Under the pieces are notes generated by a model. The model saw nothing but the letters and a program-made list of their open reading frames with translations. It did no database searches and was not told the DNA's origin. A stretch of DNA of 64,000 nucleotides from Escherichia phage TrudiRoth, in sequence record MZ501109. One strand, 5' to 3'. Both the position numbers and the translations under genes were made by a program. Shown here one piece after another: positions 1 through 64,000 of this stretch; positions within the stretch are counted from its first letter, which is position 1; each line of letters opens with the position of its first letter.

Positions 1-84
1 ATAAGCATATCCAAACCAGCAATACAGGTAGCTACTCCAGCATTATACCCAGCATTCCACTGCTCCATGAGCATATTTTCTAAA

Positions 85-288
85 TTACTTTTTAGATTCT
101 GATTCAAGAAGTCCATAAAGTTTTTCCTCCAATTCCATAATACGATTTTCGTAAGAAGCACGCAGCTTCTCGATGGACAAAGCACGAACTGTAACTTCAT
201 CTGAATTGATCGCTAGCTGAGCTAGATCTTCTGTTTCCATACGTCCGTTGTAAATTAAGCGATATTTAAGATGTTTTACGTTTTTCAT
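85..288 (-). CDS. hypothetical protein
   Basis: 67-aa ORF downstream of nrdD on the same strand; no recognisable motif. Confidence 0.35.
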   Translation of the reverse strand: MKNVKHLKYRLIYNGRMETEDLAQLAINSDEVTVRALSIEKLRASYENRIMELEEKLYGLLESESKK

Positions 289-297
289 TCTTGTTCC

Positions 298-579
298 TTA
301 GTTCTGTACTGTAAATTCATTCTTATCACAGTGAGCATAATAATACCCATACATACGATAAATTTTCACAGCCTTAGTAGACCCCTTCGATTCTTCATAA
401 TCAATCCAGAGCCACTTGTCTTTACCTACATAATGTACCCGAAACTTCTTAACTTTCTTATCATTCCATGTTGCAACAACACGACGATAATCAAATCCGC
501 CCAACCAATCTAGAGCCTTACGTTCTTCACTAGGCTCTCCAAGATGGGAAACATCTACTTTTGGAAGCAATTCGCTCAT
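298..579 (-). CDS. hypothetical protein
   Basis: 93-aa ORF co-oriented with nrdD; no radical-SAM CxxxCxxC motif, so not an NrdG activase. Confidence 0.4.
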   Translation of the reverse strand: MSELLPKVDVSHLGEPSEERKALDWLGGFDYRRVVATWNDKKVKKFRVHYVGKDKWLWIDYEESKGSTKAVKIYRMYGYYYAHCDKNEFTVQN

Positions 580-677
580 AGCTTTCTCCTCTCAAATTTA
601 TAAATCAATTATACATAAGTTTTAGTTCGAAAGCAAATAAAATAAAAGCCAGGTCGACTAGCAACCTGGCTGATTCA

Positions 678-2552
678 TTATTTAGCGCGAATGTCTTGAT
701 GTTTCACTCGACCCATAACCTCATGTTGTTTACCTGGGTTAAACGGACGAGCACCTGGATTTCCAAGATATCCACAAACTCGACGAGTTACCTCAAGAGT
801 CTCAGGATCATGGTTGCCACAAATAGGGCATTTGAAACCATCCTCAGAAGCTATAGTTTCACCCAAGAACCCACATTCCCCACAAGAGTCTACTGGAGTA
901 TTAATACCGAAGTAATGAACTTTACTTGCAGCATAGTTAATAACCCATTCCAGTGCATCAGGGAATCGTTTCATATCCGGTAATTCCACATAGGAAATGC
1001 ACCCACCAGAAGCAATAGGAGTAAAGTTAGACTCATAATCAAACTTCACATTTGGAGCAACCTTACGTTCTACATCAAGGTGATGGGAATTAGTGTAATA
1101 TCCTTTAGCCAGAATATCTTCATGCTCTGGGAAATACTCACGGTCTAGGCGACAGAAGCGATCACATAGAGATTCAGATGGTGTAGCATACAGACTATAC
1201 CCTAATTGAGTCTCTTCCTTCTTCTGATCAGCACGATCACGCATGTATTGTAGCACACGTTGAACGAACTTGATACAAGACTCAGACATTGTATCTACAT
1301 CTTTACCAAACATGAGTTGCAACATTTCGTGGCAGCCAATATATCCTAGGGATACAGAAGCACGCTTGTAGAAATGATCAAACACATATTCATCTGGCCC
1401 CAGACGTAATCCAAAGGCTCCTGACGTATAGAGGATGGGCGCAGCTTTAGCTTGAATGTATTTTAAGCGATCAACCCTCCACTCCAATGCTTTTAACGCG
1501 GTATCCACACGCAGCTCAAGCAGATCGAAGAATAGATCAATATTTCCTTCCGCTTCGATAGCGATTCGAGGAAGGTTTACGGAAACAACGCCTAAGTTGT
1601 TACGACCAGAAGTTTCACCATCTTCCGCAGCAGCCAGGAATGAACGACAGCCCATAGAGACTTTGTAGTCCCCCGTAACTTCTACAACCTTATCATAACT
1701 GATGTAGTCAGGATACATACGTTCAGCAGTACATTTCATAGCTAACTTCTTGATATCATAGTTAACATCACCAGGTTTCATGTTTACGCCCTCACGCAAA
1801 ACAAATACCAGTTTAGGGAAGATAGCTGTACGTTTATTGATACCCAAACCATCCATACGTACTTCTAGTATTGCTTTCTGTACAAGACGTGCTTCCCAAG
1901 AAGTTCCTAGACCAAAACCAAAGGTAATAAACGGACTTTGACCATTAGAGTTGAACATCGTATTGATTTCATACTCCAGGCCCTGACAGGCATCGTAAAC
2001 TTCTTTCTCAGTCATTTCCGTAGCCATTACAGATGCTTTAGCTTCATCCTTAGTCCAACGCTTTGCAAACGCATGATTCTTATCATAAGACTTACGAACA
2101 TAAGGAGCCAATACTTCATCTAATCGGTCTACAGAAGTACCCCCATATTGATGTGAACTAACCTGAGTGATAATCTGAGCTGTGATAGCAGCCGCAGTAG
2201 TAATAGAGTTTGGTGTACTGATTTCAGCATTACCAACCTTCATACCATTCTTCAACATATCTTCCAAAGCAACCAGGCAACAGTTAGTCATACCTAACGC
2301 AGCGTAATCAGCATCATGGAAGTGAATATCACCAATCATGTGAGCATTTCGAATCTGGATTGGCATTTCTTCCAGAATCAGATATTTACTCAATTCCCCT
2401 GCAAGCATATCCCTTTGTGTAGGGAAACGTTCTGAGGGCTTATTGGCATTATTAAACAGCAGCTCTTCATCTGCTGAACCTTCGATAATTTCTTTGCAGT
2501 TTCGAATCAAGGACTGCATTCCTTTATACTTTAGTTCTTCATTGCGATTCAT
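678..2552 (-). CDS. nrdD: anaerobic ribonucleoside-triphosphate reductase (class III, glycyl-radical enzyme)
   Basis: 624 aa; C-terminal glycyl-radical motif RVCGYLG and Cys-rich zinc ribbon (CGECG...CPICG). Confidence 0.9.
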   Translation of the reverse strand: MNRNEELKYKGMQSLIRNCKEIIEGSADEELLFNNANKPSERFPTQRDMLAGELSKYLILEEMPIQIRNAHMIGDIHFHDADYAALGMTNCCLVALEDMLKNGMKVGNAEISTPNSITTAAAITAQIITQVSSHQYGGTSVDRLDEVLAPYVRKSYDKNHAFAKRWTKDEAKASVMATEMTEKEVYDACQGLEYEINTMFNSNGQSPFITFGFGLGTSWEARLVQKAILEVRMDGLGINKRTAIFPKLVFVLREGVNMKPGDVNYDIKKLAMKCTAERMYPDYISYDKVVEVTGDYKVSMGCRSFLAAAEDGETSGRNNLGVVSVNLPRIAIEAEGNIDLFFDLLELRVDTALKALEWRVDRLKYIQAKAAPILYTSGAFGLRLGPDEYVFDHFYKRASVSLGYIGCHEMLQLMFGKDVDTMSESCIKFVQRVLQYMRDRADQKKEETQLGYSLYATPSESLCDRFCRLDREYFPEHEDILAKGYYTNSHHLDVERKVAPNVKFDYESNFTPIASGGCISYVELPDMKRFPDALEWVINYAASKVHYFGINTPVDSCGECGFLGETIASEDGFKCPICGNHDPETLEVTRRVCGYLGNPGARPFNPGKQHEVMGRVKHQDIRAK

Positions 2553-2802
2553 TATACCCTCCTTCTCTAACTAAGACTACTATTATAACTCATTCGAAGG
2601 CGGATGTCAACAATATTTTACTATAAAGTTCTGTAACATGATCTGAGTCAAAAAATTTTATTTGCCAACCTCTACTAAAAATAGTATAATCACGCATCCG
2701 TGTACGCGATATAAAATGATTATCTAGTACCATACATCTCCCAATAAAAGCAAGCAAATTTTTTATTTAAATGCAATATCATAGGCTTATTTAAAATTGT
2801 AG

Positions 2803-2831
2803 TTGCTTTCTCCCGTATATATTGGTATAAT
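2803..2831 (+). promoter_or_regulatory. sigma70-type early promoter
   Basis: -35 TTGCTT, 17-bp spacer, -10 TATAAT upstream of phoH. Confidence 0.6.
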
Positions 2832-2904
2832 ATATTTGTAAGTTGATAAACAAGATCTTTTTGTTGATCCTCTGTTAGCGAAGTACACTATAGGAGTGTT
2901 ATTT

Positions 2905-3657
2905 ATGGGAAAAGCACGTCAAAAAAGAGAGAACCGCAATGGTTCAAGAAAGCGTGGCAACAAGTATGAGAGTAACGTAATTCAAGCAGATTTCTCTGGT
3001 GATTACGCCAATCCAGTTGCTAAATCCCTAGTTGGTAAAAACCGTGAGCAAAAATCATATATCAATATGATCAAGAACAACACAGTGACTGTGGGTATTG
3101 GTGAACCAGGTACTGGTAAAACCTTTATTCCGTCCGTTCTTGCAGCTCAGGAACTCGTAGACATTCACTCAGATATTGAGCAAGTGATCCTCGTGCGTCC
3201 GAACGAACCTCTAGGTAAATCTCTTGGTATGCTCCCAGGTGATCTGGCAGAAAAGCTAGAGCCTTGGTTGGAACCAATAACCGATGGTATGAAATGGGCA
3301 ATCGGTGATCACGCCTACAAAGGATATGTCGAACGTCAGAAAATTAAATTCCTGGCTATCGAACATGCCCGTGGCCGAACTTTCAACAACTCCTATGTAA
3401 TTGTCGATGAAGCTCAGAATATCTCCGTTGAAGCAATGATCTGTCTCCTGACTCGTGTAGGACAAGATTGTCGTTTAATTATCTGTGGGGATATAGCTCA
3501 GAAAGACATCAAGGGTGATTCAGGTCTAGCACTTCTTATGGAAGTCTATGAGAAGTACGAAAACTCTCCTTTCTCTATGATCGAACTGATCGACAACGTT
3601 CGCTCACCAGAGTCTAAAGCATTCTACGATATCTTTAAGGATATGGGGAAGGTGTAA
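2905..3657 (+). CDS. phoH: PhoH-like ATPase
   Basis: Walker A GEPGTGKTF and Walker B VIVDEAQN; ORF opens at GTG 2896, ATG 2905 follows RBS TAGGAG. Confidence 0.85.
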   Translation: MGKARQKRENRNGSRKRGNKYESNVIQADFSGDYANPVAKSLVGKNREQKSYINMIKNNTVTVGIGEPGTGKTFIPSVLAAQELVDIHSDIEQVILVRPNEPLGKSLGMLPGDLAEKLEPWLEPITDGMKWAIGDHAYKGYVERQKIKFLAIEHARGRTFNNSYVIVDEAQNISVEAMICLLTRVGQDCRLIICGDIAQKDIKGDSGLALLMEVYEKYENSPFSMIELIDNVRSPESKAFYDIFKDMGKV

Positions 3658-3658
3658 T

Positions 3659-3901
3659 ATGGGAAACGTCGTACATCTGCACCGCAAAACTAAGATCCAC
3701 CGTACTTCACTGAGCGCTGCTAATATGATTACACGTAAGGAAGGGGAAGAAAGTCCTAAGACTACCCTAGCGTGGAAAATTGTAGCCTCTAATCCAAATC
3801 GGCCTTTCAACTATAATGAACTGAGTACTTCTATAGACATTCTTATGGCTAAGGAAATACAACAGAAACTAACTGATATGACCGATAAACTTAAATGGTA
3901 A
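3659..3901 (+). CDS. hypothetical protein
   Basis: 80-aa ORF start-coupled to phoH stop, followed by terminator hairpin. Confidence 0.4.
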   Translation: MGNVVHLHRKTKIHRTSLSAANMITRKEGEESPKTTLAWKIVASNPNRPFNYNELSTSIDILMAKEIQQKLTDMTDKLKW

Positions 3902-3908
3902 GACAGAC

Positions 3909-3941
3909 GAGCCTGGGTATGAAAATATCCGGGCTCTTTTT
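3909..3941 (+). terminator. rho-independent terminator
   Basis: Stem GAGCCUGG/CCGGGCUC followed by UUUUU. Confidence 0.65.
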
Positions 3942-4024
3942 ATCTGTAAAATTGTACTTGCAAAATGACCCAAAACAAAGTAGAATATTTCCTAAATCCT
4001 GATAACTACAAAAAGGAAAGCCAA

Positions 4025-6358
4025 ATGAGCCATCGTATCGAAAAAGTAATTAAACGTGACGGTACTGTTCAGGACTTTGCTCCTGAAAAACTCAATGATT
4101 GGGCTGCATGGGCATGTAAAGATACTGACGTAAGTTGGTCTGCCGTAGTTATGGCTGCCCTGAAAAATCTACCCAAAGGTGTTGTAGACTCCGATACACT
4201 CCAAGATGTGTTAATTAAAGCCGCTGAAGGTCTTATCAAAGACAACCCAGCATATGATACTGTAGCAAAGGAATTACGTCTTGCGCAGATGCGTAAACGC
4301 CTATATGATTCTTTTGAACCTCCTTCTCTGCGTTTCTTCCACGATCATATGGTTCGTGTCGGCGCTTGGGAAGACATGAGTGCATGGATTAGCGATGATC
4401 AGTTTGAAGCTCTGAACCAAGTTATTGATCATGATCGTGATCGTTTATTCACCAGTGGTGGACTGAAACAGTTCTTCGACAAGTATTCCCGTCGTAATAT
4501 TGCAACTGGTGAAATTTATGAAACCCCGCAGTTTGCCTACATGGGTATGGCAATGGCGATGTTATCTCAACCTAACTGGACAATTCTCGATGCAATCGAC
4601 CTCTACAACGCAATGTCACTCCATAAAATCAACGTGCCGACTCCACCTCTCGTGGGTCTTAGGAGCAGCGACCGCGGTTTTGCTTCTTGTTGTCTTGTTG
4701 ATAGTACTGATACCCTCGATTCAATCGACACAGCCGAGCACATCGTCTTCAAAATGGTCGCAGCCAGAGCGGGAATCGGGTATCATCTTGAAAGCCGATC
4801 AATTGCTGATCCGGTGCGAAATGGGGCATTCCCGCATTCCGGAAAACTGCCATATTATCGACACATTGACCGATCAGTAAAAGCTAACACTCAGCAAACC
4901 CGTGGTGGTTCTGCTACTGTGTCTTACCCATACTTCGATCCTGAAATCATTCAGTTGATGCAGGTTAAGCAGCAACGTGCTACAGACGAGAATAAAATCG
5001 ATAAGATGGATTACTCTCTGAGCTTTAACAACCTTCTGTTAAAACGTTACCTGAAAAATGAAGATATTACGCTAATGTCCTACTTCTACGCACCAGAAGT
5101 TCATGAAGCGTTTTATGGCGAAGATGAGGCTAAGTTTGAAGAAATCTACGTGGCAGCGGAGAAACGTGTGGCATCTCTTACAAAGATCGACCACGAAGGA
5201 AAAACAATTCCAGCAGCTCCTAGAATCTCTGCAAAAGAAATCCTAGATACTTGGTTACGTATCCGTATGGAAACAGGGCGTATGTATGCTCATCACATTG
5301 GTGAATCTAACCGTCATGGTAACTTCCTTGACCCGATTCGTATGACCAACCTTTGTGTTGAAATTACTCAGCCAACCCGTCCATTCCATCACATTACGGA
5401 GCTGTATAAGACCCAAGATCAGTTAGACGATATGCGTCCAGAGGACATTGGTGAAGTATCTCTGTGTAACTTAGGTGGTGTTGTACTAGGTCGCATGGAA
5501 TCTCTGGCTGAATGGGAGAAAACTTGCTACATCCTTCTGAAATTCGTTGATACAATCATCGAGATTCAGGATTATCCATTCCCAACCATGGAATACACGG
5601 CTAAGAAACGTCGTAACGTTGGTATTGGTCTGATGAACGCAGCAGGTGCAATGGCAGCAGAAGGTTTGGCTTACGAAGGTGTTGAAGCACGTAACTGGAT
5701 TCACCGTGAAGCTGAAAAGCTGTCCTACTTCCTGCACAAAGCCTCTGTACGTCTGGCCAAAGAACAGGGTGCATGTGACTGGTTTAATCGTACTAAGCCT
5801 TCACAAGGAACTCTGGTAATCGACACGTATAAGAAAACTGTTGATGAACTGGTAACTGTAGGTCTAGAAATGGATTGGGAATCTCTACGTGCAGATATCC
5901 TGAAATATGGTATGCGTAACTCCGTTCTGACTGCTCAGATGCCGGGTGAAAGTTCCTCTGTACTGCTAGGTGTTACTAACTCTATTGAACCGCCTCGTAA
6001 GATTGTATCTATCAAGGGTAGTGCAGTGAATAAAGTAATTGCAATTGCTCCAGGTGCAACTGATTGGGATACATTAATGAGCTATAAACTGGCTTATGAT
6101 GTAGATCGTATCGAGTGGATCAAATGGGTAGCAACCATGCAGAAATTCTTCAGTCAGTCTATAAGTACGAATATGTACTATGACTACACCAAGTTTGAGA
6201 ATGAAATTATTCCTGGCCCAGTAGTAGTTCGTGACTTCATGACTGCTGTTAAGTACGGTTGGAAAACTTTCTACTATGCAAACTTTAACACCGAGAATGG
6301 TGGTGGTGCAGGGGAAGAAACTGCTGCTGGATGCGCATCAGGTGGTTGTAACCTGTAA
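4025..6358 (+). CDS. nrdA: ribonucleotide reductase class Ia large subunit
   Basis: ATP-cone-like N-terminus (KRDGTVQDF), NLCVEI active-site loop, C-terminal Cys pair; ORF opens at 3965 but ATG 4025 has RBS AAGGAAA and matches the NrdA N-terminus. Confidence 0.9.
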   Translation: MSHRIEKVIKRDGTVQDFAPEKLNDWAAWACKDTDVSWSAVVMAALKNLPKGVVDSDTLQDVLIKAAEGLIKDNPAYDTVAKELRLAQMRKRLYDSFEPPSLRFFHDHMVRVGAWEDMSAWISDDQFEALNQVIDHDRDRLFTSGGLKQFFDKYSRRNIATGEIYETPQFAYMGMAMAMLSQPNWTILDAIDLYNAMSLHKINVPTPPLVGLRSSDRGFASCCLVDSTDTLDSIDTAEHIVFKMVAARAGIGYHLESRSIADPVRNGAFPHSGKLPYYRHIDRSVKANTQQTRGGSATVSYPYFDPEIIQLMQVKQQRATDENKIDKMDYSLSFNNLLLKRYLKNEDITLMSYFYAPEVHEAFYGEDEAKFEEIYVAAEKRVASLTKIDHEGKTIPAAPRISAKEILDTWLRIRMETGRMYAHHIGESNRHGNFLDPIRMTNLCVEITQPTRPFHHITELYKTQDQLDDMRPEDIGEVSLCNLGGVVLGRMESLAEWEKTCYILLKFVDTIIEIQDYPFPTMEYTAKKRRNVGIGLMNAAGAMAAEGLAYEGVEARNWIHREAEKLSYFLHKASVRLAKEQGACDWFNRTKPSQGTLVIDTYKKTVDELVTVGLEMDWESLRADILKYGMRNSVLTAQMPGESSSVLLGVTNSIEPPRKIVSIKGSAVNKVIAIAPGATDWDTLMSYKLAYDVDRIEWIKWVATMQKFFSQSISTNMYYDYTKFENEIIPGPVVVRDFMTAVKYGWKTFYYANFNTENGGGAGEETAAGCASGGCNL

Positions 6359-6366
6359 TAAAAACA

Positions 6367-6392
6367 AGGAGATCTTCGGGTCTCCTTTTTCT
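6367..6392 (+). terminator. rho-independent terminator after nrdA
   Basis: Stem AGGAGAUC/GGUCUCCU, loop UUCG, U-run. Confidence 0.7.
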
Positions 6393-6404
6393 TTGAAATT
6401 TTAC

Positions 6405-6433
6405 TTGCTAATCGCTACCAGATTTGCTATAAT
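6405..6433 (+). promoter_or_regulatory. sigma70-type early promoter
   Basis: -35 TTGCTA, 17 bp, -10 TATAAT upstream of the HNH gene at 6460. Confidence 0.55.
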
Positions 6434-6459
6434 ATCTCCATTAGTTAAGGAGATTAGTT

Positions 6460-6975
6460 TTGATAACACAAGATGAATTAAAAAGGATTCTGGAGTATAA
6501 TCCAGATGAAGGAACATTTACTTGGTTAAATAACCAAGAAGTACACAATAAAGTAAGAGGACTACCTGCTGGTTGTTTAAAACCCCACTCAGTAGATCCT
6601 AACCGAAAAGACTTAGTAATACAAATCAATGGTAAGAAATATCCTGCACAAAATATTGCTTTCCTGTACATGACAGGAAACTTACCTAAAGTTATGGTTG
6701 ATCATATAGATGGAGATTCACTAAACTATAAGTGGACTAATCTAAGAGAAGCAGACTGGCAGTTAAATAGTCAAAATAGAAAAACCAGTAAAAACAATAT
6801 ATTGGGTACTAAGAATATTCGGAAGAAAGGGTCTGGATTTCAAGTTAGAAAATCCATTAACGGAAAAGAATACGTGAAAACTCTTCCAACTCTCGAAGAG
6901 GCGATAGAGTATCGAGATTCTTTAATCCTCTCTATAACCAAAGACCCAACACTACTTAGAAACACAGATAAATAG
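6460..6975 (+). CDS. HNH homing endonuclease with AP2-like DNA-binding domain
   Basis: TTG start after AAGGAG; motifs AFLYMTG, DHIDGD, NLREA and GSGFQVRKSINGKEY; free-standing between nrdA and nrdB; paralog of 28736, 39902 and 42058. Confidence 0.7.
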   Translation: MITQDELKRILEYNPDEGTFTWLNNQEVHNKVRGLPAGCLKPHSVDPNRKDLVIQINGKKYPAQNIAFLYMTGNLPKVMVDHIDGDSLNYKWTNLREADWQLNSQNRKTSKNNILGTKNIRKKGSGFQVRKSINGKEYVKTLPTLEEAIEYRDSLILSITKDPTLLRNTDK

Positions 6976-6983
6976 GAGAACTA

Positions 6984-8129
6984 ATGACAACTTTACTTAA
7001 CTTAAACTGGGATCATACCAATAAAGATCTATTTCTCGGTGATTCTCTTGGTATTGCAGATTATGTACGAGTAGCTCATCCAGAGCTAGAAAGGCTGGCG
7101 TTATTAGCTCGCTCTCAATTCTGGACTGAAACTGAAATCAGTCTGGAAGCTGATAAGAAACAATGGCCAAACCTTCCGCGTGATATTCAGGAAATTACTC
7201 TCCTGAACTTAGCATGGCAGACCCAAACAGATTCTTTCATTAGCCGTGCTCCTGAAGCAGCTATTATGCCGCTTGTAAGCCGTCCTGAATTGGAGGGTAT
7301 GCTCAAGCAGTGGAGCTACTTCGAAGATCTGCATAGCCGTGCATATAGTAACATTATTCGTAACGTTCTGACTGATCCAGCAGAATTTATTGATTCTGTA
7401 ACTAAAAACCAAGAAGCATTTGCACGTATCGCAGATTCTGTTGAACTGTTTGATGAATTGTATCTGTTAGGTCAGTATTTCCTTGCAGTACGTGATCATC
7501 GTGGTGATAATACTTATCCAGAAACTGAGTTCCCTGAAGTTAAACGTGAAACTCAGGCTAAGCTGTTAGATGCTTACTTTGCAATCTACGGTCTGGAAGC
7601 AATGCAGTTCTACGCATCCTTTGCATGTACCTTTGCTCTAGCAGAGAACGATATTCTGCAAGGTATTGCCAAGAACCTGCAACTAATCGCTAAAGATGAA
7701 GCTCTACATACTCAAATGTCTAAAGCTATCATCCAGATTATGTTCCAGCAGTTTGATAAAGATCTGGTAGACGAAGCATTAGCTAAAGCACCAGCACAAC
7801 TCCTAAAAACTCTGAAAACTGAGATTGAATGGGGCCACTTTATCTTTAAAGGCCGCAGTCTGATTGGTTTGAACGCAGAATTGCTTGAAGAATACCTTTA
7901 CTTTGTAGGACGTAACGCATTTATGCACATTGGTGTAGAATGGCCAAGCCACTTACCTGTAATTACTAAGAACCCTATTCCGTGGATTATGAACTGGCTG
8001 GATACTACTTCCTTACAGCCTGCCCCACAAGAAATCCAGATTGGTGCAGCATATCGTGTGGGTCAGGTAACTGAAACTTCTGCTGATACCCTGAAAGATC
8101 TGGGTAACGAATTTGAGGGCATGTTCTAA
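6984..8129 (+). CDS. nrdB: ribonucleotide reductase class Ia small subunit
   Basis: 381 aa, helical di-iron fold signature, adjacent to nrdA, RBS AGGAGA. Confidence 0.85.
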   Translation: MTTLLNLNWDHTNKDLFLGDSLGIADYVRVAHPELERLALLARSQFWTETEISLEADKKQWPNLPRDIQEITLLNLAWQTQTDSFISRAPEAAIMPLVSRPELEGMLKQWSYFEDLHSRAYSNIIRNVLTDPAEFIDSVTKNQEAFARIADSVELFDELYLLGQYFLAVRDHRGDNTYPETEFPEVKRETQAKLLDAYFAIYGLEAMQFYASFACTFALAENDILQGIAKNLQLIAKDEALHTQMSKAIIQIMFQQFDKDLVDEALAKAPAQLLKTLKTEIEWGHFIFKGRSLIGLNAELLEEYLYFVGRNAFMHIGVEWPSHLPVITKNPIPWIMNWLDTTSLQPAPQEIQIGAAYRVGQVTETSADTLKDLGNEFEGMF

Positions 8130-8659
8130 TGATAGCAGCAATCTATGCAACTGGGCCGAATGGGGAGTTCGGCCTCAATGGTAAGCTCCCCTGGGGTTCT
8201 TTCAAAGAAGAACTAGATATCTTCTATACTACTTTGGATTCTCTAGCACCTGATAATATTATTGTAGGTGCAGGAACTTGGTTAGCCTTCCCTGAGACTC
8301 TGCAAAAAAGAATACTAGGAGATTCTGACCTATTTATTTATGCAAATAGATCACTACCTAACTCTGTAGGATCAGCTACACGCATAAGCAACATTGGATA
8401 CCGTCTGCCTGATTTTCTCAAGGAAGAGGTAACTGTAGTATTAGGGGGAGCAACTCTGCTTCTTGAAATGTATGTCAAAAATCATCTAGATATGGCGTAT
8501 ATCTCTACTATTACTTCAGCCACACCATTATCTGCTGATGTACATCTGCATCATCATATTACTTTAACTAATTCAATGGCAACTAGAATGGACTATGTGG
8601 CAGGACAGAATGCAGATAAAACGCTTTCATTCTTACAAGAATTGGTGATATTTAAATGA
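8129..8659 (+). CDS. frd: dihydrofolate reductase
   Basis: N-terminal [22 protein letters not shown] motif; start-coupled to nrdB and thyA. Confidence 0.8.
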
Positions 8660-9510
8660 AGCAATATATTGAAACTGGAAAACGTATTCTTGAAGAGGGT
8701 GTATGGGTAACGAATCCTAGAACAGGGGTTCGTTGCCTAACCATTATTGATGCAGACTTTACCTTTAACGTAGGAGCAGGAGAACTGCCGCTAGTAACTA
8801 CTCGTAAAGCATTTGCTAAACAAGCAATAATGGAAATGATCGGATATCTCCGTGGGTACGACTCAGCAGCACAATTCCGCGCTATTGGTGTTAATACATG
8901 GAATGCTAATGCAAATGAAAATATTGCCTGGCTAGGTAATCCATTCCGTAAAGGCGAGGATGATATGGGACGAGTCTATGGTGTTCAAGGACGTCATTGG
9001 ACTAATTCTGATGGTATGGTATTTGATCAGTTAGCCAAAGTCTATCATAATTTGAAAAGAGGGATTGACGATCGTGGAGAAATTTTAACTTTTTGGAACC
9101 CTGGGGAATTTCGTAAAGGATGCCTACGTCCGTGTATGCATACCCATCAATTCTCTATTTTAGGTGATACACTATACCTAAACTCTTTCCAGAGGTCTAA
9201 TGATTTCTTGCTGGGCCAAGTATTTAATATGGTGCAATGCTATGCACTTCTAGCTATTATGGCACAGATTACAGGTCTTAAGCCAGGTATTGCTCGTCAA
9301 AAGATTATTAATCTTCATATCTATGAAGATCAGTATAATGTTCTGATGGAGCACAAGCAATTCGATCGTGAACCTTTTGCACCTCCTACTTTAGAAATCA
9401 ATCCAAATATTAGAACTTTGGATGATGTATTAACGTGGGTAAGTAAGGATGATTTTACTGTTCGTGGCTATGAACACCATCCTGCTATTGCATATCCATT
9501 TACGGTGTAA
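8656..9510 (+). CDS. thyA: thymidylate synthase
   Basis: 284 aa, catalytic [10 protein letters not shown] (PCH) motif, no intron interruption visible. Confidence 0.85.
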
Positions 9511-9558
9511 CATATATTAATTATACTATTATTTGTCATATTCTTTCTAAAACATTTT

Positions 9559-9867
9559 ATGGCCGATTATCCACTCCAAACACCATATATGCTAAAAAAG
9601 ACGCATAAAATAGGGTGGAAACTTCCATTATTAACCCATTCGCTAGTACATGCTGGATTAACATTTGCAATTCTAATCCTATTCACATCACCAGGAATGT
9701 CTATAGCTTTAGCTATTATGGAATTAATTCTACACTTTATTATAGATTATTGGAAAGCACAACGCTGTAAATACGCTATAAGCGATGCTAAGTTTTGGAT
9801 AGCTTTAGGATTTGATCAGTTACTGCATTATCTGACATACGCCCTAATAATCTTGATTATAATCTAA
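9559..9867 (+). CDS. small membrane protein
   Basis: 102 aa with three hydrophobic segments; terminator follows. Confidence 0.5.
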   Translation: MADYPLQTPYMLKKTHKIGWKLPLLTHSLVHAGLTFAILILFTSPGMSIALAIMELILHFIIDYWKAQRCKYAISDAKFWIALGFDQLLHYLTYALIILIII

Positions 9868-9872
9868 TTCAA

Positions 9873-9895
9873 ATAGCCCTTCGGGGCTATTATAT
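9873..9895 (+). terminator. terminator-like hairpin
   Basis: AUAGCCC-UUCG-GGGCUAU followed by AU-rich tract. Confidence 0.5.
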
Positions 9896-9965
9896 TTAAA
9901 TTTCATTTGCTTACTGAGTGAAATTCAAATATAATATACTTCTAATTTGACAGAAGGATTTAATA

Positions 9966-10544
9966 ATGACAGCCATAGTAGCATTTAAATATAAAGATAA
10001 AGTATACTTAGCCGGTGATCGTATGGGTTCTAATGGCTATACGAAACTGCTGGTTAAAAATCCGAAAGTATTCAAAATCTCTGATGATTTGTGCTTCGGA
10101 TACACTAGTTCCTTCTACATGGGACAATTACTAGAGCATAGCTTTACTGTACCACCACGTTTAGCAGATATTTCTGATGATAAATATTTATATACGGAAA
10201 TAGTACCTAAATTACGTGATATGTTTAACCAGAAAGATTTTGGCGAAAAGAAAAATGAAAAATATGCTGAACCTAATCTGGGACAATTTATTATGCTCTA
10301 CAAAGGAAGAATCTTTATTTTCCAATCTAATGCTTCTATTCTAGAAGTTGAATATGCCGGTGTAGGCTGTGGAGGAGAAGATGTACTTTCCAGTATTCGT
10401 ACAGGTTTAGCTATTGCGGATTGTCGAGCCACAGATTTAGATGTAGATGATATATTTGAAATCATTGATCTGGCTTTTACGCATTGTGCAGATTATATGT
10501 GTGGTGTATCTTCTCAACATGATATTTTAGTAATTGGAGAATAA
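9966..10544 (+). CDS. HslV/proteasome-like Ntn-hydrolase family protein (putative)
   Basis: N-terminus MTAIVAFKYKDKVYLAGDRMGSNG resembles HslV TTIV..AGD; AGVGCGG resembles the GSGG loop; RBS present. Confidence 0.5.
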   Translation: MTAIVAFKYKDKVYLAGDRMGSNGYTKLLVKNPKVFKISDDLCFGYTSSFYMGQLLEHSFTVPPRLADISDDKYLYTEIVPKLRDMFNQKDFGEKKNEKYAEPNLGQFIMLYKGRIFIFQSNASILEVEYAGVGCGGEDVLSSIRTGLAIADCRATDLDVDDIFEIIDLAFTHCADYMCGVSSQHDILVIGE

Positions 10545-10546
10545 AT

Positions 10547-10816
10547 ATGTCTATTCTTTTATCTGCTTTAGAAGCAAAACAAAATACTATTGCTAGCATT
10601 AAAAAGGAAGTAATTGACCTAGAATCACTTATTGCCGTAGAGATTGACAAAGCTATTAAAGATAAAGAATTTAATTGTCACATCCAGGGATTAACTGAAT
10701 ACTCAGAAAACGCTAGAAATAGCGTCATGCAAAAACTTAGCAAACTAGGTTATGTTGTAGAAGCTAAGTATGAACAGCGTGAAGGTTTTTGGCTTGAAAT
10801 TGATTGGAGCAAATAA
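10547..10816 (+). CDS. hypothetical protein
   Basis: 89-aa ORF start-coupled between neighbours. Confidence 0.45.
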   Translation: MSILLSALEAKQNTIASIKKEVIDLESLIAVEIDKAIKDKEFNCHIQGLTEYSENARNSVMQKLSKLGYVVEAKYEQREGFWLEIDWSK

Positions 10817-11292
10817 TGTCGGTTTTCCACATATATACAGATGGTGCATGTAAAGGCAATCCTGGTTTAGGTGCGTGGGGATTCGTTGTCTATAATGATA
10901 ATGATGATCGTATTGGCTCTAAATCTGGCTTCAGCCCTAAAACTACTAATAACGAAATGGAACTTACTGCAATTGTAGAAGTTCTTCGTTGGTCTACTAA
11001 GAAAGATAATCGTCCAGTAATTATCTACACTGATTCTGCTTACTGCAAAAATGGTATGGAAAGCTGGATGTGGTCTTGGCAGAAGAAAGGCTGGAAGAAG
11101 GGAGATGGTGAAACCCCTCTTAATCTAGAACTCTGGCAAGAAGCATTTAAACTAACCCAACAGTACATTAACTTCCATGATACCAATCCAACCTTTGTTA
11201 AGGTTAAAGGTCACTCAGGTATTCGTGGTAATGAAGAAGTTGATGCTCTATGCAATACTGTAATTACTGAGCAAGAACTTGCTGAGATGTAA
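10816..11292 (+). CDS. rnhA: ribonuclease H
   Basis: RNase HI motifs HIYTDGACKGNPG, ELTAIVE, IYTDSAY, HSGIRGNEEVDAL; ORF opens at TTG 10804, ATG 10816 follows GGAG. Confidence 0.85.
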   Translation: MSVFHIYTDGACKGNPGLGAWGFVVYNDNDDRIGSKSGFSPKTTNNEMELTAIVEVLRWSTKKDNRPVIIYTDSAYCKNGMESWMWSWQKKGWKKGDGETPLNLELWQEAFKLTQQYINFHDTNPTFVKVKGHSGIRGNEEVDALCNTVITEQELAEM

Positions 11293-11312
11293 TAAATAAA
11301 TTAAAAATTCAC

Positions 11313-11341
11313 TTGCTTAAAGCCCTCGAATTTAGTATAAT
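11313..11341 (+). promoter_or_regulatory. sigma70-type early promoter
   Basis: -35 TTGCTT, 17 bp, -10 TATAAT inside the conserved AAAAATTCA-TTGCT cassette. Confidence 0.65.
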
Positions 11342-11368
11342 ATTCGTATTGAAAGTGAGGAGGGCTTT

Positions 11369-11647
11369 ATGCGAATTTACAACTCAAATTCATTAGGATT
11401 TAAACCTTTGAGAAAACGCGCACAATCTCCGCGTCAGATCAGAAAGGCAAATATTGGTGAGCCAGAAACTAGGCTTCCACCACCTCCGGAGCAACGTCTA
11501 GTTTACCTAGATGAAGAGTTAGCCGAAAGGGAACGCAAAGCTCAAGAAGAAATTGAGCGTAAGAAACTGTGTACTGCTCCTGCGTATAACAAGGGTGGTT
11601 ATCAATACGTTTCCAGTGAGGAACAAGCTAAGATGATCGGCAGATAA
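11369..11647 (+). CDS. hypothetical protein
   Basis: 92-aa ORF behind promoter 11313-11341 and RBS GAGGAGGG. Confidence 0.45.
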   Translation: MRIYNSNSLGFKPLRKRAQSPRQIRKANIGEPETRLPPPPEQRLVYLDEELAERERKAQEEIERKKLCTAPAYNKGGYQYVSSEEQAKMIGR

Positions 11648-11663
11648 TTTTTAAAAAATTCAT

Positions 11664-11692
11664 TTGCTAAACGCTTCAAAATTTAGTATAAT
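11664..11692 (+). promoter_or_regulatory. sigma70-type early promoter
   Basis: -35 TTGCTA, 17 bp, -10 TATAAT. Confidence 0.65.
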
Positions 11693-11730
11693 ATATCTCA
11701 TAAATTGATCAACAAAAAGGAAAACAAATA

Positions 11731-12246
11731 ATGGCTAAGCAGAAAAACGCAAAAACTCAGGCAGCTCCGGCAGTTAAAACTTTCGCTCAGACCGAAGCCA
11801 ATCGTAAGGCTCGTCTGGAACGTCATCTGCGTAAGCATCCTAGCGATGCTCAGGCTCAGACTGCTCTGAAGTCTCCGGTTCCGATTCGTCAGAAGCCGAA
11901 GGCTAAGAACTCCACTCGCGCAACTGCTAAGCAGGTTGTGTTCATCAAGGGTGAAGGTCATAAGTCTGTACCGGTAACTCTGAGCTTTAACGGAGGTGCT
12001 GAGATGTTCGCCCGCAACGGTATGGCTCTGAAAGATTACGAAAAAGCAGTCAATCAGAAGCGTAAGCCAATGGCTGACGTAATGCGTGAATCCCGTGGAC
12101 AGTTTGGCTCCGTTAAACCGAATATCTTCGGGGTAGAGTATAGCCGTGACAACGTTCGCGCTCTGTGCTATGGTATCGGTATTAAGTTTACTGGTGCTTC
12201 TGATCGTAAATCCACTAAACCTGCTCGTAAGCGTAAAGCGAAGTAA
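11731..12246 (+). CDS. hypothetical basic protein
   Basis: 171 aa, Lys/Arg-rich, own promoter and RBS, terminator follows; the overlapping - strand ORF is treated as a shadow. Confidence 0.5.
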   Translation: MAKQKNAKTQAAPAVKTFAQTEANRKARLERHLRKHPSDAQAQTALKSPVPIRQKPKAKNSTRATAKQVVFIKGEGHKSVPVTLSFNGGAEMFARNGMALKDYEKAVNQKRKPMADVMRESRGQFGSVKPNIFGVEYSRDNVRALCYGIGIKFTGASDRKSTKPARKRKAK

Positions 12247-12252
12247 TGATTG

Positions 12253-12270
12253 ATGGGGCGAAAGCCCCAT
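12253..12270 (+). terminator. GAAA-tetraloop hairpin (weak terminator or RNA-end element)
   Basis: AUGGGGC-GAAA-GCCCCAU with no clear U-tract. Confidence 0.4.
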
Positions 12271-12307
12271 ATACTAACTCTTTCTCTGACTAATTAAGGA
12301 TATTTTT

Positions 12308-12523
12308 ATGTTCTCTAAGAAACCACGTTCCGTTACTGAAATCGTTGCTTCCTTTACCACTATTACTGATGAACTTCAAGCTCGTATTGAAGCTGACCAG
12401 AAAACTGCTGCTGATATTCAGAAACAGCAGGAAGAACTCGCTCTGAAACTGGCTGAAACCAATAAGAGTGAAAAATCTGCTCAAACTATTAAGGAAAATA
12501 TCCTTAAACTGCTGGGCAAGTAA
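12308..12523 (+). CDS. hypothetical protein
   Basis: 71 aa, coiled-coil-like, flanked by two GGGGCGAAAGCCCC hairpins. Confidence 0.45.
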   Translation: MFSKKPRSVTEIVASFTTITDELQARIEADQKTAADIQKQQEELALKLAETNKSEKSAQTIKENILKLLGK

Positions 12524-12532
12524 TTTAAATCA

Positions 12533-12556
12533 GGGGGCGAAAGCCCCTCTTATTTG
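12533..12556 (+). terminator. rho-independent terminator
   Basis: GGGGGC-GAAA-GCCCCU followed by CUUAUUU. Confidence 0.55.
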
Positions 12557-12564
12557 GAGAAACT

Positions 12565-12777
12565 ATGCGTAACTTCGTTGCAAAGAATGATTTTAACCGT
12601 GCTAGCACTCACAAGTCTGCTAGAGACTACACTCGTCTTTCTAAACATGAGCTTCTAGAAGAAATCATGGAAGAAAACTGGGATGTTAGTGAAAATGGAA
12701 CAGACCTGTTTGAAGAAGGGGAACTTCCTCTGAAAGACCCCAAACAGTGGGAGTCTATTAAAGAGACAGCTCTTTAA
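12565..12777 (+). CDS. hypothetical acidic protein
   Basis: 70-aa ORF. Confidence 0.45.
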   Translation: MRNFVAKNDFNRASTHKSARDYTRLSKHELLEEIMEENWDVSENGTDLFEEGELPLKDPKQWESIKETAL

Positions 12778-12807
12778 TAGTTTTCTACAACAATAAAGGA
12801 CATAATT

Positions 12808-13509
12808 ATGAAATTCAAGCCCTTTGGTATGCTGGACATTGAATCTCTAGGTACTCCAGGAAATTGCGGTACTACTCATATTGCAATGCCTTCTTTCGCT
12901 TTTGTAGCGATGCACGGAATTGATAAAGATCCTGATCTGGTATTCGTTACTCTAGACGTTCAAGATCAGCTTAATGCGGGTGCTAAGGTAACTGCCTCTA
13001 CTATTGCATTCTGGATGGATCAAGCTAAAAACAGTCCATCTGCGCTCCATATTATGGAGGCTCTAAATGGTCGTAATCCTAAACTGATTGCCTTCCGTGA
13101 TGGTAAGCATCACTGCACTAATGACGTAGGCTCTAATTATGCTGCCTTCTCTATGGCTCAGAACATTATGGAATTGTCTCTAGGAGATAATGCTCTGTAT
13201 TACGGCAATGGCCCAGAGTTTGATATGACTATCTACTCTGCAAATACGTTCCATGCCGGAACCCATGAAGAAGTAGTTCCGTGGAAATTCTGGAACTTAG
13301 GTAATGTTCGATCTTTCCGTAATCAATGGATGCAAGCTGGTTATAGTTATAAAGATCTAGAAGCCGAAGGTGCTAGCTGGGCAAAAGCTAAAATGGAAAA
13401 GATGGATACCATTCGTTATGGAATCTATCCAGTTAAACATGATCCAGCATTCGATGCTTTAGTTGAAAGTTATTGTGTAGCCATCATGATCGAAAAAATC
13501 AAAATTTGA
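12808..13509 (+). CDS. DEDDh-type 3'-5' exonuclease-like protein (putative)
   Basis: Exo I-like LDIESLG, Exo II-like GNGPEFD, Exo III-like KHDPAFDAL. Confidence 0.5.
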   Translation: MKFKPFGMLDIESLGTPGNCGTTHIAMPSFAFVAMHGIDKDPDLVFVTLDVQDQLNAGAKVTASTIAFWMDQAKNSPSALHIMEALNGRNPKLIAFRDGKHHCTNDVGSNYAAFSMAQNIMELSLGDNALYYGNGPEFDMTIYSANTFHAGTHEEVVPWKFWNLGNVRSFRNQWMQAGYSYKDLEAEGASWAKAKMEKMDTIRYGIYPVKHDPAFDALVESYCVAIMIEKIKI

Positions 13510-13510
13510 T

Positions 13511-13539
13511 TTGCTTTCAGCTCCAAAATTCTGTATAAT
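13511..13539 (+). promoter_or_regulatory. sigma70-type early promoter
   Basis: -35 TTGCTT, 17 bp, -10 TATAAT. Confidence 0.65.
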
Positions 13540-13579
13540 ATATTCATAAATTTGAGAGAACAACAAAAGGAAAATAATT

Positions 13580-13762
13580 ATGCCAGTATCTAAAAACGTC
13601 CGTAAAAATGGTAAAGTAGCAAAACGTAACCTGGGTCTGCGTCGTATGGCTGAGCGTCAGTCCGGCATCCAGAAAATCTTTAATGTACTGAATCGCACCA
13701 ACCCGAATATTGATAACAGTTCTGATACTGTTCTGCGCACTCTGCTCGCAATCGGTCTGTAA
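13580..13762 (+). CDS. hypothetical protein
   Basis: 60-aa basic ORF behind promoter 13511-13539. Confidence 0.4.
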   Translation: MPVSKNVRKNGKVAKRNLGLRRMAERQSGIQKIFNVLNRTNPNIDNSSDTVLRTLLAIGL

Positions 13763-13816
13763 TAGACCGTTTTTAAAACAAGTTCAAATCTCAAACTTCA
13801 TATAAGGAAGCAAATA

Positions 13817-14455
13817 ATGACTACTCGTATCTCTAAAACTCGTGCTCTGGCAACTATCAAGTCTCTGGAAGCTAAAATCCGTAAAGCTACTGAACAACAG
13901 CTTTTGATTGCTGTTGGTGAAGGTAAAGACAAGAATCAAGTTGTCGTTGGTGCTGCAATCGAAGTAGATGCTCTGTCTACTCGTATTAAAACTGATTTCC
14001 AGTCTCTGCTGGATATGATGACCCAGCGTGATCATCTGAAAGCAGCGCTGATCAAGAGCAATGCTGAAACTGTTGTAGAGATCGGTTCCCGCTCTATGAC
14101 TGTTGCGGAAGCAATCGAAGCTAAGCGTTCTATGGAACTCAAAGCTCAGTTGCTGGCTAACATGCGTAAGCAGTTCCATGCTGCTACTGTTAAGTTTAAC
14201 ACTCAAAAGGCTCAGTTTGATGCCAAGTATGAGCGTTTGCAGGATACCATGGCTACCCGTGACAAGAAGACTTCCGAGGATGAAGTTAAGATGCAGCTTA
14301 ACCTGCTGGAACTCAAGAACACTCCGTTCCTGATCGATCCGCTGGAGCTGGAAAAGCTGATCAAGCAACACGACGAAGAGTACCAGGACTTTGCAACCAA
14401 CGTTGACTTTGTTCTGTCTGAGTCCAACGCCTCTACTTTTATCGAAGTAGAGTAA
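13817..14455 (+). CDS. hypothetical coiled-coil protein
   Basis: 212 aa with RBS; the overlapping - strand ORF is treated as a shadow. Confidence 0.5.
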   Translation: MTTRISKTRALATIKSLEAKIRKATEQQLLIAVGEGKDKNQVVVGAAIEVDALSTRIKTDFQSLLDMMTQRDHLKAALIKSNAETVVEIGSRSMTVAEAIEAKRSMELKAQLLANMRKQFHAATVKFNTQKAQFDAKYERLQDTMATRDKKTSEDEVKMQLNLLELKNTPFLIDPLELEKLIKQHDEEYQDFATNVDFVLSESNASTFIEVE

Positions 14456-14838
14456 TAATTTAAAAGACTAGTAAATCGGTAGACGAAAGCCCAAGCATCT
14501 TACCTCGCAGCAGCGGTTGAAATACGAGGTTAAATAAGACCGCTGACCATACTATAAAGTATAATCTATTGGAGATTATGTTTATTACATCAGACATTTA
14601 ATCTGACACGTAAAAACAAAAGGTCGTTGGTAGTACCAACACAACTTCAAAGATCAACGCTCAAGTATGAAAGCTGAAAAGTTAAAAGCACTCAAACTTC
14701 TAACCTTCTAAAGCTAAAAGATGCAAAGTATTCGTTGATGATTCAAACCCTAGATCAAAGGTACATGGCTCATAAGATATGGCCTGTGGCGCCTCTAGGC
14801 TGTTTATCGGTTTACTAGTCTCTCAATTTAAAAATGTA

Positions 14839-14867
14839 TTTGCTAATTAGTTTAGTTTTCTATATAA
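14839..14867 (+). promoter_or_regulatory. sigma70-type early promoter
   Basis: -35 TTGCTA, 17 bp, -10 TATAAT. Confidence 0.6.
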
Positions 14868-14898
14868 TATATTTTTAAATTGATGAGACGAGGCTATT

Positions 14899-15216
14899 AT
14901 GATTTTTCATATTCTGATTGATGATGTGCGTAACCTTCATGGAATGGACATTATCATTCGAACCCCCGAAGCCGCTGTTGAGTTTCTGAATAAAACCGAT
15001 ACCACAGGTCATTTCGTTTATATGGATAACGATCTGGCTGTAGATGGTATGGAAGGTTATCAAATTCTTCGTTTACTCCTAGAATTTGGTCAGAGACCCA
15101 AGAAAGTGGTACTAGTAACCTCGAACCCAGTAGCTAAAGAGACCATGCGTAATGATCTCTTAGACGAAGGGTATCAAGAAAGCCCTAATCGTATTGAGTA
15201 CGATTGGCCGGAGTAA
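14899..15216 (+). CDS. hypothetical protein
   Basis: 105-aa ORF behind promoter 14839-14867. Confidence 0.45.
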   Translation: MIFHILIDDVRNLHGMDIIIRTPEAAVEFLNKTDTTGHFVYMDNDLAVDGMEGYQILRLLLEFGQRPKKVVLVTSNPVAKETMRNDLLDEGYQESPNRIEYDWPE

Positions 15217-15221
15217 ATAAA

Positions 15222-15671
15222 ATGAAGGCAGCTTTGCTTTTAATAGCTGCCCTAACCTATAGCTTCAATAGTCATGCGACCTACGACTCAAAGCAGATTG
15301 ATTGCATTGCAAAAAATATCTACTTCGAAGCACGAGGTGAGGGCACTAAAGGAATGATCGCAGTTGCACAGGTTACTAAAAACCGTGTTAACTCTGGTAC
15401 TTTTCCTAATTCTTACTGTAAAGTAGTATATCAGTCTAACCAGTTCTCTTGGGTGGCCAAGAGACCAAAAGTTGATAAAACCGATGAGGCTTGGCAAGTT
15501 GCTAAGAATTTAGCTAGAGTGATATACTACGTTGATTTACCACAAGATCCAACACATGGAGCGTTATACTTCCATAGTGGTAAAGATAAACCGTACTGGA
15601 CAAAGAAGTTTAAGAAAACAACGAAGATTCAAGGCCATACGTTCTACAAGCCTGTGGTTAAGAAAACTTAA
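15222..15671 (+). CDS. SleB-like cell wall hydrolase with signal peptide
   Basis: Signal peptide MKAALLLIAALTYSFNSHA and hydrolase motif NIYFEARGEG...VAQVTKNRV; ATG 15222 preferred over TTG 15204. Confidence 0.65.
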   Translation: MKAALLLIAALTYSFNSHATYDSKQIDCIAKNIYFEARGEGTKGMIAVAQVTKNRVNSGTFPNSYCKVVYQSNQFSWVAKRPKVDKTDEAWQVAKNLARVIYYVDLPQDPTHGALYFHSGKDKPYWTKKFKKTTKIQGHTFYKPVVKKT

Positions 15672-15680
15672 AAATTCGAT

Positions 15681-15709
15681 TGCTTAAAGCCTTAAATTTC
15701 TGTATAATA
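15681..15709 (+). promoter_or_regulatory. sigma70-type early promoter
   Basis: -35 TTGCTT, 17 bp, -10 TATAAT. Confidence 0.65.
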
Positions 15710-15739
15710 CTTTCATAAATTAATGAGAGGAAGCGAAAT

Positions 15740-15910
15740 ATGAAATCAGTTGTAATTATTGGTGTTAATACTCGTGGTATCCGTACTACGAAAACAGTTA
15801 AAACTACTAACGTTGCTGAAATTACTACAAACCCTAAGAAGTTTGATTTCGCTAAAGTCTCGGCAGTTATGACAGAACAATCTTTTAACCAAGCACTGGG
15901 AATTAAATAA
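15740..15910 (+). CDS. small hypothetical protein
   Basis: 56-aa ORF (below the track cutoff) behind promoter 15681-15709. Confidence 0.3.
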   Translation: MKSVVIIGVNTRGIRTTKTVKTTNVAEITTNPKKFDFAKVSAVMTEQSFNQALGIK

Positions 15911-16353
15911 TGGAAGAGAATATTCTAGATGTTTTGCGTAGGGCTTTGCAGGAATCTAAGGTTGATGGTTCTGATAAAGAAGTAGCTAAAAGCTACCAGA
16001 CCATAATCGGAGATCTTCAGCGTGTTGATAAAGACTTCATTACTTCTGAACAGTTTGTATCTTATATAAAAGCTCAACTGAAAAGCATTAATCAGACGAA
16101 AGCTAAACTTCACGGTCAAGACCTTGATAATTATAGCTTGCAGTCTGCTCAGTATGAGTATATACTGAACAAATGGCTACAACAGTATCTGCCGCCTCAG
16201 TTATCTGATTCTGAGATTCGCAAATACTTTGCAGAATTAGTTAAGTTGAACCCTGGGATTACAAAAGGTATGCTGATGAAAGCGATTAAGGAAGAGTTTC
16301 CTGGTCGTTACGACGGTGGCATTGCTGCTCAGGTTGCTGGCGAATTTAATTAA
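15910..16353 (+). CDS. GatB/YqeY-domain-like protein (putative)
   Basis: C-terminal SDSEIRKYFAELVKLNPGITKGMLMKAIKEEFPGRYDG resembles the YqeY domain. Confidence 0.45.
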   Translation: MEENILDVLRRALQESKVDGSDKEVAKSYQTIIGDLQRVDKDFITSEQFVSYIKAQLKSINQTKAKLHGQDLDNYSLQSAQYEYILNKWLQQYLPPQLSDSEIRKYFAELVKLNPGITKGMLMKAIKEEFPGRYDGGIAAQVAGEFN

Positions 16354-16361
16354 AAATTGAT

Positions 16362-16390
16362 TTGCTAAACGCCTCAAAATTCTGTATAAT
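16362..16390 (+). promoter_or_regulatory. sigma70-type early promoter driving an ORF-free region
   Basis: -35 TTGCTA, 17 bp, -10 TATAAT; no ORF of 60 aa or more for about 880 nt downstream. Confidence 0.65.
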
Positions 16391-17276
16391 AGATTCATAA
16401 ATTAGAGAACAGCGAGCCGATTACGCTGAGTGAGTTTAGTGATTCCTACTAGGATAGCTATTCCACTGAATAGAGTCGGTGAGTTTAGAATGATCACCTG
16501 TTAGAGTTCCGAGTCCAGTCCGGTATATCCGGCCAAGTGACTAGAGTAACGAATATAGGTTCGAGACTTCTTGTAAAACTCGGGAGCTGTCCCGAAATCT
16601 CGTAAACTCTTCTCTAGTTTATGTTAGTGGGGTGTCGAACTGACTTATGTGATAACACTGCCGTCCTAGTATAAACGGTAATATCAAACCGTAACTGGTG
16701 GAAGATGCAGGTTCGAATCCTGCGGTCGGAAAGAATCAGATAACTCGGGCTTATACCGGATAAGCATTCGCTGCTGGAGTACATACTATGACGGTTCAGG
16801 AGGTACGCCACCTGATCAGTATTAGGTTAGAATCGAAACAGCTAAACCACGAGGAAACCTGACGGCCTCAACCAAACTCGGAACTCGGGATCACTGCCTA
16901 GTGTGTGCCCCGTTTAACCTGAGACTAGGCATCCAGCTTCGCATCGAAAATCGGAGGTGCGATTCTAACAGACCGCGTGAATATGAGAGTGGGAAACGCT
17001 GACATGAGAGATGTCACTAATGGTGCCCAATAGTACAGGTAATTCGCGATAATTCCTGTTGAGCGGCAGCAGTAGGCTGGGAGTCATGACCTAAGCCTAA
17101 CCGAGTTCTTCACATACGGAGAACATAACCACAAAGTCACCCTGACTTAAACTGGAAGATATTGTCTGACGGAAGGGCTGCAGAGCTTAATCTGAGGGGG
17201 CTGACCCTACCTACCATCGGGTATCTTTAAGAGCTTTTTCGAGAGTTCTTAAAAATACCTAACAAAAGGAATCAAT

Positions 17277-17786
17277 ATGAATCTAGGAACAACTTGTATC
17301 TTTGATCATCAAGAAATGTGTTGCCCTCGTATTCTGCATATAGCACATTTCTCTGAACGATTGACACTTGATCAAGCTCGCGAGAAAATGAGTGAGATTA
17401 CAGGATATAATTTTCGAGAAGGTGAATACTTTAGCGTAGCTTTGGATTACATCGACAATACTCGTCTTTATCACCTAGTTCAGCTTGGTGAAGAAACTGA
17501 TGAAGTAAAAATGGCGAAAGATACATTACGTCGTTATCGCCCGCAGATTCTAGAGAGTACACTTCGCGGAGAGCCTAGTGATTACTTCTATATGCGCTGT
17601 TATGACGCAGATGCACAAGAATACATGGCACATCAACGTTTCTACCACGATATTAAAGAGTTCGTTAATATCAAGTATGACAAGCTATTGATTGACTCTA
17701 AAGCACAACGTGCAGCTAAAAATGCTGAGAAATCTGCTAAAGAAGCTGTTGAAAGTCAAACTAAATTGAATAAAGTCATTAAATGA
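17277..17786 (+). CDS. hypothetical protein
   Basis: 169-aa ORF with RBS AAGGAA after the ORF-free region. Confidence 0.5.
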   Translation: MNLGTTCIFDHQEMCCPRILHIAHFSERLTLDQAREKMSEITGYNFREGEYFSVALDYIDNTRLYHLVQLGEETDEVKMAKDTLRRYRPQILESTLRGEPSDYFYMRCYDADAQEYMAHQRFYHDIKEFVNIKYDKLLIDSKAQRAAKNAEKSAKEAVESQTKLNKVIK

Positions 17787-17794
17787 TTAACTTT

Positions 17795-17869
17795 CGGGGT
17801 GTAGTCTAAGGGATAGGCAGGAGTCTTCTAAATTCCTTTATGCAGGTTCGAATCCTGTCACCTCGGCCA
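17795..17869 (+). tRNA. tRNA-Arg (anticodon UCU)
   Basis: Hand-folded: acceptor CGGGGUG/CACCUCG, anticodon loop CUUCUAA, T-arm GCAGG-UUCGAAU-CCUGU, encoded CCA. Confidence 0.7.
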
Positions 17870-17895
17870 ATTTTATTAACTGCTAGGAAAATAAA

Positions 17896-18096
17896 GTGAA
17901 AACACGATATATAGTAAAAGTAGTAGGTGAACATTCACAAGTAAATACCACCGATGTTACAGCGCTAGCATTTGAAGTAGTCTCCGGTATAGTCATATTT
18001 CATAACGGAGATATCAAAGCTCCTGAATTTGCTGTGGATGCTAGCCTGTTTATTTCTGCAACTAAAGTAACTGTAGTAGCTAACTCTTCTAAATAA
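17896..18096 (+). CDS. hypothetical protein
   Basis: 66-aa ORF with GTG start after tRNA-Arg. Confidence 0.3.
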   Translation: MKTRYIVKVVGEHSQVNTTDVTALAFEVVSGIVIFHNGDIKAPEFAVDASLFISATKVTVVANSSK

Positions 18097-18107
18097 TAAG
18101 GAAATAT

Positions 18108-19052
18108 ATGTTTACTAAAAACACTAAAGAACTGACTTCCGATCAAAAAGTAATTCGTACTATTAAACGTTGGGGCGTTGGTGCTGTAGTTGGTCTTGGC
18201 GCTCTTATTCTGGCTCTCAATTCCTATACAGTTGTTCAGGACGGTACGGTTAAAACTCAGACTTTCCTGGGTAAAGTTAGTCCTAATCCTGTATTGCCGG
18301 GGTTCCATATTGTCAACCCATTCGCCTCTTTTGATACTTTTAGTACGAAAGATATTTCTATGAAACTGGATAAACTTCAGGTTCCTAGCCAGGATAAGTT
18401 TAAGTCCACTGTTGACATTACCGTTATGTTGCAGTTTGATGGTGCTAAAGCTCCTATGAACCGTGTTAACGCAGGTACTCAGGATCAAGCTCTGAACAAG
18501 TACGTTGAAGAGAAGATGCTATCTACGATTCGTGAGTTTGGTAAGTCTGTACCAAAAGCACAAGATCTGTTCGACGCTAAGATTCAGGCTCAACTGCAAA
18601 CTGCTATTCAGCAAGAAGTAGAAGAGTACGCGCGTCCTTATGGTTACACGGTTAAGCAAGTATTCCTTCAGGATATTACTCTGCCACCTGTAATCATGGA
18701 ACAGGTACAAAACACAAAAGTTCGTGAAGAACAAGTTAACGCCGCTAAAGCTGAATTGGCTCGTGTTGAACAAGAAGCACAGCAGAAAGTTAAGCAAGCT
18801 GAAGCTGATCGTTCTGCTCGTGAAAACATGGCAGTAGCTAACGAACGTGACGCAGATGCTAAACTGTACGCAGCTAAGAAAGAAGCTGAAGCTAACGCCG
18901 CGCTGCAACGTACCATTACTCCTGAAATGATTCGTTGGAAGCAGCTGGAAGTTGAAATGCTTCGTGCTGAAAAATACCAAGGTGGTGTACCGCAGACTGT
19001 TGTTGGTACTGGCTACGATGGTCAAATGATCATGGATATGCGTAACAAGTAA
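18108..19052 (+). CDS. SPFH/band-7 (prohibitin/HflK-like) membrane protein
   Basis: N-terminal TM segment, SPFH core and long Ala/Glu/Gln-rich coiled coil; strong terminator follows. Confidence 0.75.
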   Translation: MFTKNTKELTSDQKVIRTIKRWGVGAVVGLGALILALNSYTVVQDGTVKTQTFLGKVSPNPVLPGFHIVNPFASFDTFSTKDISMKLDKLQVPSQDKFKSTVDITVMLQFDGAKAPMNRVNAGTQDQALNKYVEEKMLSTIREFGKSVPKAQDLFDAKIQAQLQTAIQQEVEEYARPYGYTVKQVFLQDITLPPVIMEQVQNTKVREEQVNAAKAELARVEQEAQQKVKQAEADRSARENMAVANERDADAKLYAAKKEAEANAALQRTITPEMIRWKQLEVEMLRAEKYQGGVPQTVVGTGYDGQMIMDMRNK

Positions 19053-19075
19053 TAGTTACACGTAATCTTCGAACC

Positions 19076-19110
19076 AAGCCCGCGTTTCCTCTGAGAGCGC
19101 GGGCTTTTCT
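19076..19110 (+). terminator. rho-independent terminator after the SPFH gene
   Basis: 9-bp stem AAGCCCGCG/CGCGGGCUU then UUUU. Confidence 0.75.
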
Positions 19111-19255
19111 GTATTTAAGGCAAAAGAAAAGCCCATAAGTTATTCAACTAAGGTCTTTAGTATTTAATTCTTTAGAATCATATACTATTATTTCAGCAAC
19201 AACGTGCTGCCCTTAAGTGCCCTGCGATTTTCCTCTAAAAAGTTAAAAAATTCGA

Positions 19256-19284
19256 TTGCTTGAATGCTAAATTCTCTGTATAAT
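19256..19284 (+). promoter_or_regulatory. sigma70-type early promoter
   Basis: -35 TTGCTT, 17 bp, -10 TATAAT upstream of nadR. Confidence 0.65.
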
Positions 19285-19314
19285 ATATTTATAAATTTGA
19301 GAGAGGAATCAAAT

Positions 19315-20370
19315 ATGATTAAGACTGGTCTAGTAATTGGTAAGTTCGCACCATTAACACGTGGTCATATTAACCTAATAAACACAGCAGCAACTATGTG
19401 TGAACGAGTTATAGTTGTAGTTAGTCATGATAATCGCTGGCTGGATAAACAAAACACACGTGATCAGGAAGTCTTACAGTTAAAGAACCGACTTCGTTGG
19501 TTAGAACAAACTTACGCGGATATTGAGCACATTTCGGTAGAGTACATTATTGAAGATGATATTCCTGAATATCCGAATGGTTGGCCGGAATATGCTAGAA
19601 TACTTAATGAAAATTATGGACATTTGCCTGAGATCACCATTTTCTCTAGCGAACTAGACTATGATGCAGAATATAAGAAATATCTGCCGAAGTTTGGTCA
19701 TTATATTGTAGATTCTGATCGGACTCGTGTTCCAATCTCAGCTACAATGATTCGTAATGATCTTATGAAGTATTGGGAGTTTCTTCCTAGCGTAGTTCGT
19801 AAAGATTACGTGCGTAAGGTTGTAATCATTGGGACTGAAAGCTCGGGAAAGACTACTTTAACAAAATACCTTGCGAAGCTATACAACACTTCGTGGGTAG
19901 AAGAATATGGTCGAACGTATTGTGAAGTTGATCTAGTTGGTAACGAAAATCTGCTTACCAGCGAAGATTATAGTAAAATTGCGTTCAGACACAAAGAGCT
20001 AGAGTTTGAAGCAGAACGTACTGCAAATAAGATCATGTTTGTGGATACAAATGCTTTTATTACTGAGTTCTACCACAGACTTTATGAACATAGTAAGAAT
20101 CCTGTGGTTACAGCAATTGCAAAAGAAGAACATTATGATTTAGTAATTGTTCTAGCGCCTACTGTCAAGTGGGTAGATGATGGTTTACGTATTAACTCCG
20201 ATCGTTCAATTACTTCTGAACTGTTCGAGCAGATGAAGAAAGAATTTCCAAATCAGTTCCCTGAAGGGCGTACTGTTTACATCGACTCTCCGGACTACAA
20301 AGTTCGTATGGACGAAGCAGTAAACGCAGTAGACTGGCTGATTCATCACTTTAACGTTGGAGAGTTTTAA
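19315..20370 (+). CDS. nadR: NadR-like bifunctional NMN adenylyltransferase / ribosylnicotinamide kinase
   Basis: Nucleotidyltransferase motif GKFAPLTRGHINLI and P-loop kinase domain GTESSGKTTL; ATG 19315 after promoter 19256-19284. Confidence 0.75.
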   Translation: MIKTGLVIGKFAPLTRGHINLINTAATMCERVIVVVSHDNRWLDKQNTRDQEVLQLKNRLRWLEQTYADIEHISVEYIIEDDIPEYPNGWPEYARILNENYGHLPEITIFSSELDYDAEYKKYLPKFGHYIVDSDRTRVPISATMIRNDLMKYWEFLPSVVRKDYVRKVVIIGTESSGKTTLTKYLAKLYNTSWVEEYGRTYCEVDLVGNENLLTSEDYSKIAFRHKELEFEAERTANKIMFVDTNAFITEFYHRLYEHSKNPVVTAIAKEEHYDLVIVLAPTVKWVDDGLRINSDRSITSELFEQMKKEFPNQFPEGRTVYIDSPDYKVRMDEAVNAVDWLIHHFNVGEF

Positions 20371-20371
20371 T

Positions 20372-21049
20372 ATGACTAACTATCTCGTAAATGACTTTAA
20401 AAACTGGAAACCTCTGGAATATCTGTGGCTGTTCATAGCGGTTGTCTTCATTAGTTTAGCAAACTATAATGGTACAGCTCTAGATTGGGCTACTGCAATA
20501 ACCAATGTGGTTTGTGTTATTCTGGTTGCAAAAGGACGTGTTTCCAACTATATTTGGGGCTTAGTGGGTGTTCTTACATATGGTATTACAGCTTTAAACG
20601 CAGATCTTTATGGTAACGCTGCACTAAACCTGCTATACTACGTTCCTATGCAGTTTTATGGAATGTACTTATGGCATAAAAATAAGCCAAGTAATCTGCC
20701 GGATGTTCCAACTAAGGTTCTGACTAAAGCCCAAGCTCTGCTGACTCTAGGGATTCTAGCAGTAGCCACGTTAGGGTATGGTAGTTTCTTAGCTACTACG
20801 GCTGATCCATTTCCAATGTTGGATGCATTTACTGCGGTAGGTAGTGTGATCGCTATGTGGCTTATGGTTAAGCAGTATGCCGAGCAGTGGCTGATCTGGA
20901 TTGCTATTAACATTGGTACTGTGTACATTTGGCTTGTAACTGCTCAATCTACAGGTGCATCTTATGCAATCCTAGCAATGTGGCTAGTATTCTTAGGTAA
21001 CTCTATTATGGGAGCCTATAAAGGATACTTTGTACGCGTTAACAAATAA
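20372..21049 (+). CDS. pnuC: nicotinamide riboside transporter PnuC
   Basis: About 7 TM segments, PnuC-like WxxxY-rich profile; overlaps nadR stop; ORF opens at TTG 20357. Confidence 0.75.
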   Translation: MTNYLVNDFKNWKPLEYLWLFIAVVFISLANYNGTALDWATAITNVVCVILVAKGRVSNYIWGLVGVLTYGITALNADLYGNAALNLLYYVPMQFYGMYLWHKNKPSNLPDVPTKVLTKAQALLTLGILAVATLGYGSFLATTADPFPMLDAFTAVGSVIAMWLMVKQYAEQWLIWIAINIGTVYIWLVTAQSTGASYAILAMWLVFLGNSIMGAYKGYFVRVNK

Positions 21050-21058
21050 AGTAGTTAT

Positions 21059-21082
21059 AGCCCTCGCTTAGAGGGCTATTAT
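21059..21082 (+). terminator. terminator-like hairpin after pnuC
   Basis: AGCCCUC-GCUUA-GAGGGCU followed by AUUAUA. Confidence 0.5.
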
Positions 21083-21096
21083 ACAGAAATTTTCAC

Positions 21097-21125
21097 TTGC
21101 TTAATATAGAAAATTTCTGTATAAT
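21097..21125 (+). promoter_or_regulatory. sigma70-type early promoter
   Basis: -35 TTGCTT, 17 bp, -10 TATAAT. Confidence 0.65.
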
Positions 21126-21155
21126 ATATTTATAAATTTGAGAGAGGAATCAAAT

Positions 21156-21452
21156 ATGAAACGCATTGTACTTGCATTGACTCTAGTATCTACTTCTGTA
21201 TTTGCTGCTCCACAACAGGAACTTTGTCAAGTTCAAGTTTGTAATAAGCTAGAACGATTTACTCTAGACATTTGGTCACATATTAAAGATAATATGGGTG
21301 AACAGTGTTTTGATATTGTTCTGCCAAAAGAACAAGCTGTTCCTGGTGCTGTTCTCAGTTCAGAATCACGTTGGTGGCAGGGTTCTTCTATCAATCCAAC
21401 TAAGAAGTCAGTGACACGTATCAAACAAGTATATCAGTGCAATGTTCAGTAA
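21156..21452 (+). CDS. secreted small protein
   Basis: Signal peptide MKRIVLALTLVSTSVFAAP and six Cys. Confidence 0.5.
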   Translation: MKRIVLALTLVSTSVFAAPQQELCQVQVCNKLERFTLDIWSHIKDNMGEQCFDIVLPKEQAVPGAVLSSESRWWQGSSINPTKKSVTRIKQVYQCNVQ

Positions 21453-21460
21453 AATTTCAC

Positions 21461-21489
21461 TTGCTTAATGCCGAAATTTTCTGTATAAT
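21461..21489 (+). promoter_or_regulatory. sigma70-type early promoter (tRNA-Ser/tRNA-Met unit)
   Basis: -35 TTGCTT, 17 bp, -10 TATAAT directly upstream of the tRNA at 21504. Confidence 0.65.
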
Positions 21490-21503
21490 ATATTCATAAT
21501 TTC

Positions 21504-21597
21504 GGAAGATTAACCCTAAAGGTAAGGGAGCTGTTTGCTAAACAGCTAGTAGCTGTGGAAACACGGTGTGCCAGTTCGAGTCTGGCATCTTCCTCCA
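21504..21597 (+). tRNA. tRNA-Ser (anticodon GCU)
   Basis: Acceptor GGAAGAU/AUCUUCC, anticodon stem GCUGU/ACAGC with loop UUGCUAA, long variable arm, T-arm GCCAG-UUCGAGU-CUGGC, CCA. Confidence 0.75.
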
Positions 21598-21602
21598 AAT
21601 TT

Positions 21603-21680
21603 GGTTCTCAAGCTCATTTGGTATGAGCCGTCGCCTCATAAGCGAAAGGTAGGTAGGTTCGAATCCTCCGGGAGCCACCA
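21603..21680 (+). tRNA. tRNA-Met/Ile2 (anticodon CAU)
   Basis: D-stem GCUC/GAGC, anticodon loop CUCAUAA, T-loop UUCGAAU, CCA. Confidence 0.65.
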
Positions 21681-21697
21681 ATTAACTAGGAGACGAT

Positions 21698-21883
21698 ATG
21701 TCTAAGTTTCAGGAATTGAAGCAGGAACTAGAAGAGTGTGCCTGCCCAAAATGCTTCGGAGCAGGTGAATGGAACGATGCTGAACCTGGTGATACATGGT
21801 ATAATACATACGTTTGTACACATTGTAATGGTTCTGGTATTAATCCTGAATGCGGTATTTCTCTAGGTATTGAGCGAGGCTAA
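21698..21883 (+). CDS. zinc-ribbon protein
   Basis: 61 aa with CACPKC...CTHCNGSG. Confidence 0.45.
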   Translation: MSKFQELKQELEECACPKCFGAGEWNDAEPGDTWYNTYVCTHCNGSGINPECGISLGIERG

Positions 21884-22217
21884 GATGGATATTTACACTA
21901 CACCAGCAGTAAACCTGATTGGCTCTTGCCTTGTGCATTTCCGCTTCTTCCAAACGGATGATAGCAAAGAGGAGTATACCTATCCTCTGATGGATTTTCA
22001 GATTGAGGACTTCTTCCGTGAAGTGCGTAATATCTCTGAGAACTTCTATTATGGCATGGATAAGGAAGACTTTGACATTGAGTTCCCTATAATCTCTCGT
22101 TATTTCCTAGAGCAGTCCGACGCTCGGTTTGAGAAGATTGAACACATGGAAGTAGCCTGGGCTATCCAGTTCGAAATTACTGGCTTTGCTCGATACATTC
22201 AAGGTTACGAACTATGA
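21870..22217 (+). CDS. hypothetical protein
   Basis: 115-aa ORF overlapping the previous stop. Confidence 0.45.
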   Translation: MSEAKMDIYTTPAVNLIGSCLVHFRFFQTDDSKEEYTYPLMDFQIEDFFREVRNISENFYYGMDKEDFDIEFPIISRYFLEQSDARFEKIEHMEVAWAIQFEITGFARYIQGYEL

Positions 22218-22309
22218 AATTAAAAGATTATTATATTGGTTGGTTTGTAGGACTAATAGTAGGATTTTCACTGGGCTACAACTTGTATCAACTGATAAAC
22301 TGATTACAT

Positions 22310-22386
22310 GGGGGTGTAATCGAATTGGCATAGGTACTGGACTTAAAATTCAGGTTTTGTGGGTTCGAATCCCACCACCCCTACCA
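22310..22386 (+). tRNA. tRNA with anticodon UAA (Leu?), class I geometry
   Basis: Acceptor GGGGGUG/CACCCCU, anticodon stem CUGGA/UUCAG with loop CUUAAAA, T-arm GUGGG-UUCGAAU-CCCAC, A73, CCA; D-arm poorly paired. Confidence 0.45.
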
Positions 22387-22537
22387 AATTAAGGAAATAA
22401 AATGAAAGCTATTAAGAAAGCACTGCGTAAATTTATGTATTGTCGTTTTCATAGCATCAAGGCTTCAACTAATGGTACTACTTACGATCGCTATGATCCT
22501 AAGTTTGGCTTACATTCTAAATAACTGGAGAAAACAA

Positions 22538-22744
22538 ATGGCTAATCCTGAAATTACGGCACAACGCTTTATGCTGAAAGGAATTATTGCTGAAGCAGGC
22601 ATGACAGAAGAAGTTGCAGATTTTCAAAAGCAATTCCTCAATATTCTCACTCAAGCCAAAGAGCTAGGAGAGAAAGAACATGGCGCGGCTATTATGGCAA
22701 TCACATTGGTTGGGCTTGATCTGGCTGAAGAATCAGGAGTTTAA
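22538..22744 (+). CDS. hypothetical protein
   Basis: ORF opens at 22472; ATG 22538 has RBS GGAG. Confidence 0.4.
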   Translation: MANPEITAQRFMLKGIIAEAGMTEEVADFQKQFLNILTQAKELGEKEHGAAIMAITLVGLDLAEESGV

Positions 22745-22774
22745 CTCCTCCAAGCAGAAATTTTAAAAATGTAC

Positions 22775-22804
22775 TTGCTTTTTACTTAAGATTTCTGCTA
22801 TAAT
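22775..22804 (+). promoter_or_regulatory. sigma70-type early promoter
   Basis: -35 TTGCTT, 18 bp, -10 TATAAT. Confidence 0.6.
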
Positions 22805-22833
22805 AGTTATATAAGTTGATGAGAGGAATCAGA

Positions 22834-23100
22834 ATGTTAAAACGTTTTGCAGCAACTGGTATTGAAAGCTCAGTATGTAAATCCTGGGGTGGTTGGGAAG
22901 GTGAGATCGAGTGGCTTTATTTCTACAATGTAGAACTTCTTCCAGAGATCAAAGCTCAATGTATTGAGGCTGGTATGGCTCCTGATGCTACGGCTGATGT
23001 TGAAATCAGCATGAATAAGCTAGAGGGTCGAGTAGTCACTGTTACTGATGAAGGTGAAGAGGTATTCGAACTTCCATTCACTTTGAAAGTCACTCCTTAA
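22834..23100 (+). CDS. hypothetical protein
   Basis: 88 aa behind promoter 22775-22804 and the conserved leader GATGAGAGGAATCA. Confidence 0.5.
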   Translation: MLKRFAATGIESSVCKSWGGWEGEIEWLYFYNVELLPEIKAQCIEAGMAPDATADVEISMNKLEGRVVTVTDEGEEVFELPFTLKVTP

Positions 23101-23145
23101 TTTGATTAACTGATACAGCACTGAGCAAGTTCTTTAAAATTTGAC

Positions 23146-23174
23146 TTGCTCAGTCCTTCAAAACTTGATATAAT
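23146..23174 (+). promoter_or_regulatory. sigma70-type early promoter (tRNA cluster)
   Basis: -35 TTGCTC, 17 bp, -10 TATAAT; -35 lies inside a 10-bp inverted repeat. Confidence 0.55.
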
Positions 23175-23238
23175 AGTTATCTAATTTGGAAAACATATTT
23201 AAAAGTGTTTAAACTAGTATTTGAATATTTCTAAATAT

Positions 23239-23329
23239 GTTGGATTAGTATCGTAGAGGTAGCGAAGCAGACTGTAAATCTGCCGACTCGGAAGGGTCTC
23301 GGGTGGTTCGACTCCATCATCCAACACCA
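23239..23329 (+). tRNA. tRNA-Tyr (anticodon GUA)
   Basis: Acceptor GUUGGAU/AUCCAAC, anticodon stem GCAGA/UCUGC with loop CUGUAAA, long variable arm, CCA. Confidence 0.75.
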
Positions 23330-23336
23330 AATTTAA

Positions 23337-23413
23337 GTCCTGTTAGACAAACTGGTAAAGTCACTACCCTTTCAAGGTAGGATTTGCGGGTTCGATCCCC
23401 GCACAGGACGCCA
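23337..23413 (+). tRNA. tRNA-Glu (anticodon UUC)
   Basis: Acceptor GUCCUGU/ACAGGAC, anticodon stem CUACC/GGUAG with loop CUUUCAA, T-arm GCGGG-UUCGAUC-CCCGC, CCA. Confidence 0.75.
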
Positions 23414-23421
23414 ATTTCTGC

Positions 23422-23498
23422 ATTCCTAGAGTGTTACTGGACAGCATGTCGGTCTCCAAAACCGTACGGTCTAGGTTCGAGTCCTAGTAGGTTTGCCA
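23422..23498 (+). tRNA. tRNA-like, anticodon CCA (Trp?), poorly paired
   Basis: T-arm CUAGG-UUCGAGU-CCUAG and CCA end are good; anticodon loop CUCCAAA; acceptor and D stems have mismatches. Confidence 0.3.
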
Positions 23499-23504
23499 AT
23501 ATTT

Positions 23505-23579
23505 GCACCTTTAGCTGAGATGGATTAGCGCTTGCCTGAAGAGCTTGAGAGGTTCGTTCGATACGAACAGGGTGCACCA
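23505..23579 (+). tRNA. tRNA-like, anticodon GAA (Phe?)
   Basis: Acceptor GCACCUU/AGGGUGC, T-arm GUUCG-UUCGAUA-CGAAC, CCA; anticodon loop CUGAAGA with two U-U mismatches in the stem. Confidence 0.4.
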
Positions 23580-23596
23580 ATTTGAAGGAGATGCTG

Positions 23597-23869
23597 ATGC
23601 ATCCTGAAAACTTCTTTATTTACTGTGCGGATAAGTCACTGAAACGCAGAATTAACAAAGTCTATCATTATCGTGCTAGTCAACAGCCTTATGTTTATGC
23701 TTTTGATGGAGATTACATCCCACTAGAACAGTTGGCCTGTGATTACATGGTTTTGAAGAACTTTGACGAGACAAAGATCTCAAGCGTTCATAATCGACAG
23801 AACCCGTTAACGTGGAAATATAAGAAGAAAAAGAAAGGCATCAAATTCTTAAAAAATGTAGTTGCTTAA
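23597..23869 (+). CDS. hypothetical protein
   Basis: RBS GAAGGAG then ATG 23597; ORF opens at 23582. Confidence 0.45.
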   Translation: MHPENFFIYCADKSLKRRINKVYHYRASQQPYVYAFDGDYIPLEQLACDYMVLKNFDETKISSVHNRQNPLTWKYKKKKKGIKFLKNVVA

Positions 23870-23890
23870 CCGCTTAAAGTTCTGTATAAT
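23862..23890 (+). promoter_or_regulatory. sigma70-type early promoter
   Basis: -35 TTGCTT, 17 bp, -10 TATAAT. Confidence 0.65.
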
Positions 23891-23919
23891 TATTACATAA
23901 ATTGAACTGGAGAAGCAAC

Positions 23920-24144
23920 ATGACAGAACAAGAATTGAAAGAACGTAAGCTGGTAATGCTTCGCTTACTAAACATTTTCTCTGGTATGGATGGTGGTATT
24001 GACTTCATTCAACTACGCACTTTTGTAGAAGAAGCAGAAGGCGAGGCTATCACTAGGATTCTTAAACATATGGGTTTGTTACTAGATGCTGCTAATGTGG
24101 CTACTCAATATAAACTCGAAGATTTACCGGAGCGTGTTAAATGA
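23920..24144 (+). CDS. hypothetical protein
   Basis: ATG 23920 behind promoter 23862-23890. Confidence 0.45.
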   Translation: MTEQELKERKLVMLRLLNIFSGMDGGIDFIQLRTFVEEAEGEAITRILKHMGLLLDAANVATQYKLEDLPERVK

Positions 24145-24332
24145 AAATGTTAGTTAAATTTAAGTGTTGTGGTTCTGAACATATTTTCACTCGTTATAGA
24201 GAGTTTAAGATGTGTGAGTGCGGTAAATCAGGCTACGATGCTGGAGATGGCTATTATGCTAGATCTATAGGACATTCTAAAGATCTAGAGTTTACTAATC
24301 TCGAAAAGCAAGATAAATCGACCGTTGGCTGA
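24141..24332 (+). CDS. zinc-ribbon protein
   Basis: 63 aa with CCGSEH...CECG; its stop overlaps the 5' end of a tRNA. Confidence 0.4.
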   Translation: MKMLVKFKCCGSEHIFTRYREFKMCECGKSGYDAGDGYYARSIGHSKDLEFTNLEKQDKSTVG

Positions 24333-24394
24333 ATGGCTTAGGCGGAGGCCTGCAAAACCTCCTTATGTGAGTTCGAATCTCATGCGGTCGTCCA
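24319..24394 (+). tRNA. tRNA-Cys (anticodon GCA)
   Basis: Acceptor CGACCGU/GCGGUCG, anticodon loop CUGCAAA, T-arm GUGAG-UUCGAAU-CUCAU, CCA; 5' end overlaps the stop of ORF 24141..24332. Confidence 0.5.
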
Positions 24395-24401
24395 AATTTT
24401 A

Positions 24402-24484
24402 GGGTCGTTAGCCAAGCGGTTTGGCGGTGGACTGTTAATCCATGTCGAAAGACAACGTAGGTTCGAATCCTACACGGCCCGCCA
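24402..24484 (+). tRNA. tRNA-Asn (anticodon GUU) with 13-nt variable region
   Basis: Acceptor GGGUCGU/ACGGCCC, D-stem GCCA/UGGC, anticodon loop CUGUUAA, variable GUCGAAAGACAAC, T-arm GUAGG-UUCGAAU-CCUAC, CCA. Confidence 0.5.
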
Positions 24485-24587
24485 TATTCTGTGTAGAGTT
24501 AAGTAAACCGGTAGCCAACCAGCTATCATTGCTGATATCGAATTCAGTCACAGATACCATTTTTCATTAACAACTGAGGAAATAGAT

Positions 24588-24773
24588 ATGACAACTCGTG
24601 CAATTGCTCGACTAGAAGCTGATCGTGATAATCTGATTAATAATATTAAGGTTCGTGGTAATATTATTAAGGCTCTGAAAGCTGAACTTCTTGAAGAACT
24701 TCAAGGTCAAGTAGAGCGTCGTGAAGCTCTAAAAGAGGTTGAGGAAGCTATCGAAAAACTCAAAACTGAGTAA
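24588..24773 (+). CDS. hypothetical coiled-coil protein
   Basis: 61-aa ORF. Confidence 0.4.
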   Translation: MTTRAIARLEADRDNLINNIKVRGNIIKALKAELLEELQGQVERREALKEVEEAIEKLKTE

Positions 24774-24776
24774 ATT

Positions 24777-25358
24777 ATGCACGGAATATCCTTACCCATT
24801 CCAGGGTTTGAGGAGTACTTAGTAAGTTTGGATGGGTTAGTATTTAGTATCAAATCAAACAAAATACTAACCCAAATAACCAGTAATTACGGATACTTAT
24901 CTATACGTCTCCATAAAAATGGTCAACAGAGAAATACCGGTGTACATAGGATTTTAGCATGTGCATTTAAGAAATTACCAAGTCTAGACTCTGAACTAGA
25001 AGTTGACCATATTAACACAGACATTACTTATTGGGGTCTTAATAACTTACAAGTGCTCACAAAAGAGCAGCATCTAGAAAAGACTTTAAAAGATAAAGGA
25101 TTTAGTAAACTAAACCATGATAATTGTTGTAAGGATTGTGGTAAAGCTATTTCTTTAAAAGCTGAAAAATGTCAGGAGTGCTCTTCACATAAACCAAAAG
25201 ATATCTCTATAACTAAAGAAATAATCGAGGTTACAGTAAGAGAGCTAGGCTGGTCAGGTGCAGGGAGAAAGTTAAGTTATTCAGATAATGGGTTGCGTAA
25301 AAGATACACTTCTTTAGGAGGCAATCCTAAAGAACTTAAAAAGTTAAAGGTACTATAG
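24777..25358 (+). CDS. HNH homing endonuclease (second family)
   Basis: N-terminal GFEEYLVSLDGLVFS, HNH core HRILACAF...VDHINTD...NL and C-terminal Cys cluster; sits inside the tRNA array. Confidence 0.65.
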   Translation: MHGISLPIPGFEEYLVSLDGLVFSIKSNKILTQITSNYGYLSIRLHKNGQQRNTGVHRILACAFKKLPSLDSELEVDHINTDITYWGLNNLQVLTKEQHLEKTLKDKGFSKLNHDNCCKDCGKAISLKAEKCQECSSHKPKDISITKEIIEVTVRELGWSGAGRKLSYSDNGLRKRYTSLGGNPKELKKLKVL

Positions 25359-25423
25359 TCTAACGGTTAGGATACTCCCCTGTCACGGGAGAGGTAGGGT
25401 TTCGATTACCCTTAGTACCGCCA
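25349..25423 (+). tRNA. tRNA-Asp (anticodon GUC)
   Basis: Acceptor GGUACUA/UAGUACC, anticodon stem CUCCC/GGGAG with loop CUGUCAC, T-arm AGGGU-UUCGAUU-ACCCU, CCA; 5' end overlaps the HNH gene stop. Confidence 0.75.
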
Positions 25424-25429
25424 AATTAT

Positions 25430-25506
25430 ACATCCATAGCTCAATTGGTTAGAGCTACCGCCTCTTAAGCGGTAGGTTCTAGGTTCAAGTCCTAGTGGGT
25501 GTACCA
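25430..25506 (+). tRNA. tRNA-Lys (anticodon CUU)
   Basis: Acceptor ACAUCCA/UGGGUGU, D-stem GCUC/GAGC, anticodon stem ACCGC/GCGGU with loop CUCUUAA, T-arm CUAGG-UUCAAGU-CCUAG, CCA. Confidence 0.75.
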
Positions 25507-25719
25507 AACATCAGAGCAGCGTGATGTACTGCAAAGACCCAAAGTCCGGGGTGGACTTCTTGATTCAAAGGAGCAGGCACTAATTATCATTCTAGCGTGG
25601 TGGAGAGGGGACACCAGCTTGCCGAGGGTAGAAGCTCGTTCGATTCGAGTGAAAGAATGGTTCTCGTAAATCCGCACAAGTGATAGCAGGTTCAAGTCCT
25701 GCCTAGATTGACTTATTAT

Positions 25720-25793
25720 GCGTTCGTAGTTAAAAGGTATAATTTTTGGTTGCCAACCAGAAGTTGAGGGTTCGATTCCCTCCGACCGCACCA
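25720..25793 (+). tRNA. tRNA-Gly (anticodon GCC)
   Basis: Acceptor GCGUUCG/CGACCGC (one mismatch), D-stem GUUA/UAAU, anticodon loop UUGCCAA, T-arm GAGGG-UUCGAUU-CCCUC, CCA. Confidence 0.7.
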
Positions 25794-26102
25794 AATCTAT
25801 CAAACCAAGCCTGCGCATTCGTGTAACAACTTGTGCGTCTGTAAGGTGATAGTAAACAAGCCACGGAGTTCCGGCCGTTCAACGTGGTAAAATCTTCTGA
25901 ATAACAGGTCGTGGATACCTCTTTGGAGGCTCAACGGAAACGCAGGAGTGTAAGTAAACGAAAGTTTACTTATTATGTAGGTTCCGATAGATCGGCGGGT
26001 CTATTCTGGCATTTAAGAGAAGTCTCGCAAACTTCTTTGTCAGCCGTGGGGTTGGTAGCCTCCAGGTGGCCTACACAATAAGTAAATTTATTAAAAATTA
26101 AT

Positions 26103-26131
26103 TTGCTATTCTGCTTAATTATCTGTATAAT
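26103..26131 (+). promoter_or_regulatory. sigma70-type early promoter
   Basis: -35 TTGCTA, 17 bp, -10 TATAAT. Confidence 0.6.
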
Positions 26132-26165
26132 ATATTTTATAAAGTGAATAGAAGGAAGTTAACAA

Positions 26166-26405
26166 ATGAAAAAATATTCAGAAGAATTTCTAGAAGATAT
26201 GGATTTACATTACCTGTTAACTTTGGTTTTAGAAGAAAAAATCTATGACCAATTTGATCTAGAAGGTCTTACAAAAGTAGATTGTATTCGTGCCCTTCTC
26301 ACTGTTGAAACTCGCTATTTCGAATGTCAACAGTGTGGTGAAGTTAATGAGTGCTCTTGGGAATGTCCAGAGTGTGGATATGACGATCTGCTTGAAACAG
26401 AATAA
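26166..26405 (+). CDS. zinc-ribbon protein
   Basis: 79 aa with CQQCG...CPECG; flanked by two near-identical tRNA-Lys(CUU) cores. Confidence 0.5.
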   Translation: MKKYSEEFLEDMDLHYLLTLVLEEKIYDQFDLEGLTKVDCIRALLTVETRYFECQQCGEVNECSWECPECGYDDLLETE

Positions 26406-26408
26406 TAT

Positions 26409-26485
26409 CTCCGATTAGCTCAATTGGTTAGAGCTACCGCCTCTTAAGCGGTAGGTTCTAGGTTCAAGTCCTTCATTGGAGACCA
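26409..26485 (+). tRNA. tRNA-Lys (anticodon CUU)-like second copy with degenerate T-stem
   Basis: 58-nt core identical to the tRNA at 25430-25506, but T-stem 3' strand is CCUUC (3 bp only) and the acceptor differs; CCA present. Confidence 0.45.
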
Positions 26486-26491
26486 AACAAT

Positions 26492-26569
26492 TGCGGGTTA
26501 GATCTTTGGTAGAGATCGCTAGTCTCATAAGCTAGAAAGAGGTAGGTTCGATTCCTGCACCCGCTTCCA
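26492..26569 (+). tRNA. tRNA-Met/Ile2 (anticodon CAU), unpaired 1-72
   Basis: D-stem GAUC/GAUC, anticodon stem CUAGU/GCUAG with loop CUCAUAA, T-arm GUAGG-UUCGAUU-CCUGC, U1-U72 mismatch, CCA. Confidence 0.65.
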
Positions 26570-26590
26570 ATTTAATAGAAGGATTTCGAA

Positions 26591-26755
26591 ATGAAATTAT
26601 TTCGTTTAAAAGTAAGTGATTTACGTTCTAGCAAAGATCGTAAGAAGTATCCACTAGCCCATTACGGTAAAGATGAAAACGAAGTGATGGCGGAATTTGG
26701 TATTAATCACCCTTACTTAAAAGTTTATTCTATTAAGGAAGTCTATGCTAATTAA
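26591..26755 (+). CDS. small hypothetical protein
   Basis: 54-aa ORF (below the track cutoff) translated by hand; RBS AAGGA. Confidence 0.3.
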   Translation: MKLFRLKVSDLRSSKDRKKYPLAHYGKDENEVMAEFGINHPYLKVYSIKEVYAN

Positions 26756-27218
26756 TAAAGTTTTAGCTGCCTTAAACCTTCCTGATAACTTCATTATAGA
26801 TGATAAGCTCATAAGAGCTTATATGAGCAAATATAACGAAATTTCAGGTAAAGAAGGTAAGTTAAAAACTTCAGAGTTTAGATTCTGTTATCGAATGGCA
26901 GCCTTAAATCTCTTAAAATATAAAAGGGAGCATAAAATACCTATAACGGAAGGTTTTGTATATGTAATTGGTAATCCAGCATGGCCAGGCATGTATAAAA
27001 TAGGTATGACTATAGATGTGAATGAGAGGTTAACAAGTTATCAAACTTATTCACCTAATAGAGACTACAAGCTATACCATTTCAGATTTTCGTCGGATAA
27101 AAGACGTACAGAGAAAGAATTACATAATCTTCTTAAAGATTATAGAGTATCTGGAGAATGGTTTGAAGTACCTGTACTAGATGCTTTTAAATTATTAGTA
27201 GAAAAATTGGATTGCTAG
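26745..27218 (+). CDS. T5orf172-domain (GIY-YIG superfamily) protein
   Basis: GFVYVIGNPAWPGMYKIGMTIDVNERL matches the GIY..YIG..R pattern. Confidence 0.65.
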   Translation: MLINKVLAALNLPDNFIIDDKLIRAYMSKYNEISGKEGKLKTSEFRFCYRMAALNLLKYKREHKIPITEGFVYVIGNPAWPGMYKIGMTIDVNERLTSYQTYSPNRDYKLYHFRFSSDKRRTEKELHNLLKDYRVSGEWFEVPVLDAFKLLVEKLDC

Positions 27219-27286
27219 CTCAACTGGATAAGAGTAGCGGACCTTTAATCCGTCAGTTCTGGGTTCGAATCCCAGGCAATCCACCA
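27209..27286 (+). tRNA. tRNA-Lys (anticodon UUU) with C at position 33
   Basis: Acceptor GGAUUGC/GCAAUCC, anticodon stem GCGGA/UCCGU with loop CCUUUAA, T-arm CUGGG-UUCGAAU-CCCAG, CCA; 5' end overlaps the T5orf172 gene stop. Confidence 0.7.
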
Positions 27287-27290
27287 AATT

Positions 27291-27364
27291 GCTCGGTTAG
27301 TTTAATGGGAGAACCCCGTCTTTACACGGCGGTTGCGATAGTTCGATTCTATCACCGAGTACCA
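27291..27364 (+). tRNA. tRNA-Val (anticodon UAC)
   Basis: Acceptor GCUCGGU/ACCGAGU, D-stem GUUU/GAAC, anticodon stem CCGUC/GGCGG with loop UUUACAC, T-arm GAUAG-UUCGAUU-CUAUC, CCA. Confidence 0.75.
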
Positions 27365-27382
27365 CTCAACTAAAATAAGGAA

Positions 27383-27625
27383 TTGCAAATGCAATTATCA
27401 TCTAAAGTTCAAGGTTTCTTCGCACATGCAACAGCAGAATTTGCTATTAGCAAGGGTTGGGATTTTGAGCAAGAACTTTCTGAGTTCTATAAAGATATAG
27501 ATATGAATACGCCATACATGGGACTCTCCACTGGTCAAGAGATCACAGAAGGCGATGTGTTCAAGGCAAGTCAAGGTGAGGTAACACCTAGTTTTGCCGC
27601 TTTTTTGGAGTGGCTTCACAATTAA
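27383..27625 (+). CDS. hypothetical protein
   Basis: 80-aa ORF with RBS AAGGAA. Confidence 0.45.
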   Translation: MQMQLSSKVQGFFAHATAEFAISKGWDFEQELSEFYKDIDMNTPYMGLSTGQEITEGDVFKASQGEVTPSFAAFLEWLHN

Positions 27626-27734
27626 AGAAGAAGCTCCAGATGATGATGTATTTATGCAAAGCATGCACTCTGGGAGTTCTGATATGTTATTTGTTAAAGA
27701 TGTACGACATATCCAAGAAGTGGTAAAAACGCAG

Positions 27735-27763
27735 TTGCTTAATGCTTAATTTCTTGTTATAAT
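27735..27763 (+). promoter_or_regulatory. sigma70-type early promoter driving an ORF-free leader
   Basis: -35 TTGCTT, 17 bp, -10 TATAAT; about 320 nt without an ORF before the next tRNA. Confidence 0.6.
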
Positions 27764-28097
27764 ATTTATATAAATTGATGCGAAAATAGCTGCCTAGATA
27801 CCAGGTGTATGACGTCTACACTAGCAGAGCTACCGAAAAAGAGATCCTCAGGATAAACGTCGTAGCAAAATTAGTCTGGTATCCATTAATTTAGTTCACT
27901 AAGGTATTAGCTCGACCTAGGACTGGCTGCCAAAAAGCACGATCCCTACGATTTGGGAGAAGTTCTAGATTAGTCCACTAGATTCAGCGGCAACTGAATA
28001 GTGTATCGGGTTTGTGAAGAGCAGCTATTCTCTACTGGCTAATGTCTGAGGTTAGTACGCACACCGAGCTAATAGCCTTAGTAAACTTAAAGAATTT

Positions 28098-28173
28098 GGG
28101 CGAATAGTGTCAGCGGGAGCACACCAGACTTGCAAGTCTGGTAGGGAGGGTTCGAGTCTCTCTTTGTCCACCA
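28098..28173 (+). tRNA. tRNA, isotype unresolved (Ala-UGC or Cys-GCA)
   Basis: Acceptor GGGCGAA/UUUGUCC, D-stem GUGU/ACAC, T-arm GAGGG-UUCGAGU-CUCUC, CCA; perfect anticodon stem CAGAC/GUCUG encloses only 6 nt (UUGCAA). Confidence 0.45.
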
Positions 28174-28188
28174 AATTAAAAAGAATGC

Positions 28189-28265
28189 GCGCGATTGACG
28201 GAATAGGTATACGTGTCAGCCTTAGAAGTTGAATTTTGAGGGTTCGAATCCCTTGTCGCGCACCA
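28189..28265 (+). tRNA. tRNA with anticodon UAG (Leu?), class I geometry
   Basis: Acceptor GCGCGAU/GUCGCGC, anticodon stem UCAGC/GUUGA with loop CUUAGAA, 5-nt variable loop, T-arm GAGGG-UUCGAAU-CCCUU, A73, CCA. Confidence 0.5.
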
Positions 28266-28390
28266 AATTTGATGGTCAGAGTAAATTAAACCTACTATCT
28301 CGGTTGAGCTGTTTTAATGGATTCGAATCCCAGCGAGGCGTAACTGCCTGGCGTGATAGAGGCATCATTCCACTAACATTGGAAAAACTA

Positions 28391-28621
28391 ATGAAACGAA
28401 AATTAAAAAAGTCTTATATAATTAAGATAAATAAGCTACGAAGTAGGGCAAAAGGATGGCCACTTCGAATATTAATTGCGGATAACCATATTAGATACCA
28501 TGCGGAACAACATCATTACAAACAGTGGGAGTCATACTGTCGCTCAAAAGCAGGTCGTTTAGATGGATCTTATGAGCTTCTATTTGGTAAGAAGCCTACT
28601 AGATTAGCTTTAGGTAAGTAA
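28391..28621 (+). CDS. small basic protein
   Basis: First in-frame ATG of track ORF 28229..28621; the upstream part overlaps a tRNA. Confidence 0.35.
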   Translation: MKRKLKKSYIIKINKLRSRAKGWPLRILIADNHIRYHAEQHHYKQWESYCRSKAGRLDGSYELLFGKKPTRLALGK

Positions 28622-28626
28622 TACTT

Positions 28627-28720
28627 GGAAAAGCAAATAGACTGGCGACTAAACCCGATTGGAAATCGGTTGAGTAATAGCAATATTGCCTTATGGGTTC
28701 AACTCCCATCTTTTCCGCCA
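28627..28720 (+). tRNA. tRNA-Ser (anticodon GGA)
   Basis: Acceptor GGAAAAG/CUUUUCC, anticodon loop UUGGAAA, long variable arm with GCAAUAUUGC hairpin, T-arm AUGGG-UUCAACU-CCCAU, G73, CCA. Confidence 0.7.
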
Positions 28721-28735
28721 AATATTGGAGTATAG

Positions 28736-29251
28736 ATGCTAACACAACAAGAATTAAAATCCGTGTTGTTATATAAACCAGATACTGGAGAGTTTTTCTG
28801 GAAATATAGATCTGATTTAGATAGTCAATGGAATAGTAAATATGCTGGAACTAGGGCAGGATTTATTAATGAACTAGGCTATTGGAAGATAACTCTAGGA
28901 AATACTAGCTGGTTAGCACATCGTCTAGCATTCTTATACATGACTGGGGAAATACCAGATCTAATTGACCACAAGGATCAAGATAAGTCCAATACTAAAT
29001 GGGATAACTTACGAATAGCCACTGTATCACAGAATCAGGCTAATGCTAAATTAAGGGTAGATAATACCTCTGGGTACAAAAATGTAACTTGGCATAAGCA
29101 AAGAAATAAGTGGAAAGTAGAAGTACGTAAAGATGGCAAACTCCATTATGGTGGACTTTTTACAGAACTAGATAAAGCTGTAAATAAAGCTAATAATCTT
29201 AGACGTGAGTTATTCGGGGAATTTGCAGTATATGAAGAGTTTATGGGGTAG
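28736..29251 (+). CDS. HNH homing endonuclease with AP2-like domain
   Basis: Shares AHRLAFLYMTGE, DHKDQDK, NLR and GYKNV motifs with 6460, 39902 and 42058. Confidence 0.7.
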   Translation: MLTQQELKSVLLYKPDTGEFFWKYRSDLDSQWNSKYAGTRAGFINELGYWKITLGNTSWLAHRLAFLYMTGEIPDLIDHKDQDKSNTKWDNLRIATVSQNQANAKLRVDNTSGYKNVTWHKQRNKWKVEVRKDGKLHYGGLFTELDKAVNKANNLRRELFGEFAVYEEFMG

Positions 29252-29341
29252 GTCAATCCAACGGCTGGCGCTGGACTCCGACTTGAAATCGGTTGATCGT
29301 AGTGATACGGTGTAAGGGTTCGATCCCCTTACCTACCTCCA
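29247..29341 (+). tRNA. tRNA-Ser (anticodon UGA)
   Basis: Acceptor GGUAGGU/ACCUACC, anticodon loop CUUGAAA, long variable arm, T-arm AAGGG-UUCGAUC-CCCUU, CCA; 5' end overlaps the HNH gene stop. Confidence 0.7.
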
Positions 29342-29361
29342 ATTAACTATAAGGAATCCTT

Positions 29362-29535
29362 ATGAGCAAAACAGCTACTGTAACAATGAAGGATGGTACA
29401 AAATTTAAAGCATGTCTTCATGAAACAGATAATGGATGGAAGGCTTATTTGCCACACCTAGATTCCACTGGGTATGGAATGACCCAACGTGAAGCTATTG
29501 TTGATGCTTTAAATGAGGCTTCCGCTGGTTTATAA
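29362..29535 (+). CDS. small hypothetical protein
   Basis: 57-aa ORF translated by hand; RBS AAGGAA. Confidence 0.35.
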   Translation: MSKTATVTMKDGTKFKACLHETDNGWKAYLPHLDSTGYGMTQREAIVDALNEASAGL

Positions 29536-29794
29536 AAATTCTTGGAATATGCCGGAATTGGTAGACGGGACTGCCGAATAGGTTTACTAGGAACATCCAC
29601 TCCTAGAAATATACCTTAAAAGCGGTTGAGTTAAATGGTATAACTCATGAAGGTTCAAGTCCTTCTATTCCTTGATACATCAATGGCTCAAAGTGTAACG
29701 GTGCTATTTGATGCTCTTGGCAAGACTTCCCCGACATGCGTTCGGGAGTAAGCTGCTAAGACTAGAGTAGAAGAGTTTCAACAAGACAACGATA

Positions 29795-29869
29795 GCTCTT
29801 AAAGCATTGCTGGCGATGCAGTTGCCTTGTAAGCATCTGAACCGGGTTCGATTCCTAGTGGGAGCACCA
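29795..29869 (+). tRNA. tRNA-Thr (anticodon UGU)
   Basis: Acceptor GCUCUUA/UGGGAGC (two G-U pairs), D-stem GCAU/AUGC, anticodon loop CUUGUAA, T-loop UUCGAUU, CCA. Confidence 0.65.
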
Positions 29870-29885
29870 AAATTAAAAAATTCAT

Positions 29886-29914
29886 TTGCCTTCTCTCTTA
29901 TTTCTTGTTATTAT
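29886..29914 (+). promoter_or_regulatory. sigma70-type early promoter
   Basis: -35 TTGCCT, 17 bp, -10 TATTAT. Confidence 0.5.
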
Positions 29915-29944
29915 ATTTATATAAATTAATGAGAGGGAAACCAA

Positions 29945-30238
29945 ATGAAACGTTATCTTTCTGTTATGTTCCAAACTGGTGGTCAACGCTATACTTATGA
30001 ATTTCCATCTTCTTGGAAGATCAAAGAAGGTGATCAAGTAGTAGTGTTAACACCGCGTGATGGTTTCAAGGTAGTAACGGTTAAGCAAGTATTTCCAAAA
30101 GATCACGAACCATCTAAGGCTATTCAGTACAAGATGATTCATGGTCTGGTACGAAAAGTACCTAGAACAGAAGTCGAAGTAGATAAAACTGGGGAAGCTA
30201 AATACCAGTATACCTCTTACTTAGACGAGTTGTTATAA
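29945..30238 (+). CDS. hypothetical protein
   Basis: 97 aa behind promoter 29886-29914. Confidence 0.5.
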   Translation: MKRYLSVMFQTGGQRYTYEFPSSWKIKEGDQVVVLTPRDGFKVVTVKQVFPKDHEPSKAIQYKMIHGLVRKVPRTEVEVDKTGEAKYQYTSYLDELL

Positions 30239-30444
30239 TGGGAATTACTTTCACAGAAAAGATTATGGGCAATGGTGTTATGATCATTACCGCATGGGAT
30301 GGTAATCAGTGGTGTAGTGTTTCAGGTATTAAGCCTGAAGAACAAACACTAGAAAATATCTCAAAGATTAAGCGAAGAATGGCAGAACGTGCACGACTTC
30401 CAGGTGCGCCTAGAAATGGTAAACGTTCTGCAATTAAATGTTAA
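30238..30444 (+). CDS. hypothetical protein
   Basis: 68 aa, start-coupled. Confidence 0.45.
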   Translation: MGITFTEKIMGNGVMIITAWDGNQWCSVSGIKPEEQTLENISKIKRRMAERARLPGAPRNGKRSAIKC

Positions 30445-30445
30445 T

Positions 30446-30522
30446 GCTTCGGTAGCTTAGCGATCTAAAGCACTCGGCTGATAACCGAGAGATCGGGGGT
30501 TTAAATCCCTCCCGGAGTACCA
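30446..30522 (+). tRNA. tRNA-Ile (anticodon GAU) with UUUAAAU T-loop
   Basis: Acceptor GCUUCGG/CCGGAGU, D-stem GCUU/AAGC, anticodon stem CUCGG/CCGAG with loop CUGAUAA, T-arm GGGGG-UUUAAAU-CCCUC, CCA. Confidence 0.7.
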
Positions 30523-30558
30523 AATTTAGGAAGTAAGACTATGCGTCCAGGAAAGTTT

Positions 30559-30572
30559 AAAAAAAAAAAAAA
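30559..30572 (+). repeat. A14 homopolymer tract
   Basis: 14 consecutive A between tRNA-Ile and the third CAU tRNA, inside a 15-codon ORF (MRPGKFKKKKKLIGL). Confidence 0.9.
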
Positions 30573-30626
30573 GCTAATTGGTCTAAAGAGTATAAAGAAT
30601 ATTTACTTAGTCTAGTAAAACATAAT

Positions 30627-30702
30627 AGTTAGTTGGCAGAGTGGTTATGCACCTCCTTCATACGGAGCGACTACAGTGGTTCAAATCCACTACTAACTAC
30701 CA
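30627..30702 (+). tRNA. tRNA-Met/Ile2 (anticodon CAU)
   Basis: Acceptor AGUUAGU/ACUAACU, anticodon loop UUCAUAC, T-arm AGUGG-UUCAAAU-CCACU, CCA. Confidence 0.7.
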
Positions 30703-30740
30703 TAAAAAAGAGCTAGAGATAGCTAAATATAGGAGCAAGT

Positions 30741-30935
30741 GTGTTAACTGTTAAAATAATGTCTGCAAATGGTGGTGAAGAAATTCATGATGGTAATAGC
30801 GTAGGATTTAATCCTAAAAATAAGAGTATTCATGTCTCGGGATTAGATCAAGCCATATTCCTAAAAGAGGATGAAGTCGCCTACGTTATGAATCAGAACG
30901 GTAAAACAGTTTCTGTTTACTACGGTAAGCTGTAA
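30741..30935 (+). CDS. hypothetical protein
   Basis: 64 aa, GTG start after AGGAG. Confidence 0.4.
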   Translation: MLTVKIMSANGGEEIHDGNSVGFNPKNKSIHVSGLDQAIFLKEDEVAYVMNQNGKTVSVYYGKL

Positions 30936-31302
30936 AGAACAGAGGATCAGGTCATTGTACCAGATCCTGCTGAGAAGAGAGTCCACATTCTATAAATGGC
31001 CGGGCGTGACAGCAGGAAGTAGACTGCAACTCCATGCTATCCAGGAGTATAAATGTAGAAGCTAAGACTTTAGATAGCCATTGTCTTAGCGTGAGCAATC
31101 ACGTAGTTGCAACAGACCTGGAAGATCGCAACGTTAAAATCAAAGCTCCTGTGCTTATTAAACTGAATGGGACTATCAATCCACAAGCCGGACTACGAGC
31201 GATTATCGGGTATTCACTTAATAAGCAAGCCTGCCTTCCAGTTTTTATCTTGCTTCTGGGTTAACAAAAAGCTGAGCCAAATTCTAACATCAGGGAGATC
31301 TA

Positions 31303-31671
31303 ATGAAAGCATATCAAAGTCTTAAGTCTGGCGTAATTAACATTGTTCATAACAATCAGATCATTCAACTATATTCTAAAGATGGTGAACTTAAACAGAA
31401 AGTTCTAGTCGAAGATCTAGAAGGTATCACACCTCACTTTGACCCTGAGGCCTTTCGCATTGTAGATGTGGAAGTGGTTCCTCAAGTCGAGGGTGGTCAG
31501 CACCTAAATGTCAATGTGTTAAGCCGTGATCAGCTTTTGGATGCACAGAAACATCCTGAAAAATATCCTCAGTTGACCATCCGTGTCTCTGGCTATGCTG
31601 TTCGATTTAACGCATTGACGCGTGAACAACAGAACGACGTTATTAGTCGTACATTTACTCAGGCGATATAA
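31303..31671 (+). CDS. grcA: autonomous glycyl-radical cofactor GrcA/YfiD-like
   Basis: [12 protein letters not shown]...[37 protein letters not shown] closely matches the C-terminal glycyl-radical domain of GrcA/PFL; RVSGY radical site. Confidence 0.8.
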
Positions 31672-31752
31672 TGGGGTTTGGATACGATTTCTCCCAGCTA
31701 CGCAAGGTAGTCGAGCAAACTCCATTTATCTCCCAAGTTTTAGGAGAAATGT

Positions 31753-32052
31753 GTGGATCGAGCATTAAGACGCCATCACCGGCAACGTGTGAAAAACAAT
31801 CGCAAAAAGTATTGGACAGTCTTCCCACATGAAGAAAGTCCTAAGCGGTTAGGCATTATCACTACCACTCCTTGCATCTGTTCTTGTTGGATGTGTGGGA
31901 ATCCTCGCAAATACTATAAGAATAGTAAAGCAGGCATGAAAATCTCGGAGATTAAAAAGATGGATGCAATGATTATGGGCATCACCTTTACAGGTGGTAT
32001 CTCTGATGAATTCGACGGTTTTGTAACTCAGGATATTGTCGAAATTATCTAA
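31753..32052 (+). CDS. hypothetical protein
   Basis: 99 aa, GTG start; terminator follows. Confidence 0.35.
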   Translation: MDRALRRHHRQRVKNNRKKYWTVFPHEESPKRLGIITTTPCICSCWMCGNPRKYYKNSKAGMKISEIKKMDAMIMGITFTGGISDEFDGFVTQDIVEII

Positions 32053-32062
32053 TTAATAATAA

Positions 32063-32098
32063 ACCCCAGCTATTGAATAGGTAGTCTGGGGTTTTCTT
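32063..32098 (+). terminator. rho-independent terminator
   Basis: Stem ACCCCAG/CUGGGGU followed by UUUUCUU. Confidence 0.65.
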
Positions 32099-32116
32099 GT
32101 ATGTAGGATTTTCGAA

Positions 32117-32302
32117 ATGAAAATTTTTAAAGTGAACTATAGCGGCCTGTGGTTAGGTGGTACAGCTATTGTCGTTGCAGAAACTGCAGAAGAAGCAATC
32201 GAACTGACTAGAAACCATAGAAGTTCTATAGAATTCGAGGATGTGACAGTAGAAGAACTCCCGAGCAGTGGGGTAGTATACAACAACAACGGAGATTACT
32301 GA
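32117..32302 (+). CDS. hypothetical protein
   Basis: 61-aa ORF. Confidence 0.4.
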   Translation: MKIFKVNYSGLWLGGTAIVVAETAEEAIELTRNHRSSIEFEDVTVEELPSSGVVYNNNGDY

Positions 32303-32360
32303 TGTTATATTTTGAAGTTCGCCCACATTAAGTTAATTTAAAAGACTTAATGGAGGTAAT

Positions 32361-32756
32361 ATGAGCCGTACATATCGTAAACAATCTGGTGATCGTCACT
32401 GGCGTGATGCACATCGTTCTACTTATAATTTTCATAGCACTAATATCCGTATTCCGTATACCTACACGGATAGGGATGGTAAGCAGTGGAAGTATTATCA
32501 AGTTCGATCCAATGAAGCATGGGCTAAAACTTGGGATGAAATTGAGAAGGAGATTCAGGAAAATATCATCCGTAACGAGAAGAAAGATGGGCACTGGTGG
32601 GATTCTGTTAGTAGGAATGTTAAGTGGCATTCTAACAAAATGGTTCGTCAGGGAAACCGTCGCGAACTTCATCGTGTGATGAAAGATCCAGAAAATTACG
32701 ACTATAATCGCGATCATGATCTGCGTAAGCGTGGGTTATGGTGGTGCTACGACTAA
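32361..32756 (+). CDS. hypothetical protein
   Basis: 131 aa, Trp/His/Arg-rich, RBS GGAGG. Confidence 0.5.
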   Translation: MSRTYRKQSGDRHWRDAHRSTYNFHSTNIRIPYTYTDRDGKQWKYYQVRSNEAWAKTWDEIEKEIQENIIRNEKKDGHWWDSVSRNVKWHSNKMVRQGNRRELHRVMKDPENYDYNRDHDLRKRGLWWCYD

Positions 32757-32773
32757 TTTCGTAAATAATTCAT

Positions 32774-32802
32774 TTGCTAAAACCCTCTCCTTTTGATATA
32801 AT
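32774..32802 (+). promoter_or_regulatory. sigma70-type early promoter
   Basis: -35 TTGCTA, 17 bp, -10 TATAAT. Confidence 0.65.
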
Positions 32803-32832
32803 ATTTATATAAATTGATGAGAGGGCTTTGAA

Positions 32833-33105
32833 ATGAAAGAAGCAGAAATTAATGAAATGGCTAGAATATTCATCGTTTCCTATATGCAAGGCAGTTGCAA
32901 TAGTTTATTCGAGTCTGCTATAGTATTTCAGGAAATGTTAGCCGAGAAAGGCGTACATATGGAAGATACTGAAATTGAAGATCTTCTAATGGAAACTTGT
33001 AGTAGTGCTGAAGTCTTCCAGTGTGGTAACTGTAATTGGTGGTGTCCAGAGCATGATCGTTCTGAAGAAGGTTCCTACTGTTCCGATTGTGAAGGAGAAG
33101 AATAA
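32833..33105 (+). CDS. Cys-rich small protein
   Basis: 90 aa with CGNCNWWC...CSDC behind promoter 32774-32802. Confidence 0.5.
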   Translation: MKEAEINEMARIFIVSYMQGSCNSLFESAIVFQEMLAEKGVHMEDTEIEDLLMETCSSAEVFQCGNCNWWCPEHDRSEEGSYCSDCEGEE

Positions 33106-33404
33106 TGAATAAGTTTATTATTGCTCTAGTAATTTCAGCAGTTAGTTTCGGTTCTCTGGCATCTACCAAAGTTTCTATGAAAAATGGTAATGTTAAAGTT
33201 CAGCAGAATGGCATTACCACCGAATATGGTAAAGTACGTGATGTAAAAGAACGTAATGGCAAAGTAGAAATATATACTAATAAAAACTTCTCTACTCCGG
33301 CTGTTACTGTTAGTAAACGTGGTGAAATCACTACTCAACGTACTAATAGTTCTGATTCTTTTACTTGCCGTTATGACTGCGGCTTTGAAGGTGAAGATGA
33401 GTAA
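33105..33404 (+). CDS. secreted protein
   Basis: 99 aa with signal peptide MNKFIIALVISAVSFGSLAS. Confidence 0.5.
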   Translation: MNKFIIALVISAVSFGSLASTKVSMKNGNVKVQQNGITTEYGKVRDVKERNGKVEIYTNKNFSTPAVTVSKRGEITTQRTNSSDSFTCRYDCGFEGEDE

Positions 33405-33816
33405 TTTAGACCCTAGAATTAAACATGCAGTCGAAGAAATCCAAGATCAGATAGATGAGGACTTCACTGTTTGGTCAAGATTTGGCAATGGTGAAGGCTG
33501 TCAGCTTTATAGCATGAAAATGGGCATCTCGATTGAACTTAGTATCAATCCAGAGGGCAACGTAGAAGCCCAACCCATGTTCAGTGTTCCAGGCTTCTCT
33601 GGATTTGTTATGGGCATGAAACTATGTCTACCAAATAAACATCTTTACCGTGTTATCTGTCAGCTAGAAACAATTAAACATTTCTTGCCAGAAGATAACA
33701 TTAATGACTACTATCATGAAGTTGTAGCAGCTTACATGATGAAAGAACGCAAACGTCGGAGAGAAGAACGTGAAAGAGCTAAATCTCAACAGTCTAGTAC
33801 AGATTCCAGCAACTGA
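33397..33816 (+). CDS. hypothetical protein
   Basis: ATG 33397 overlaps the previous stop; track ORF opens at 33319. Confidence 0.45.
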   Translation: MSNLDPRIKHAVEEIQDQIDEDFTVWSRFGNGEGCQLYSMKMGISIELSINPEGNVEAQPMFSVPGFSGFVMGMKLCLPNKHLYRVICQLETIKHFLPEDNINDYYHEVVAAYMMKERKRRREERERAKSQQSSTDSSN

Positions 33817-34063
33817 TGCTGTACTAGAATATCTTAGAAAGGATCATGTTAAATTCTGGACTGATTATAGCTACGAGCATAACTCAGATTTAGCTACTGA
33901 TTTTGCAAATAAACGAATAGCTGAGTATACAGATCCTAGAGTTAAGAATGGTGTGATTACTTTACCACTTTGGGATGTGATGGAAAAGTTTGGTAAAGAT
34001 TTGTGCCCAGGTTGTGTACCATTGTTTGTTACTATTCTAATTGATGAAAAGGATCTTAAATGA
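33770..34063 (+). CDS. hypothetical protein
   Basis: 97 aa, GTG start overlapping the upstream ORF. Confidence 0.35.
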   Translation: MKELNLNSLVQIPATDAVLEYLRKDHVKFWTDYSYEHNSDLATDFANKRIAEYTDPRVKNGVITLPLWDVMEKFGKDLCPGCVPLFVTILIDEKDLK

Positions 34064-34344
34064 TTATCTCTCCATTTGCTTTGTGGTTTGTTATTGGTGC
34101 AGTTGTCGCGATTTACAGCCTGATTGATGATCTGTATATCTCTAAAAATAAAGATGTTATTCTTTATGTTATAAACAAATATCGTCCACCAGAATTAGCA
34201 GAATTTGACAATGAAAAGATGTTCAAATTCATTATGTCAGGTATGCTTATCATGGACACCTTGTTCGGGCCAGTAGCTACTTACTTCTTCTTCCGTAAAA
34301 CTCGTAAGATGAAAAAGTTTCGCGCTGAAATGCAGAGCAAGTAA
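34060..34344 (+). CDS. membrane protein
   Basis: 94 aa with two hydrophobic segments. Confidence 0.45.
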   Translation: MIISPFALWFVIGAVVAIYSLIDDLYISKNKDVILYVINKYRPPELAEFDNEKMFKFIMSGMLIMDTLFGPVATYFFFRKTRKMKKFRAEMQSK

Positions 34345-34461
34345 AGAACTCGCGTAGGACCGAGTTGCGTCACCTGCAACTGTTACGGATAAGGGAGTCG
34401 TGCCCCTTTAGTGCGGTAAGTGGTGAGTTGGTCGCTGACCTCAACTTTAACTGGAGATATC

Positions 34462-34809
34462 ATGAGCTTTATTTTATTCAGTGTAGCAGCATGGTTTATT
34501 ATTGGTTTAGGCTATGCTATTGCAGTTATTCGTCATCTGGATGAATATTCTGCTGAATGGTTTATTAAGTACCTACGTTTAGACGATCGAGAACACGAGT
34601 TCGACAGTGCTGAGGAAAGACAGGCTGTCCAGTCAATGACTCCCAAAGAATGCTTGCTTTACATGCGTGTAATTGGTTTCTTTGGACTGTTGGTAGTGGG
34701 GCCGCTAGGTCTTACTATTGCTCCCTACAAAGAAGTTGTTGACGACATTAAACTATGGAGAACCGCTGGATCGCTACGTCGTGCTAGAGAATTAAGTAAA
34801 CAAGAGTGA
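34462..34809 (+). CDS. membrane protein
   Basis: ATG 34462 after GGAGAT; track ORF opens at 34420. Confidence 0.45.
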   Translation: MSFILFSVAAWFIIGLGYAIAVIRHLDEYSAEWFIKYLRLDDREHEFDSAEERQAVQSMTPKECLLYMRVIGFFGLLVVGPLGLTIAPYKEVVDDIKLWRTAGSLRRARELSKQE

Positions 34810-34844
34810 TGATAATCACCTCCTAGCAAGAATAATAATGACAA

Positions 34845-34880
34845 AGCCCAGCCTGCAATTTTGCGACTGGGCTATTTTTG
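34845..34880 (+). terminator. rho-independent terminator
   Basis: Stem AGCCCAG/CUGGGCU followed by AUUUUUG. Confidence 0.6.
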
Positions 34881-34894
34881 TAATAAAATTTCAG

Positions 34895-34923
34895 TTGCTC
34901 AGATGCCACAAGTATTGTATAAT
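34895..34923 (+). promoter_or_regulatory. sigma70-type early promoter
   Basis: -35 TTGCTC, 17 bp, -10 TATAAT. Confidence 0.6.
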
Positions 34924-34954
34924 ATGTTTATAGATTGAGGCAAAAGGATAATTT

Positions 34955-35653
34955 ATGAGAATCATTTCAAAGTTCAATGATGTATACGATTTGCAGAATA
35001 GTTTATTTGATCCAGATCGTGTCTGGGAGCGTAAAACTGAAGAGCTGCGAGTAAAAGTAACTGACGATGTAGAAAAGAATATCGTTCATAATCGTCAGGT
35101 GTTTCGTGAGGGTTCCTTATCCTTCCGTGGTGACTTCGAATACTCAGTAAATCCACTGTTTATTGCAGGCGAAGTTTACTGGTTACATGAACTGTCCTGC
35201 TGGCATCCAGCATTCAGTTTCAAAACGTTCAACATCGATGCTGTGTTCGATAAAATGGAAGAAATGGGATTACATGCCCGTTCTTACTTACTAGATAAGA
35301 ATCGTGGTGATGTTCGTGAAACCATGCGAGATATGTTGGTTGAAGCAAAACCTAAAGCAGAACGTATCTTATCTGAACTGCGCGTACCAATTGCATATGT
35401 GAAAGGTATTAAGAAGAACGATAACGATGATGTTCGTAACTTCGTAATTCAGACAAACATTCGTTTCCATCAGTCAGGTATTCCGTGGCAGGAAATTGAA
35501 AGTAACTTATACCGTTTACACCAAGTTCTCGAACAGTATATCTTCGGTGTACTAGGAACTGGTGAGCCTGATATGATTACCGTATCAGATAAAGACAGGT
35601 TAGCAGCACATGGATTTGATACAAAAACTTCTTTCAGGAATATGGCAAGGTAA
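34955..35653 (+). CDS. hypothetical protein
   Basis: 232 aa behind promoter 34895-34923. Confidence 0.5.
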   Translation: MRIISKFNDVYDLQNSLFDPDRVWERKTEELRVKVTDDVEKNIVHNRQVFREGSLSFRGDFEYSVNPLFIAGEVYWLHELSCWHPAFSFKTFNIDAVFDKMEEMGLHARSYLLDKNRGDVRETMRDMLVEAKPKAERILSELRVPIAYVKGIKKNDNDDVRNFVIQTNIRFHQSGIPWQEIESNLYRLHQVLEQYIFGVLGTGEPDMITVSDKDRLAAHGFDTKTSFRNMAR

Positions 35654-36059
35654 GTGGTATATCCTGGGAGCTGGTCTTGCGATAGGTATCGGATTCGGTG
35701 CTTATCACTTAGTTAATAAGGTTGAGACTCTAGCAGGTGATCTTGCAGTTGCGACTAAAAAGATCTCCACTCTAGAGACTTCTCTTAATAAAGTGAAAAC
35801 TGAGAGTGAACTTCGTGAGACTCGAATGAACCAGTATTTCACAATGAATAATATTTCGCAAGCAGATCTAGACAAAAAGATTAAGCAGTTAGATAAAGCT
35901 CTTAGTCGTCAAGATGTTATCGCTGCAAAGCCTGGATTGGTAACATTAATTGCTAAAAAGCAGAATAAAGAGTTCGAGGAAAGATTAGCGTGTTTAACTG
36001 GAAACTTGGAGTACTGCTCGCAGCCGCAATCACAATCACAGGCTGTGCAGAAGAAATAA
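35610..36059 (+). CDS. i-spanin-like protein (putative)
   Basis: N-terminal TM segment (WYILGAGLAIGIGFGAY) followed by coiled coil. Confidence 0.45.
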   Translation: MDLIQKLLSGIWQGKWYILGAGLAIGIGFGAYHLVNKVETLAGDLAVATKKISTLETSLNKVKTESELRETRMNQYFTMNNISQADLDKKIKQLDKALSRQDVIAAKPGLVTLIAKKQNKEFEERLACLTGNLEYCSQPQSQSQAVQKK

Positions 36060-36343
36060 AACCGGAGCCATCCCATGAGTTAAAGCAAGCTCATATAGAT
36101 TGGCCTAAAGGACTTCAGCCGTGTAGCTTTGATTTCAAATTCGAAAAGAAATTAGCTACAAATGGTGAAGATGGCGTAGTAGTTGTTGTACCTTACAAAG
36201 ATTGGAATGCAAAAGCAAAATGCGAGGAAGCAGTTTACTCTTACATTTCACGACTGACCGGTATGGTTTGCTTCTATCGTCAAGATTTACAAGAAAAACG
36301 TTGCTTAGTTTATTATCCACCCATTACAAATAGGAAAGATTAA
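35990..36343 (+). CDS. o-spanin-like lipoprotein (putative)
   Basis: Signal peptide with lipobox ITGC; start lies in the +1 frame inside the end of the i-spanin-like ORF. Confidence 0.5.
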   Translation: MFNWKLGVLLAAAITITGCAEEIKPEPSHELKQAHIDWPKGLQPCSFDFKFEKKLATNGEDGVVVVVPYKDWNAKAKCEEAVYSYISRLTGMVCFYRQDLQEKRCLVYYPPITNRKD

Positions 36344-37095
36344 TGTCAGTATTAGTCGGTTTACACGGTGAGGCTGGTGCGGGAAAAGATACCGTTGCAG
36401 AATTAATGATTGACTGGTGTAATGACACGTTCCCAACGTGTTTATCCCGTCGTTACAGTTTTGCTAAACCCGTTTACGAACTTGCATCCGTAATCCTCGG
36501 GGTAACTCCAGAGTTTCTGGGAGAGCGCAGGGGGAAAGAGATTGACCAATGGTTTACAGTCACACAATCTCAATTGGAGCGAGCTAGAGACATATGGTTT
36601 AAGTATGGTATCGATAAGTTTGAGGACTTCTCGTACGTTTGGCCTATTTTTGAAGGAAAATACCTTGATCCTCAGCAGTTAATTGGGCAAGCTGATGATG
36701 CGCTGTATAGCGTGTTTATCTCCCCAAGAAAAATGCTACAGCTTGTAGGTACTGAGTTAGGAAGGCAGCTGGTGCATGAACGCATTTGGCTCATAATTCT
36801 GGAGCAATCCATCGATAAAGACGACCCAGACGTCGCAATCGTTACCGATGTGCGTTTTCCCAATGAGGGAGAGCTAATCATGGAAACCAATACTCTAGAT
36901 ATGGATTCCATACTTATTAAGGTTGAATCTGGTATTACTAATAAGTATCGCATCGAGACAGATCATCCGTCTGAAAGCGGTATTCCTGAAAAATACATTT
37001 CTCATAAATTTGAGAATACCTTCAACGGACTTGATGCACTTCGTACCGATGTGTACCACTTCTGTGACTTAGAGCTAGAACCACTAGTTGGATAA
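36343..37095 (+). CDS. dnk: deoxynucleoside monophosphate kinase
   Basis: P-loop GLHGEAGAGKDT; 250 aa as for T5 Dnk. Confidence 0.7.
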   Translation: MSVLVGLHGEAGAGKDTVAELMIDWCNDTFPTCLSRRYSFAKPVYELASVILGVTPEFLGERRGKEIDQWFTVTQSQLERARDIWFKYGIDKFEDFSYVWPIFEGKYLDPQQLIGQADDALYSVFISPRKMLQLVGTELGRQLVHERIWLIILEQSIDKDDPDVAIVTDVRFPNEGELIMETNTLDMDSILIKVESGITNKYRIETDHPSESGIPEKYISHKFENTFNGLDALRTDVYHFCDLELEPLVG

Positions 37096-37107
37096 TTAAG
37101 GATCACT

Positions 37108-37707
37108 ATGACTAACAAGAAAGAAGAAAAGACTAACCTGTTTCACACTGTTCGCCAATCTAATGAGTATACCTTTTTCTTTGACGAAGAGTTAGGCTCA
37201 CCGGATGAGTATCGTGATCTATCAATGATACTGATGCAGGCTGGTGAAGATGATGAAATTAATCTGATGATTAATGGGCCTGGTGGTTACGTTGATACTG
37301 CTGCACAGCTATCTAACCTAATAGCTAACTGTCGTGGAACGGTTATTGGGCACCTGCTCGGTCCTAGTGCTTCTGCTTACTGCACAATCTTCCTATCTTG
37401 CCACGGTTGGGTTGTACATCCACATGCTACGCTTATGGGACATACGTTCTCTGGCGGATTCTGCGAGAAAGGTCAAGAAATCAAGAAAGCCTATGAATCC
37501 TACAACCAGTTTGTAGAAGATATGATGCTAGATATTTACTTTCCGTTCTTCTCTGTCGACGAAATCGAGGACATGGTAAAAGAGAATAAGAATATCTATC
37601 TCAACAGCAAAGAAATCAATAAGCGTATTGAAATTTTGGCGAATTATCGTAAAGAGCAGTGTAGTAAAGCTCAAGCCCCACATCCAGAAGAACATGGAGA
37701 AGTGTAA
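37108..37707 (+). CDS. ClpP-family serine peptidase-like protein
   Basis: INLMINGPGGYVDTAAQL resembles ClpP IYLYINSPGG; candidate catalytic Ser in GPSASAY and His in HPHATLMGH. Confidence 0.6.
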   Translation: MTNKKEEKTNLFHTVRQSNEYTFFFDEELGSPDEYRDLSMILMQAGEDDEINLMINGPGGYVDTAAQLSNLIANCRGTVIGHLLGPSASAYCTIFLSCHGWVVHPHATLMGHTFSGGFCEKGQEIKKAYESYNQFVEDMMLDIYFPFFSVDEIEDMVKENKNIYLNSKEINKRIEILANYRKEQCSKAQAPHPEEHGEV

Positions 37708-37715
37708 GTAGTTTT

Positions 37716-37750
37716 AAGCCAGAGTTTAACGACTCTGGCTTTTCTTTTGC
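37716..37750 (+). terminator. rho-independent terminator after the ClpP-like gene
   Basis: 10-bp stem AAGCCAGAGU/ACUCUGGCUU followed by UUUCUUUUG. Confidence 0.75.
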
Positions 37751-37863
37751 CTAAAATTCTTCTTGACAACGACAAAAAATTGTGCTCCAGAAGTGATCTT
37801 AAAAAACACATTGTAATTTTACTCTAGAATTAGTATAATGGTAGTGGTTAGAGGAGGTTACAA

Positions 37864-38520
37864 GTGGAAAAGTTTATACAACTATTAACGATACTGCTAC
37901 AAGAAGCGAAAGATCCAGCTTCACTACTAAAACGTCTGCTAACTATCTTAGTTGCTGTCATTATTTTCTTGTTTGTAAGTAACACTAGCGAGGTGATGTC
38001 ATTTTTAAAGACTTTCTCCACGTCTTCGGTTTTACAGGATGTTCAAACCCAAAGGATAGATAACTTTCCTAATGTAGCACGAGAAAAGAGTATGGTTCTT
38101 TTCTCCCAGACTGGTGCGGATGCCGTTTTTGTAGTAAAGTATAAACCAGATGCTATAAATGATTATTCAAACATTATTGCATGGGAAAGCAATGCGCAAT
38201 TGGATAGGGCTGACTTGGCCGATAAAGCAGTAAATAAGACGTCTGAACTTTATAGACGTCACCTGGAAGGCTTTAACTACGCTGCGGATTTAAGTGTAAA
38301 AGTAAATAAATATACGGGGTCAAATATACCAGCGTTTAAGAACATTACTTTTAATTACGTCTACACTTGTCCATATTTCAACCTAAATAATATCTATGCT
38401 GGATACATAGGTATTGCATGGAAGGATAAACCCGTAGATACAGCTGATTCGGAACAATTTAATGAGTACTTAGCAAAGCTCTGTTCCCCACAACGGAGAT
38501 CATTAGGTAGATCTATATGA
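37864..38520 (+). CDS. holin-like membrane protein (putative)
   Basis: 218 aa with one strong TM segment, immediately upstream of and overlapping the endolysin gene; GTG start after GGAGG. Confidence 0.5.
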   Translation: MEKFIQLLTILLQEAKDPASLLKRLLTILVAVIIFLFVSNTSEVMSFLKTFSTSSVLQDVQTQRIDNFPNVAREKSMVLFSQTGADAVFVVKYKPDAINDYSNIIAWESNAQLDRADLADKAVNKTSELYRRHLEGFNYAADLSVKVNKYTGSNIPAFKNITFNYVYTCPYFNLNNIYAGYIGIAWKDKPVDTADSEQFNEYLAKLCSPQRRSLGRSI

Positions 38521-38930
38521 GTTTTAAATTTGGTAAAAATAGCGAAAAACAATTAGCAACTGTTAAGCCCGAGCTACAGAAGGTAGCTCGTAGGGCTTTA
38601 GAATTATCTCCATATGATTTCATAATCGTACAGGGTATTCGTACAGTAGCACAAAGTGCCCAAAACATTGCTAATGGTACTTCATTTTTGAAAGACCCTA
38701 GCAAGAGTAAGCATGTAACTGGAGACGCTATCGATTTTGCACCATATATTAATGGAAAGATTGATTGGAAAGATCTGGAAGCATTTTGGGCTGTTAAGAA
38801 GGCTTTTGAACAAGCCGGTAAGGAACTTGGTGTCAAACTTCGTTTTGGTGCCGACTGGAATAGTTCTGGTGATTATCATGATGAGATCGATCGTGGTACT
38901 TACGACGGTGGTCACGTAGAATTAGTCTGA
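38517..38930 (+). CDS. lys: endolysin, L-alanyl-D-glutamate peptidase (T5-type)
   Basis: 137 aa with zinc-site motifs HVTGDAIDF and DGGHVEL; matches the T5 endolysin as I recall it. Confidence 0.85.
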   Translation: MSFKFGKNSEKQLATVKPELQKVARRALELSPYDFIIVQGIRTVAQSAQNIANGTSFLKDPSKSKHVTGDAIDFAPYINGKIDWKDLEAFWAVKKAFEQAGKELGVKLRFGADWNSSGDYHDEIDRGTYDGGHVELV

Positions 38931-38940
38931 TAATAAATCA

Positions 38941-38964
38941 AGGCGGGGTAATTCCCGCCTTTTA
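38941..38964 (+). terminator. rho-independent terminator after the endolysin gene
   Basis: AGGCGGG-GUAAUU-CCCGCCU then UUU. Confidence 0.7.
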
Positions 38965-39005
38965 AAGCAAAGGGGGCTTTAAAAACTTAATGATAGGAGA
39001 AAGCC

Positions 39006-39422
39006 ATGTTTGCAGAACTATTCACCATGATATTACTAGGAATATGGAAAATAAGCCTAGTAATTTTCATCTTAATGATAATTCTCACTGTTGTCGCACT
39101 AGTTACCCAAAATGATACATTAAAGAAAGTCGTTCATGGGCTAGAGTATATAATTATGGGCACATTCGGCGTTTGCAAATGCAACTGTCAGAGGAATACG
39201 AAATATTGTTGGCTTTGGATGGAGTTAGAGAACTGCATCACAGTAGCCCTGGCTGTCTCATTCGGTATGATTCTTATGGCCCTAACTCTAGCATTGATAC
39301 CACTAATGTTAGCTGGGGGAGTCACGGCTTATTTCACCCTTTTCTCCCCTATACTTATGTATTCAATATATCCAATAACTATGTACTTAGTTAGGAAGAG
39401 ATTCCCACATCAAGCACACTAA
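39006..39422 (+). CDS. polytopic membrane protein
   Basis: 138 aa with about four hydrophobic segments. Confidence 0.5.
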   Translation: MFAELFTMILLGIWKISLVIFILMIILTVVALVTQNDTLKKVVHGLEYIIMGTFGVCKCNCQRNTKYCWLWMELENCITVALAVSFGMILMALTLALIPLMLAGGVTAYFTLFSPILMYSIYPITMYLVRKRFPHQAH

Positions 39423-39435
39423 TATAAAAAAGTAG

Positions 39436-39464
39436 TTGACTTTCCGCTGAAATTTTTATATAAT
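39436..39464 (+). promoter_or_regulatory. sigma70-type early promoter
   Basis: -35 TTGACT, 17 bp, -10 TATAAT. Confidence 0.65.
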
Positions 39465-39497
39465 ATTTGTATAAATTGAATCAGAGGAGTTTCACAA

Positions 39498-39905
39498 ATG
39501 TCAGATCGTTACTATACTCAGATGGCTAACCATTACAATATGGCTCCGTATGAATTGAACATCGCATTACGTGACCTCGATTCACCAGAGCGTGCAAAAC
39601 TTGAGAAAAAGGCGGGAATTCGTATGTCTAGCAAGGGCAAGAAACTTACTCGTATTGACTTAAATACCATGTTAATGGAAGAGCTTGGCGTGAATATTGA
39701 AGGTCAGAAGTTGCCTCTCAATGTTCTTGAAACGATGCTGGATAAAGTCAAAAAGAAAACCTATAAGAAAGTACAAGTACCGGAAGGCAGGCTAAAAGCC
39801 CCTTATCAGGCTGCTGTATCTGAGTGCTTAGGTGCTACCTTAGATCTTAGCACTGCAACTGTTAAAGTGATGCGTGCGTTTTTAGAGGCAGTTAATAAAT
39901 TGTGA
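39498..39905 (+). CDS. hypothetical protein
   Basis: 135 aa behind promoter 39436-39464. Confidence 0.5.
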   Translation: MSDRYYTQMANHYNMAPYELNIALRDLDSPERAKLEKKAGIRMSSKGKKLTRIDLNTMLMEELGVNIEGQKLPLNVLETMLDKVKKKTYKKVQVPEGRLKAPYQAAVSECLGATLDLSTATVKVMRAFLEAVNKL

Positions 39906-40429
39906 TTACCCAAGAAAGATTGAAGGAGCTTCTAGAGTACAATCCAGATACAGGGATATTTATATGGAAGAGCCGAAAGATAGATAGAAGTGGTTTTAAC
40001 AAGCAATTCGCAGGAAAAGTTGCTGGCAATCCTCAAAATAACGGTTATATCAATATTACTGTTGATTCCGAAGTTCATGGGGCACATAGATTAGCTTTTC
40101 TTTACATGGAAGGCTATATGCCTGCAAGGGTAGACCACGAAAACATGGTTAGGTCTGATAACAAATGGCTTAACCTACGAGAAGCTACAGTCTCTCAAAA
40201 TGGTGCTAATGCGTTAAAGTATTCTAACAATAGTTCTGGATATAAGAACGTATACTGGACAAAGAAAACGTGTAAATGGCAAGTACAGGTTATGAAAGAT
40301 GGTAAATCCTACTCGGGAGGATACTTCACAAACCTCAAAGATGCTGTAGAAACTGCCAATGAGTTAAGATTTGAATTATTTGGGGAATTTGCCCTATATG
40401 AACCATTTAAAGGAGATAAACATGAGTAA
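39902..40429 (+). CDS. HNH homing endonuclease with AP2-like domain
   Basis: AHRLAFLYMEGYMP, DHENMVRSDNKWLNLREAT and GYKNVYW; paralog of 6460, 28736 and 42058. Confidence 0.7.
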   Translation: MITQERLKELLEYNPDTGIFIWKSRKIDRSGFNKQFAGKVAGNPQNNGYINITVDSEVHGAHRLAFLYMEGYMPARVDHENMVRSDNKWLNLREATVSQNGANALKYSNNSSGYKNVYWTKKTCKWQVQVMKDGKSYSGGYFTNLKDAVETANELRFELFGEFALYEPFKGDKHE

Positions 40430-40712
40430 ATTAGTATATCTATTAAAGGGATCTACCTGCAATCCGTGCAAAATGTTCGAGCCTGTATTCGATAAAGTAG
40501 TACAGGACTACAGTCTAGAAGTTCATAAAGAGACTGATAACACAGAACTTATGCAGAAATTTGGCGTTCGTCAGGTTCCTGTAGTAGTTCTAGCAGATCG
40601 TCTCCCTAATGGTCGTGTGGAAGCCAACCACATTCTGATTGGTCGTCAGCTTCGTAAAGAAACTATGCACGATGCAATCAAAAACTTCCTGGAAGATAAT
40701 CCAGAAGATTAA
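40422..40712 (+). CDS. thioredoxin-like protein
   Basis: CNPCKMFEPV redox motif; ATG 40422 after AGGAG; track ORF opens at 40371. Confidence 0.6.
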   Translation: MSKLVYLLKGSTCNPCKMFEPVFDKVVQDYSLEVHKETDNTELMQKFGVRQVPVVVLADRLPNGRVEANHILIGRQLRKETMHDAIKNFLEDNPED

Positions 40713-40720
40713 TAAATCCA

Positions 40721-40750
40721 ACCCAGATCTTAGCTGATCTGGGTTTTTTA
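40721..40750 (+). terminator. rho-independent terminator
   Basis: 9-bp stem ACCCAGAUC/GAUCUGGGU then UUUUUUAUU. Confidence 0.75.
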
Positions 40751-40754
40751 TTAC

Positions 40755-40783
40755 TTGCTTTCTGCTAAAAATTTTGATATAAT
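40755..40783 (+). promoter_or_regulatory. sigma70-type early promoter
   Basis: -35 TTGCTT, 17 bp, -10 TATAAT. Confidence 0.65.
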
Positions 40784-40814
40784 ATATTTATAAATTGATG
40801 AGAGGAGTATCACA

Positions 40815-41195
40815 TTGAATTACGCATATCTTATAATACATAACAACGTGGTCTGTGGTACTCGTGCTGTAGAAATGGGAATCACAGAAGAAAAATATAA
40901 GTCACTACCTGAAAAAGAGCAAGAATATTACGTTGAGCAAGCTGCTTGGGAATATGCTGAAGTTTATCCCGAAGAACGTGAAGGTCGTGTTACTATTGTT
41001 GTTGCTCTGGGGCTGGTGGGCTGTGATACCGAAGTTGATACAGATCTAGAAACACTTGAAGAATGGGAAGAGCTGGATATTGCAGAGCAAAATGCTATTA
41101 TCCGTGAATCTTTCTGGGAAGCAGTAGACTGTCACGTTGTCTTTGAGCCAAACGATACAGAAGCTGAAAAACATACTAATTGGATGACTCGATAA
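40815..41195 (+). CDS. hypothetical acidic protein
   Basis: 126 aa, TTG start behind promoter 40755-40783. Confidence 0.4.
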   Translation: MNYAYLIIHNNVVCGTRAVEMGITEEKYKSLPEKEQEYYVEQAAWEYAEVYPEEREGRVTIVVALGLVGCDTEVDTDLETLEEWEELDIAEQNAIIRESFWEAVDCHVVFEPNDTEAEKHTNWMTR

Positions 41196-42058
41196 TGAAA
41201 AAAGAATTTAACCTGCATGAAATGTTAGTAGTACCAGACGATGTTAACCTGTTCTTCGTAGGAGATATTCACGGCTGTAATGATATGCTGGAAGATGCTC
41301 TTAAACTAGCAGGATATAAAGAAAAGCGTGACTATGTTGTCTGTGTTGGCGACTTAATTGACCGTGGCCCGCAGAACTTACAGGTTCTAGCCAAATTCTT
41401 ATATAACCCACGTTTCCGTAGCGTTCGTGGCAACCATGATCAGTTTATGATTGCCGGGGATTATGCCAACTGGATGTATAATGGTGGAATGTGGGCAATG
41501 AATGATCTGGATACCGATACAATTAAAGGTATCGCAGAAGATATGGCAGTTAAAATGCCAGTATTCATGACTGTACTCCATCGTGGCAAGAAATACGGTA
41601 TTGTTCATGGTGGAATACCATTCCAGTATAAAGATGCGGGATTCGATGTACATACACCTAATTGGGACGATATTATTGATCATATCGCTGCAAGTGAAAA
41701 TGATCCTAATGATCATCCTAGTTATTACATTGAGCCATATCTATGGGATCGTGATGTAATTCAGGAAATTGGGTTCATCCTAGCACGTGGAGGAGCTACT
41801 CATGAGTACTTCAATCGTTATGCTAGCTTTAAGAATCAGTTAGTAGTTGAAGTACCTCCAGTTAAAGGTGTGGACTATGTATTCCATGGGCACACAGGTG
41901 TACCATACCCAATCCTGTACCAGAACCGCGTATACCTAGATACTGGCGGTGTGTTCAACGGGAAGTTGACGGTTGCGCAAGTTAATGATGAAGCCGGTAA
42001 GATTATGACATTTACCACAGATAAAAATGATAGCTGTGGTGTACAGAGGATTCTGTAA
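41195..42058 (+). CDS. Ser/Thr protein phosphatase (PPP family)
   Basis: Motifs GDIHG, GDLIDRG and RGNHD; ATG 41195 overlaps the previous stop. Confidence 0.75.
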   Translation: MKKEFNLHEMLVVPDDVNLFFVGDIHGCNDMLEDALKLAGYKEKRDYVVCVGDLIDRGPQNLQVLAKFLYNPRFRSVRGNHDQFMIAGDYANWMYNGGMWAMNDLDTDTIKGIAEDMAVKMPVFMTVLHRGKKYGIVHGGIPFQYKDAGFDVHTPNWDDIIDHIAASENDPNDHPSYYIEPYLWDRDVIQEIGFILARGGATHEYFNRYASFKNQLVVEVPPVKGVDYVFHGHTGVPYPILYQNRVYLDTGGVFNGKLTVAQVNDEAGKIMTFTTDKNDSCGVQRIL

Positions 42059-42570
42059 TGGCCGGTATTTCTCAGGAATACCTGAAGAGTAGACTAACCT
42101 ATAATCCTGAAACATGGGAGTTTCGGTGGAAGCCTAACCCAAATGCTAGTAAAACATGGAATACTAGGTTTGCTGGTAAAGAAGCAGGTACTCTAAATAA
42201 AACTACCGGATATATCAATTTAACAATTGATGGGGTTAAGCATGGTGCACATAGAATGGCTTTCTTATACATGGAGGGCTATTTACCTACTAAAGTGGAT
42301 CACAAAGATACAATAAGAACAAATAATGCTTGGAGTAACCTTAGGGCTGCTGATAATGCTCAGAATACTTGGAATGCTGGTATGAAAAGCTCCAATACTT
42401 CAGGATTTAAAGGTGTTTACTTAGATAAGCGTATAAATAAATATGTAGGTAGAGTTCGCTTTAGAGACAAAAGGTTCTCTACTAAATATTATGAAAATGC
42501 TGAGGATGCAGCTAAAGAGTTGGAAATCCTTAGAGAACAGTTACATAAAGAATTTGCGAGGAATGAATAA
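42058..42570 (+). CDS. HNH homing endonuclease with AP2-like domain
   Basis: AHRMAFLYMEGYLP, DHKDTIRTNNAWSNLR and GFKGVY. Confidence 0.7.
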   Translation: MAGISQEYLKSRLTYNPETWEFRWKPNPNASKTWNTRFAGKEAGTLNKTTGYINLTIDGVKHGAHRMAFLYMEGYLPTKVDHKDTIRTNNAWSNLRAADNAQNTWNAGMKSSNTSGFKGVYLDKRINKYVGRVRFRDKRFSTKYYENAEDAAKELEILREQLHKEFARNE

Positions 42571-43168
42571 TGCGTGTTAAATTCTGGTCGGATTTGCACT
42601 TAGACCACCCTGGAACTCTTCGCTTCCGTCCGTGGTTTAAGAATATGAAAGAACATGATGAATATATCCTAGATACTTTGTCCAAGCACATTGGCAAGCG
42701 TACTAAGCTCGTCTTGCTAGGGGATATTGCCGTGGGGCGTGAAGGGTTGGCTAAATTAAAGTCGGTTATCCACAATGTGCCTAACCAGTTAATCATGGGC
42801 AACCACGATGCTGAACGTCAGGGTCTGCATATTAAAGATCTTGTAGACGTTTATGATGATATTCAGGCTCTAGGTAAGCAAACAGGTGGTGGCAAGAAGT
42901 TTTGGCTGTCACACTGTCACACTGTCCATTGCACGAAGCAGAACTTCGTGGTAAGCTAAACATTCACGGACATGTGCACACCAATTCTGTGCGCGACCCA
43001 CGTTATATCAACATCTCTTTTGAGATGAGTAAGACTCCTATTCCTCTAGAAGATATTGTATCTGGCAAGTTCACAAGCTATGATAGAGTAGTTAACTGCA
43101 CTACTGGTGAAGTACTCCAAATCGATGAAGATGTGGCAGCAGTATTGAGGGGAGATATCAATGTTTGA
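42570..43168 (+). pseudogene. calcineurin-like metallophosphoesterase interrupted by an 8-bp tandem duplication
   Basis: Frame 1 (42570..42959) carries DLHLD, GDIAVG and GNHD; frame 2 (42902..43168) carries HGHVH; removing one GTCACACT copy at 42908-42923 fuses them into ...FWLSHCPLHEAELRGKLNIHGHVHT... Confidence 0.6.
42908..42923 (+). repeat. 8-bp tandem duplication GTCACACT x2 inside the metallophosphoesterase reading frame
   Basis: GTCACACTGTCACACTGTCC read directly; accounts for the +2 frame change. Confidence 0.85.
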
Positions 43169-43270
43169 TTTTGATGGTATGGCTCGTGAGATATTTATAG
43201 CAATAGGGGTAGTAGTTCTTATCTCTTTCTTTACGGGCCTAGGCTTAGGCCTTTTATTTTAAAACTTCAT

Positions 43271-43299
43271 TTGCTAAAATGCTTAGTTTTCTGTATAAT
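43271..43299 (+). promoter_or_regulatory. sigma70-type early promoter
   Basis: -35 TTGCTA, 17 bp, -10 TATAAT. Confidence 0.65.
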
Positions 43300-43329
43300 T
43301 ACTTTATAAATTGATGAGAAGGAATCAAA

Positions 43330-43761
43330 ATGCAAAAGATTGATAAAGCACTTTTAATCGCAACAGCAGATAAGTTTGAGCAAGTTAAAGCTACTTTTAA
43401 GGCAGTCTTTCAGTCCTATGTTCAAGACAAATCGAACCCGATTTCTGAGCGTTTGATGATGTGGGAATGTTTTGCTTGCAATGCTCTGCTAATTTCCGAT
43501 TATAAGGGAGAAGTATCTGAGGAATTGCATGAGATCTTTATTAATGAGGATACTCCACGCTATCAGTTAGTGAACTTCCAAGATCTAGCTGAGCAAGTTA
43601 TTCCTGATGATCTTTGGGACAAGTATTACGGTGATCCTGAAGAAGATGGTATGGAACCTGAGAAGTGCATTGAACTGATCTGTAAAGATCATCCTGAAAT
43701 TGCTGAGAAATTTGAGTTGGTATTTGCTTCGGAGTTCTCAGGTTTCGTTAACGATTGGTAA
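43330..43761 (+). CDS. hypothetical acidic protein
   Basis: 143 aa behind promoter 43271-43299. Confidence 0.5.
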   Translation: MQKIDKALLIATADKFEQVKATFKAVFQSYVQDKSNPISERLMMWECFACNALLISDYKGEVSEELHEIFINEDTPRYQLVNFQDLAEQVIPDDLWDKYYGDPEEDGMEPEKCIELICKDHPEIAEKFELVFASEFSGFVNDW

Positions 43762-43774
43762 ATAAATAATTTAC

Positions 43775-43803
43775 TTGCTAAATGTCCAGAAATCTTATAT
43801 AAT
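43775..43803 (+). promoter_or_regulatory. sigma70-type early promoter
   Basis: -35 TTGCTA, 17 bp, -10 TATAAT. Confidence 0.65.
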
Positions 43804-43835
43804 ATATTTATAAATTAATGAGAGAGGAAGTTCAA

Positions 43836-44087
43836 ATGGAAAACATGACTAAAACTGAAATGGCAAACGTATTGGCTATCCTGCTGGACATGCAAGGGTT
43901 TGAAGGTCAGCTCATGAAGATGTCTATTCCGGCAATGAAAAAGATGTACGATTCTCTGAACAAGAATGCTATGGCATTCAACCTCGCAAAACAGGAAGCA
44001 CGTTTTGCGAAAGAGCATCAAGCAACTGCCGAACGTCGTGCAGCATCTTTTGAGCGTGAAGTTAAGCAACTAAAAGGTAAGAAATAA
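43836..44087 (+). CDS. hypothetical protein
   Basis: ATG 43836 behind promoter 43775-43803. Confidence 0.45.
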   Translation: MENMTKTEMANVLAILLDMQGFEGQLMKMSIPAMKKMYDSLNKNAMAFNLAKQEARFAKEHQATAERRAASFEREVKQLKGKK

Positions 44088-44461
44088 TGACTAACGGAAA
44101 ATTCTTACTTGTACTAGGGCTGAATGCCCTAGTTTCCCTGGCTATCACGCTTGGTGTTACCGATTTCACGCTCAACCAGCGTGAGAAGATGGAGGACTTA
44201 CCTTTATCCTTCTCAGCGGTTGAATATACTAACCAAGAAGCAGATGTTATACGTTACCAAGCTAACCTAGACGAGGGTCTTTCGAAGTATTCTGGTGTGG
44301 AAGTTTTTGATGCGTATAAACTGAATGATATCGCTGAAGCTAAGCTTCAGATTGAAGAAGGTAAACTCTTCTGTAAAGCAAGTAACTCATCCCTAGTAAA
44401 AATTAAGTTTTATGAAACTATAAGCCCCTACATTAAATGTAGTAATGGAGTAACGGATTAA
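44087..44461 (+). CDS. hypothetical protein with N-terminal TM segment
   Basis: 124-aa ORF. Confidence 0.45.
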   Translation: MTNGKFLLVLGLNALVSLAITLGVTDFTLNQREKMEDLPLSFSAVEYTNQEADVIRYQANLDEGLSKYSGVEVFDAYKLNDIAEAKLQIEEGKLFCKASNSSLVKIKFYETISPYIKCSNGVTD

Positions 44462-44742
44462 TGATTACAGAAATTTTAATTGGATTGCTGGTTCTCACGA
44501 CTTTAGCAGCAATTGGCGGAATCATTGGCATTATTAATGCTAATAAAAATATGGATAGGATGCGCCTCACTAATGATGGGCTAGTTAAACGTCTCGTTGA
44601 ACAGGAAGAAGATATCGAATTAGCACAAAGACGCTCAGATCTTCTTAAAGAAAAGCTAACGAATATTGAAACTCTTGTTGGTAACACTAAACTTCCTATT
44701 AAAGTCCTGCGCGCTCAGGTAATCACGGAGATTAAGAAATGA
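44461..44742 (+). CDS. membrane-anchored coiled-coil protein
   Basis: 93-aa ORF. Confidence 0.45.
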   Translation: MITEILIGLLVLTTLAAIGGIIGIINANKNMDRMRLTNDGLVKRLVEQEEDIELAQRRSDLLKEKLTNIETLVGNTKLPIKVLRAQVITEIKK

Positions 44743-44984
44743 TGTTAATTATCTTAGCTTTTTATCTGGTTATTGTTGGTGTTCTGGTTACTAAGTATCA
44801 TACCTGGATCCCGAAGAACGTTGCTAAAGTAGCACTGTTTGTTCTGCCAGTTCCTATCATCATCGTTGCAATGCTGTTCACGATGTTGGCTGGTAAAGTG
44901 ACAAAAACCGACGTTAAACGCATTGTAGATGAACTACAGCAATCTTCTGACCTGATCGAGGATATTCTGAAAGATGAAGCTTAA
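44739..44984 (+). CDS. membrane protein
   Basis: 81 aa with two TM segments. Confidence 0.45.
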   Translation: MMLIILAFYLVIVGVLVTKYHTWIPKNVAKVALFVLPVPIIIVAMLFTMLAGKVTKTDVKRIVDELQQSSDLIEDILKDEA

Positions 44985-45306
44985 TTTTAGTGAATTAACC
45001 CTGCTGGACGAGTTTCTAGGTTTTGTTACTGAACGTGGGTTTATTAATGTAGATCCTCAGACACTAGAAGTTCTGCAATCTATCCAGAATAAAACTAGAA
45101 CAGATCTAGAAGACTTATGGCGACCGCTTTCTGAGCTAACTCCTCTTAACATGAAAGTGATTGTTAAAAATATTGAAACTGGTGAAGAACGCGAAATGGT
45201 TCGTAAAGAACTGGCTAATAGTTATTCTCCAGAGTCCTTAGTAATGCATCATGACGATGAACCAGAAACACTTTGGACAGCCCATTACGTTTGGCGTCTG
45301 CCTTGA
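44974..45306 (+). CDS. hypothetical protein
   Basis: 110-aa ORF. Confidence 0.45.
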   Translation: MKLNFSELTLLDEFLGFVTERGFINVDPQTLEVLQSIQNKTRTDLEDLWRPLSELTPLNMKVIVKNIETGEEREMVRKELANSYSPESLVMHHDDEPETLWTAHYVWRLP

Positions 45307-45406
45307 TTGATTTAACAACTGTTACGGCAATCCTAGTCTTCGGTTTAGTGGTTGCCGTTTTCATAATAGTTGAGCAGGCCAAAGTAATACGGAGACTTAA
45401 AAATAG

Positions 45407-45607
45407 ATGATTAATTTTTATAACCCTAAATTGCAGAAAGCAACGTGGGATTACTTTATAATTCTACCAGCTTTTATGTTAAGTTGTGCAATCATTAACA
45501 TTATGTATCAAGAAGCTGGTTGGACAGTCCAAGATTTCCACATTTCACAAGTTCTTCCTTTCATGTATGAAGGCGTTATCGCAGCAATAAATGGAGTTTG
45601 TAAATGA
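45407..45607 (+). CDS. small membrane protein
   Basis: 66-aa ORF. Confidence 0.35.
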   Translation: MINFYNPKLQKATWDYFIILPAFMLSCAIINIMYQEAGWTVQDFHISQVLPFMYEGVIAAINGVCK

Positions 45608-46071
45608 CAGCACTGCAAAGATTACAGAATTACTGGTTTGATGGCCAATTTAATGATTTATTCATCCAGTTGTTTGTCGAAACGAACGGACGTTTTAATT
45701 ACCGCTTCTTTAATACTTTCCATGAAACGAAGTTCTCGCATACAGAGATTAACGCAGCGATTCAAGATCTCACTGGTTCTAAGGTAATTCCTTATCGTGA
45801 TGTAGATTTTGCACCTGACTGTTTTGGTTTTGAACTGTTTAAGAAAGCATATAAGTTCGGTAAGTTCGAAGATGCACGACATTGGGTTCATGACTTCTGG
45901 TATAATACCGATATCGTCCCTAGCCGTGTACTGATCCTCAACTGGATTGCTAAACAACATCCGCCGAAGGCACAATCGGCATTCCTTCCAACTGATACAG
46001 GAAATCTTTACCATGACACAAAAGAAAAATCCAGTGCTAGAGCAGATGAAGCAGTTGGAGAAGCAGATTGA
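45604..46071 (+). CDS. hypothetical protein
   Basis: 155-aa ORF. Confidence 0.45.
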   Translation: MTALQRLQNYWFDGQFNDLFIQLFVETNGRFNYRFFNTFHETKFSHTEINAAIQDLTGSKVIPYRDVDFAPDCFGFELFKKAYKFGKFEDARHWVHDFWYNTDIVPSRVLILNWIAKQHPPKAQSAFLPTDTGNLYHDTKEKSSARADEAVGEAD

Positions 46072-46396
46072 GGAAGGAAGCGTTGATGGACAGTCAATTG
46101 TCAATCATGCTTTTGATCTTACAGTAGGATGTGCTAATCCGCTGGTGGCAGGTGAAACAGCAGATATTCTTGGGCTTTTAATGGCAGTTGGCCAGTTAAT
46201 CGAGATTACCCAAGAAGAGCTAGACAATGATGAAGAAGTAATTGTTCATGATGTTCTTGGTGCTCTAGATCTGATTGTTAATGCTTATGCCTATAAACGC
46301 CGCCACTCAATTGATGAATATCGAGTTTCTCGTGAGATTACCGAATCTATTCTGGAAACTGCTGATATGGCCTTAAACGGCAAGCAACTTCACTAA
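46013..46396 (+). CDS. hypothetical protein
   Basis: First ATG of track ORF 45947..46396; terminator follows. Confidence 0.4.
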   Translation: MTQKKNPVLEQMKQLEKQIEEGSVDGQSIVNHAFDLTVGCANPLVAGETADILGLLMAVGQLIEITQEELDNDEEVIVHDVLGALDLIVNAYAYKRRHSIDEYRVSREITESILETADMALNGKQLH

Positions 46397-46402
46397 TCCT
46401 AG

Positions 46403-46431
46403 AGGCCAGGACTTAATTGTTCTGGCCTTTC
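46403..46431 (+). terminator. terminator-like hairpin
   Basis: AGGCCAG/CUGGCCU stem followed by UUUCG. Confidence 0.55.
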
Positions 46432-46450
46432 GTGTATCAAGGAATATAAT

Positions 46451-46648
46451 ATGAAATCACTAGATAATTACTTAAAAGCTAAATACAGTCCTATAGAAGA
46501 TCAATCCGCTGTAACTTGTGAAATAAGTCAAAATAATACATTACGATTAGCTCAAAAAGGTGGAGGAGCATCCGCCAGCATTATTTGGCTATCCGAAGAA
46601 CAAGCAAAAGACTTGTACCATAAGCTAGACAAGTTATTTAATAAGTAA
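46451..46648 (+). CDS. hypothetical protein
   Basis: 65-aa ORF. Confidence 0.4.
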   Translation: MKSLDNYLKAKYSPIEDQSAVTCEISQNNTLRLAQKGGGASASIIWLSEEQAKDLYHKLDKLFNK

Positions 46649-46649
46649 T

Positions 46650-47168
46650 ATGAGAGATAAAATAAACGAATTACTTTATGAGGAAGCATTACAATTCCCC
46701 ATAAATAGATTCACTAAATCAGATGGATCTATTAATAGAACTAAGCTCAAACAACTTCATCCAGATTTCCAGCAAGATGCACTTAATCTAATCTTTATTA
46801 GAAGAGCTGTAGAAGCACATGGTAAGTTCTTTGGGTATGAAAGAGTTAAGTATAGAACTATGCAACAGCAAGTTGAGATCTATTGTCCAGATCATGATGG
46901 TTACTTCTTGCAAACTGCACGGTCTCACTTAGAAGGACATGGTTGCCGATTATGTGCACATAAAGTTGTGACACGCTTAACAGAATATGGAGTGTACACC
47001 GTACCAGCACCTTTCCACAAATTTATAGTTGACGGTGAGCACATAATTTGGTATAATAAAGATCAAAAGTTAAAACAGGAGTTAAAGAAAGATGGAGTAC
47101 GTAGTCTGGTCAAACCCCTTAGCTCTACTCTCCCACAAACTGTTCAAGACGACGTGGGGAAAGAATGA
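46650..47168 (+). CDS. zinc-finger protein, paralog of 49190 (possibly truncated)
   Basis: Shares LHPDFQQ.ALNLIFI, YGYERV and ARSHLEGHGC..CA with ORF 49190. Confidence 0.45.
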   Translation: MRDKINELLYEEALQFPINRFTKSDGSINRTKLKQLHPDFQQDALNLIFIRRAVEAHGKFFGYERVKYRTMQQQVEIYCPDHDGYFLQTARSHLEGHGCRLCAHKVVTRLTEYGVYTVPAPFHKFIVDGEHIIWYNKDQKLKQELKKDGVRSLVKPLSSTLPQTVQDDVGKE

Positions 47169-47376
47169 GATAATTGTTAACGAGAGTCCTCTTAATCATC
47201 AACATCCTTTAGTCCCAGCTCTCTACAAGATTATTATAAATGGTACAGAATACCTAGTAGATGATTTCGGTAAAGAGTTTGTACAAGAAGCCATAGACAA
47301 CAATAACATTTCTATGGGCGAATTAATTAATAGAGCATCTAATTTTGATAAGAGTTGGATGCTAATCTGGGGTTGA
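47092..47376 (+). CDS. hypothetical protein
   Basis: Overlaps the 3' end of 46650 in another frame; may be the frameshifted remainder of a 49190-like gene. Confidence 0.3.
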   Translation: MEYVVWSNPLALLSHKLFKTTWGKNEIIVNESPLNHQHPLVPALYKIIINGTEYLVDDFGKEFVQEAIDNNNISMGELINRASNFDKSWMLIWG

Positions 47377-47561
47377 TATGGAAACATTACTTCTTGTACT
47401 ACTAGGCGGTTCACTCTTAACCATTCTAGGCTTGATAATTATATGTAGTCGCCTCAATGTTAAGAATCTAGAATTAGATAGTGAGAATCAGATTCTTAAC
47501 CGAGAAATTAAACAACATAATACACAGCTCGTAAGCTGTTAGATAAACTGGAGAATAGATA

Positions 47562-48167
47562 ATGTTTACACAACAAACCATTAAAGTAGTTGCAGATCAT
47601 GAACTCGACACATGGGATTACAGCTTTAAAGATCTGACTGCTACAGTACAGTTTAAATCTATGCAACTGTCGTTTTTGCACATTGATCTTCAGGCTTGCA
47701 AAGAGTTTCAGGCTAAGCTCATGAATGCTCGTAAGATCTTTGGCACAGCTCGCATCCCGGCTGATAATCTGATTAATGCACTGATCGATGCAGGATACAA
47801 ACTCGTGAAGACTGAAGTGAACCGCCCGAGTACTACAACTATTCCTCGTAATGACCCTTGGCATATTACTGCACTAACTAATTCTGATAAAAGATTAATG
47901 TCGGATATGCACAATGTTCCGTGTGGTGGCGTGGTAAGCAATACGCAATCATATAAATTTGGGGAAACATCTAGCGTAGACGAGTGGAATAAAGCTGGCG
48001 TTGCAATGATGGGCTTTGCAAAAGATCGCGGAGCACAAGAAGACTCCGGAGTTTCTAGGAACTCATATACTATCCGTTTGAGCAATCCTAGAAAAGAGGG
48101 AGAGCTTGAAGAAATGTTAACGAAAGTATTCGAAGCTATTGATGCAGATAAAGCTAGAGGTCGTTAA
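47562..48167 (+). CDS. hypothetical protein
   Basis: 201 aa with RBS. Confidence 0.5.
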   Translation: MFTQQTIKVVADHELDTWDYSFKDLTATVQFKSMQLSFLHIDLQACKEFQAKLMNARKIFGTARIPADNLINALIDAGYKLVKTEVNRPSTTTIPRNDPWHITALTNSDKRLMSDMHNVPCGGVVSNTQSYKFGETSSVDEWNKAGVAMMGFAKDRGAQEDSGVSRNSYTIRLSNPRKEGELEEMLTKVFEAIDADKARGR

Positions 48168-48475
48168 TGGATATAATTACTCAGTTTACTGTAGGCCGCT
48201 GTAAGGTGGCCACACTCAATAAACATACAGTCGGAGTTAGTACATTATCTGAAAACGAATATGAACAAAAAGAAGATATGCAGTATATTCTCTTCATTGG
48301 TTCAGATGATATGAAGTTACTTAAAGACCTAGTATTTAAGTTACCTCCAAATATAAAAATAACACCTAGAAATATATCTCACTTATCTAAGCAGCTAGGG
48401 TTTACGTGGATTAAGTTAGATCCTTCAGTGAAATCAGTAACAAAAACTAAACCAAAACCGGATGATTATATATGA
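48167..48475 (+). CDS. hypothetical protein
   Basis: 102-aa ORF. Confidence 0.45.
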   Translation: MDIITQFTVGRCKVATLNKHTVGVSTLSENEYEQKEDMQYILFIGSDDMKLLKDLVFKLPPNIKITPRNISHLSKQLGFTWIKLDPSVKSVTKTKPKPDDYI

Positions 48476-49197
48476 GTATAAAAAAGAATTTAGCAGAGAT
48501 TATTAAGTTAGCTAGAGCTTGTAATGGAAAGAATGTTTCCGAACTTAATGAGTTAGAAGCTCATGCAGTAGCATTTTGTGCAGAGTTTTATCCAGCATAT
48601 ATTAATGCTAGTGGGCAACCTAAATATAATAAAGATGCAGAAGAAGTCACATTAGCCCCTTCATACATTAGCTTACGTCGTCTAATTCAAACTATTGATC
48701 CGACTATTAAAGGATTCTCAGCGGATTCATTCCATGTGTTTGCAGATGTAGAACTTCCACATTTTAAGGAAGCAAATGCAAAGTCAGCATTAGAATGTTA
48801 TCCAAATATTTTAATGGTTCCACAAAAGCAATGTAAATACGATCATCTTCCTAGACTTATTAAAAAGGTAGAACCTCCTTATTCTTCCTTATCTGAATTA
48901 AAGCTAGGGATTGTATCTACTCTTACGCAAGTTCATCTAAGTTTAGTTGATGACAATGTTACTTCTAATCCTATTCTAGATGCCGCACATTATGAAATTC
49001 TACGTGACCCTGAGCAAGCTAGAAAAGTTGCAAAGTCAGTTAAGTTTGATATCTCAACAATTCTTGACATTGAACAAGAAACGAGACCTAGAGGAAGTGT
49101 GGATTATTCTGCGCTTAATTCTGAAGCATCTTATTTAGCGACATTCCTTTTTATGGCATCGAAAGGAGTTATTCTAAAGGTTAACAAAGATGGATGA
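48472..49197 (+). CDS. hypothetical protein
   Basis: 241-aa ORF. Confidence 0.5.
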   Translation: MSIKKNLAEIIKLARACNGKNVSELNELEAHAVAFCAEFYPAYINASGQPKYNKDAEEVTLAPSYISLRRLIQTIDPTIKGFSADSFHVFADVELPHFKEANAKSALECYPNILMVPQKQCKYDHLPRLIKKVEPPYSSLSELKLGIVSTLTQVHLSLVDDNVTSNPILDAAHYEILRDPEQARKVAKSVKFDISTILDIEQETRPRGSVDYSALNSEASYLATFLFMASKGVILKVNKDG

Positions 49198-49918
49198 TTT
49201 ACGTAGTGAAATTAATAAAAACCTAAGAGAGGAAGCCAGGAGGTTTCCTCTCAAAAACTTTTTAAAGTCAAACGGTTCTACTAATATTACAAAGATTAGG
49301 CAGCTTCATCCAGACTTCCAACAAGAGGCATTAAATCTTATCTTTATTAAGAAAGCATTGAAAGTCCAAAAGGAAGAGTATGGGTATGAAAGAGTTAACT
49401 ATAAAACAGCTACTCAATTAGTAGAGATTTGGTGTTACAAACATCAAGGCTATTTTATGCAAACAGCTAGATCCCATCTAGAAGGGCACGGTTGTTTACA
49501 ATGTGCTAGAGAAAGCAATCTCAATACACCTATCGAGAAACCGGAAATAGATGAGGATGTTCAGTTTCCCACCTATCTCTATATCTTCTCTAATAAGGAT
49601 CAGTCTAGGAAGAAATTAAAGACGAAGATTGGAGTTTCTAGAGAGCCACATCAAAGGTTTAAGAATCTAGAATATGATAAACTGCGTGTGCCGGGTTTCG
49701 AAGATATGGAAGTATTTGGTATATATCAGTATAAGAAAGGATCTAAAGAACTTGCTTATAAAATGGAACATCAAGCACATAAATTTTTCGAGAGCAGATT
49801 TGCTAATCATTATAAATTCGATGGAGCAAAAGAGATATTCAACGTTAAGGCTGTGGAGGCAGAAGAATATTTATTAAGTCAAGGATGCATAAAAATTTAC
49901 CCAACTCCAAACTCATGA
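49190..49918 (+). CDS. zinc-finger plus GIY-YIG/T5orf172-like protein
   Basis: N-terminal Cys/His cluster (HQGYF...HLEGHGCLQCA) and C-terminal TYLYIFSN...KIGVSREPHQR. Confidence 0.5.
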   Translation: MDDLRSEINKNLREEARRFPLKNFLKSNGSTNITKIRQLHPDFQQEALNLIFIKKALKVQKEEYGYERVNYKTATQLVEIWCYKHQGYFMQTARSHLEGHGCLQCARESNLNTPIEKPEIDEDVQFPTYLYIFSNKDQSRKKLKTKIGVSREPHQRFKNLEYDKLRVPGFEDMEVFGIYQYKKGSKELAYKMEHQAHKFFESRFANHYKFDGAKEIFNVKAVEAEEYLLSQGCIKIYPTPNS

Positions 49919-49945
49919 TAAAAATTTAAAAGTAACGAAATCTGC

Positions 49946-49975
49946 TTGACATTCGTGAGAATAATGTGTTATAAT
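49946..49975 (+). promoter_or_regulatory. near-consensus sigma70 promoter with no downstream ORF
   Basis: -35 TTGACA, 18-bp spacer, -10 TATAAT; opens into the repeat region. Confidence 0.55.
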
Positions 49976-50378
49976 AATCTCATAGATTAAAAACATCAAC
50001 TTGTTTTTACCTCTAGGCCGTAGATTTACATCATTCCTCGTAGGAAAACACTTGATGACGGTTCTGCTTGCAGGTTCTCGTCAATTGTTCTTCCTCCCCG
50101 AGACTCAGGAGGATGTATCAAATCGCGCGCGCCTAGAGGGGCTAACTCTCATGAAATGGGGGTATATTAACTTTTAAATAACTAAAAATATTTAAAGGCA
50201 ATATTTATGTTCAAGATGATACACCTGTTGCCGCTCATCTGCTAGGATGGCACAACACTTTCTTCTAGGCTCCTAAGTTTCTAGGAATAGTTAAGCACTA
50301 ACTCTAGAGTTTACACTAAACTTTAAATCTGTTTCTCACACATTCTAGGGCAGTTTCTCTCCAACGTTACATATCCTA

Positions 50379-50418
50379 GGGCGGTTTCCTATACAGGGCG
50401 GTTATAGGGAGGGCGGTT
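50379..50418. repeat. three close copies of GGGCGGTT
   Basis: Copies at 50379, 50396 and 50411, each preceded by TAGG/CAGG. Confidence 0.7.
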
Positions 50419-50462
50419 ATTTCTAGGAGACATTTTTTGAAAACACATTTCTGGAAATTACT

Positions 50463-51062
50463 GTCGGATTTGCACATTACATTTCTAGAAATTTATGGTC
50501 GGATTTGCACATTGATAGGAGTCTCCAAAGTTTTTAGGAACACTGAAAATAGCAGCATTATTTCGGGCCGAAGGCCCATATTTGCCTGAGTTTTTAGAGC
50601 CACAGGAATTTTCACTTGTCAAGCGATTTTGCCCCATTTTGCTAATAAAATTTCGCTTTATCTCCCCTAATCTCAATTCTAGCCAAAACATCCCGCATTA
50701 TCCTCAAAAATGCAGCAAACCGGTGCTAAAGCACCATCACCGCTGCTCCTTCCGTAGTTCCTCCCAAAATCTCATCGGATTCGCACTTCTCCCCAAACTC
50801 ACACAATCACACACCCTCTCATCGAAGTCACAAAAATCTTGTCGGATTTGCACACCTTAACACTTGTCGGATTTGCACATACTCTAGTAAACCCAGCTGG
50901 ATTGCATCGCAGTTGCGGATTGCTGGAGTTTTTAGGAAAATTCATTGTCGGATTTGCACACTATAAAAATTTTTCGGGTAGGATTTGCACATTACCAAAA
51001 ATTGTCGGATTCGCACATACACGCCAGCACGTAACCCATGGAGCAAATGTCGGATTTGCACA
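50463..51062. repeat. about nine dispersed direct copies of a GTCGGATTTGCACA-like 14-mer
   Basis: Exact copies at 50463, 50498, 50841, 50866, 50947 and 51049; variants at 50774 (ATCGGATTCGCAC), 50978 (GTAGGATTTGCACA) and 51004 (GTCGGATTCGCACA). Confidence 0.85.
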
Positions 51063-51090
51063 AAAGCGCAGGGCAATTTGCCCTGCCTGC

Positions 51091-51250
51091 CGAAATGCGA
51101 ATGATAATGAGAATGATTCGCATTTGAGAAGTTGAATGCGAATGAGAACAGTTATCATTTGACTACCGGAATACGAATGAGAATGATTTGCATTTAGGAA
51201 GGGAAACGCTAATAATAATGAGAATGACTCGCATTTACAAAGCGAAGTGA
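51091..51250. repeat. four degenerate tandem units of about 36-42 bp
   Basis: AATGAGAATGA cores at 51106, about 51141 (variant), 51175 and 51217, each followed by (T)CGCATTT. Confidence 0.75.
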
Positions 51251-51268
51251 GAAACACTGTTATTTAAG

Positions 51269-51351
51269 TTATCCACAGGTTTATTAACAGCACGATCTGA
51301 CTTGACAAAATCCTAGTGATTTTGAGGCGTTATCCACAGACTTATCAACAG
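51269..51351 (+). promoter_or_regulatory. two iteron-like 22-bp repeats each containing a consensus DnaA box
   Basis: TTATCCACAGGTTTATTAACAG at 51269 and TTATCCACAGACTTATCAACAG at 51330. Confidence 0.6.
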
Positions 51352-51360
51352 GTTATTCTA

Positions 51361-51378
51361 CTGTATATTTATACAGTA
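51361..51378. repeat. 18-bp near-palindrome CTGTATATTTATACAGTA, copy 1
   Basis: Identical 18-mer recurs at 55075-55092 on the other side of the - strand block. Confidence 0.8.
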
Positions 51379-51494
51379 TTCCTGCGTAGTGAATAACTCT
51401 AATATAGCTCTAAAACGCTCTCAAACGCGTTCTAACGCGTTTATTTTTGGGGGAGGTATTTTAATAAGGGGAAATTTGAGGAAGGCCAGAAAAG

Positions 51495-51518
51495 ACGGGG
51501 CCGATAGTTGCGCCCCGT
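51495..51518 (-). terminator. terminator closing the - strand block
   Basis: Stem ACGGGGC/GCCCCGU; on the - strand it is followed by CUUUUCU, directly downstream of ORF 51524..51718. Confidence 0.6.
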
Positions 51519-51523
51519 TATTA

Positions 51524-51718
51524 TTAGTCTGGTAGTCGATGTGTGATCTTTTCGCTTTCGCCGTAGGAGTCTACCAAATGTTGATAGTAACCATCGTTAT
51601 CATAAATCACTTTATCATAATCGCCACGCTCCACCGCTTGCCGATTTTCCAGCGTATCAGGCACAAAGAAAGTATCAACGGTAACAGTAGTTTTAGTTAC
51701 AACAATTTTATCACTCAT
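51524..51718 (-). CDS. hypothetical protein
   Basis: 64-aa ORF, last gene of the - strand block; terminator hairpin 51495-51518 follows. Confidence 0.4.
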   Translation of the reverse strand: MSDKIVVTKTTVTVDTFFVPDTLENRQAVERGDYDKVIYDNDGYYQHLVDSYGESEKITHRLPD

Positions 51719-51848
51719 AACGCCATTGCTCCTAGAATGAGAATGATTATCAATATCATTGTGAAGCCATTACCAAATCGTAAACGCTGGGAATGTTTCC
51801 CAGCGGTATTATTAGATTTATGGCTTTGTGTTTTTCGCCACCAGCTAT

Positions 51849-52061
51849 TCACGGTTTTAAATTCTCTATAGTTAATTTTGCGCGAATAGTGATTCCATAT
51901 AATTCGCCTCCCTTGTTTCTTACATCAGGTAGCCAGTCCCACAATTCATGGTATCCGCTTAAAATTCCTAGCGATGCAAGATTAGCAATAAAACCGGCTA
52001 TAGTAACCGCTTCCAGTGAAATAGTTACACGATTATTAATAACTAAAGTAAACTTTTTCAT
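51849..52061 (-). CDS. hypothetical protein
   Basis: 70-aa ORF. Confidence 0.4.
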   Translation of the reverse strand: MKKFTLVINNRVTISLEAVTIAGFIANLASLGILSGYHELWDWLPDVRNKGGELYGITIRAKLTIENLKP

Positions 52062-52402
52062 TGCGCCACCTTTCGAAACGCTGTTTCGATACTTTCAGCG
52101 GTTGATTGAATATACGCGCCTTTCATAATTAGACGCTCCGTACATACTTTGCGGAAAATGAAAATGAATTCATTTTCATTTTCCGCTATTAACGCTTCCC
52201 CCATAACCTGAACGTCACAAGACCCAAAAGTTAAAAATTGAAACGCTAGTTCACGGGCGACAACGGCAGAAATTTTATAATGTGCTTTGCCCTCATAGAT
52301 ATTAACCACGCCTTTATAAACAGGGGAAAGCTGATTTAAATAGTTTGCTAATAATGCCGGACGGCAATTAGTTACAAAGCGATTGCCCTCATAAATAACC
52401 AT
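52058..52402 (-). CDS. hypothetical protein
   Basis: 114-aa ORF. Confidence 0.45.
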   Translation of the reverse strand: MVIYEGNRFVTNCRPALLANYLNQLSPVYKGVVNIYEGKAHYKISAVVARELAFQFLTFGSCDVQVMGEALIAENENEFIFIFRKVCTERLIMKGAYIQSTAESIETAFRKVAQ

Positions 52403-52508
52403 TAAATGATCCTCGCATCACGGATAACCATAATCACTAGCGTGATCAACATTGCAGCACTAGACACGCCACAAACAAAAGTTAGCATTTTAACAATTGC
52501 CCCTTCCA

Positions 52509-52721
52509 TTATAACACCCCACGAAAAGCAGCGTAAAAAGTAGCAAAGTGTTTAACCGTTTCGGCTATCAAATTGCCGCGCTTGTCAAATTTCTTTTCTG
52601 TAACACGGAAAGCGTTTTTGTTGCGTGCTACATATTCTATTTTACAATCTGGACGCTCGAAGGTGTTAACATCCACCAGCTTAAAACCTTTAGAACGGGC
52701 AAGGGAAACATTTTTTAACAT
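52509..52721 (-). CDS. hypothetical protein
   Basis: 70-aa ORF. Confidence 0.4.
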   Translation of the reverse strand: MLKNVSLARSKGFKLVDVNTFERPDCKIEYVARNKNAFRVTEKKFDKRGNLIAETVKHFATFYAAFRGVL

Positions 52722-52919
52722 TTTTATTCCCCTTTACCAGTCATACAGCCCAACAAGTAAGAAAACCCCGCGATACCTGCTCCAATAATAACCACGTGAA
52801 CGCCGAAAGCTATTACAAACAGCGATAAAATAGCGCCCAAGATACTAGCCAGAATAGATCGAAAAATAACCATTTTATTAGCTCCTAGAAATTAGGGGAT
52901 AATATATCCCCTTTAATAA

Positions 52920-53147
52920 TTACATTAAAACAATTTTTACCGCTTGCTTTTTGGTGCAGTGGTTAGTTTTCAATTCATCCAACAAAAAGCCCGCCGTTTG
53001 CTGGTCAATCTTGTCATTGTCATAAAGTTCCTGAATGGTAACATAAGTTTTACCTATGCCGAACTCAGAAACCATAACGCTGACAATAGCGGGAACGGAT
53101 ACCCATTCCATACCGTTAAAAATTGCAGAAGATGATGAATGTACCAT
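52920..53147 (-). CDS. hypothetical protein
   Basis: 75-aa ORF. Confidence 0.4.
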   Translation of the reverse strand: MVHSSSSAIFNGMEWVSVPAIVSVMVSEFGIGKTYVTIQELYDNDKIDQQTAGFLLDELKTNHCTKKQAVKIVLM

Positions 53148-53254
53148 TTTAACGCCTCCTAGAAATCAGGGAAAATTTTCAATCCACCGTTTCGGTGTAA
53201 AGGCATTATAACAAAAAAGGCCACCATAATAGGCGACCTTTACAAAACTTTACA

Positions 53255-53776
53255 TTAGACTATTTCTAATGCTTCCACACCGAAACAGCGTTTTAGTTCT
53301 TTCTGTAAAACTGCATATTCATCCCAACGGGAATTATCAGGAATATAAACAAGCTGTTTTAATCGATTTGCATATAATAACGCCTTGTTACCAATTATTT
53401 CCGCGCCACCGTGTTTAATAATTAGTTTCATAACGGTATTAATAGGATCGCCGCCATTTACATAAGTACCGGACTTACTCAATTGATAATGATAAATACT
53501 CGCATATACATTATCATTTTCAATCCATTCCCCTGTTTCTTCATCTTCTTCCCCATCGCTACCGAAACGAGAAGCATTATCATATGCGTGTTCGTTTGCG
53601 AAAGCGTCCAGATCACAGCCAGCGGGAACAAAATGTTCCTCCGTCCAGCCCTCCCCGCAATAGCCAGTATGACAATCAACTAAAACGATCATATCGTGCT
53701 TAGCTTCATTCACACTTTCTAGTGAAAATCCATACTTGCAAACACTATCACGCTCAATAATTAATTTACTAAACAT
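53255..53776 (-). CDS. hypothetical protein
   Basis: 173 aa with central acidic stretch GSDGEEDEETGEW. Confidence 0.5.
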   Translation of the reverse strand: MFSKLIIERDSVCKYGFSLESVNEAKHDMIVLVDCHTGYCGEGWTEEHFVPAGCDLDAFANEHAYDNASRFGSDGEEDEETGEWIENDNVYASIYHYQLSKSGTYVNGGDPINTVMKLIIKHGGAEIIGNKALLYANRLKQLVYIPDNSRWDEYAVLQKELKRCFGVEALEIV

Positions 53777-53804
53777 AATTAGTCTCCTAACTAAAAGGGA
53801 AAGC

Positions 53805-53818
53805 GGGGATTATTCCCC
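53805..53818 (-). terminator. GGGGA-UUAU-UCCCC hairpin, member of a recurring motif
   Basis: Same motif as 57277-57294, in the sense orientation of the local genes, between - strand ORFs. Confidence 0.4.
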
Positions 53819-53829
53819 ACTAGTAATTA

Positions 53830-54825
53830 TTATTCACTTTCGGTGTTAGTGGTAAAGGTAGAAATGTCAATACCTTTTACCATTTCGTCGATCATTTCAG
53901 CAATATTGAAACTCTGTACCATTTCCAACATTGCCGCTTCCATTGCCGCGCCTGCTACCGCTTTCGCTTTCTGATTAGTCGGGGCGTACTGGTCAACTGC
54001 TACGCTTAACAGGTTAGCGATCACTATACGACCAATCGGCGTATCGATATAACCTTTAATCATAAACGGCGCTTTTTTCGCCGCTACTTTCGTGATTTGA
54101 GTTAATGCAATTTTACCCGCTTCCAGTTTTGCAGCATTTACAACAGCGGATTTATTAGCAGCAACGATAGAAGATACTTTAGTCATGATATTTCCTTTAT
54201 TTTCAGTAGTTTGCGCATTTGCGCTTGAAGTTTGAGAGTTTACAGCCTGTTTTGCTACGTTGTCAACTGGTTTTAGTGTAAATCCAGCGTTTGCAACGTT
54301 TGATTCATTCCCATACTCTAAATAATCGTTAGGGATCAACATGTTACCGCTAGCGCGTTCAAAACACAATACGCCAGTTGTTTCGATTGCGTCACTATCC
54401 GCACGTTTAATGGCGCTTGTCAATTCGCCCCAAATGCTAGACAGTAAATCTTCTACATCTCTGGAATTAATACCATTTACGCGAGTAGCGAAAACCATTT
54501 CTTTTTCTTGTACATTGTAACCACGGGCAATATAGCTTTTTTCGTCGTGACCTACAATGATAAAATCAATATCGCTTCCCCGCTGATTTCGTATGATGTG
54601 ATAGTCACGGTTGTAAAGCACTAGAACGCGGCTAGGGTCTAGTAATAGCGTGAAATCATCGACTGAATAATGAGTATCATTATTATCTAAAATATCATCG
54701 TGAATCTTTTCAACCATTGCCACCGTATGTTGTAGGCTTGCTGGACTTGATCCGTCTAGCAGGTTGCGCAAAATACCCTTAATAATAGTGGCGTTTGCTG
54801 GTACTGCAATTCTTACAGTAGACAT
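53830..54825 (-). CDS. hypothetical protein
   Basis: 331 aa, first and largest gene of the - strand block; Ala/Val/Asn-rich central region. Confidence 0.55.
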   Translation of the reverse strand: MSTVRIAVPANATIIKGILRNLLDGSSPASLQHTVAMVEKIHDDILDNNDTHYSVDDFTLLLDPSRVLVLYNRDYHIIRNQRGSDIDFIIVGHDEKSYIARGYNVQEKEMVFATRVNGINSRDVEDLLSSIWGELTSAIKRADSDAIETTGVLCFERASGNMLIPNDYLEYGNESNVANAGFTLKPVDNVAKQAVNSQTSSANAQTTENKGNIMTKVSSIVAANKSAVVNAAKLEAGKIALTQITKVAAKKAPFMIKGYIDTPIGRIVIANLLSVAVDQYAPTNQKAKAVAGAAMEAAMLEMVQSFNIAEMIDEMVKGIDISTFTTNTESE

Positions 54826-55074
54826 TTCTTTGTCTCCCTCGTTAATCGGTGAGTGAATGATATAGATAATTGTTCGCTATGGGCAAGAAAAAAGAAAAGG
54901 TTTTTTATTCCTTGCCTAACGCTTGTTTTTATGATACCCGCGTGTTTTCTATTTCTAGCTCTCTGTAAGCGTACACAAGGCTTTATTATAATAAGGGTAG
55001 CAGTGAGAAAACGCCGTGTAGCGTGTTCTAGACCTCTTAAATTTGATTGCGGTTGTTACTGCTACCATTCTACC

Positions 55075-55092
55075 CTGTATATTTATACAGTA
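55075..55092. repeat. 18-bp near-palindrome CTGTATATTTATACAGTA, copy 2
   Basis: Identical to 51361-51378. Confidence 0.8.
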
Positions 55093-55112
55093 GGATAACC
55101 TGTATATAAGTC

Positions 55113-55170
55113 TGTGGATAAGTCGCCAAATCGTCGCCTATTACGTCAAGTTATTTTGTGCTGTGGATAA
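55113..55170 (-). promoter_or_regulatory. two consensus DnaA boxes in inverted orientation
   Basis: TGTGGATAA at 55113-55121 and 55162-55170; an 8/9 box AGTGGATAA at 55447-55455. Confidence 0.6.
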
Positions 55171-55831
55171 CTTTGGGGATAAGTTAAATGATAGTGGTTC
55201 TCACTTAGCCCGATAGTTTCTCATAGTTATTATTTCTCTTTAATTTATAAGTATATTATATAATATGAAATAGTTAGTTGGCTAATAGGTTTTTAGAGTA
55301 TTAATAGTCTGCTAATAATAACGCATGTTACAATCCACCAGCGTGATTATCATCCTAGCGACTATTAGCGTGCTAATGACCTGATACACGTCCAGACTTA
55401 TTTGTCAATGAAAAATAATAGCAGAAAATACTTTTTTGAAAAATCAAGTGGATAACTCATTAAATTTCATTTTTGCTTTTTGTATAAGTTATTAACAGGG
55501 TCTAAAACGCTCTGTAACGCATTCTAAGCGCCTCAAAGGAAAAGATAGGCAATCATAAGGAGTACACCGAGAAAACCTCACCACTAGCGAAATAAGTTTT
55601 GTCAAGTACCCCAAAGCAGATATAAATGAAAAAATTACTTGCTAAAATGGTTGTTTTGATGTTATTCGCGCGCCCGTTTCATTTAATTTTAGGCAGTCGC
55701 TGGACGTGGTGCGGTGGCGTTTGTCCTTACGTTTCTTTACAAAAATAAGGTTGCGCCCTTCTCGGTATTCTCCTATTATTTATCACGTAGGGCGGCAATG
55801 ACGAACTACACGGCGGAGAAGTTTACCACCG

Positions 55832-55870
55832 CGCTCTTTAAAAACTAGGGAACATCTTAAAGCCTATCGG
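55832..55870. repeat. left arm of a ~40-bp inverted repeat
   Basis: CGCTCTTTAAAAACTAGGGAACATCTTAAAGCCTATCGG; its reverse complement occurs at 56277-56315 with one mismatch. Confidence 0.85.
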
Positions 55871-55903
55871 CGGTAAACTTATATAATATAAGGAATCGAC
55901 GAT

Positions 55904-56062
55904 ATGACAACAATATTTAACGATCATCCAGCTACCCACGACACGATCGAAAAAATCGAACAATGGGTAAAGACTGCAAATGAATACTATGCTAATCATT
56001 CGGAAGCGGTAATAATCTGCAATGATGGGAATGGTTTATATGCTTTGGAGGATCTCAAATGA
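55904..56062 (+). CDS. small hypothetical protein
   Basis: 52-aa ORF translated by hand; RBS AAGGAA; stop overlaps the next start (ATGA). Confidence 0.35.
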   Translation: MTTIFNDHPATHDTIEKIEQWVKTANEYYANHSEAVIICNDGNGLYALEDLK

Positions 56063-56268
56063 AACAAACGCTTTTGATCACTGGCAAGCCTATCAAGTCA
56101 CTTGATAGCAGAACAAAAAATTTGTTGATAGTAGCGCAAAAATCGGTAAAATACCGATTCAAGCAGTACAAGAAAGGAAGGCAGCAAGGTCTGGAAATGG
56201 TGTGGCGTAATATAATGATTGATTTATATAACTCCCATCAAATCGAAAAAAGTTTAAAAAACGCTTGA
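56059..56268 (+). CDS. small basic protein
   Basis: 69-aa ORF coupled to the previous one; the pair is flanked by a ~40-bp inverted repeat. Confidence 0.4.
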   Translation: MKQTLLITGKPIKSLDSRTKNLLIVAQKSVKYRFKQYKKGRQQGLEMVWRNIMIDLYNSHQIEKSLKNA

Positions 56269-56276
56269 TACGCTAG

Positions 56277-56315
56277 CCGATAGGTTTTAAGATGTTCCCT
56301 AGTTTTTAAAGAGCG
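56277..56315. repeat. right arm of a ~40-bp inverted repeat
   Basis: CCGATAGGTTTTAAGATGTTCCCTAGTTTTTAAAGAGCG. Confidence 0.85.
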
Positions 56316-56499
56316 ATAACTTGATAAAATTTGACGGTCGGCACTTACCATAATGTGCCCCGCCCCCTAACTGGGATATAGCGGCCCGCGTGGAGTTCTT
56401 TAAATTTATTATACTGGCGAGCGGATTATAATCTAATAGCGTTTCAACGTATCGAGGCGCTATTGTGGAATAATCCCCCAATAAACCGGAGTATTAAAA

Positions 56500-56751
56500 A
56501 TGCAAAACGTTATTACCGCGCCGAAAGTAGGTCAATCTGTTTTCATTCCTTTTGTAACTAAAACGGATGAATTAACCGGAAAAGCCGAACGTATTAAAGG
56601 TGTGGCGCTTGATCCTTTCGATAAAATCGAAGCGGTATACGCGGAAACGGAACGGAGTAACAACGGCAAGCCAATTTATAACGTTCGCGTTAAATCCGGC
56701 GACGTTGTAAAGATCATTCAGAAAGATGATAAATGGCAAGCTATTAGCTAA
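56500..56751 (+). CDS. hypothetical protein
   Basis: 83-aa ORF with RBS; hairpin follows. Confidence 0.45.
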   Translation: MQNVITAPKVGQSVFIPFVTKTDELTGKAERIKGVALDPFDKIEAVYAETERSNNGKPIYNVRVKSGDVVKIIQKDDKWQAIS

Positions 56752-56850
56752 TTAGTGCTAACTTTATATTCCCCTGAAATATGGGGAATATATGGATTAA
56801 CATTAGTTAATCATAATCCCTTAATTAATAATTGAATGGAGTATTAAATT

Positions 56851-57267
56851 ATGTCTAACGTTAAAACCGAAAAAGCCGCAAAATTCGCATGGAATGAAGA
56901 AAACACTGAAAAAGCCGTTTCTATGTATTCTGAAATGGTCGCTAAAAGCGGAATTGAATTTGCTAACACTGACGGCTTAAAAGAAATCGCCGCCGCCGTT
57001 GGCGCGGCTTCTCCCGTGTCTGTTCGCTCAAAATTGACCAGCGCAAAAGCCTACCAGAAAAGCGATAAACCTCGCAAAGTTGGCGGTGGTAGCTCAATCC
57101 GTAAAGCTCACTATGTGCGCGTCATTGCTAAACATGCCATTGATAGCGGCATTGTAAAAGACGCCGACGATCTGGCAAGTCTGGAAAGCGCAAAATTGGA
57201 AACGCTGGACGCCGTAGCGCAATTGTTAGGCGTAGCGGAGGAAGTAAAACAGGCCGCAGGCGAATAA
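56851..57267 (+). CDS. pre-early protein, possible A2-like
   Basis: 138 aa immediately upstream of the A1-like gene; assignment is positional only. Confidence 0.4.
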   Translation: MSNVKTEKAAKFAWNEENTEKAVSMYSEMVAKSGIEFANTDGLKEIAAAVGAASPVSVRSKLTSAKAYQKSDKPRKVGGGSSIRKAHYVRVIAKHAIDSGIVKDADDLASLESAKLETLDAVAQLLGVAEEVKQAAGE

Positions 57268-57276
57268 ATTTAATCA

Positions 57277-57294
57277 GTGGGGAATAATCCCCAC
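57277..57294 (+). terminator. GUGGGGA-AUAA-UCCCCAC hairpin, member of a recurring motif
   Basis: 7-bp perfect stem 10 nt after the stop of ORF 56851..57267; related hairpin at 56768-56786. Confidence 0.45.
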
Positions 57295-57316
57295 TATCCC
57301 TTAAAGGAGAATAATT

Positions 57317-57541
57317 TTGATCTTTTATCCTAGCGAAGCGTTTATTTTGGGCTTATTTATAGTTGCCGCCGCTTTTATTCTGAATTATACGCGGTCAATT
57401 CTGGCAATAATCGGAATTAATAACGTTTACGCCGCAAATAATTTCCGCAAAAACGCGAATATTCAAAAATATATGTCAATCATCTTTCTTACAATTGGCA
57501 TTGTATTTGGCTTTTGTTCTAGTTTAACGCCGATTAATTAA
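57317..57541 (+). CDS. small membrane protein
   Basis: 74 aa with two hydrophobic segments. Confidence 0.35.
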   Translation: MIFYPSEAFILGLFIVAAAFILNYTRSILAIIGINNVYAANNFRKNANIQKYMSIIFLTIGIVFGFCSSLTPIN

Positions 57542-57653
57542 ATGTTGCAAATTATAACGCCTTTAAAAGTCCTCACTTCAGGCAAGGCGTTATATTTGGC
57601 AATATTGCCAGCTTTAAAATGTTTTAAATCCCTTTAATGGAGTTACTTAACTT

Positions 57654-59318
57654 ATGAATATTTCCGCAGAAAAACAGTCTCAGATCAATAAACTTGCCGC
57701 CGACTTTAATTTCTACGGTAAGCGTTTACGCGCTACCAAACTTGAAGTTTGCGACGATATTTCAAAAGCTGTATATGATACGCCGAAACATTCAACGGCA
57801 ATTTGTGACTGGTTGGAAGCAAATAAGCCAGCGAAACCGAAGGCAGCGAAAGCTGTAAAAGCCATTAAAAACGATGATCGCCCCGAAGCGGCGGGGATCG
57901 TTTCTAGCACGGTTGAGCAATGGGAAGTTAAATCCGGTCGCCGTTTTATTCTAACGTCGATTCAAAATAATACTTTCCCGCACAAAAACTTTTTGAAAGC
58001 GCTTGAGCAATACGCTAGTTATTATGGCGCTGAATTGCTTGTTAGCAAATTCATTTACAACAAAAACGGATTTCAGAATGGGGAAGGCGGCGAAAAAATC
58101 AAATATGATCCCGCATTTGATAAATATATTTGTGAGAAAAACGTATTTTTAAATAATCGCCGCTTTGCTTTCATGGCTGAAATTAACGTATTACCAACGG
58201 CAGATTATCCGCTTTCAGGATTCGCAGAAACTGCCACCGCTTTAAATATTGAAGGTCTGGCAATTGGTCACGCAAAAATTACCGCTGAAAGTGTGCCAGC
58301 GTTAAAAGGTGAAGTAGTGCGCCGTATGTACTCCACCGGAACGGCTACGCTTAAAAACTACATTCAGCAGAAAGCAGGTCAAAAAGCTGAGGCGCTGCAT
58401 AATTACGGCGCTTTGCTGGTAGAATTTGACGACGACGGCGAATTTTTTGTTCGCCAGCTTGAGACAATGGATGAAAGCGGGATGTTTTATGATTTGAATA
58501 TTTGCGCTATACCAACCGGATGTTTCAAAACATCTGATCATGTTTTAGGTTTGCAATATGGCGATATTCACGCCGAAAAATTAGATGATGATTGCGCTGT
58601 TGCATCATGGGTGGGCGAAAATAGCTTGCTTGATATTCTTAAACCAAAATATCAGTTTATCCATGATGTGCATGATTTTACATCGCGTAACCATCATAAT
58701 CGCGCCTCTGGTGTATTCCTAGCTAAACAGTACGCCGCCGGACGTGATAAAGTTATTGATGATCTTATCGATACTGGACGTGTATTAGAATCAATGGAGC
58801 GCGATTTTTCTCAAACAATCATCGTGGAATCCAATCATGATTTGGCGTTATCCCGTTGGCTTGACGATCGCAACGCTAATATTAAAGACGATCCCGCAAA
58901 CGCCGAACTGTATCACAGCCTAAACGCCGCTATTTATGCAGCTATTGCAAAACAAGATGATACCTTTAACGTATTGGATTACGCGCTTAGAAACGTTGCA
59001 GGTTGCGAATTTAACGCTATTTTTCTGACTACTGACCAATCTTTCAAGATTGCAGGAATTGAATGCGGCGTACACGGTCACAATGGCATTAACGGCAGTC
59101 GGGGCAATCCTAAGCAGTTTAAGAAACTTGGACGCCTCAACACTGGCCATACTCACACGGCGAGCATTTACGGTGGCGTGTATACCGCTGGCGTTGCTGG
59201 TAGTCTCGATATGGGTTACAACGTGGGCGCGTCAAGCTGGACGCAAACGCATTTAATTACCTATGCAAACGGGCAACGTACTTTGATTGATTTCAAAAAC
59301 GGTAAATTCTTTGCATAG
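57654..59318 (+). CDS. A1: A1-like pre-early protein (metallophosphoesterase fold)
   Basis: 554 aa with GDIH, SNHD and GHTH phosphoesterase motifs; size and position next to dmp match T5 A1 as I recall it. Confidence 0.7.
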   Translation: MNISAEKQSQINKLAADFNFYGKRLRATKLEVCDDISKAVYDTPKHSTAICDWLEANKPAKPKAAKAVKAIKNDDRPEAAGIVSSTVEQWEVKSGRRFILTSIQNNTFPHKNFLKALEQYASYYGAELLVSKFIYNKNGFQNGEGGEKIKYDPAFDKYICEKNVFLNNRRFAFMAEINVLPTADYPLSGFAETATALNIEGLAIGHAKITAESVPALKGEVVRRMYSTGTATLKNYIQQKAGQKAEALHNYGALLVEFDDDGEFFVRQLETMDESGMFYDLNICAIPTGCFKTSDHVLGLQYGDIHAEKLDDDCAVASWVGENSLLDILKPKYQFIHDVHDFTSRNHHNRASGVFLAKQYAAGRDKVIDDLIDTGRVLESMERDFSQTIIVESNHDLALSRWLDDRNANIKDDPANAELYHSLNAAIYAAIAKQDDTFNVLDYALRNVAGCEFNAIFLTTDQSFKIAGIECGVHGHNGINGSRGNPKQFKKLGRLNTGHTHTASIYGGVYTAGVAGSLDMGYNVGASSWTQTHLITYANGQRTLIDFKNGKFFA

Positions 59319-59370
59319 TTAAATTTAATCGGCGGTTGAAATATACCGCCATTAATAAAAGGTTTATTAA

Positions 59371-59628
59371 ATGAATATTGTATTACCTAAAACGCTGGAT
59401 AAAAAGCAGTATATAACGCCGGATGATATGGAGTGCGGCAAGGTATACCAATTCGATTATATGTTGGCTAGTCCGACAAATACAGGTTGTATTATTGCAG
59501 TTGATACCCGCGATAATGACGTATTAACGTTTAATGATTATTCTGACTTTATGGAATGGTTAGATGATCAAAGTATCACTAATAATGGCGAATTAACGCC
59601 CTATCAATTAACGCTCACAATTAAATAG
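59371..59628 (+). CDS. hypothetical protein
   Basis: 85-aa ORF. Confidence 0.4.
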   Translation: MNIVLPKTLDKKQYITPDDMECGKVYQFDYMLASPTNTGCIIAVDTRDNDVLTFNDYSDFMEWLDDQSITNNGELTPYQLTLTIK

Positions 59629-59666
59629 TTTAATCCCGTAAATATAAATAATCAGGAGTTATAAAC

Positions 59667-60059
59667 ATGAAACAACAAAATATTCCTTTTGACGCTGCAA
59701 AATCTTCCATCGTTCTAGTTTATTCTAATGGTGAACGTTATCACGTCGAGGCGGGGCAAGTTAATTTTGATTTGCTGAATTATAACGACGCTTTGCAGGT
59801 TACTACCTTTGCTTATGATACCGGCAAAGTGGCAAGCCATACGAAAGCAAAAGGCGTTTACGCTGATACTTTGACAGTGCAAACAATTATTATTGATGCG
59901 CTTAAATCCGGTCTAGCGTTTGCAGTTGTTAAGCCGTGTCCGGTCTGCAATCCAGAAGCTAGCGCGATGGTTTACATTTGCGCGGGAATCCGTTCTAGTG
60001 TATCCGGTGAAGATCTTAGCTTTATTGGTGACGCGCTAGCGTACGGCCTCACTAATTAA
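59667..60059 (+). CDS. hypothetical protein
   Basis: 130-aa ORF. Confidence 0.45.
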   Translation: MKQQNIPFDAAKSSIVLVYSNGERYHVEAGQVNFDLLNYNDALQVTTFAYDTGKVASHTKAKGVYADTLTVQTIIIDALKSGLAFAVVKPCPVCNPEASAMVYICAGIRSSVSGEDLSFIGDALAYGLTN

Positions 60060-60147
60060 TAGTTAATTGAACATTGCCAGCTAATCTAATATAATTAGCT
60101 GGCAAGATTGAATTAACCCTAAACCCCTTAAATGGAGAATGTAGCAA

Positions 60148-60882
60148 ATGAATCAAGTTAATATGAATATTACCCGCGCTTTCCCGCATATTTCCCGCGT
60201 TATGATTTGGGATTTAGACGGGACAATCATTAATTCAATGCACCGTGTAGCGCCTTGTTTTGATGATAACGGAAATTTAAATTTAAATAAGTATTCCCGC
60301 GAAGCCTGCAAACATGATTTAATTATGCAGGATTCTTTATTGCCGTTGGTTGAATATATGCGCCAATGTATGAATGATGCAAATACTTTAAATATTATTT
60401 GTACCGCGCGCCTTATGTCTAAAAGCGATTACTTTTATTTGCGTAAACAAGGCTTGCGAGGGCGCGGAAATAGCAATATCCGCGTATTCTCCCGCGATAC
60501 ATTACACAAATACTTTGAAGCGGATAAGGTTAGCGAAATATACCACAGCAAAGACGCTGTATACAAAAGCTATTACTTTGAACTATTTAAACAGCTATAT
60601 CCGAACGCTGATTTTACGATGATTGATGATCATAAAGGCGTATTATCGGCGGCGGCAAGTGCTGGATTTAAAACGTTGGATGCTCAAGCCGTTAACGATA
60701 TCCTATCAATCGGCGTAACATTGATCGGTGAAACCTTTATTGATGAATCGCTTGATGATGATAACGATTATCAATTCCTAGCCGAACGTTTAAAAATGTG
60801 TTGGGAAGGTATGACCGAGGAAGAACGCGCGGAATATAGTACCACTCCGCAACAATTCATTGATAAATTAAAAGTTGCCTAA
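60148..60882 (+). CDS. dmp: 5'-deoxynucleotidase (HAD family)
   Basis: HAD motif I WDLDGTI; 244 aa; terminator follows. Confidence 0.7.
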   Translation: MNQVNMNITRAFPHISRVMIWDLDGTIINSMHRVAPCFDDNGNLNLNKYSREACKHDLIMQDSLLPLVEYMRQCMNDANTLNIICTARLMSKSDYFYLRKQGLRGRGNSNIRVFSRDTLHKYFEADKVSEIYHSKDAVYKSYYFELFKQLYPNADFTMIDDHKGVLSAAASAGFKTLDAQAVNDILSIGVTLIGETFIDESLDDDNDYQFLAERLKMCWEGMTEEERAEYSTTPQQFIDKLKVA

Positions 60883-60897
60883 CAATTAAAAATAAAA

Positions 60898-60935
60898 TAG
60901 TCACACTGTGTAATGATAACATGGTGTGACTATTA
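60898..60935 (+). terminator. terminator-like hairpin after dmp
   Basis: 9-bp stem UAGUCACAC/GUGUGACUA followed by UUAGCUU. Confidence 0.55.
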
Positions 60936-61045
60936 GCTTGCTAAGTACCGGGGCGGTAATGAGACTCATTCTCATCTAGGGAACCTCTGGGCACACCTTC
61001 ATGTGTAATCTTATGAGATTTCGAGAATTGGTAATTAGCGCTAAC

Positions 61046-61291
61046 TTAGGAGGAACACCGGTCTACCGGCTTGTATCCTGATTCTGACATACGAAATCTC
61101 CTCCGCGATGCCCGAGATCCATCCGACCACTCTCGCTCAAACTCCTCCCGTTTCTCCGCAAACTTCCGCTCCCTTTCCGAAAGCTCCCGCGATACTCCCG
61201 CAATATATTCACGATGCTTATTAATCGCCCCGAGTGTTCCGAAGATTCCCGCAAGCACCCCGATAATGAAGATAGCCACAAAACTAAACAT
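61046..61291 (-). CDS. small membrane protein
   Basis: 81 aa with N-terminal TM segment then Arg/Glu-rich tail. Confidence 0.3.
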   Translation of the reverse strand: MFSFVAIFIIGVLAGIFGTLGAINKHREYIAGVSRELSERERKFAEKREEFEREWSDGSRASRRRFRMSESGYKPVDRCSS

Positions 61292-61394
61292 TACTTGTCT
61301 CCCCGCAGCTTACGTTCGATACGAGCTAAGTGGTTATCTAAGATGCACTGTCCGATAATTACCACAACTAGTAAAGCAATAATTACTACTTCCA

Positions 61395-61580
61395 TTATAA
61401 CCACCCCGCCATAGCTGCTAACCAAAAGAGTACAAAGATAAAGAATAACACAGTCCCGAATCCGAAACTATTTATCCAACTTTCGTACACTTCCCCGCGT
61501 CTGTTCTTTCTTCTGTTGTCGTCTGACATCTCTTTGCTTCTCCTGTAGTCTTGGTATTTGGAATACCCTAGCAATTGCAC
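61395..61580 (-). CDS. small membrane protein
   Basis: 61 aa with C-terminal TM segment. Confidence 0.3.
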   Translation of the reverse strand: MQLLGYSKYQDYRRSKEMSDDNRRKNRRGEVYESWINSFGFGTVLFFIFVLFWLAAMAGWL

Positions 61581-61858
61581 GAACCATTATGACTGTCCCG
61601 ATAAGATCCATTACTTCATCAAAGCCGGATTCTTCTAGTAAGAAGGATGTTCCCATCACGTCTTCTATTGTATCTTCTATGACGTCTTGAATGATTTCAT
61701 CAATTGCATCATGTATTGCTTTTTATTCCTGGGATTTATTTCAAAGTTAACAGGTTCCTGAAAGGACTTTTCTTCATCTTGCATTGTGTTTGCTACCTGT
61801 ACCTCATCCCAGAAATAAAAATTTTTGTTTACTTCGAGATCTTTTTACTTTATACTAA

Positions 61859-62125
61859 TTACAAGTGACCAGATTGTTCTAGTTTAAATTTGCAATCACC
61901 ATATTTGAGATCAAACTGTGACAAATCCCACCACCCAAACTTAGTGCGTAACTGAGTTTTAGGGAATCGGTAGCCCACAGTACGTGCTTCTCGAATATCT
62001 AAAGCGTAGTGTTCTTCACCAACATGACCATAAGACTTCACATATGCCTTACAAAATGGCTCGGGAGCTGGCACACAACCCGTCAACACTACTGCTGCAA
62101 CTACGATGGCTAGTAACTTTTTCAT
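61859..62125 (-). CDS. llp: Llp-like lipoprotein (receptor-blocking, superinfection exclusion)
   Basis: Signal peptide with lipobox LTGC; divergent from and adjacent to the receptor-binding-protein gene. Confidence 0.6.
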   Translation of the reverse strand: MKKLLAIVVAAVVLTGCVPAPEPFCKAYVKSYGHVGEEHYALDIREARTVGYRFPKTQLRTKFGWWDLSQFDLKYGDCKFKLEQSGHL

Positions 62126-62208
62126 AATCGTTCCTCTGTTTAATTTATAAATATATTATAGCAAAATAGAGGGATCTAAGCAAATACATTTTTAAAGAAG
62201 GAGATTGT

Positions 62209-63990
62209 ATGAGTTTTTTCGCAGGAAAATTTAGTGATGGTAAAACTGTATTATCTCTAAACGCTGCTAATGGTGGTGATATAAATCAGCACTACTCTCC
62301 AAATACTAATAGTATCTTCCACTCAGATATGCCATTTGTCCTAGTTGATGGGACTTATGAAGCAGCCCTAGGTAACGCAGGTAATGGATACTTTGTTACT
62401 CAGATGCCTTGGGATATTATAAATATTAAATCCAATGATCCGGGTAGAGTTATATTAACTGCTATTGAGATAAACGGTACTCATCGTGGATTTCTGAATG
62501 GTACTCAATCTCAGGTTGGCCAGTTCTTATCATTCTTTGAAGACCCACCACGTGCTGGTGCTGAATTATCTGTAACATCTGCTTTTGCGATCGGTGATAG
62601 TTTAGCTCATGGTACTTATATCTATAATGGTGGTCTTGGTCATGAGGAATCTATTGCTAGGCAAGGTTCTGGAGGCAGTTTACTACAGTCCTCTGGTTTC
62701 CAGATCTTTAGACCTGGTGGTGTTTCTGCTGGTGAAGCCATTGCCAGAGCCTGGAGTCTTATGGGTTTTCCAACTGGTGTCTCTACTGTTCCTTTAGATG
62801 GTGGTAACGCAGATTATTGGGAACCTAACTGGCAGGCGCCTATTGGTTCTGCTGGTAGAGGCCATGATTGGTTTTATGTTTGTAGTTCTAATATTCGTGG
62901 CTTCGCAGGTAAAAAAGGCGTACTACCAGATAACGTAAACGTTCTTTACCAATCTCCTGCATACCCAGAAAAAATATATGTTTGTAGAGGTTCTACTTCT
63001 AATATGGCTGCTCAGTCTGCTAGAAAGGTATATGTACAGGACTGGTATAACGTTACGCCAACTAAGGTTATTTGGTATGTGCTAAATCTGCGCTATTCTA
63101 ATGGTAGTATGGGAGTTTCTGGTAATCCATTTACCGGTTCAGATATCCTAATATCTCCGTCTAATTTTACTATTAAAGGTGTTAGCCTACCAAATACAGG
63201 CTATAAATTTATTAACCAGAATGCTTTCGGAAACTTAGGCTATCGCCCTGATATGGAGTATGTTGGTAATAACGCTGCGTATACCGGAGTTTTTGGTGAT
63301 AATACTGCACGATGTGAATTTATCGGCTCTAGTAATGGCGGGTTGTGGTCTCCTGTTAACTATGGGGGTGCAGCTTCTCAAATTAGCTTATATAAATTTG
63401 GTATAGGTAAACAATGGTATGTAGATACTAATACCAACTCCATTGGTAATGAACATGGACCTGTGTGGAGTCCTAGTACTGTACCCCTCAGGTTATTCCC
63501 AGGCAACGTTGCAAGTACTTATGTAGGGGACGATATAACTCCATCCTACCCTGGTGCTGGTGACTTCTACACACCTTTGGCCACAGTTTGGTTGGGATTA
63601 CCAAATGCTCACTCTACTGTTATATTAACTACTGAAGTTATTATGGGTAATCTTAATACTGCTGGAATGCCTGTGCGTACTTACGGCGGTAGCGCTTGGC
63701 AGGTACAAGGTAGACGTCAACAAAGTTATACAGCTGGTGATGGTGTATTCCACCAGATTCTTACTCTGCCACCTGGATATCTAGTACCTTATCACAGTAC
63801 AACTTCCTATAGTTATATACAGACTTGGGCTAGTAGGCCTGATGAGTTTGCTTTCCGTAGGAACGGATATATTTATACTATTAAAAACCTTGGTAATGGC
63901 AACGTTGAGTTGGGTGTTATCATTCACGCTGCAGAAGCGGCAGCTGTTTTCTTGCCAAGACTACGTGTAACAGTTCAACGCCTAACCTAA
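62209..63990 (+). CDS. oad: receptor-binding tail protein (pb5-like)
   Basis: 593 aa, Gly/Asn/Ser/Thr-rich, paired with the llp-like lipoprotein as in T5 oad-llp. Confidence 0.6.
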   Translation: MSFFAGKFSDGKTVLSLNAANGGDINQHYSPNTNSIFHSDMPFVLVDGTYEAALGNAGNGYFVTQMPWDIINIKSNDPGRVILTAIEINGTHRGFLNGTQSQVGQFLSFFEDPPRAGAELSVTSAFAIGDSLAHGTYIYNGGLGHEESIARQGSGGSLLQSSGFQIFRPGGVSAGEAIARAWSLMGFPTGVSTVPLDGGNADYWEPNWQAPIGSAGRGHDWFYVCSSNIRGFAGKKGVLPDNVNVLYQSPAYPEKIYVCRGSTSNMAAQSARKVYVQDWYNVTPTKVIWYVLNLRYSNGSMGVSGNPFTGSDILISPSNFTIKGVSLPNTGYKFINQNAFGNLGYRPDMEYVGNNAAYTGVFGDNTARCEFIGSSNGGLWSPVNYGGAASQISLYKFGIGKQWYVDTNTNSIGNEHGPVWSPSTVPLRLFPGNVASTYVGDDITPSYPGAGDFYTPLATVWLGLPNAHSTVILTTEVIMGNLNTAGMPVRTYGGSAWQVQGRRQQSYTAGDGVFHQILTLPPGYLVPYHSTTSYSYIQTWASRPDEFAFRRNGYIYTIKNLGNGNVELGVIIHAAEAAAVFLPRLRVTVQRLT

Positions 63991-64000
63991 AGGAGGATAT

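What the first reader, a model, noticed from the sequence alone, without database searches (positions are those of the whole stretch)
25430..26485. Two tRNA-Lys(CUU) genes with an identical 58-nt core flanking a zinc-ribbon ORF, the second with a degraded T-stem
The tRNAs at 25430-25506 and 26409-26485 share the D-arm, anticodon arm and T-loop exactly but differ in acceptor stem, and the second has a T-stem 3' strand (CCUUC) that pairs at only 3 of 5 positions. Between them lie tRNA-Gly, ORF-free sequence and the ORF 26166..26405. This suggests duplication with divergence, for example a decoy or nuclease-resistant isoform, or a pseudogene left by a recombination event.
Basis: seen in the sequence. 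Interest (0 to 1): 0.45.

Follow-up and report, generated by a model that had tools for sequence, protein, structure and literature searches.

The report
Proline tRNA gene overwritten by lysine tRNA
In this T5-like phage the gene that relatives use for proline tRNA has had its middle replaced by a copy of the phage's own lysine tRNA(CUU), leaving a hybrid with a mismatched T-stem and no proline tRNA; it is a neat but one-off recombination scar.

Summary
Two tRNA-Lys(CUU) calls sit at 25430-25506 and 26409-26485. They share an exact 57-nt core (not 58), and the second has two non-standard T-stem pairs, as both ARAGORN and Infernal show.

The interpretation needs changing. The window is a T5-like phage (Epseptimavirus). 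In all nine relatives examined, the slot after the 79-aa ORF and before the next tRNA-Met holds tRNA-Pro(UGG). At the 36 sites that separate the window's Lys(CUU) from the 1Sgal2PP-type tRNA-Pro, the second gene reads Pro x7, Lys x21, Pro x8, with no exceptions.

It is therefore a tRNA-Pro gene whose interior (39-57 nt) was overwritten by the phage's own Lys(CUU) gene 979 nt upstream. The crossovers lie in 12-nt and 6-nt microhomologies. The 3' crossover falls inside the T-arm, which creates the C·C and U·U mismatches.

The junction is absent from GenBank phages, IMG/VR, JGI metagenomes and GTDB genomes. The phage has no tRNA-Pro in the window.

Inferred, not shown: the hybrid would be charged with lysine and is impaired or decaying. 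The event probably followed homing-endonuclease-type breakage, because F-TflIII-like HNH and T5orf172 genes flank these tRNAs. No evidence supports a decoy or nuclease-resistant isoform.

The parts
25430..25506 (+). Intact tRNA-Lys(CUU), the donor of the conversion patch. The identical donor segment is 25437-25493.
   Evidence: ARAGORN. Rfam tRNA 69.6 bits with all pairs standard. 100% identical to the gene in Shin27, bux and Wa28.
26409..26485 (+). Hybrid tRNA gene: a tRNA-Pro(UGG) locus with a Lys(CUU) interior. The anticodon CTT is at 26443-26445, followed by discriminator A and an encoded CCA.
   Evidence: ARAGORN Lys(ctt). Rfam 55.5 bits with two non-standard T-stem pairs. Mosaic Pro7/Lys21/Pro8 at 36 diagnostic sites.
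26409..26415 (+). Pro-derived 5' acceptor strand CTCCGAT.
   Evidence: Identical to tRNA-Pro of 1Sgal2PP and BSP22A at 7 of 7 diagnostic sites.
26416..26427 (+). 5' crossover zone: 12-nt identity TAGCTCAATTGG shared by the Pro and Lys genes.
   Evidence: Alignment A1 and the diagnostic-site string.
26428..26466 (+). Minimal conversion tract of 39 nt, with all 21 Lys-specific sites. It covers the D-loop end, D-stem 3' strand, anticodon arm, variable loop, T-stem 5' strand and part of the T-loop.
   Evidence: It carries the window's own Lys allele (GGTAGG), not the 1Sgal2PP/BSP22A allele (GGAGGG).
26467..26472 (+). 3' crossover zone: 6-nt identity AGTCCT (end of T-loop plus first 3 nt of the T-stem 3' strand).
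26473..26485 (+). Pro-derived end: the last two T-stem bases TC (which mismatch C26458 and T26459), the acceptor 3' strand ATTGGAG, and ACCA.
   Evidence: 8 of 8 diagnostic sites are Pro-type. 'vv' marks in the Infernal alignment.
26166..26405 (+). 79-aa CxxC...CxxC ORF of unknown function. It is an optional cassette in the slot between promoter P13a and the tRNA-Pro locus.
   Evidence: ORF list. 99% identical to 1Sgal2PP/BSP22A and absent from Shin27, bux and Wa28. In phage 5 the same slot holds hegB/F-TflIII. Not homologous to hegB. Only one related cluster in 5.8 billion proteins. No family above threshold.
26103..26131 (+). Sigma-70-type promoter TTGCTA-17-TATAAT, equal to P13a of phage 5. 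It probably drives the ORF, the hybrid tRNA and the following tRNA-Met.
   Evidence: Consensus scan, 10 of 12 matches. Aligns with the annotated P13a in AJ604531.
25588..25717 (+). Homologue of RNA2, annotated as 'tRNA-like RNA with unknown functions'. It has a T-arm (GCAGG TTCAAGT CCTGC) and an acceptor-like stem.
   Evidence: Matches the rna2 feature of AJ604531. T-arm covariation among relatives. No Rfam family.
25720..25793 (+). tRNA-Gly(GCC).
   Evidence: ARAGORN. Rfam 61.1 bits.
25975..26077 (+). Homologue of RNAIV, annotated as 'stable RNA with unknown functions'.
   Evidence: Alignment to AJ604531 5465-5567. Compensatory changes in its hairpins. No Rfam family.
26492..26569 (+). tRNA-Met, annotated as initiator tRNA-fMet in phage 5. 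It is the conserved downstream neighbour of the tRNA-Pro locus.
24777..25358 (+). NUMOD4 + HNH endonuclease ORF, a paralogue of F-TflIII. Its 3' end overlaps tRNA-Asp (25349-25423), just upstream of the donor Lys(CUU).
   Evidence: Pfam NUMOD4 at E 3.5e-5; HNH_3 below threshold. PHROG HNH endonuclease at E 8.5e-22. 39% identity to phage 5 hegB at E 3e-34.
26745..27218 (+). T5orf172/MUG113-domain ORF (a family often annotated as homing-endonuclease-like). Its 3' end overlaps tRNA-Lys(UUU) at 27209-27286.
   Evidence: Pfam MUG113 at E 3.4e-18 and T5orf172 at E 6.5e-15. Weaker PHROG matches to families labelled endonuclease or homing endonuclease.

Best explanation
The gene at 26409-26485 is the phage's tRNA-Pro(UGG) gene after a short ectopic gene conversion. 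A patch of 39-57 nt was copied from the resident tRNA-Lys(CUU) gene, 979 nt upstream on the same strand, and replaced everything between the 5' acceptor strand and the middle of the T-arm. The exchange points lie in the only stretches the two genes share: TAGCTCAATTGG (D-arm) and AGTCCT (T-loop and stem). Because the 3' exchange point lies inside the T-arm, a Lys-type T-stem 5' strand (CUAGG) now faces a Pro-type 3' strand (CCUUC). This gives C·C and U·U at the two outer pairs.

Shown: the mosaic, its donor, the syntenic Pro locus, the absence of any tRNA-Pro in the window, and its uniqueness.

Inferred: (1) The event is recent, because the tract is 100% identical to the donor allele and the mismatches are uncompensated. 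(2) It arose by repair of a break or nick, or by a double template switch, in a region riddled with homing-endonuclease-type genes. (3) If the RNA matures, LysRS would charge it, because LysRS reads the anticodon and A73 and both are present. It would then read AAG as lysine, so no miscoding is expected. (4) The weakened acceptor/T-arm helix, which is the part contacted by RNase P, the CCA enzymes and EF-Tu, makes it a poorer tRNA than the donor. In effect it is a redundant, probably decaying second Lys(CUU), gained at the cost of tRNA-Pro.
For: Relatives carry tRNA-Pro at this exact slot, after the ORF or P13a and before tRNA-Met: 1Sgal2PP, BSP22A, bux, Shin27, Wa28 and phage 5 by annotation. 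ARAGORN finds Pro(tgg) in 8 of 8 related tRNA regions and none in the window.

The mosaic is perfect. Of 36 sites where Lys1 and 1Sgal2PP tRNA-Pro differ, the hybrid reads P x7, L x21, P x8 with no exceptions (alignment). The flanks match the Pro locus of 1Sgal2PP/BSP22A at about 99%.

The patch carries the window's own (Shin27-type) Lys allele rather than the allele found in the genomes that supplied the ORF-Pro module. The conversion therefore happened in, or while forming, this mosaic genome.

The 57-nt shared run compares with a maximum of 18 nt in about 2,800 same-genome tRNA pairs. The Lys(CUU) core occurs once per genome in all 24 GenBank phage records that have it.

Infernal marks two non-standard T-stem pairs and the score drops 14 bits. 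The cloverleaf is 4.3 kcal/mol less stable than the donor's.

Endonuclease context: an F-TflIII paralogue lies next to the donor. F-TflIII itself sits directly upstream of tRNA-Pro in phage 5. A T5orf172 ORF lies downstream. Segments of 100-500 nt around the locus come from at least three lineages. There is a precedent for a phage homing endonuclease cutting inside a tRNA gene and starting conversion: T4 SegB (PMC2330249).

Anticodon-dependent identity is consistent with notes in AJ604531, which say that T5-group tRNA-Pro and tRNA-Lys do not become amber suppressors when given a CUA anticodon.
Against: Only one sequence exists, and no reads are available. A consensus or polishing artefact cannot be formally excluded.

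No expression, processing or charging data exist.

The hybrid still scores 55.5 bits, mid-range among the 23 tRNAs of this array, so it may be more functional than 'decaying' implies.

The endonuclease or break-repair origin is circumstantial, because no cleavage site is known here.

Thermodynamic prediction is uninformative about T-arm formation. Even the intact Lys(CUU) is predicted to prefer an extended hairpin over the cloverleaf.
Confidence: 0.78

Rival explanations
1. Adaptive remodelling. The conversion was selected because a second Lys(CUU) gene under promoter P13a raises the supply of phage lysine tRNA, for example when hosts deplete tRNA-Lys with PARIS/AriB or PrrC-type nucleases. 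The Pro-type acceptor stem may add resistance or altered handling.
For: T5 tRNAs, including tRNA-Lys(UUU), are shown to counter the PARIS tRNA nuclease (PMC11464382 and PMC12409363). The hybrid keeps a promoter, an intact acceptor stem, A73 and CCA. AAG makes up 34% of Lys codons in the window's ORFs.
Against: It is a singleton in every collection searched. The T-stem mismatches are uncompensated. The anticodon stem-loop is identical to the donor's, so resistance to anticodon nucleases is unchanged. The phage loses tRNA-Pro(UGG) although CCA and CCT together are 77% of its Pro codons.
Confidence: 0.08
2. Assembly, polishing or library artefact. The real genome has a normal tRNA-Pro, and Lys(CUU) sequence was written into the consensus.
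For: It is a singleton. The same genome has another odd tRNA with a 1-nt insertion in the anticodon loop at 28098-28173.
Against: It would need two switches within 57 nt, at identities of only 12 and 6 nt. Those are far below assembler k-mer sizes and read-mapping tolerance (21 mismatches in 39 nt). Long ORFs across the window are intact, so the sequence is not indel-ridden. The flanks are clean.
Confidence: 0.07
3. A duplicated Lys(CUU) gene diverged in its acceptor stem and T-stem, possibly toward a decoy.
For: Two genes with the same anticodon and an identical core.
Against: All 15 'diverged' positions match the tRNA-Pro allele of 1Sgal2PP/BSP22A exactly. The locus is syntenic with tRNA-Pro. 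Point divergence confined to both ends, with zero change in 57 nt, is not credible.
Confidence: 0.01
4. Miscoding hybrid. ProRS recognises the Pro-type acceptor stem (C1-G72, A73), so the tRNA inserts proline at AAG codons.
For: The acceptor stem and discriminator are entirely Pro-type.
Against: Established knowledge: E. coli ProRS depends strongly on G35 and G36, which are absent here, and LysRS depends on U35, U36 and A73, which are present. The record notes that T5-group tRNA-Pro with a CUA anticodon does not suppress amber, which fits an anticodon requirement.
Confidence: 0.02

Closest known systems
tRNA gene remoulding / alloacceptor ('anticodon') switching
   Same: A tRNA gene at a fixed locus changes the codon family it serves while keeping part of its old body. 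The phenomenon is documented across genomes and in experimental evolution (for example PMC3868979, listed).
   Different: Described cases mostly involve point changes in the anticodon of a duplicate. Here a 39-57-nt patch from a non-cognate paralogue replaced the D-arm, anticodon arm and half of the T-arm in one step. It destroyed the only Pro gene and left a structural defect. I did not find a description of this in a phage tRNA array (one search found nothing), but the search was limited.
Homing-endonuclease-driven gene conversion in phage tRNA clusters (T4 SegB; T5 F-TflI/II/III/IV)
   Same: The tRNA cluster is interspersed with free-standing endonuclease genes. T4 SegB cuts inside a tRNA gene of a co-infecting phage and triggers conversion of the region (PMC2330249). 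The window has an F-TflIII paralogue and a T5orf172 ORF abutting tRNA genes. In phage 5, F-TflIII sits next to tRNA-Pro.
   Different: Homing is allelic, between co-infecting genomes, and copies the endonuclease gene. Here the donor is a non-allelic paralogue, the tract is tiny, and no endonuclease gene was transferred. No cleavage site has been mapped, so the link is inferred.
Phage tRNAs that replace host tRNAs cut by defence nucleases (T5 tRNA-Lys(UUU), Thr, Asn against PARIS/AriB)
   Same: Same phage group and same amino acid family (PMC11464382, PMC12409363).
   Different: Those tRNAs differ from host tRNAs in the region the nuclease recognises, and they are conserved. The hybrid's anticodon arm is identical to an existing phage tRNA, and the hybrid is not conserved.
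tRNA pseudogenes and degenerate tRNAs in phage arrays
   Same: Weakened stem, redundancy with an intact copy, and no conservation.
   Different: It still passes the Rfam tRNA threshold by 26 bits and keeps a promoter, acceptor stem and CCA. 'Pseudogene' is therefore a prediction, not a finding.

Membership tests
tRNA (Rfam RF00005) | Score at or above the curated gathering threshold (29 bits) over the full model. | tested here: met
   55.5 bits, model positions 1-71. ARAGORN also calls it.
tRNA (Rfam RF00005) | Four fully paired cloverleaf stems, including a 5-bp T-stem. | tested here: not met
   The acceptor, D and anticodon stems are intact. The T-stem has 3 standard pairs plus C·C and U·U.
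tRNA-Lys(CUU) isoacceptor | Anticodon CUU in a 7-nt loop plus discriminator A73, the LysRS identity set (established knowledge). | tested here: met
   Loop CUCUUAA, anticodon at 26443-26445, A before CCA.
tRNA-Lys(CUU) isoacceptor | Aminoacylation with lysine and decoding of AAG. | not testable with these tools
   Needs in vitro charging or tRNA-seq.
tRNA-Pro(UGG) of T5-like phages (positional orthologue) | Position between P13a (with or without a cassette) and tRNA-fMet, with Pro-type acceptor stem sequence. | tested here: met
   Synteny in 6 annotated relatives. 15 of 15 end positions are Pro-type.
tRNA-Pro(UGG) of T5-like phages (positional orthologue) | Anticodon UGG and Pro-type anticodon arm. 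| tested here: not met
   Anticodon CUU. All 21 interior diagnostic sites are Lys-type.
Ectopic gene-conversion tract | Contiguous block identical to a paralogous donor in the same genome, bounded by recipient-type sequence, with the donor unchanged. | tested here: met
   P7/L21/P8 mosaic. The donor at 25430-25506 is intact and identical to relatives.
Ectopic gene-conversion tract | Exchange points in stretches of donor-recipient identity. | tested here: met
   12-nt and 6-nt identities at 26416-26427 and 26467-26472.
Homing-endonuclease-initiated event | Endonuclease genes adjacent to the loci. | tested here: met
   HNH/NUMOD4 ORF at 24777-25358, an F-TflIII paralogue. T5orf172 ORF at 26745-27218. 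F-TflIII lies beside tRNA-Pro in phage 5.
Homing-endonuclease-initiated event | A mapped cleavage or nick site in or next to the converted tRNA gene. | not testable with these tools
   Requires enzyme assays. The F-Tfl target sites were not available in the searchable literature.
Counter-defence phage tRNA | Sequence difference from the targeted tRNA in the nuclease recognition region, and conservation among phages. | tested here: not met
   The anticodon arm is identical to the resident Lys(CUU). The hybrid is found nowhere else.

The most novel reading that the evidence does not exclude
tRNA arrays of T5-like phages may change their decoding repertoire in single steps. Endonuclease-induced breaks in one tRNA gene would be repaired from a non-cognate neighbour through the universally conserved D-arm and T-arm microhomologies. 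The hybrid here would then be a functional, expressed extra Lys(CUU) caught just after such a switch, possibly favoured on hosts that attack lysine tRNA.
Probability: 0.1. Interest if true: 0.6.

Novelty: new variant of a known kind. Interest (0 to 1): 0.4.

Why it matters
The hybrid shows, with base-level resolution, that a phage tRNA array can lose one specificity and double another in one short recombination event between non-cognate tRNA genes. The event used the conserved D-arm and T-arm motifs as microhomology.

This is a different route of tRNA repertoire change from the gain or loss of whole genes, or anticodon point mutation, that is usually discussed. It ties repertoire change to the endonuclease-rich, mosaic nature of these regions.

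There are two practical consequences. Annotation pipelines will count this phage as having two Lys(CUU) genes and will miss that tRNA-Pro was lost. And the hybrid is a natural test construct (Pro acceptor stem, Lys body, weakened T-stem) for LysRS/ProRS identity rules and tRNA quality control.

As a single, unconserved instance, its biological weight is modest.

Tried and rejected
1. Other copies of the hybrid. I ran megablast of the locus against 50,697 GenBank phage records; the best full-length hits were tRNA-Pro loci at 91.3%. Exact junction patterns found nothing in IMG/VR, JGI metagenomes or GTDB genomes.

2. Second copies of the Lys(CUU) core elsewhere. 24 records hold it, each exactly once.

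3. Independent contigs found through the neighbouring 79-aa ORF. The exact protein is not on record. A homology search returned one cluster only.

4. Whether the 79-aa ORF is a remnant of the F-TflIII gene that occupies the same slot in phage 5. There is no similarity. Pfam and PHROG gave nothing above threshold.

5. Analogous hybrids in other T5-like genomes. None was found in 8 related tRNA regions; the longest shared run was 18 nt. The IMG/VR locus search gave only 5 loci, so the survey is small.

6. Rfam families for the ORF-free stretches. None matched at E<=1. They were identified instead through the AJ604531 annotation.

7. Thermodynamic folding as a test of T-arm formation. This was uninformative, because even the intact Lys(CUU) is predicted to prefer an extended hairpin.

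8. Literature on chimeric tRNAs arising by gene conversion in phages. No paper held all the search terms. F-Tfl target sites were not retrievable.
Full report
**What the window is.** BLAST of the region and of two larger stretches places the window in the T5-like phages (Demerecviridae, Markadamsvirinae, Epseptimavirus). The closest record in the tRNA region is E. coli phage Shin27, at 98.1% over 84% of 16 kb. Other parts of the window reach only about 92% to any record, so the phage itself is not in the collection. ARAGORN finds 23 tRNA genes, all on the + strand, between 17795 and 30702. None of them is tRNA-Pro.

**Checking the observation.**
- Both tRNA-Lys(CUU) genes are called at exactly the stated coordinates.
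- Both pass the Rfam tRNA model, at 69.6 and 55.5 bits.
- They are identical over linear positions 8-64. They differ at all seven acceptor pairs.
- Infernal's alignment of the second gene marks two non-standard pairs at the outer end of the T-stem. These are C26458·C26474 and T26459·T26473, leaving three standard pairs.
- Chance is excluded. In the window plus eight related tRNA regions, about 2,800 same-genome tRNA pairs share exact runs of at most 18 nt, against 57 nt here.

**What it is.**
- In annotated relatives the order is tRNA-Asp, tRNA-Lys(CUU), tRNA-Gly, (optional ORF), tRNA-Pro, tRNA-Met. ARAGORN finds Pro(tgg) in all eight related regions.
- Aligning the window's two genes with the Lys and Pro genes of three relatives shows that the second 'Lys' gene has the ends of tRNA-Pro and the interior of tRNA-Lys.
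- Quantitatively, the window's first Lys gene and the 1Sgal2PP tRNA-Pro differ at 36 positions. The second gene reads Pro at the first 7, Lys at the next 21 and Pro at the last 8, with no exceptions and no private changes.
- The exchange points must lie within TAGCTCAATTGG (26416-26427) and AGTCCT (26467-26472). These are the only stretches the two parents share there.
- The tract is thus 39-57 nt long.
- The 3' exchange point is inside the T-arm. A Lys-type 5' strand therefore faces a Pro-type 3' strand at the last two pairs, which fully explains the 'degraded' T-stem.

**Timing and setting.** A six-genome alignment shows the surrounding DNA is a patchwork:
- 25300-25793 is identical to Shin27, bux and Wa28.
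- 25794-25960 is a different variant, seen in YZU-L1 and bastian.
- The RNAIV and promoter stretch is of the phage 5 type.
- The 79-aa ORF and the Pro-derived ends are of the 1Sgal2PP/BSP22A type (about 99%).
- The ORF at 26745-27218 is again Shin27-type.

The Lys patch carries the window's own Shin27-type allele (GGTAGG), not the allele of the genomes that carry the ORF-Pro module (GGAGGG). The conversion therefore occurred in this mosaic genome or while it formed. Complete identity to the donor and the lack of compensating changes argue that it is recent.

**Uniqueness.** No GenBank phage record has the hybrid. Full-length matches are tRNA-Pro loci at 91.3%. The Lys(CUU) core occurs in only 24 records, always once. 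The junction is absent from IMG/VR, JGI metagenomes and GTDB genomes.

**The rest of the interval.** The 'ORF-free' DNA is not featureless.
- The curated GenBank record AJ604531 (phage 5 tRNA region) annotates stable RNAs here.
- RNA2, a 'tRNA-like RNA with unknown functions', aligns to about 25588-25717.
- RNAIV aligns to about 25975-26077.
- Promoter P13a aligns to about 26083-26158. A TTGCTA-17-TATAAT match lies at 26103-26131.
- Both RNAs show compensatory changes among relatives. Neither has an Rfam family.
- In phage 5, the slot between P13a and tRNA-Pro holds hegB, the HNH endonuclease F-TflIII. In the window it holds the unrelated 79-aa CxxC ORF. In Shin27 and bux it is empty. The site immediately 5' of tRNA-Pro is thus a recurrent insertion point.
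- The ORF at 24777-25358 abuts tRNA-Asp just upstream of the donor Lys gene. It has a NUMOD4 motif and PHROG HNH matches, and it is 39% identical to F-TflIII.
- The ORF at 26745-27218 has MUG113/T5orf172 domains and abuts tRNA-Lys(UUU).

**How it most likely arose (inferred).** A break or nick in or beside tRNA-Pro was repaired from the nearby Lys(CUU) gene through microhomology. Alternatively, a nascent strand switched templates twice. The setting is suggestive. Homing-type endonuclease genes sit against tRNA genes here, and in T4 the SegB endonuclease cuts within a tRNA gene of a co-infecting phage and triggers conversion of the region (PMC2330249). No cleavage site is known for this locus, so this step remains circumstantial.

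**What the product probably does (inferred).**
- By established identity rules, LysRS relies on the anticodon (especially U35) and A73, and ProRS relies on G35/G36 plus G72/A73. The hybrid has CUU and A73, so it should accept lysine and read AAG correctly. No miscoding is expected.
- Notes in AJ604531 fit anticodon-dependent identity. They say that T5-group tRNA-Pro and tRNA-Lys given a CUA anticodon do not become amber suppressors.
- The two lost pairs sit where the T-stem stacks on the acceptor stem. RNase P, the CCA enzymes and EF-Tu bind this helix.
- The cloverleaf is 4.3 kcal/mol less stable than the donor's, and the model score is 14 bits lower.
- I therefore expect a poorer, redundant Lys(CUU), in effect a scar on its way to decay.
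- Caveats: 55.5 bits is mid-range for this array. Energy models also cannot judge the T-arm here, since they misfold even the intact Lys(CUU).
- The cost is the loss of tRNA-Pro(UGG). CCA and CCT make up 77% of proline codons in 63 window ORFs. Host tRNA-Pro presumably covers this.

**Rivals.**
- An adaptive second lysine tRNA is conceivable, given that T5 tRNAs counter the PARIS nuclease (PMC11464382, PMC12409363). However, the anticodon arm is unchanged, the mismatches are uncompensated and the hybrid is a singleton.
- An assembly artefact would need two switches at 12-nt and 6-nt identities, and the window's long ORFs are intact. Still, only reads can exclude it.
- Duplication with divergence is refuted by the mosaic.

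**Verdict.** The feature is an ectopic conversion of tRNA-Pro by tRNA-Lys(CUU). It is a new variant of known tRNA remoulding and gene conversion, and it is of moderate interest.

Noticed in passing
window 28098-28173 (+): A tRNA-Ala(UGC)-like gene has an 8-nt anticodon loop; ARAGORN reports anticodon 'tgca', type '?(Ala|Cys)'. Compared with its orthologue in IMG/VR locus L010 (10534-10608) it has a 1-nt G insertion right after CTTGCAA, and it also differs at two other positions. It could be a second damaged tRNA in this genome, a frameshift-type tRNA, or a sequencing indel.
   Followed up: partly
window 25588-25717 (+): Homologue of 'RNA2, tRNA-like RNA with unknown functions' from GenBank AJ604531. 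It has an acceptor-like stem (TCTAG/CTAGA) and a T-arm that covaries among relatives (GCAGG/CCTGC, GTAGG/CCTAC, ACAGG/CCTGT). About 500 phage records match the 25507-25719 query; most of them cover only the RNA2 part. It has no Rfam family.
   Followed up: partly
window 25975-26077 (+): Homologue of 'RNAIV, stable RNA with unknown functions' (AJ604531). It is predicted to form a multi-hairpin structure closed by a long terminal stem. One hairpin is wholly replaced by different but still pairing sequences in different lineages. It has no Rfam family.
   Followed up: partly
window 17795-30702 compared with Shin27 locus L005: The window has 23 tRNA genes against 29 in its closest relative. Besides Pro, it lacks His, Arg(ACG), Gln(CUG), Gln(UUG), Gly(UCC) and one of two Ala genes. 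Weak tRNA-like Rfam hits not called by ARAGORN lie at 29247-29337 (tRNA-Sec model, 38.3 bits) and 29605-29673 (23.9 bits).
   Followed up: no
window 24777-25358 and 26745-27218 (+): Two endonuclease-type ORFs each end about 10 nt inside the following tRNA gene: an F-TflIII paralogue into tRNA-Asp and a T5orf172/MUG113 ORF into tRNA-Lys(UUU). hegB overlaps tRNA-Pro in the same way in phage 5. tRNA processing would cut these mRNAs at or near their stop codons.
   Followed up: partly
locus L001 (Salmonella phage 1Sgal2PP), roughly 1990-2100: An extra insert of about 107 nt directly after tRNA-Gly, absent from the window and the other four relatives. It has tRNA-like ends (GGAGAAG...CTCTCCA) and a T-arm (GCAGG TTCGACT CCTGT). 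It is unannotated in the record.
   Followed up: no
window 25430-25506 and 26409-26485: Both Lys(CUU) sequences are predicted to fold most stably into a 13-bp extended hairpin (D-stem 3' strand + anticodon arm + variable loop + T-stem 5' strand) rather than a cloverleaf: -27.0 against -22.9 kcal/mol for the intact gene.
   Followed up: no
window 25794-25960 (+): The segment downstream of tRNA-Gly differs from Shin27, bux, Wa28, 1Sgal2PP and BSP22A. It matches Citrobacter phage YZU-L1 and Salmonella phages bastian and PMBT27 at 93-95%. This is a further recombination module within the finding's interval.
   Followed up: no

What the first reader, a model, noticed from the sequence alone, without database searches (positions are those of the whole stretch)
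25507..25719. tRNA-like T-arms without acceptor stems or CCA in a 210-nt ORF-free stretch
Two canonical T-arm motifs (GCUCG-UUCGAUU-CGAGU near 25634 and GCAGG-UUCAAGU-CCUGC near 25686) occur, but I could not build acceptor stems or find CCA ends. The predicted - strand ORF 25492..25818 overlaps real tRNAs and is not credible. Candidates are tRNA pseudogenes, missing isotypes (His, Gln and Pro are absent from my set) with non-canonical features, or a distinct small RNA.
Basis: seen in the sequence. Interest (0 to 1): 0.45.

Follow-up and report, generated by a model that had tools for sequence, protein, structure and literature searches.

The report
Phage tRNA-shaped RNA lacking anticodon
The two stray T-arms belong to one ~122-nt tRNA-shaped RNA, the counterpart of phage T5's long-annotated 'RNA2' of unknown function, whose anticodon loop is replaced by a conserved ~55-nt module. 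The RNA itself is known, but it belongs to a family found in many unrelated tRNA-carrying phages.

Summary
Both T-arm motifs are real (25634-25650, 25686-25702) and no CCA is encoded. An acceptor stem does exist, however: it encloses both T-arms (25589-25595 with 25703-25709). The window is a T5-like phage. Bases 25588-25712 are 89.6% identical to T5 'rna2', annotated in GenBank AY543070 as a 'tRNA-like stable RNA with unknown functions'. Pattern scans recovered 45 distinct relatives in T5-like, T4-like and jumbo phages, almost always inside same-strand tRNA arrays. Covariation supports a full cloverleaf (92-93% of cells paired against 54% in shuffles). Its 7-nt anticodon loop is replaced by a conserved module: GGGYWG, a second true T-arm hairpin (invariant UUCGAUU), a mini-hairpin with a YGG loop, and CGUAA..CCGCA. 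No anticodon loop can be reconstituted. It is therefore neither a pseudogene, nor a missing isotype, nor an intron-bearing tRNA. The first 81 nt (25507-25587) are a separate, optional, highly conserved spacer module of unknown role. Function is still unknown. The locus lies inside a viable T5 deletion. My working model is a non-decoding tRNA mimic, matured like a tRNA, that presents a second 'elbow' to a tRNA-binding partner. Verdict: a known RNA, newly placed in a broad family that is absent from Rfam.

The parts
25507..25587 (+). Module A: an 81-nt spacer or small RNA between the CCA end of tRNA-Lys(ctt) and the 5' end of the RNA2 homolog. It is optional and highly conserved, and its role is unknown.
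   Evidence: It is found in 132 phage records, 129 of them at >=95% identity. Downstream lies either RNA2 (Salmonella and Escherichia phages) or tRNA-Phe (Klebsiella Sugarlandvirus, phage Eos). Folding energy is no better than in shuffles (z -0.5). Only one compensatory change was seen, at the closing pair of the 25557-25575 hairpin in phage Eos (by eye).
25588..25712 (+). The whole RNA2-family tRNA-like RNA, ortholog of T5 rna2.
   Evidence: blastn of T5 RNA2 (AY543070 32959-33083, minus strand) against the window gives 25588-25712 at 89.6%. The family covariance model R1 scores 74.3 bits, E 5.7e-16, at 25589-25713. The family HMM gives E 2e-24.
25589..25595 (+). Acceptor stem, 5' strand (ATTCTAG). 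C25588 can add an eighth pair with G25710.
   Evidence: It pairs with 25703-25709. All 7 acceptor pairs show changes on both sides across the family, with 87% of cells paired.
25598..25616 (+). D-arm: stem TGGTG/CACCA and loop GAGAGGGGA containing a GG. It is preceded by C8 G9 (25596-25597).
   Evidence: All four D-stem pairs show changes on both sides, with 88-93% of cells paired. Many relatives have a canonical D-arm such as TAGCTCAGTTGGTAGAGC.
25617..25621 (+). Anticodon-stem equivalent, 5' strand (GCTTG).
   Evidence: It pairs with CAAGT 25677-25681. All 5 pairs covary and 97% of cells are paired. Examples: GCCTG/CAGGT, AACTG/CAGTT, TCGCT/AGCGA.
25622..25676 (+). The 55-nt module that replaces the 7-nt anticodon loop: CCGA-GGGTAG-AA-[hp1]-GAAA-[hp2]-T-CGTAA-AT-CCGCA.
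   Evidence: Invariant or near-invariant blocks are GGG, GTTCGATTC, GGT, CGTAA and CCGCA. Ordinary tRNAs align to model R1 with 58 positions deleted exactly here.
25634..25650 (+). hp1: a second, true T-arm hairpin (stem GCTCG/CGAGT, loop TTCGATT).
   Evidence: Cells are 99-100% paired, 3 of 4 scored pairs covary, and the loop-closing G-C is invariant, as G53-C61 is in tRNA.
25655..25663 (+). hp2: a mini-hairpin GAA-TGG-TTC presenting a YGG triloop (a proposed D-loop-like GG).
   Evidence: The middle pair covaries (U-A 16-18, A-U 10-12, C-G 2, G-U 2). The closing A-U is near-invariant and the outer pair is weak. Relatives carry longer stems around the same loop: TGGAA-ATGGTG-TTCCA in L228 and ACGTA-TGGTT-TACGT in L053.
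25626..25633 (+). GGGTAG plus the next two bases (AA): the 5' strands of the proposed helices P_i (GGGT with ATCC, 25670-25673) and P_j (G25631-C25665, A25632-T25664).
   Evidence: P_j: the base after GGGYWG pairs with the base before CGTAA in 32 of 37 sequences (U-A 15, A-U 8, G-C 7), and 0 of 5000 shuffles reach this. P_i is mostly invariant: one pair shows U-A 17 and C-G 5 but U.U 15, so it is only weakly tested.
25665..25676 (+). CGTAA-AT-CCGCA: the most conserved 3' block of the module.
   Evidence: It is invariant or near-invariant in 37 to 45 sequences. RNAalifold offers an alternative in which CCG pairs with the YGG loop.
25677..25685 (+). Anticodon-stem 3' strand CAAGT (25677-25681) and variable loop GATA (25682-25685).
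25686..25702 (+). The T-arm of the cloverleaf (GCAGG-TTCAAGT-CCTGC).
   Evidence: Cells are 93-95% paired and 4 of 5 pairs covary.
25703..25710 (+). Acceptor stem 3' strand CTAGATT plus the discriminator-position G. It is followed by ACTTATTAT, with no CCA, up to tRNA-Gly at 25720.
   Evidence: NCCA follows the acceptor strand in three relatives (KKP_3711, L011, L296), and CCA abuts it directly in three more (L093, L260, L282).

Best explanation
SHOWN. Bases 25588-25712 (+) encode the ortholog of phage T5 RNA2. It is a ~122-125-nt RNA with a complete tRNA cloverleaf: a 7-bp acceptor stem, a D-arm, a 5-bp 'anticodon' stem, a 4-nt variable loop and a T-arm. The 7-nt anticodon loop is replaced by a conserved 55-nt module. 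That module holds a short helix or helices (P_i, P_j) that continue the anticodon stem, and a three-way junction. The junction carries a second true T-arm hairpin (hp1) and a mini-hairpin with a YGG loop (hp2). The gene sits on the same strand as the surrounding tRNA genes, with no promoter-like or terminator-like site separating it from them.

INFERRED. It is co-transcribed with tRNA-Asp, tRNA-Lys(ctt), module A and tRNA-Gly. It is then released by the tRNA maturation enzymes: RNase P at its 5' end and 3' trimming. The tRNA body gives it stability, as in engineered 'tRNA scaffolds'. Without an anticodon loop it cannot decode. By analogy with the tRNA D-loop/T-loop contact, the hp2 GG is proposed to dock on the hp1 T-loop. 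This would give a second 'elbow' at the far end of a lengthened anticodon arm.

MOST LIKELY MECHANISM (hypothesis, about 0.3 within this explanation). The RNA acts in trans as a non-cleavable, non-decoding tRNA mimic. It would occupy or titrate a conserved factor that recognises tRNA shape or the tRNA elbow. My favoured candidates are tRNA-targeting host defence nucleases or toxins. Alternatives are the ribosome or tRNA-processing and tRNA-modifying enzymes.

Bases 25507-25587 are a separate, optional 81-nt spacer module that forms the 5' leader of this RNA.
For: Identity: 89.6% over 124 nt to T5 rna2, which GenBank AY543070 labels 'tRNA-like stable RNA with unknown functions'. The neighbouring T5 RNAIV is also conserved in the window.

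Structure: 28 pairs in 6 helices. On my own alignment of 37 sequences, 91.7% of cells pair against 53.6% in shuffles, and the covariation score is 0.864 against 0.188 (0 of 500 shuffles; slid controls <=0.17). On the covariance-model alignment of 45 sequences, 92.7% pair and the score is 0.849. The top mutual-information column pairs are the proposed pairs. RNAalifold independently predicts the acceptor, D, anticodon, hp1 and T helices. P_j: 32 of 37 paired, 0 of 5000 shuffles.

tRNA scaffold: ordinary tRNAs in the window align end to end to model R1 with 58 positions deleted at the module. Rfam's tRNA model matches relatives L272 (50.6 bits) and L067 (44.8 bits) end to end, treating the ~50 nt as an insertion.

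Context: in every locus where a tRNA gene lies within 1.5 kb of the element, all such tRNAs are on the element's strand. No promoter-like or terminator-like site lies on the + strand between 24300 and 26100 outside tRNA-Asp itself, where the one terminator-like match falls.

Breadth: T5-likes, T4-likes (Acinetobacter phage 133), contigs of 200-570 kb and metagenomes.

Accessory role: the viable T5Mos deletion 30661-38625 spans the RNA2 locus (PMC11464382; the coordinate overlap is my inference).
Against: There are no expression or end-mapping data for this phage. 'Stable RNA' rests on a GenBank note for T5, and I could not read the primary papers. The window copy has a U.U mismatch in the acceptor stem, C8/G9 instead of U8, and no encoded CCA. 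It is not recognised by ARAGORN or by Rfam's tRNA model. Thermodynamic folding alone does not recover the cloverleaf and is no more stable than shuffles (z 0.09). My alignment was built by searching for pairings, and the covariance-model alignment is fitted to the structure, so both lean towards it. P_i and the hp2-loop/hp1-loop contact involve invariant bases and cannot be tested by covariation. RNAalifold proposes instead that YGG pairs with CCG. Nothing found here identifies the partner or the function. No protein gene is consistently adjacent. A decoy role does not by itself explain why the module sequence is so conserved.
Confidence: 0.78

Rival explanations
1. It is a real decoding tRNA gene, perhaps one of the 'missing' isotypes. 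The ~50-nt insert would be an intron that is removed to give a normal anticodon loop.
For: Rfam's tRNA model aligns relatives L272 and L067 end to end with the insert treated as an intron-like insertion. An annotation pipeline called 'tRNA-Arg(ccg)' over the 5' half of the KKP_3711 copy. The insert sits exactly where tRNA introns sit.
Against: The bases flanking the insert give no conserved U33 or anticodon (CCGA.., GCGA.., ACGA.., CTA.., TT.. on the 5' side; always ..GCA on the 3' side). The insert is the most conserved part of the RNA, which is the opposite of what an intron shows. At 55 nt it is far below group I intron size, and Rfam finds no intron or ribozyme family. Bacteria have no tRNA splicing endonuclease (established knowledge). 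T5 annotates the mature stable RNA as 125 nt, which means unspliced.
Confidence: 0.04
2. The two T-arms are decaying remnants of one or two tRNA genes: pseudogenes with no function.
For: No tRNA finder calls a gene here. The window copy has an acceptor mismatch and no CCA. T5-like tRNA regions are mosaic, and a chimeric tRNA lies nearby at 26409-26485.
Against: Compensatory changes keep 28 base pairs intact across 45 distinct relatives. Motifs are invariant across T5-like, T4-like and jumbo phages. An alternative 'two tandem tRNAs' pairing (CATTCT with AGAATG) is not kept in KKP_3711 or L011.
Confidence: 0.02
3. It is a miniature tmRNA-like or otherwise aminoacylated RNA that enters the ribosome: a tRNA-like domain plus a PK1-like element.
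For: It has the same topology as tmRNA, with non-tRNA sequence inserted between the two halves of a tRNA-like domain. Short motifs are shared with the conserved tmRNA PK1 region..TG-CCGAGGG.. and ..CTCGTAAA..CCGCA. Three relatives encode NCCA after the acceptor strand, and in three more CCA abuts it.
Against: There is no tag reading frame, and ARAGORN finds no tmRNA. Position 3:70 is U-A here and U.G in T5, not G.U. D and anticodon stems are present where SmpB would sit. The family HMM does not hit ssrA, and Rfam's tmRNA model does not hit the family in the PK1 region. Covariation favours nested helices, not the PK1-type crossing helix. CCA is not conserved even between near-identical relatives: L296 has ACCA and L279 has TCTA. 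A lengthened anticodon arm ending in a bulky junction should not fit the decoding site (inference).
Confidence: 0.06
4. It has no trans-acting function. It would be a cis-acting processing or stability element of the polycistronic tRNA precursor, for example an extra RNase P or RNase E entry site or a spacer.
For: It is nearly always embedded in same-strand tRNA arrays. It is dispensable in the laboratory. Module A behaves like a spacer.
Against: A spacer or entry site would not need about 30 invariant bases and a conserved three-way junction across phages whose flanking tRNAs differ completely. Several relatives have no tRNA gene within 1.5 kb, although some of those contigs are short. T5 annotates it as an accumulating stable RNA.
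Confidence: 0.1

Closest known systems
Phage T5 RNA2 (gene rna2, GenBank AY543070 32959-33083, 'tRNA-like stable RNA with unknown functions')
   Same: It is the ortholog: 89.6% identity over 124 nt, the same strand and tRNA-cluster setting, and the same cloverleaf-plus-module architecture. T5 RNAIV is conserved just downstream in both phages.
   Different: In T5 it follows a ~120-nt unrelated leader after ORF T5.067 and is followed directly by RNAIV. Here it follows tRNA-Asp, tRNA-Lys(ctt) and module A, and tRNA-Gly(gcc) plus about 180 nt are inserted before RNAIV. The acceptor pairs 2:71 and 3:70, the D-stem and the P_i pair all differ (T-A here, C-G in T5).
Canonical tRNA (Rfam RF00005)
   Same: It has the acceptor stem, D-arm with GG, 5-bp anticodon stem, short variable loop and T-arm with G53-C61 and TTCRA. 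It lies in a tRNA operon. Relatives score above Rfam's tRNA threshold.
   Different: The anticodon loop is replaced by 55 nt, so there is no anticodon. No CCA is encoded here, and C8 replaces U8. Neither ARAGORN nor Rfam detects it in this window.
tmRNA (ssrA)
   Same: It is a tRNA-like domain interrupted by a functional non-tRNA insert. Short motifs CCGAGGG and CUCGUAAA..CCGCA resemble the conserved PK1 region.
   Different: It is a third of the size, has no tag ORF, no G3.U70 and no pseudoknot ring, and it keeps the D and anticodon stems. There is no profile-level similarity.
Phage T4 species 1 and species 2 RNAs (rnaC, rnaD)
   Same: They are small stable RNAs of unknown function encoded in a phage tRNA cluster, and rnaC ends with a T-arm. 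A T4-like phage, Acinetobacter phage 133, carries a true member of the present family between tRNA-Gly and tRNA-Cys.
   Different: The family HMM does not detect T4 rnaC or rnaD, so they are not members by sequence.
Engineered 'tRNA scaffold' RNAs (a structured RNA grafted onto the anticodon stem of a tRNA for stable expression in E. coli; from my own knowledge, cf. PMC3753655 listed)
   Same: The design is the same: a foreign structured module replaces the anticodon loop, and the tRNA body provides processing and nuclease resistance.
   Different: This one is natural, and its module is itself tRNA-like (T-arm plus GG loop).
YrlA / bacterial Y RNA-like RNAs (Rfam RF02553)
   Same: They are non-coding RNAs that include a tRNA-like domain and are also found in phages (from my own knowledge).
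   Different: In YrlA the RNA ends form the Ro-binding stem, and the tRNA-like part is internal. Rfam YrlA does not match this RNA.

Membership tests
T5 RNA2-type tRNA-like stable RNA | Sequence homology to T5 rna2 | tested here: met
   89.6% identity, query 1-124 of 125, window 25588-25712, E 4e-43
T5 RNA2-type tRNA-like stable RNA | Cloverleaf whose anticodon loop is replaced by the conserved module (GGGYWG, T-arm hairpin with UUCGAUU, YGG mini-hairpin, CGUAA..CCGCA) | tested here: met
   All motifs are present at 25622-25676. Covariance model R1 scores 74.3 bits, full length 1-134.
T5 RNA2-type tRNA-like stable RNA | Location inside a same-strand phage tRNA gene array | tested here: met
   It lies between tRNA-Lys 25430-25506 and tRNA-Gly 25720-25793. 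The same holds in relatives.
T5 RNA2-type tRNA-like stable RNA | Accumulates as a discrete stable RNA of ~125 nt | not testable with these tools
   Only the GenBank note for T5 is available. No RNA data exist for this phage.
Canonical decoding tRNA | 7-nt anticodon loop with U33 and an anticodon | tested here: not met
   55 nt lie between the anticodon-stem strands, and the flanking bases are not conserved as U33 or an anticodon.
Canonical decoding tRNA | Recognition by tRNA gene finders or models | tested here: not met
   ARAGORN finds none. Rfam tRNA finds none even at E<=10 in the window, although relatives L272 and L067 do match.
Canonical decoding tRNA | Acceptor stem, D-arm and T-arm with G53-C61 and a T-loop | tested here: met
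tmRNA | Tag-peptide reading frame with a resume codon | tested here: not met
   ARAGORN reports no tmRNA. The module has no conserved frame or stop codon.
tmRNA | G3.U70 alanine identity pair and an encoded CCA | tested here: not met
   3:70 is T-A here and T.G in T5, and the tail is GACT.
tmRNA | Profile similarity or the PK1 pseudoknot | tested here: not met
   nhmmer finds no hit to ssrA. Rfam tmRNA gives no PK1-region hit on family members. Covariation favours nested helices.
tRNA gene with a group I intron | Self-splicing intron core (>200 nt, P1-P9) in the anticodon loop | tested here: not met
   The insert is 55 nt, and there is no Rfam intron match.
tRNA pseudogene | Loss of constraint: unpaired stems and no compensatory change | tested here: not met
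   92-93% of cells are paired, and 25 of 28 pairs show changes on both sides.
T4 species 1/2 RNAs (rnaC, rnaD) | Sequence similarity | tested here: not met
   The family HMM against the T4 tRNA region hits only ordinary T-arms, nothing at rnaC or rnaD.
YrlA (Y RNA-like) | Match to Rfam RF02553 | tested here: not met
   There is no hit on the element in the window or in relatives.

The most novel reading that the evidence does not exclude
RNA2-type RNAs would be an undescribed, ancient and widespread class of phage non-coding RNA: 'two-elbow' tRNA mimics built on a tRNA scaffold. Their conserved distal T-loop/GG junction would bind a universally conserved tRNA-recognising machine. For example, they could act as an uncleavable decoy or inhibitor of anticodon nucleases and other tRNA-targeting immune effectors, or as a modulator of the ribosome or RNase P. 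On this reading, phages with tRNA arrays would carry not only spare tRNAs but also a dedicated RNA countermeasure. A weaker variant is that the shared CCGAGGG / CUCGUAAA..CCGCA motifs reflect a real link to the tmRNA PK1 region and to trans-translation.
Probability: 0.3. Interest if true: 0.75.

Novelty: new member of a known kind. Interest (0 to 1): 0.5.

Why it matters
Phage T4 and T5 have long been known to encode small stable RNAs in their tRNA clusters, and the records still label them as of unknown function. This analysis turns one of them, T5 RNA2, from a single curiosity into a family. The family has a defined architecture: a tRNA scaffold with a conserved module in place of the anticodon. 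It has about 30 near-invariant bases and is found from T5-like to T4-like and jumbo phages. That yields concrete experiments: mutate the second T-loop, the GG loop or the CGUAA/CCGCA block, pull down partners, and test against tRNA-targeting defences. It also matters for annotation. The family is absent from Rfam. In public records it is either left blank or mislabelled as a tRNA (tRNA-Arg(ccg) in KKP_3711) or as hypothetical proteins.

Tried and rejected
- ARAGORN and Rfam found nothing in 25507-25719.
- Single-sequence folding of the 213 nt, of module A and of module B gave energies no better than shuffles and inconsistent interiors. It was therefore not used as evidence.
- An alternative 'first tRNA' pairing of CATTCT (25588-93) with AGAATG (25654-59) is kept in T5 and L030 but lost in KKP_3711 and L011, so I rejected it.
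- A tmRNA PK1-like crossing helix CGAG/CTCG exists only in the window, T5 and KKP type. It loses to the nested P_j pairing.
- T4 rnaC and rnaD and T5 RNA1 were tested as members with the family HMM, with no hit.
- A search for a conserved neighbouring protein gene across lineages found only local families, including one shared by a few jumbo-phage contigs that I judged, by eye only, to look like a prohead protease. Nothing RNA-related turned up.
- The genome-contig scan gave 33 hits, of which only two are real members, both on phage-like MAG contigs. The rest are chance matches next to ordinary tRNA T-arms.
- A weak HMM hit at window 5902-5924 lies in a coding region and is chance.
- One viral-contig group (L044 type) matching my second pattern is just two adjacent tRNAs.
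- Literature searches found no functional study of T5 RNA2. The primary T5 papers and the T4 genome review are not held.
- MAFFT on raw sequences misaligned the 5' third. I therefore used a segment-anchored alignment padded with N, plus a covariance-model alignment.
Full report
**Observation.** The window is a T5-like phage. A 1.15-kb query around the finding matches 502 phage records, mostly Salmonella, Escherichia and Klebsiella Demerecviridae. ARAGORN finds 23 tRNA genes, all on the + strand. The finding occupies the gap between tRNA-Lys(ctt) 25430-25506 and tRNA-Gly(gcc) 25720-25793. The T-loop pattern GTTCRANTC occurs 26 times in the window against 3.9 expected, and two of those matches lie in this gap. 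No tRNA finder or Rfam family matches inside the gap, even at E<=10. No CCA is encoded. The ORFs that overlap it (56 aa on the + strand, 108 aa on the - strand) run into flanking tRNAs and are not credible.

**Two modules.** BLAST of the 213 nt shows that it is composite.
- Query 1-80 (window 25507-25586) occurs alone in about 80 Klebsiella phages.
- Query 82-213 occurs without it in most other T5-likes, including T5 and BF23.
- A 63-nt core (25638-25700) even matches Acinetobacter phage 133, a T4-like phage, between tRNA-Gly and tRNA-Cys.

**Identity of the 3' module.** GenBank AY543070 (phage T5) annotates a misc_RNA 'rna2 / RNA2, tRNA-like stable RNA with unknown functions' at 32959-33083 on the minus strand. 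Its sequence begins CATTCTAGCG and ends CTAGGATGACA. It aligns to window 25588-25712 at 89.6% identity. The same record lists RNA1, RNAI, RNAIII, RNAIV, RNA2H, RNA3 and RNAX, and six of those seven (all but RNAIII) have homologs in the window.

**The acceptor stem exists.** Comparing the window copy with T5, Enterobacter phage KKP_3711 and several viral contigs shows a 7-bp stem that encloses both T-arms and covaries.
- ATTCTAG/CTAGATT in the window (one U.U mismatch).
- ATTCTAG/CTAGGAT in T5.
- GTTCTAG/CTAGAAC followed by GCCA in KKP_3711.
- TACGGGG/TCCCGTA followed by TCCA in L011.
- ATACTGT/ACAGTAT in L030.

**Family.** Four exact-pattern scans of viral contigs, one of species-representative genomes and one of metagenomes recovered members from several groups. 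These were T5-likes, T4-like phages (L002/L007, L045, L087, L140), contigs of 204-571 kb (L042, L054, L057, L089, L111, L254) and many short environmental contigs. In bacterial genomes only two real members appeared, both on phage-like MAG contigs. Segment-anchored parsing gave 55 distinct sequences. A covariance model built from 37 of them (R1) finds 45 matches at E<1e-7 in the loci searched. It finds exactly one strong match in the window (74.3 bits at 25589-25713). In every locus where a tRNA gene lies within 1.5 kb of the element, all such tRNAs are on the element's strand.

**Structure.** The family is a tRNA cloverleaf with the following parts in the window:
- acceptor stem, 7 bp;
- two bases, then a D-arm. 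In many lineages this is canonical (for example TAGCTCAGTTGGTAGAGC in L272), and in T5-likes it is TGGTG-GAGAGGGGA-CACCA;
- a 5-bp stem at the anticodon-stem position (GCTTG 25617-21 with CAAGT 25677-81);
- a 3-5-nt variable loop;
- a T-arm and the acceptor 3' strand.

On my alignment A2, 91.7% of 989 cells pair against 53.6% in shuffles. The covariation score is 0.864 against 0.188 (0 of 500 shuffles), and partners slid by 1-3 columns give at most 0.17. On the covariance-model alignment A3 the values are 92.7% and 0.849. A structure-blind mutual-information ranking puts the proposed pairs at the top. RNAalifold on A3 independently predicts the acceptor, D, anticodon, hp1 and T helices. One caveat applies: A2 was built by searching for pairings and A3 is fitted to the model, so both lean towards the structure. 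The many 7/7 and 5/5 perfect stems at fixed tRNA geometry are nevertheless far beyond what that search freedom allows.

**The module.** In place of a 7-nt anticodon loop there are about 50 nt with a constant plan: 1-5 nt, GGGYWG, 0-4 nt, hp1, a linker (often U-GNRA-G), hp2, 0-3 nt, CGUAA, 2-3 nt, CCGCA.
- hp1 is a true T-arm. Its loop UUCGAUU is invariant, its closing G-C is invariant as in tRNA G53-C61, and its stem is 99-100% paired with three covarying pairs.
- hp2 is a 2-4-bp stem around a YGG triloop. Its middle pair covaries (U-A, A-U, C-G, G-U). More distant relatives have longer stems around the same AUGGU loop.
- The base after GGGYWG pairs with the base before CGUAA in 32 of 37 sequences, with 0 of 5000 shuffles reaching this. 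With the invariant G6-C this forms helix P_j and makes hp1, hp2 and P_j a three-way junction.
- GGGY can pair with the two bases before CC, plus CC itself (helix P_i). This is mostly invariant and only weakly tested: U-A 17, C-G 5, U.U 15.
- RNAalifold offers a competing idea, that YGG pairs with CCG. I cannot decide between the two from invariant bases.

My working picture is inference by analogy with the tRNA D-loop/T-loop contact. The anticodon stem is prolonged by P_i and P_j and ends in a junction where the hp2 GG docks on the hp1 T-loop. That would form a second 'elbow'.

**Relation to tRNA and other families.**
- tRNA: ordinary tRNAs of the window align end to end to R1 at 20-32 bits, with 58 model positions deleted exactly at the module. 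Conversely, Rfam's tRNA model matches relatives L272 (50.6 bits), L067 (44.8) and L279 (27.3) end to end with the module as an insertion. The scaffold is therefore tRNA-derived.
- Intron-bearing tRNA: this does not fit. The flanks give no U33 or anticodon, the insert is the most conserved part, and it is far too small for a group I intron. T5 also records a 125-nt mature RNA.
- tmRNA: this does not fit either. There is no tag frame, no G3.U70 and no profile similarity. Short motifs (TG-CCGAGGG, CTCGTAAA..CCGCA) do resemble the conserved PK1 region of tmRNA, and I leave that resemblance unexplained.
- T4 rnaC and rnaD and T5 RNA1 are not detected by the family HMM.
- Some relatives (L079/L095, L053, L228) carry the hp1+hp2 double hairpin in the variable region and keep an anticodon-arm-like hairpin. 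This suggests the double hairpin is the functional unit.

**Function.**
- What is shown: the RNA sits in tRNA operons, and no promoter-like or terminator-like site separates it from neighbouring tRNAs, apart from one terminator-like match inside tRNA-Asp itself. NCCA follows the acceptor strand in three relatives, and CCA abuts it in three more. Yet CCA differs even between near-identical copies: ACCA in L296 and TCTA in L279. No protein gene is consistently adjacent.
- What the literature adds: a T5 variant lacking 30661-38625, which spans the RNA2 locus, is viable. The T5 fragment that suppresses PARIS (31885-32870) does not include RNA2 (PMC11464382; the coordinate overlap is my inference).
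- Conclusion: RNA2 is an accessory RNA. It cannot decode. I infer that it is matured by RNase P and 3' trimming like its neighbours and is stabilised by its tRNA body.
- Hypothesis: it most likely acts in trans by presenting the conserved distal junction to a partner that recognises tRNA shape. I favour an uncleavable decoy or inhibitor for tRNA-targeting host defences (about 0.3). Alternatives are action on the ribosome or on tRNA-processing enzymes, or a purely cis processing role. None of these is demonstrated.

**Module A (25507-25587).** It is present in 132 records, 129 of them at >=95% identity. It always lies directly after the CCA end of a tRNA or tRNA-like RNA (tRNA-Lys here and in phage Eos), and directly before either RNA2 or tRNA-Phe. 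It has no folding-energy signal. Only one compensatory change was seen, in the 25557-25575 hairpin. The tRNA maturation cuts on both sides would release it as an ~80-nt fragment. Whether it is a spacer or a small RNA in its own right cannot be told from sequence.

**Verdict.** The element is the ortholog of a known T5 RNA of unknown function. What appears not to be on record is the family-level picture. It is absent from Rfam 15, and I found no paper in the held library. That picture is a tRNA scaffold with a conserved anticodon-replacing module, spread across very different tRNA-bearing phages.

Noticed in passing
window 26409-26485: The gene ARAGORN calls tRNA-Lys(ctt) is a chimera. Its acceptor strands (CTCCGAT.. 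/ ..ATTGGAG) are those of T5 tRNA-Pro, while its interior is identical to tRNA-Lys(ctt) at 25430-25506. The junction leaves the T-stem mismatched (CTAGG against CCTTC). Relatives carry tRNA-Pro at this position.
   Followed up: partly
window 24487-24559, 25975-26077, 27905-28017, 29541-29684, 29685-29779, 16605-17262: These are homologs of the other T5 'stable RNAs with unknown functions' annotated in AY543070: RNA3, RNAIV, RNA2H, RNA1 (also tRNA-like), RNAI and RNAX. Identities are 80-99%. None is recognised by ARAGORN, and none of those lying within the Rfam-scanned region (17000-31500) matched an Rfam family.
   Followed up: partly
window 16660-16734: A tRNA-like element lies inside the RNAX homolog (T-loop GTTCGAATC at 16711). 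It aligns to model R1 as a plain tRNA at 23.5 bits but is not called by ARAGORN. My Rfam scan started at 17000 and did not cover it.
   Followed up: no
window 25794-25974, especially 25855-25895: An ORF-poor ~180-nt stretch lies between tRNA-Gly and the RNAIV homolog. It contains the block AAGCCACGGAGTTCCGGCCGTTCAACGTGGTAAA. The same block recurs, with small changes, downstream of tRNA-Phe in Klebsiella phage vB_Kpn13-P1 (L298 ~931-968). It may be another conserved RNA element (by eye).
   Followed up: no
L298 607-700 (Klebsiella phage vB_Kpn13-P1): A 94-nt unannotated RNA-like stretch lies just upstream of module A and ends in ACCA. Its terminal stem GGGACUU/AAGUUCC has a G3.U70 pair and A73, the alanine/tmRNA-type identity set (by eye).
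   Followed up: no
L301 (E. coli ssrA) 345-385 versus window 25620-25676: Short motifs are shared between the conserved tmRNA PK1 region (CAUG-CCGAGGG...CCUCGUAAA-AAG-CCGCA) and the RNA2 module (CUUG-CCGAGGG...UCUCGUAAA-U-CCGCA). Profile searches find no similarity, and the family's covariation does not support a PK1-type fold.
   Followed up: partly
L079/L095, L053, L228, L189, L060: These more distant tRNA-like RNAs carry the same T-arm-like hairpin plus an AUGGU-loop hairpin. In some of them (L079/L095, L053) the pair is placed in the variable region and an anticodon-arm-like hairpin is kept.
   Followed up: partly
L004 1284-1353 (KKP_3711); records PMBT22 and SuperGirl: Public annotations over this RNA are wrong or empty. 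KKP_3711 has a 'tRNA-Arg(ccg)' called on the 5' half of RNA2. 'Hypothetical protein' CDSs are drawn across the region in PMBT22, SuperGirl and others. Most records have no feature at all.
   Followed up: partly
window 28098-28173: ARAGORN reports a tRNA of undetermined identity with a 4-base anticodon (tgca), at the position where T5 has tRNA-Ala(UGC) before tRNA-Leu(UAG).
   Followed up: no
window 24777-25358: A 193-aa HNH homing-endonuclease-like ORF ends 10 nt inside tRNA-Asp (25349-25423). This is typical of the mosaic tRNA region, which is rich in homing endonucleases.
   Followed up: no
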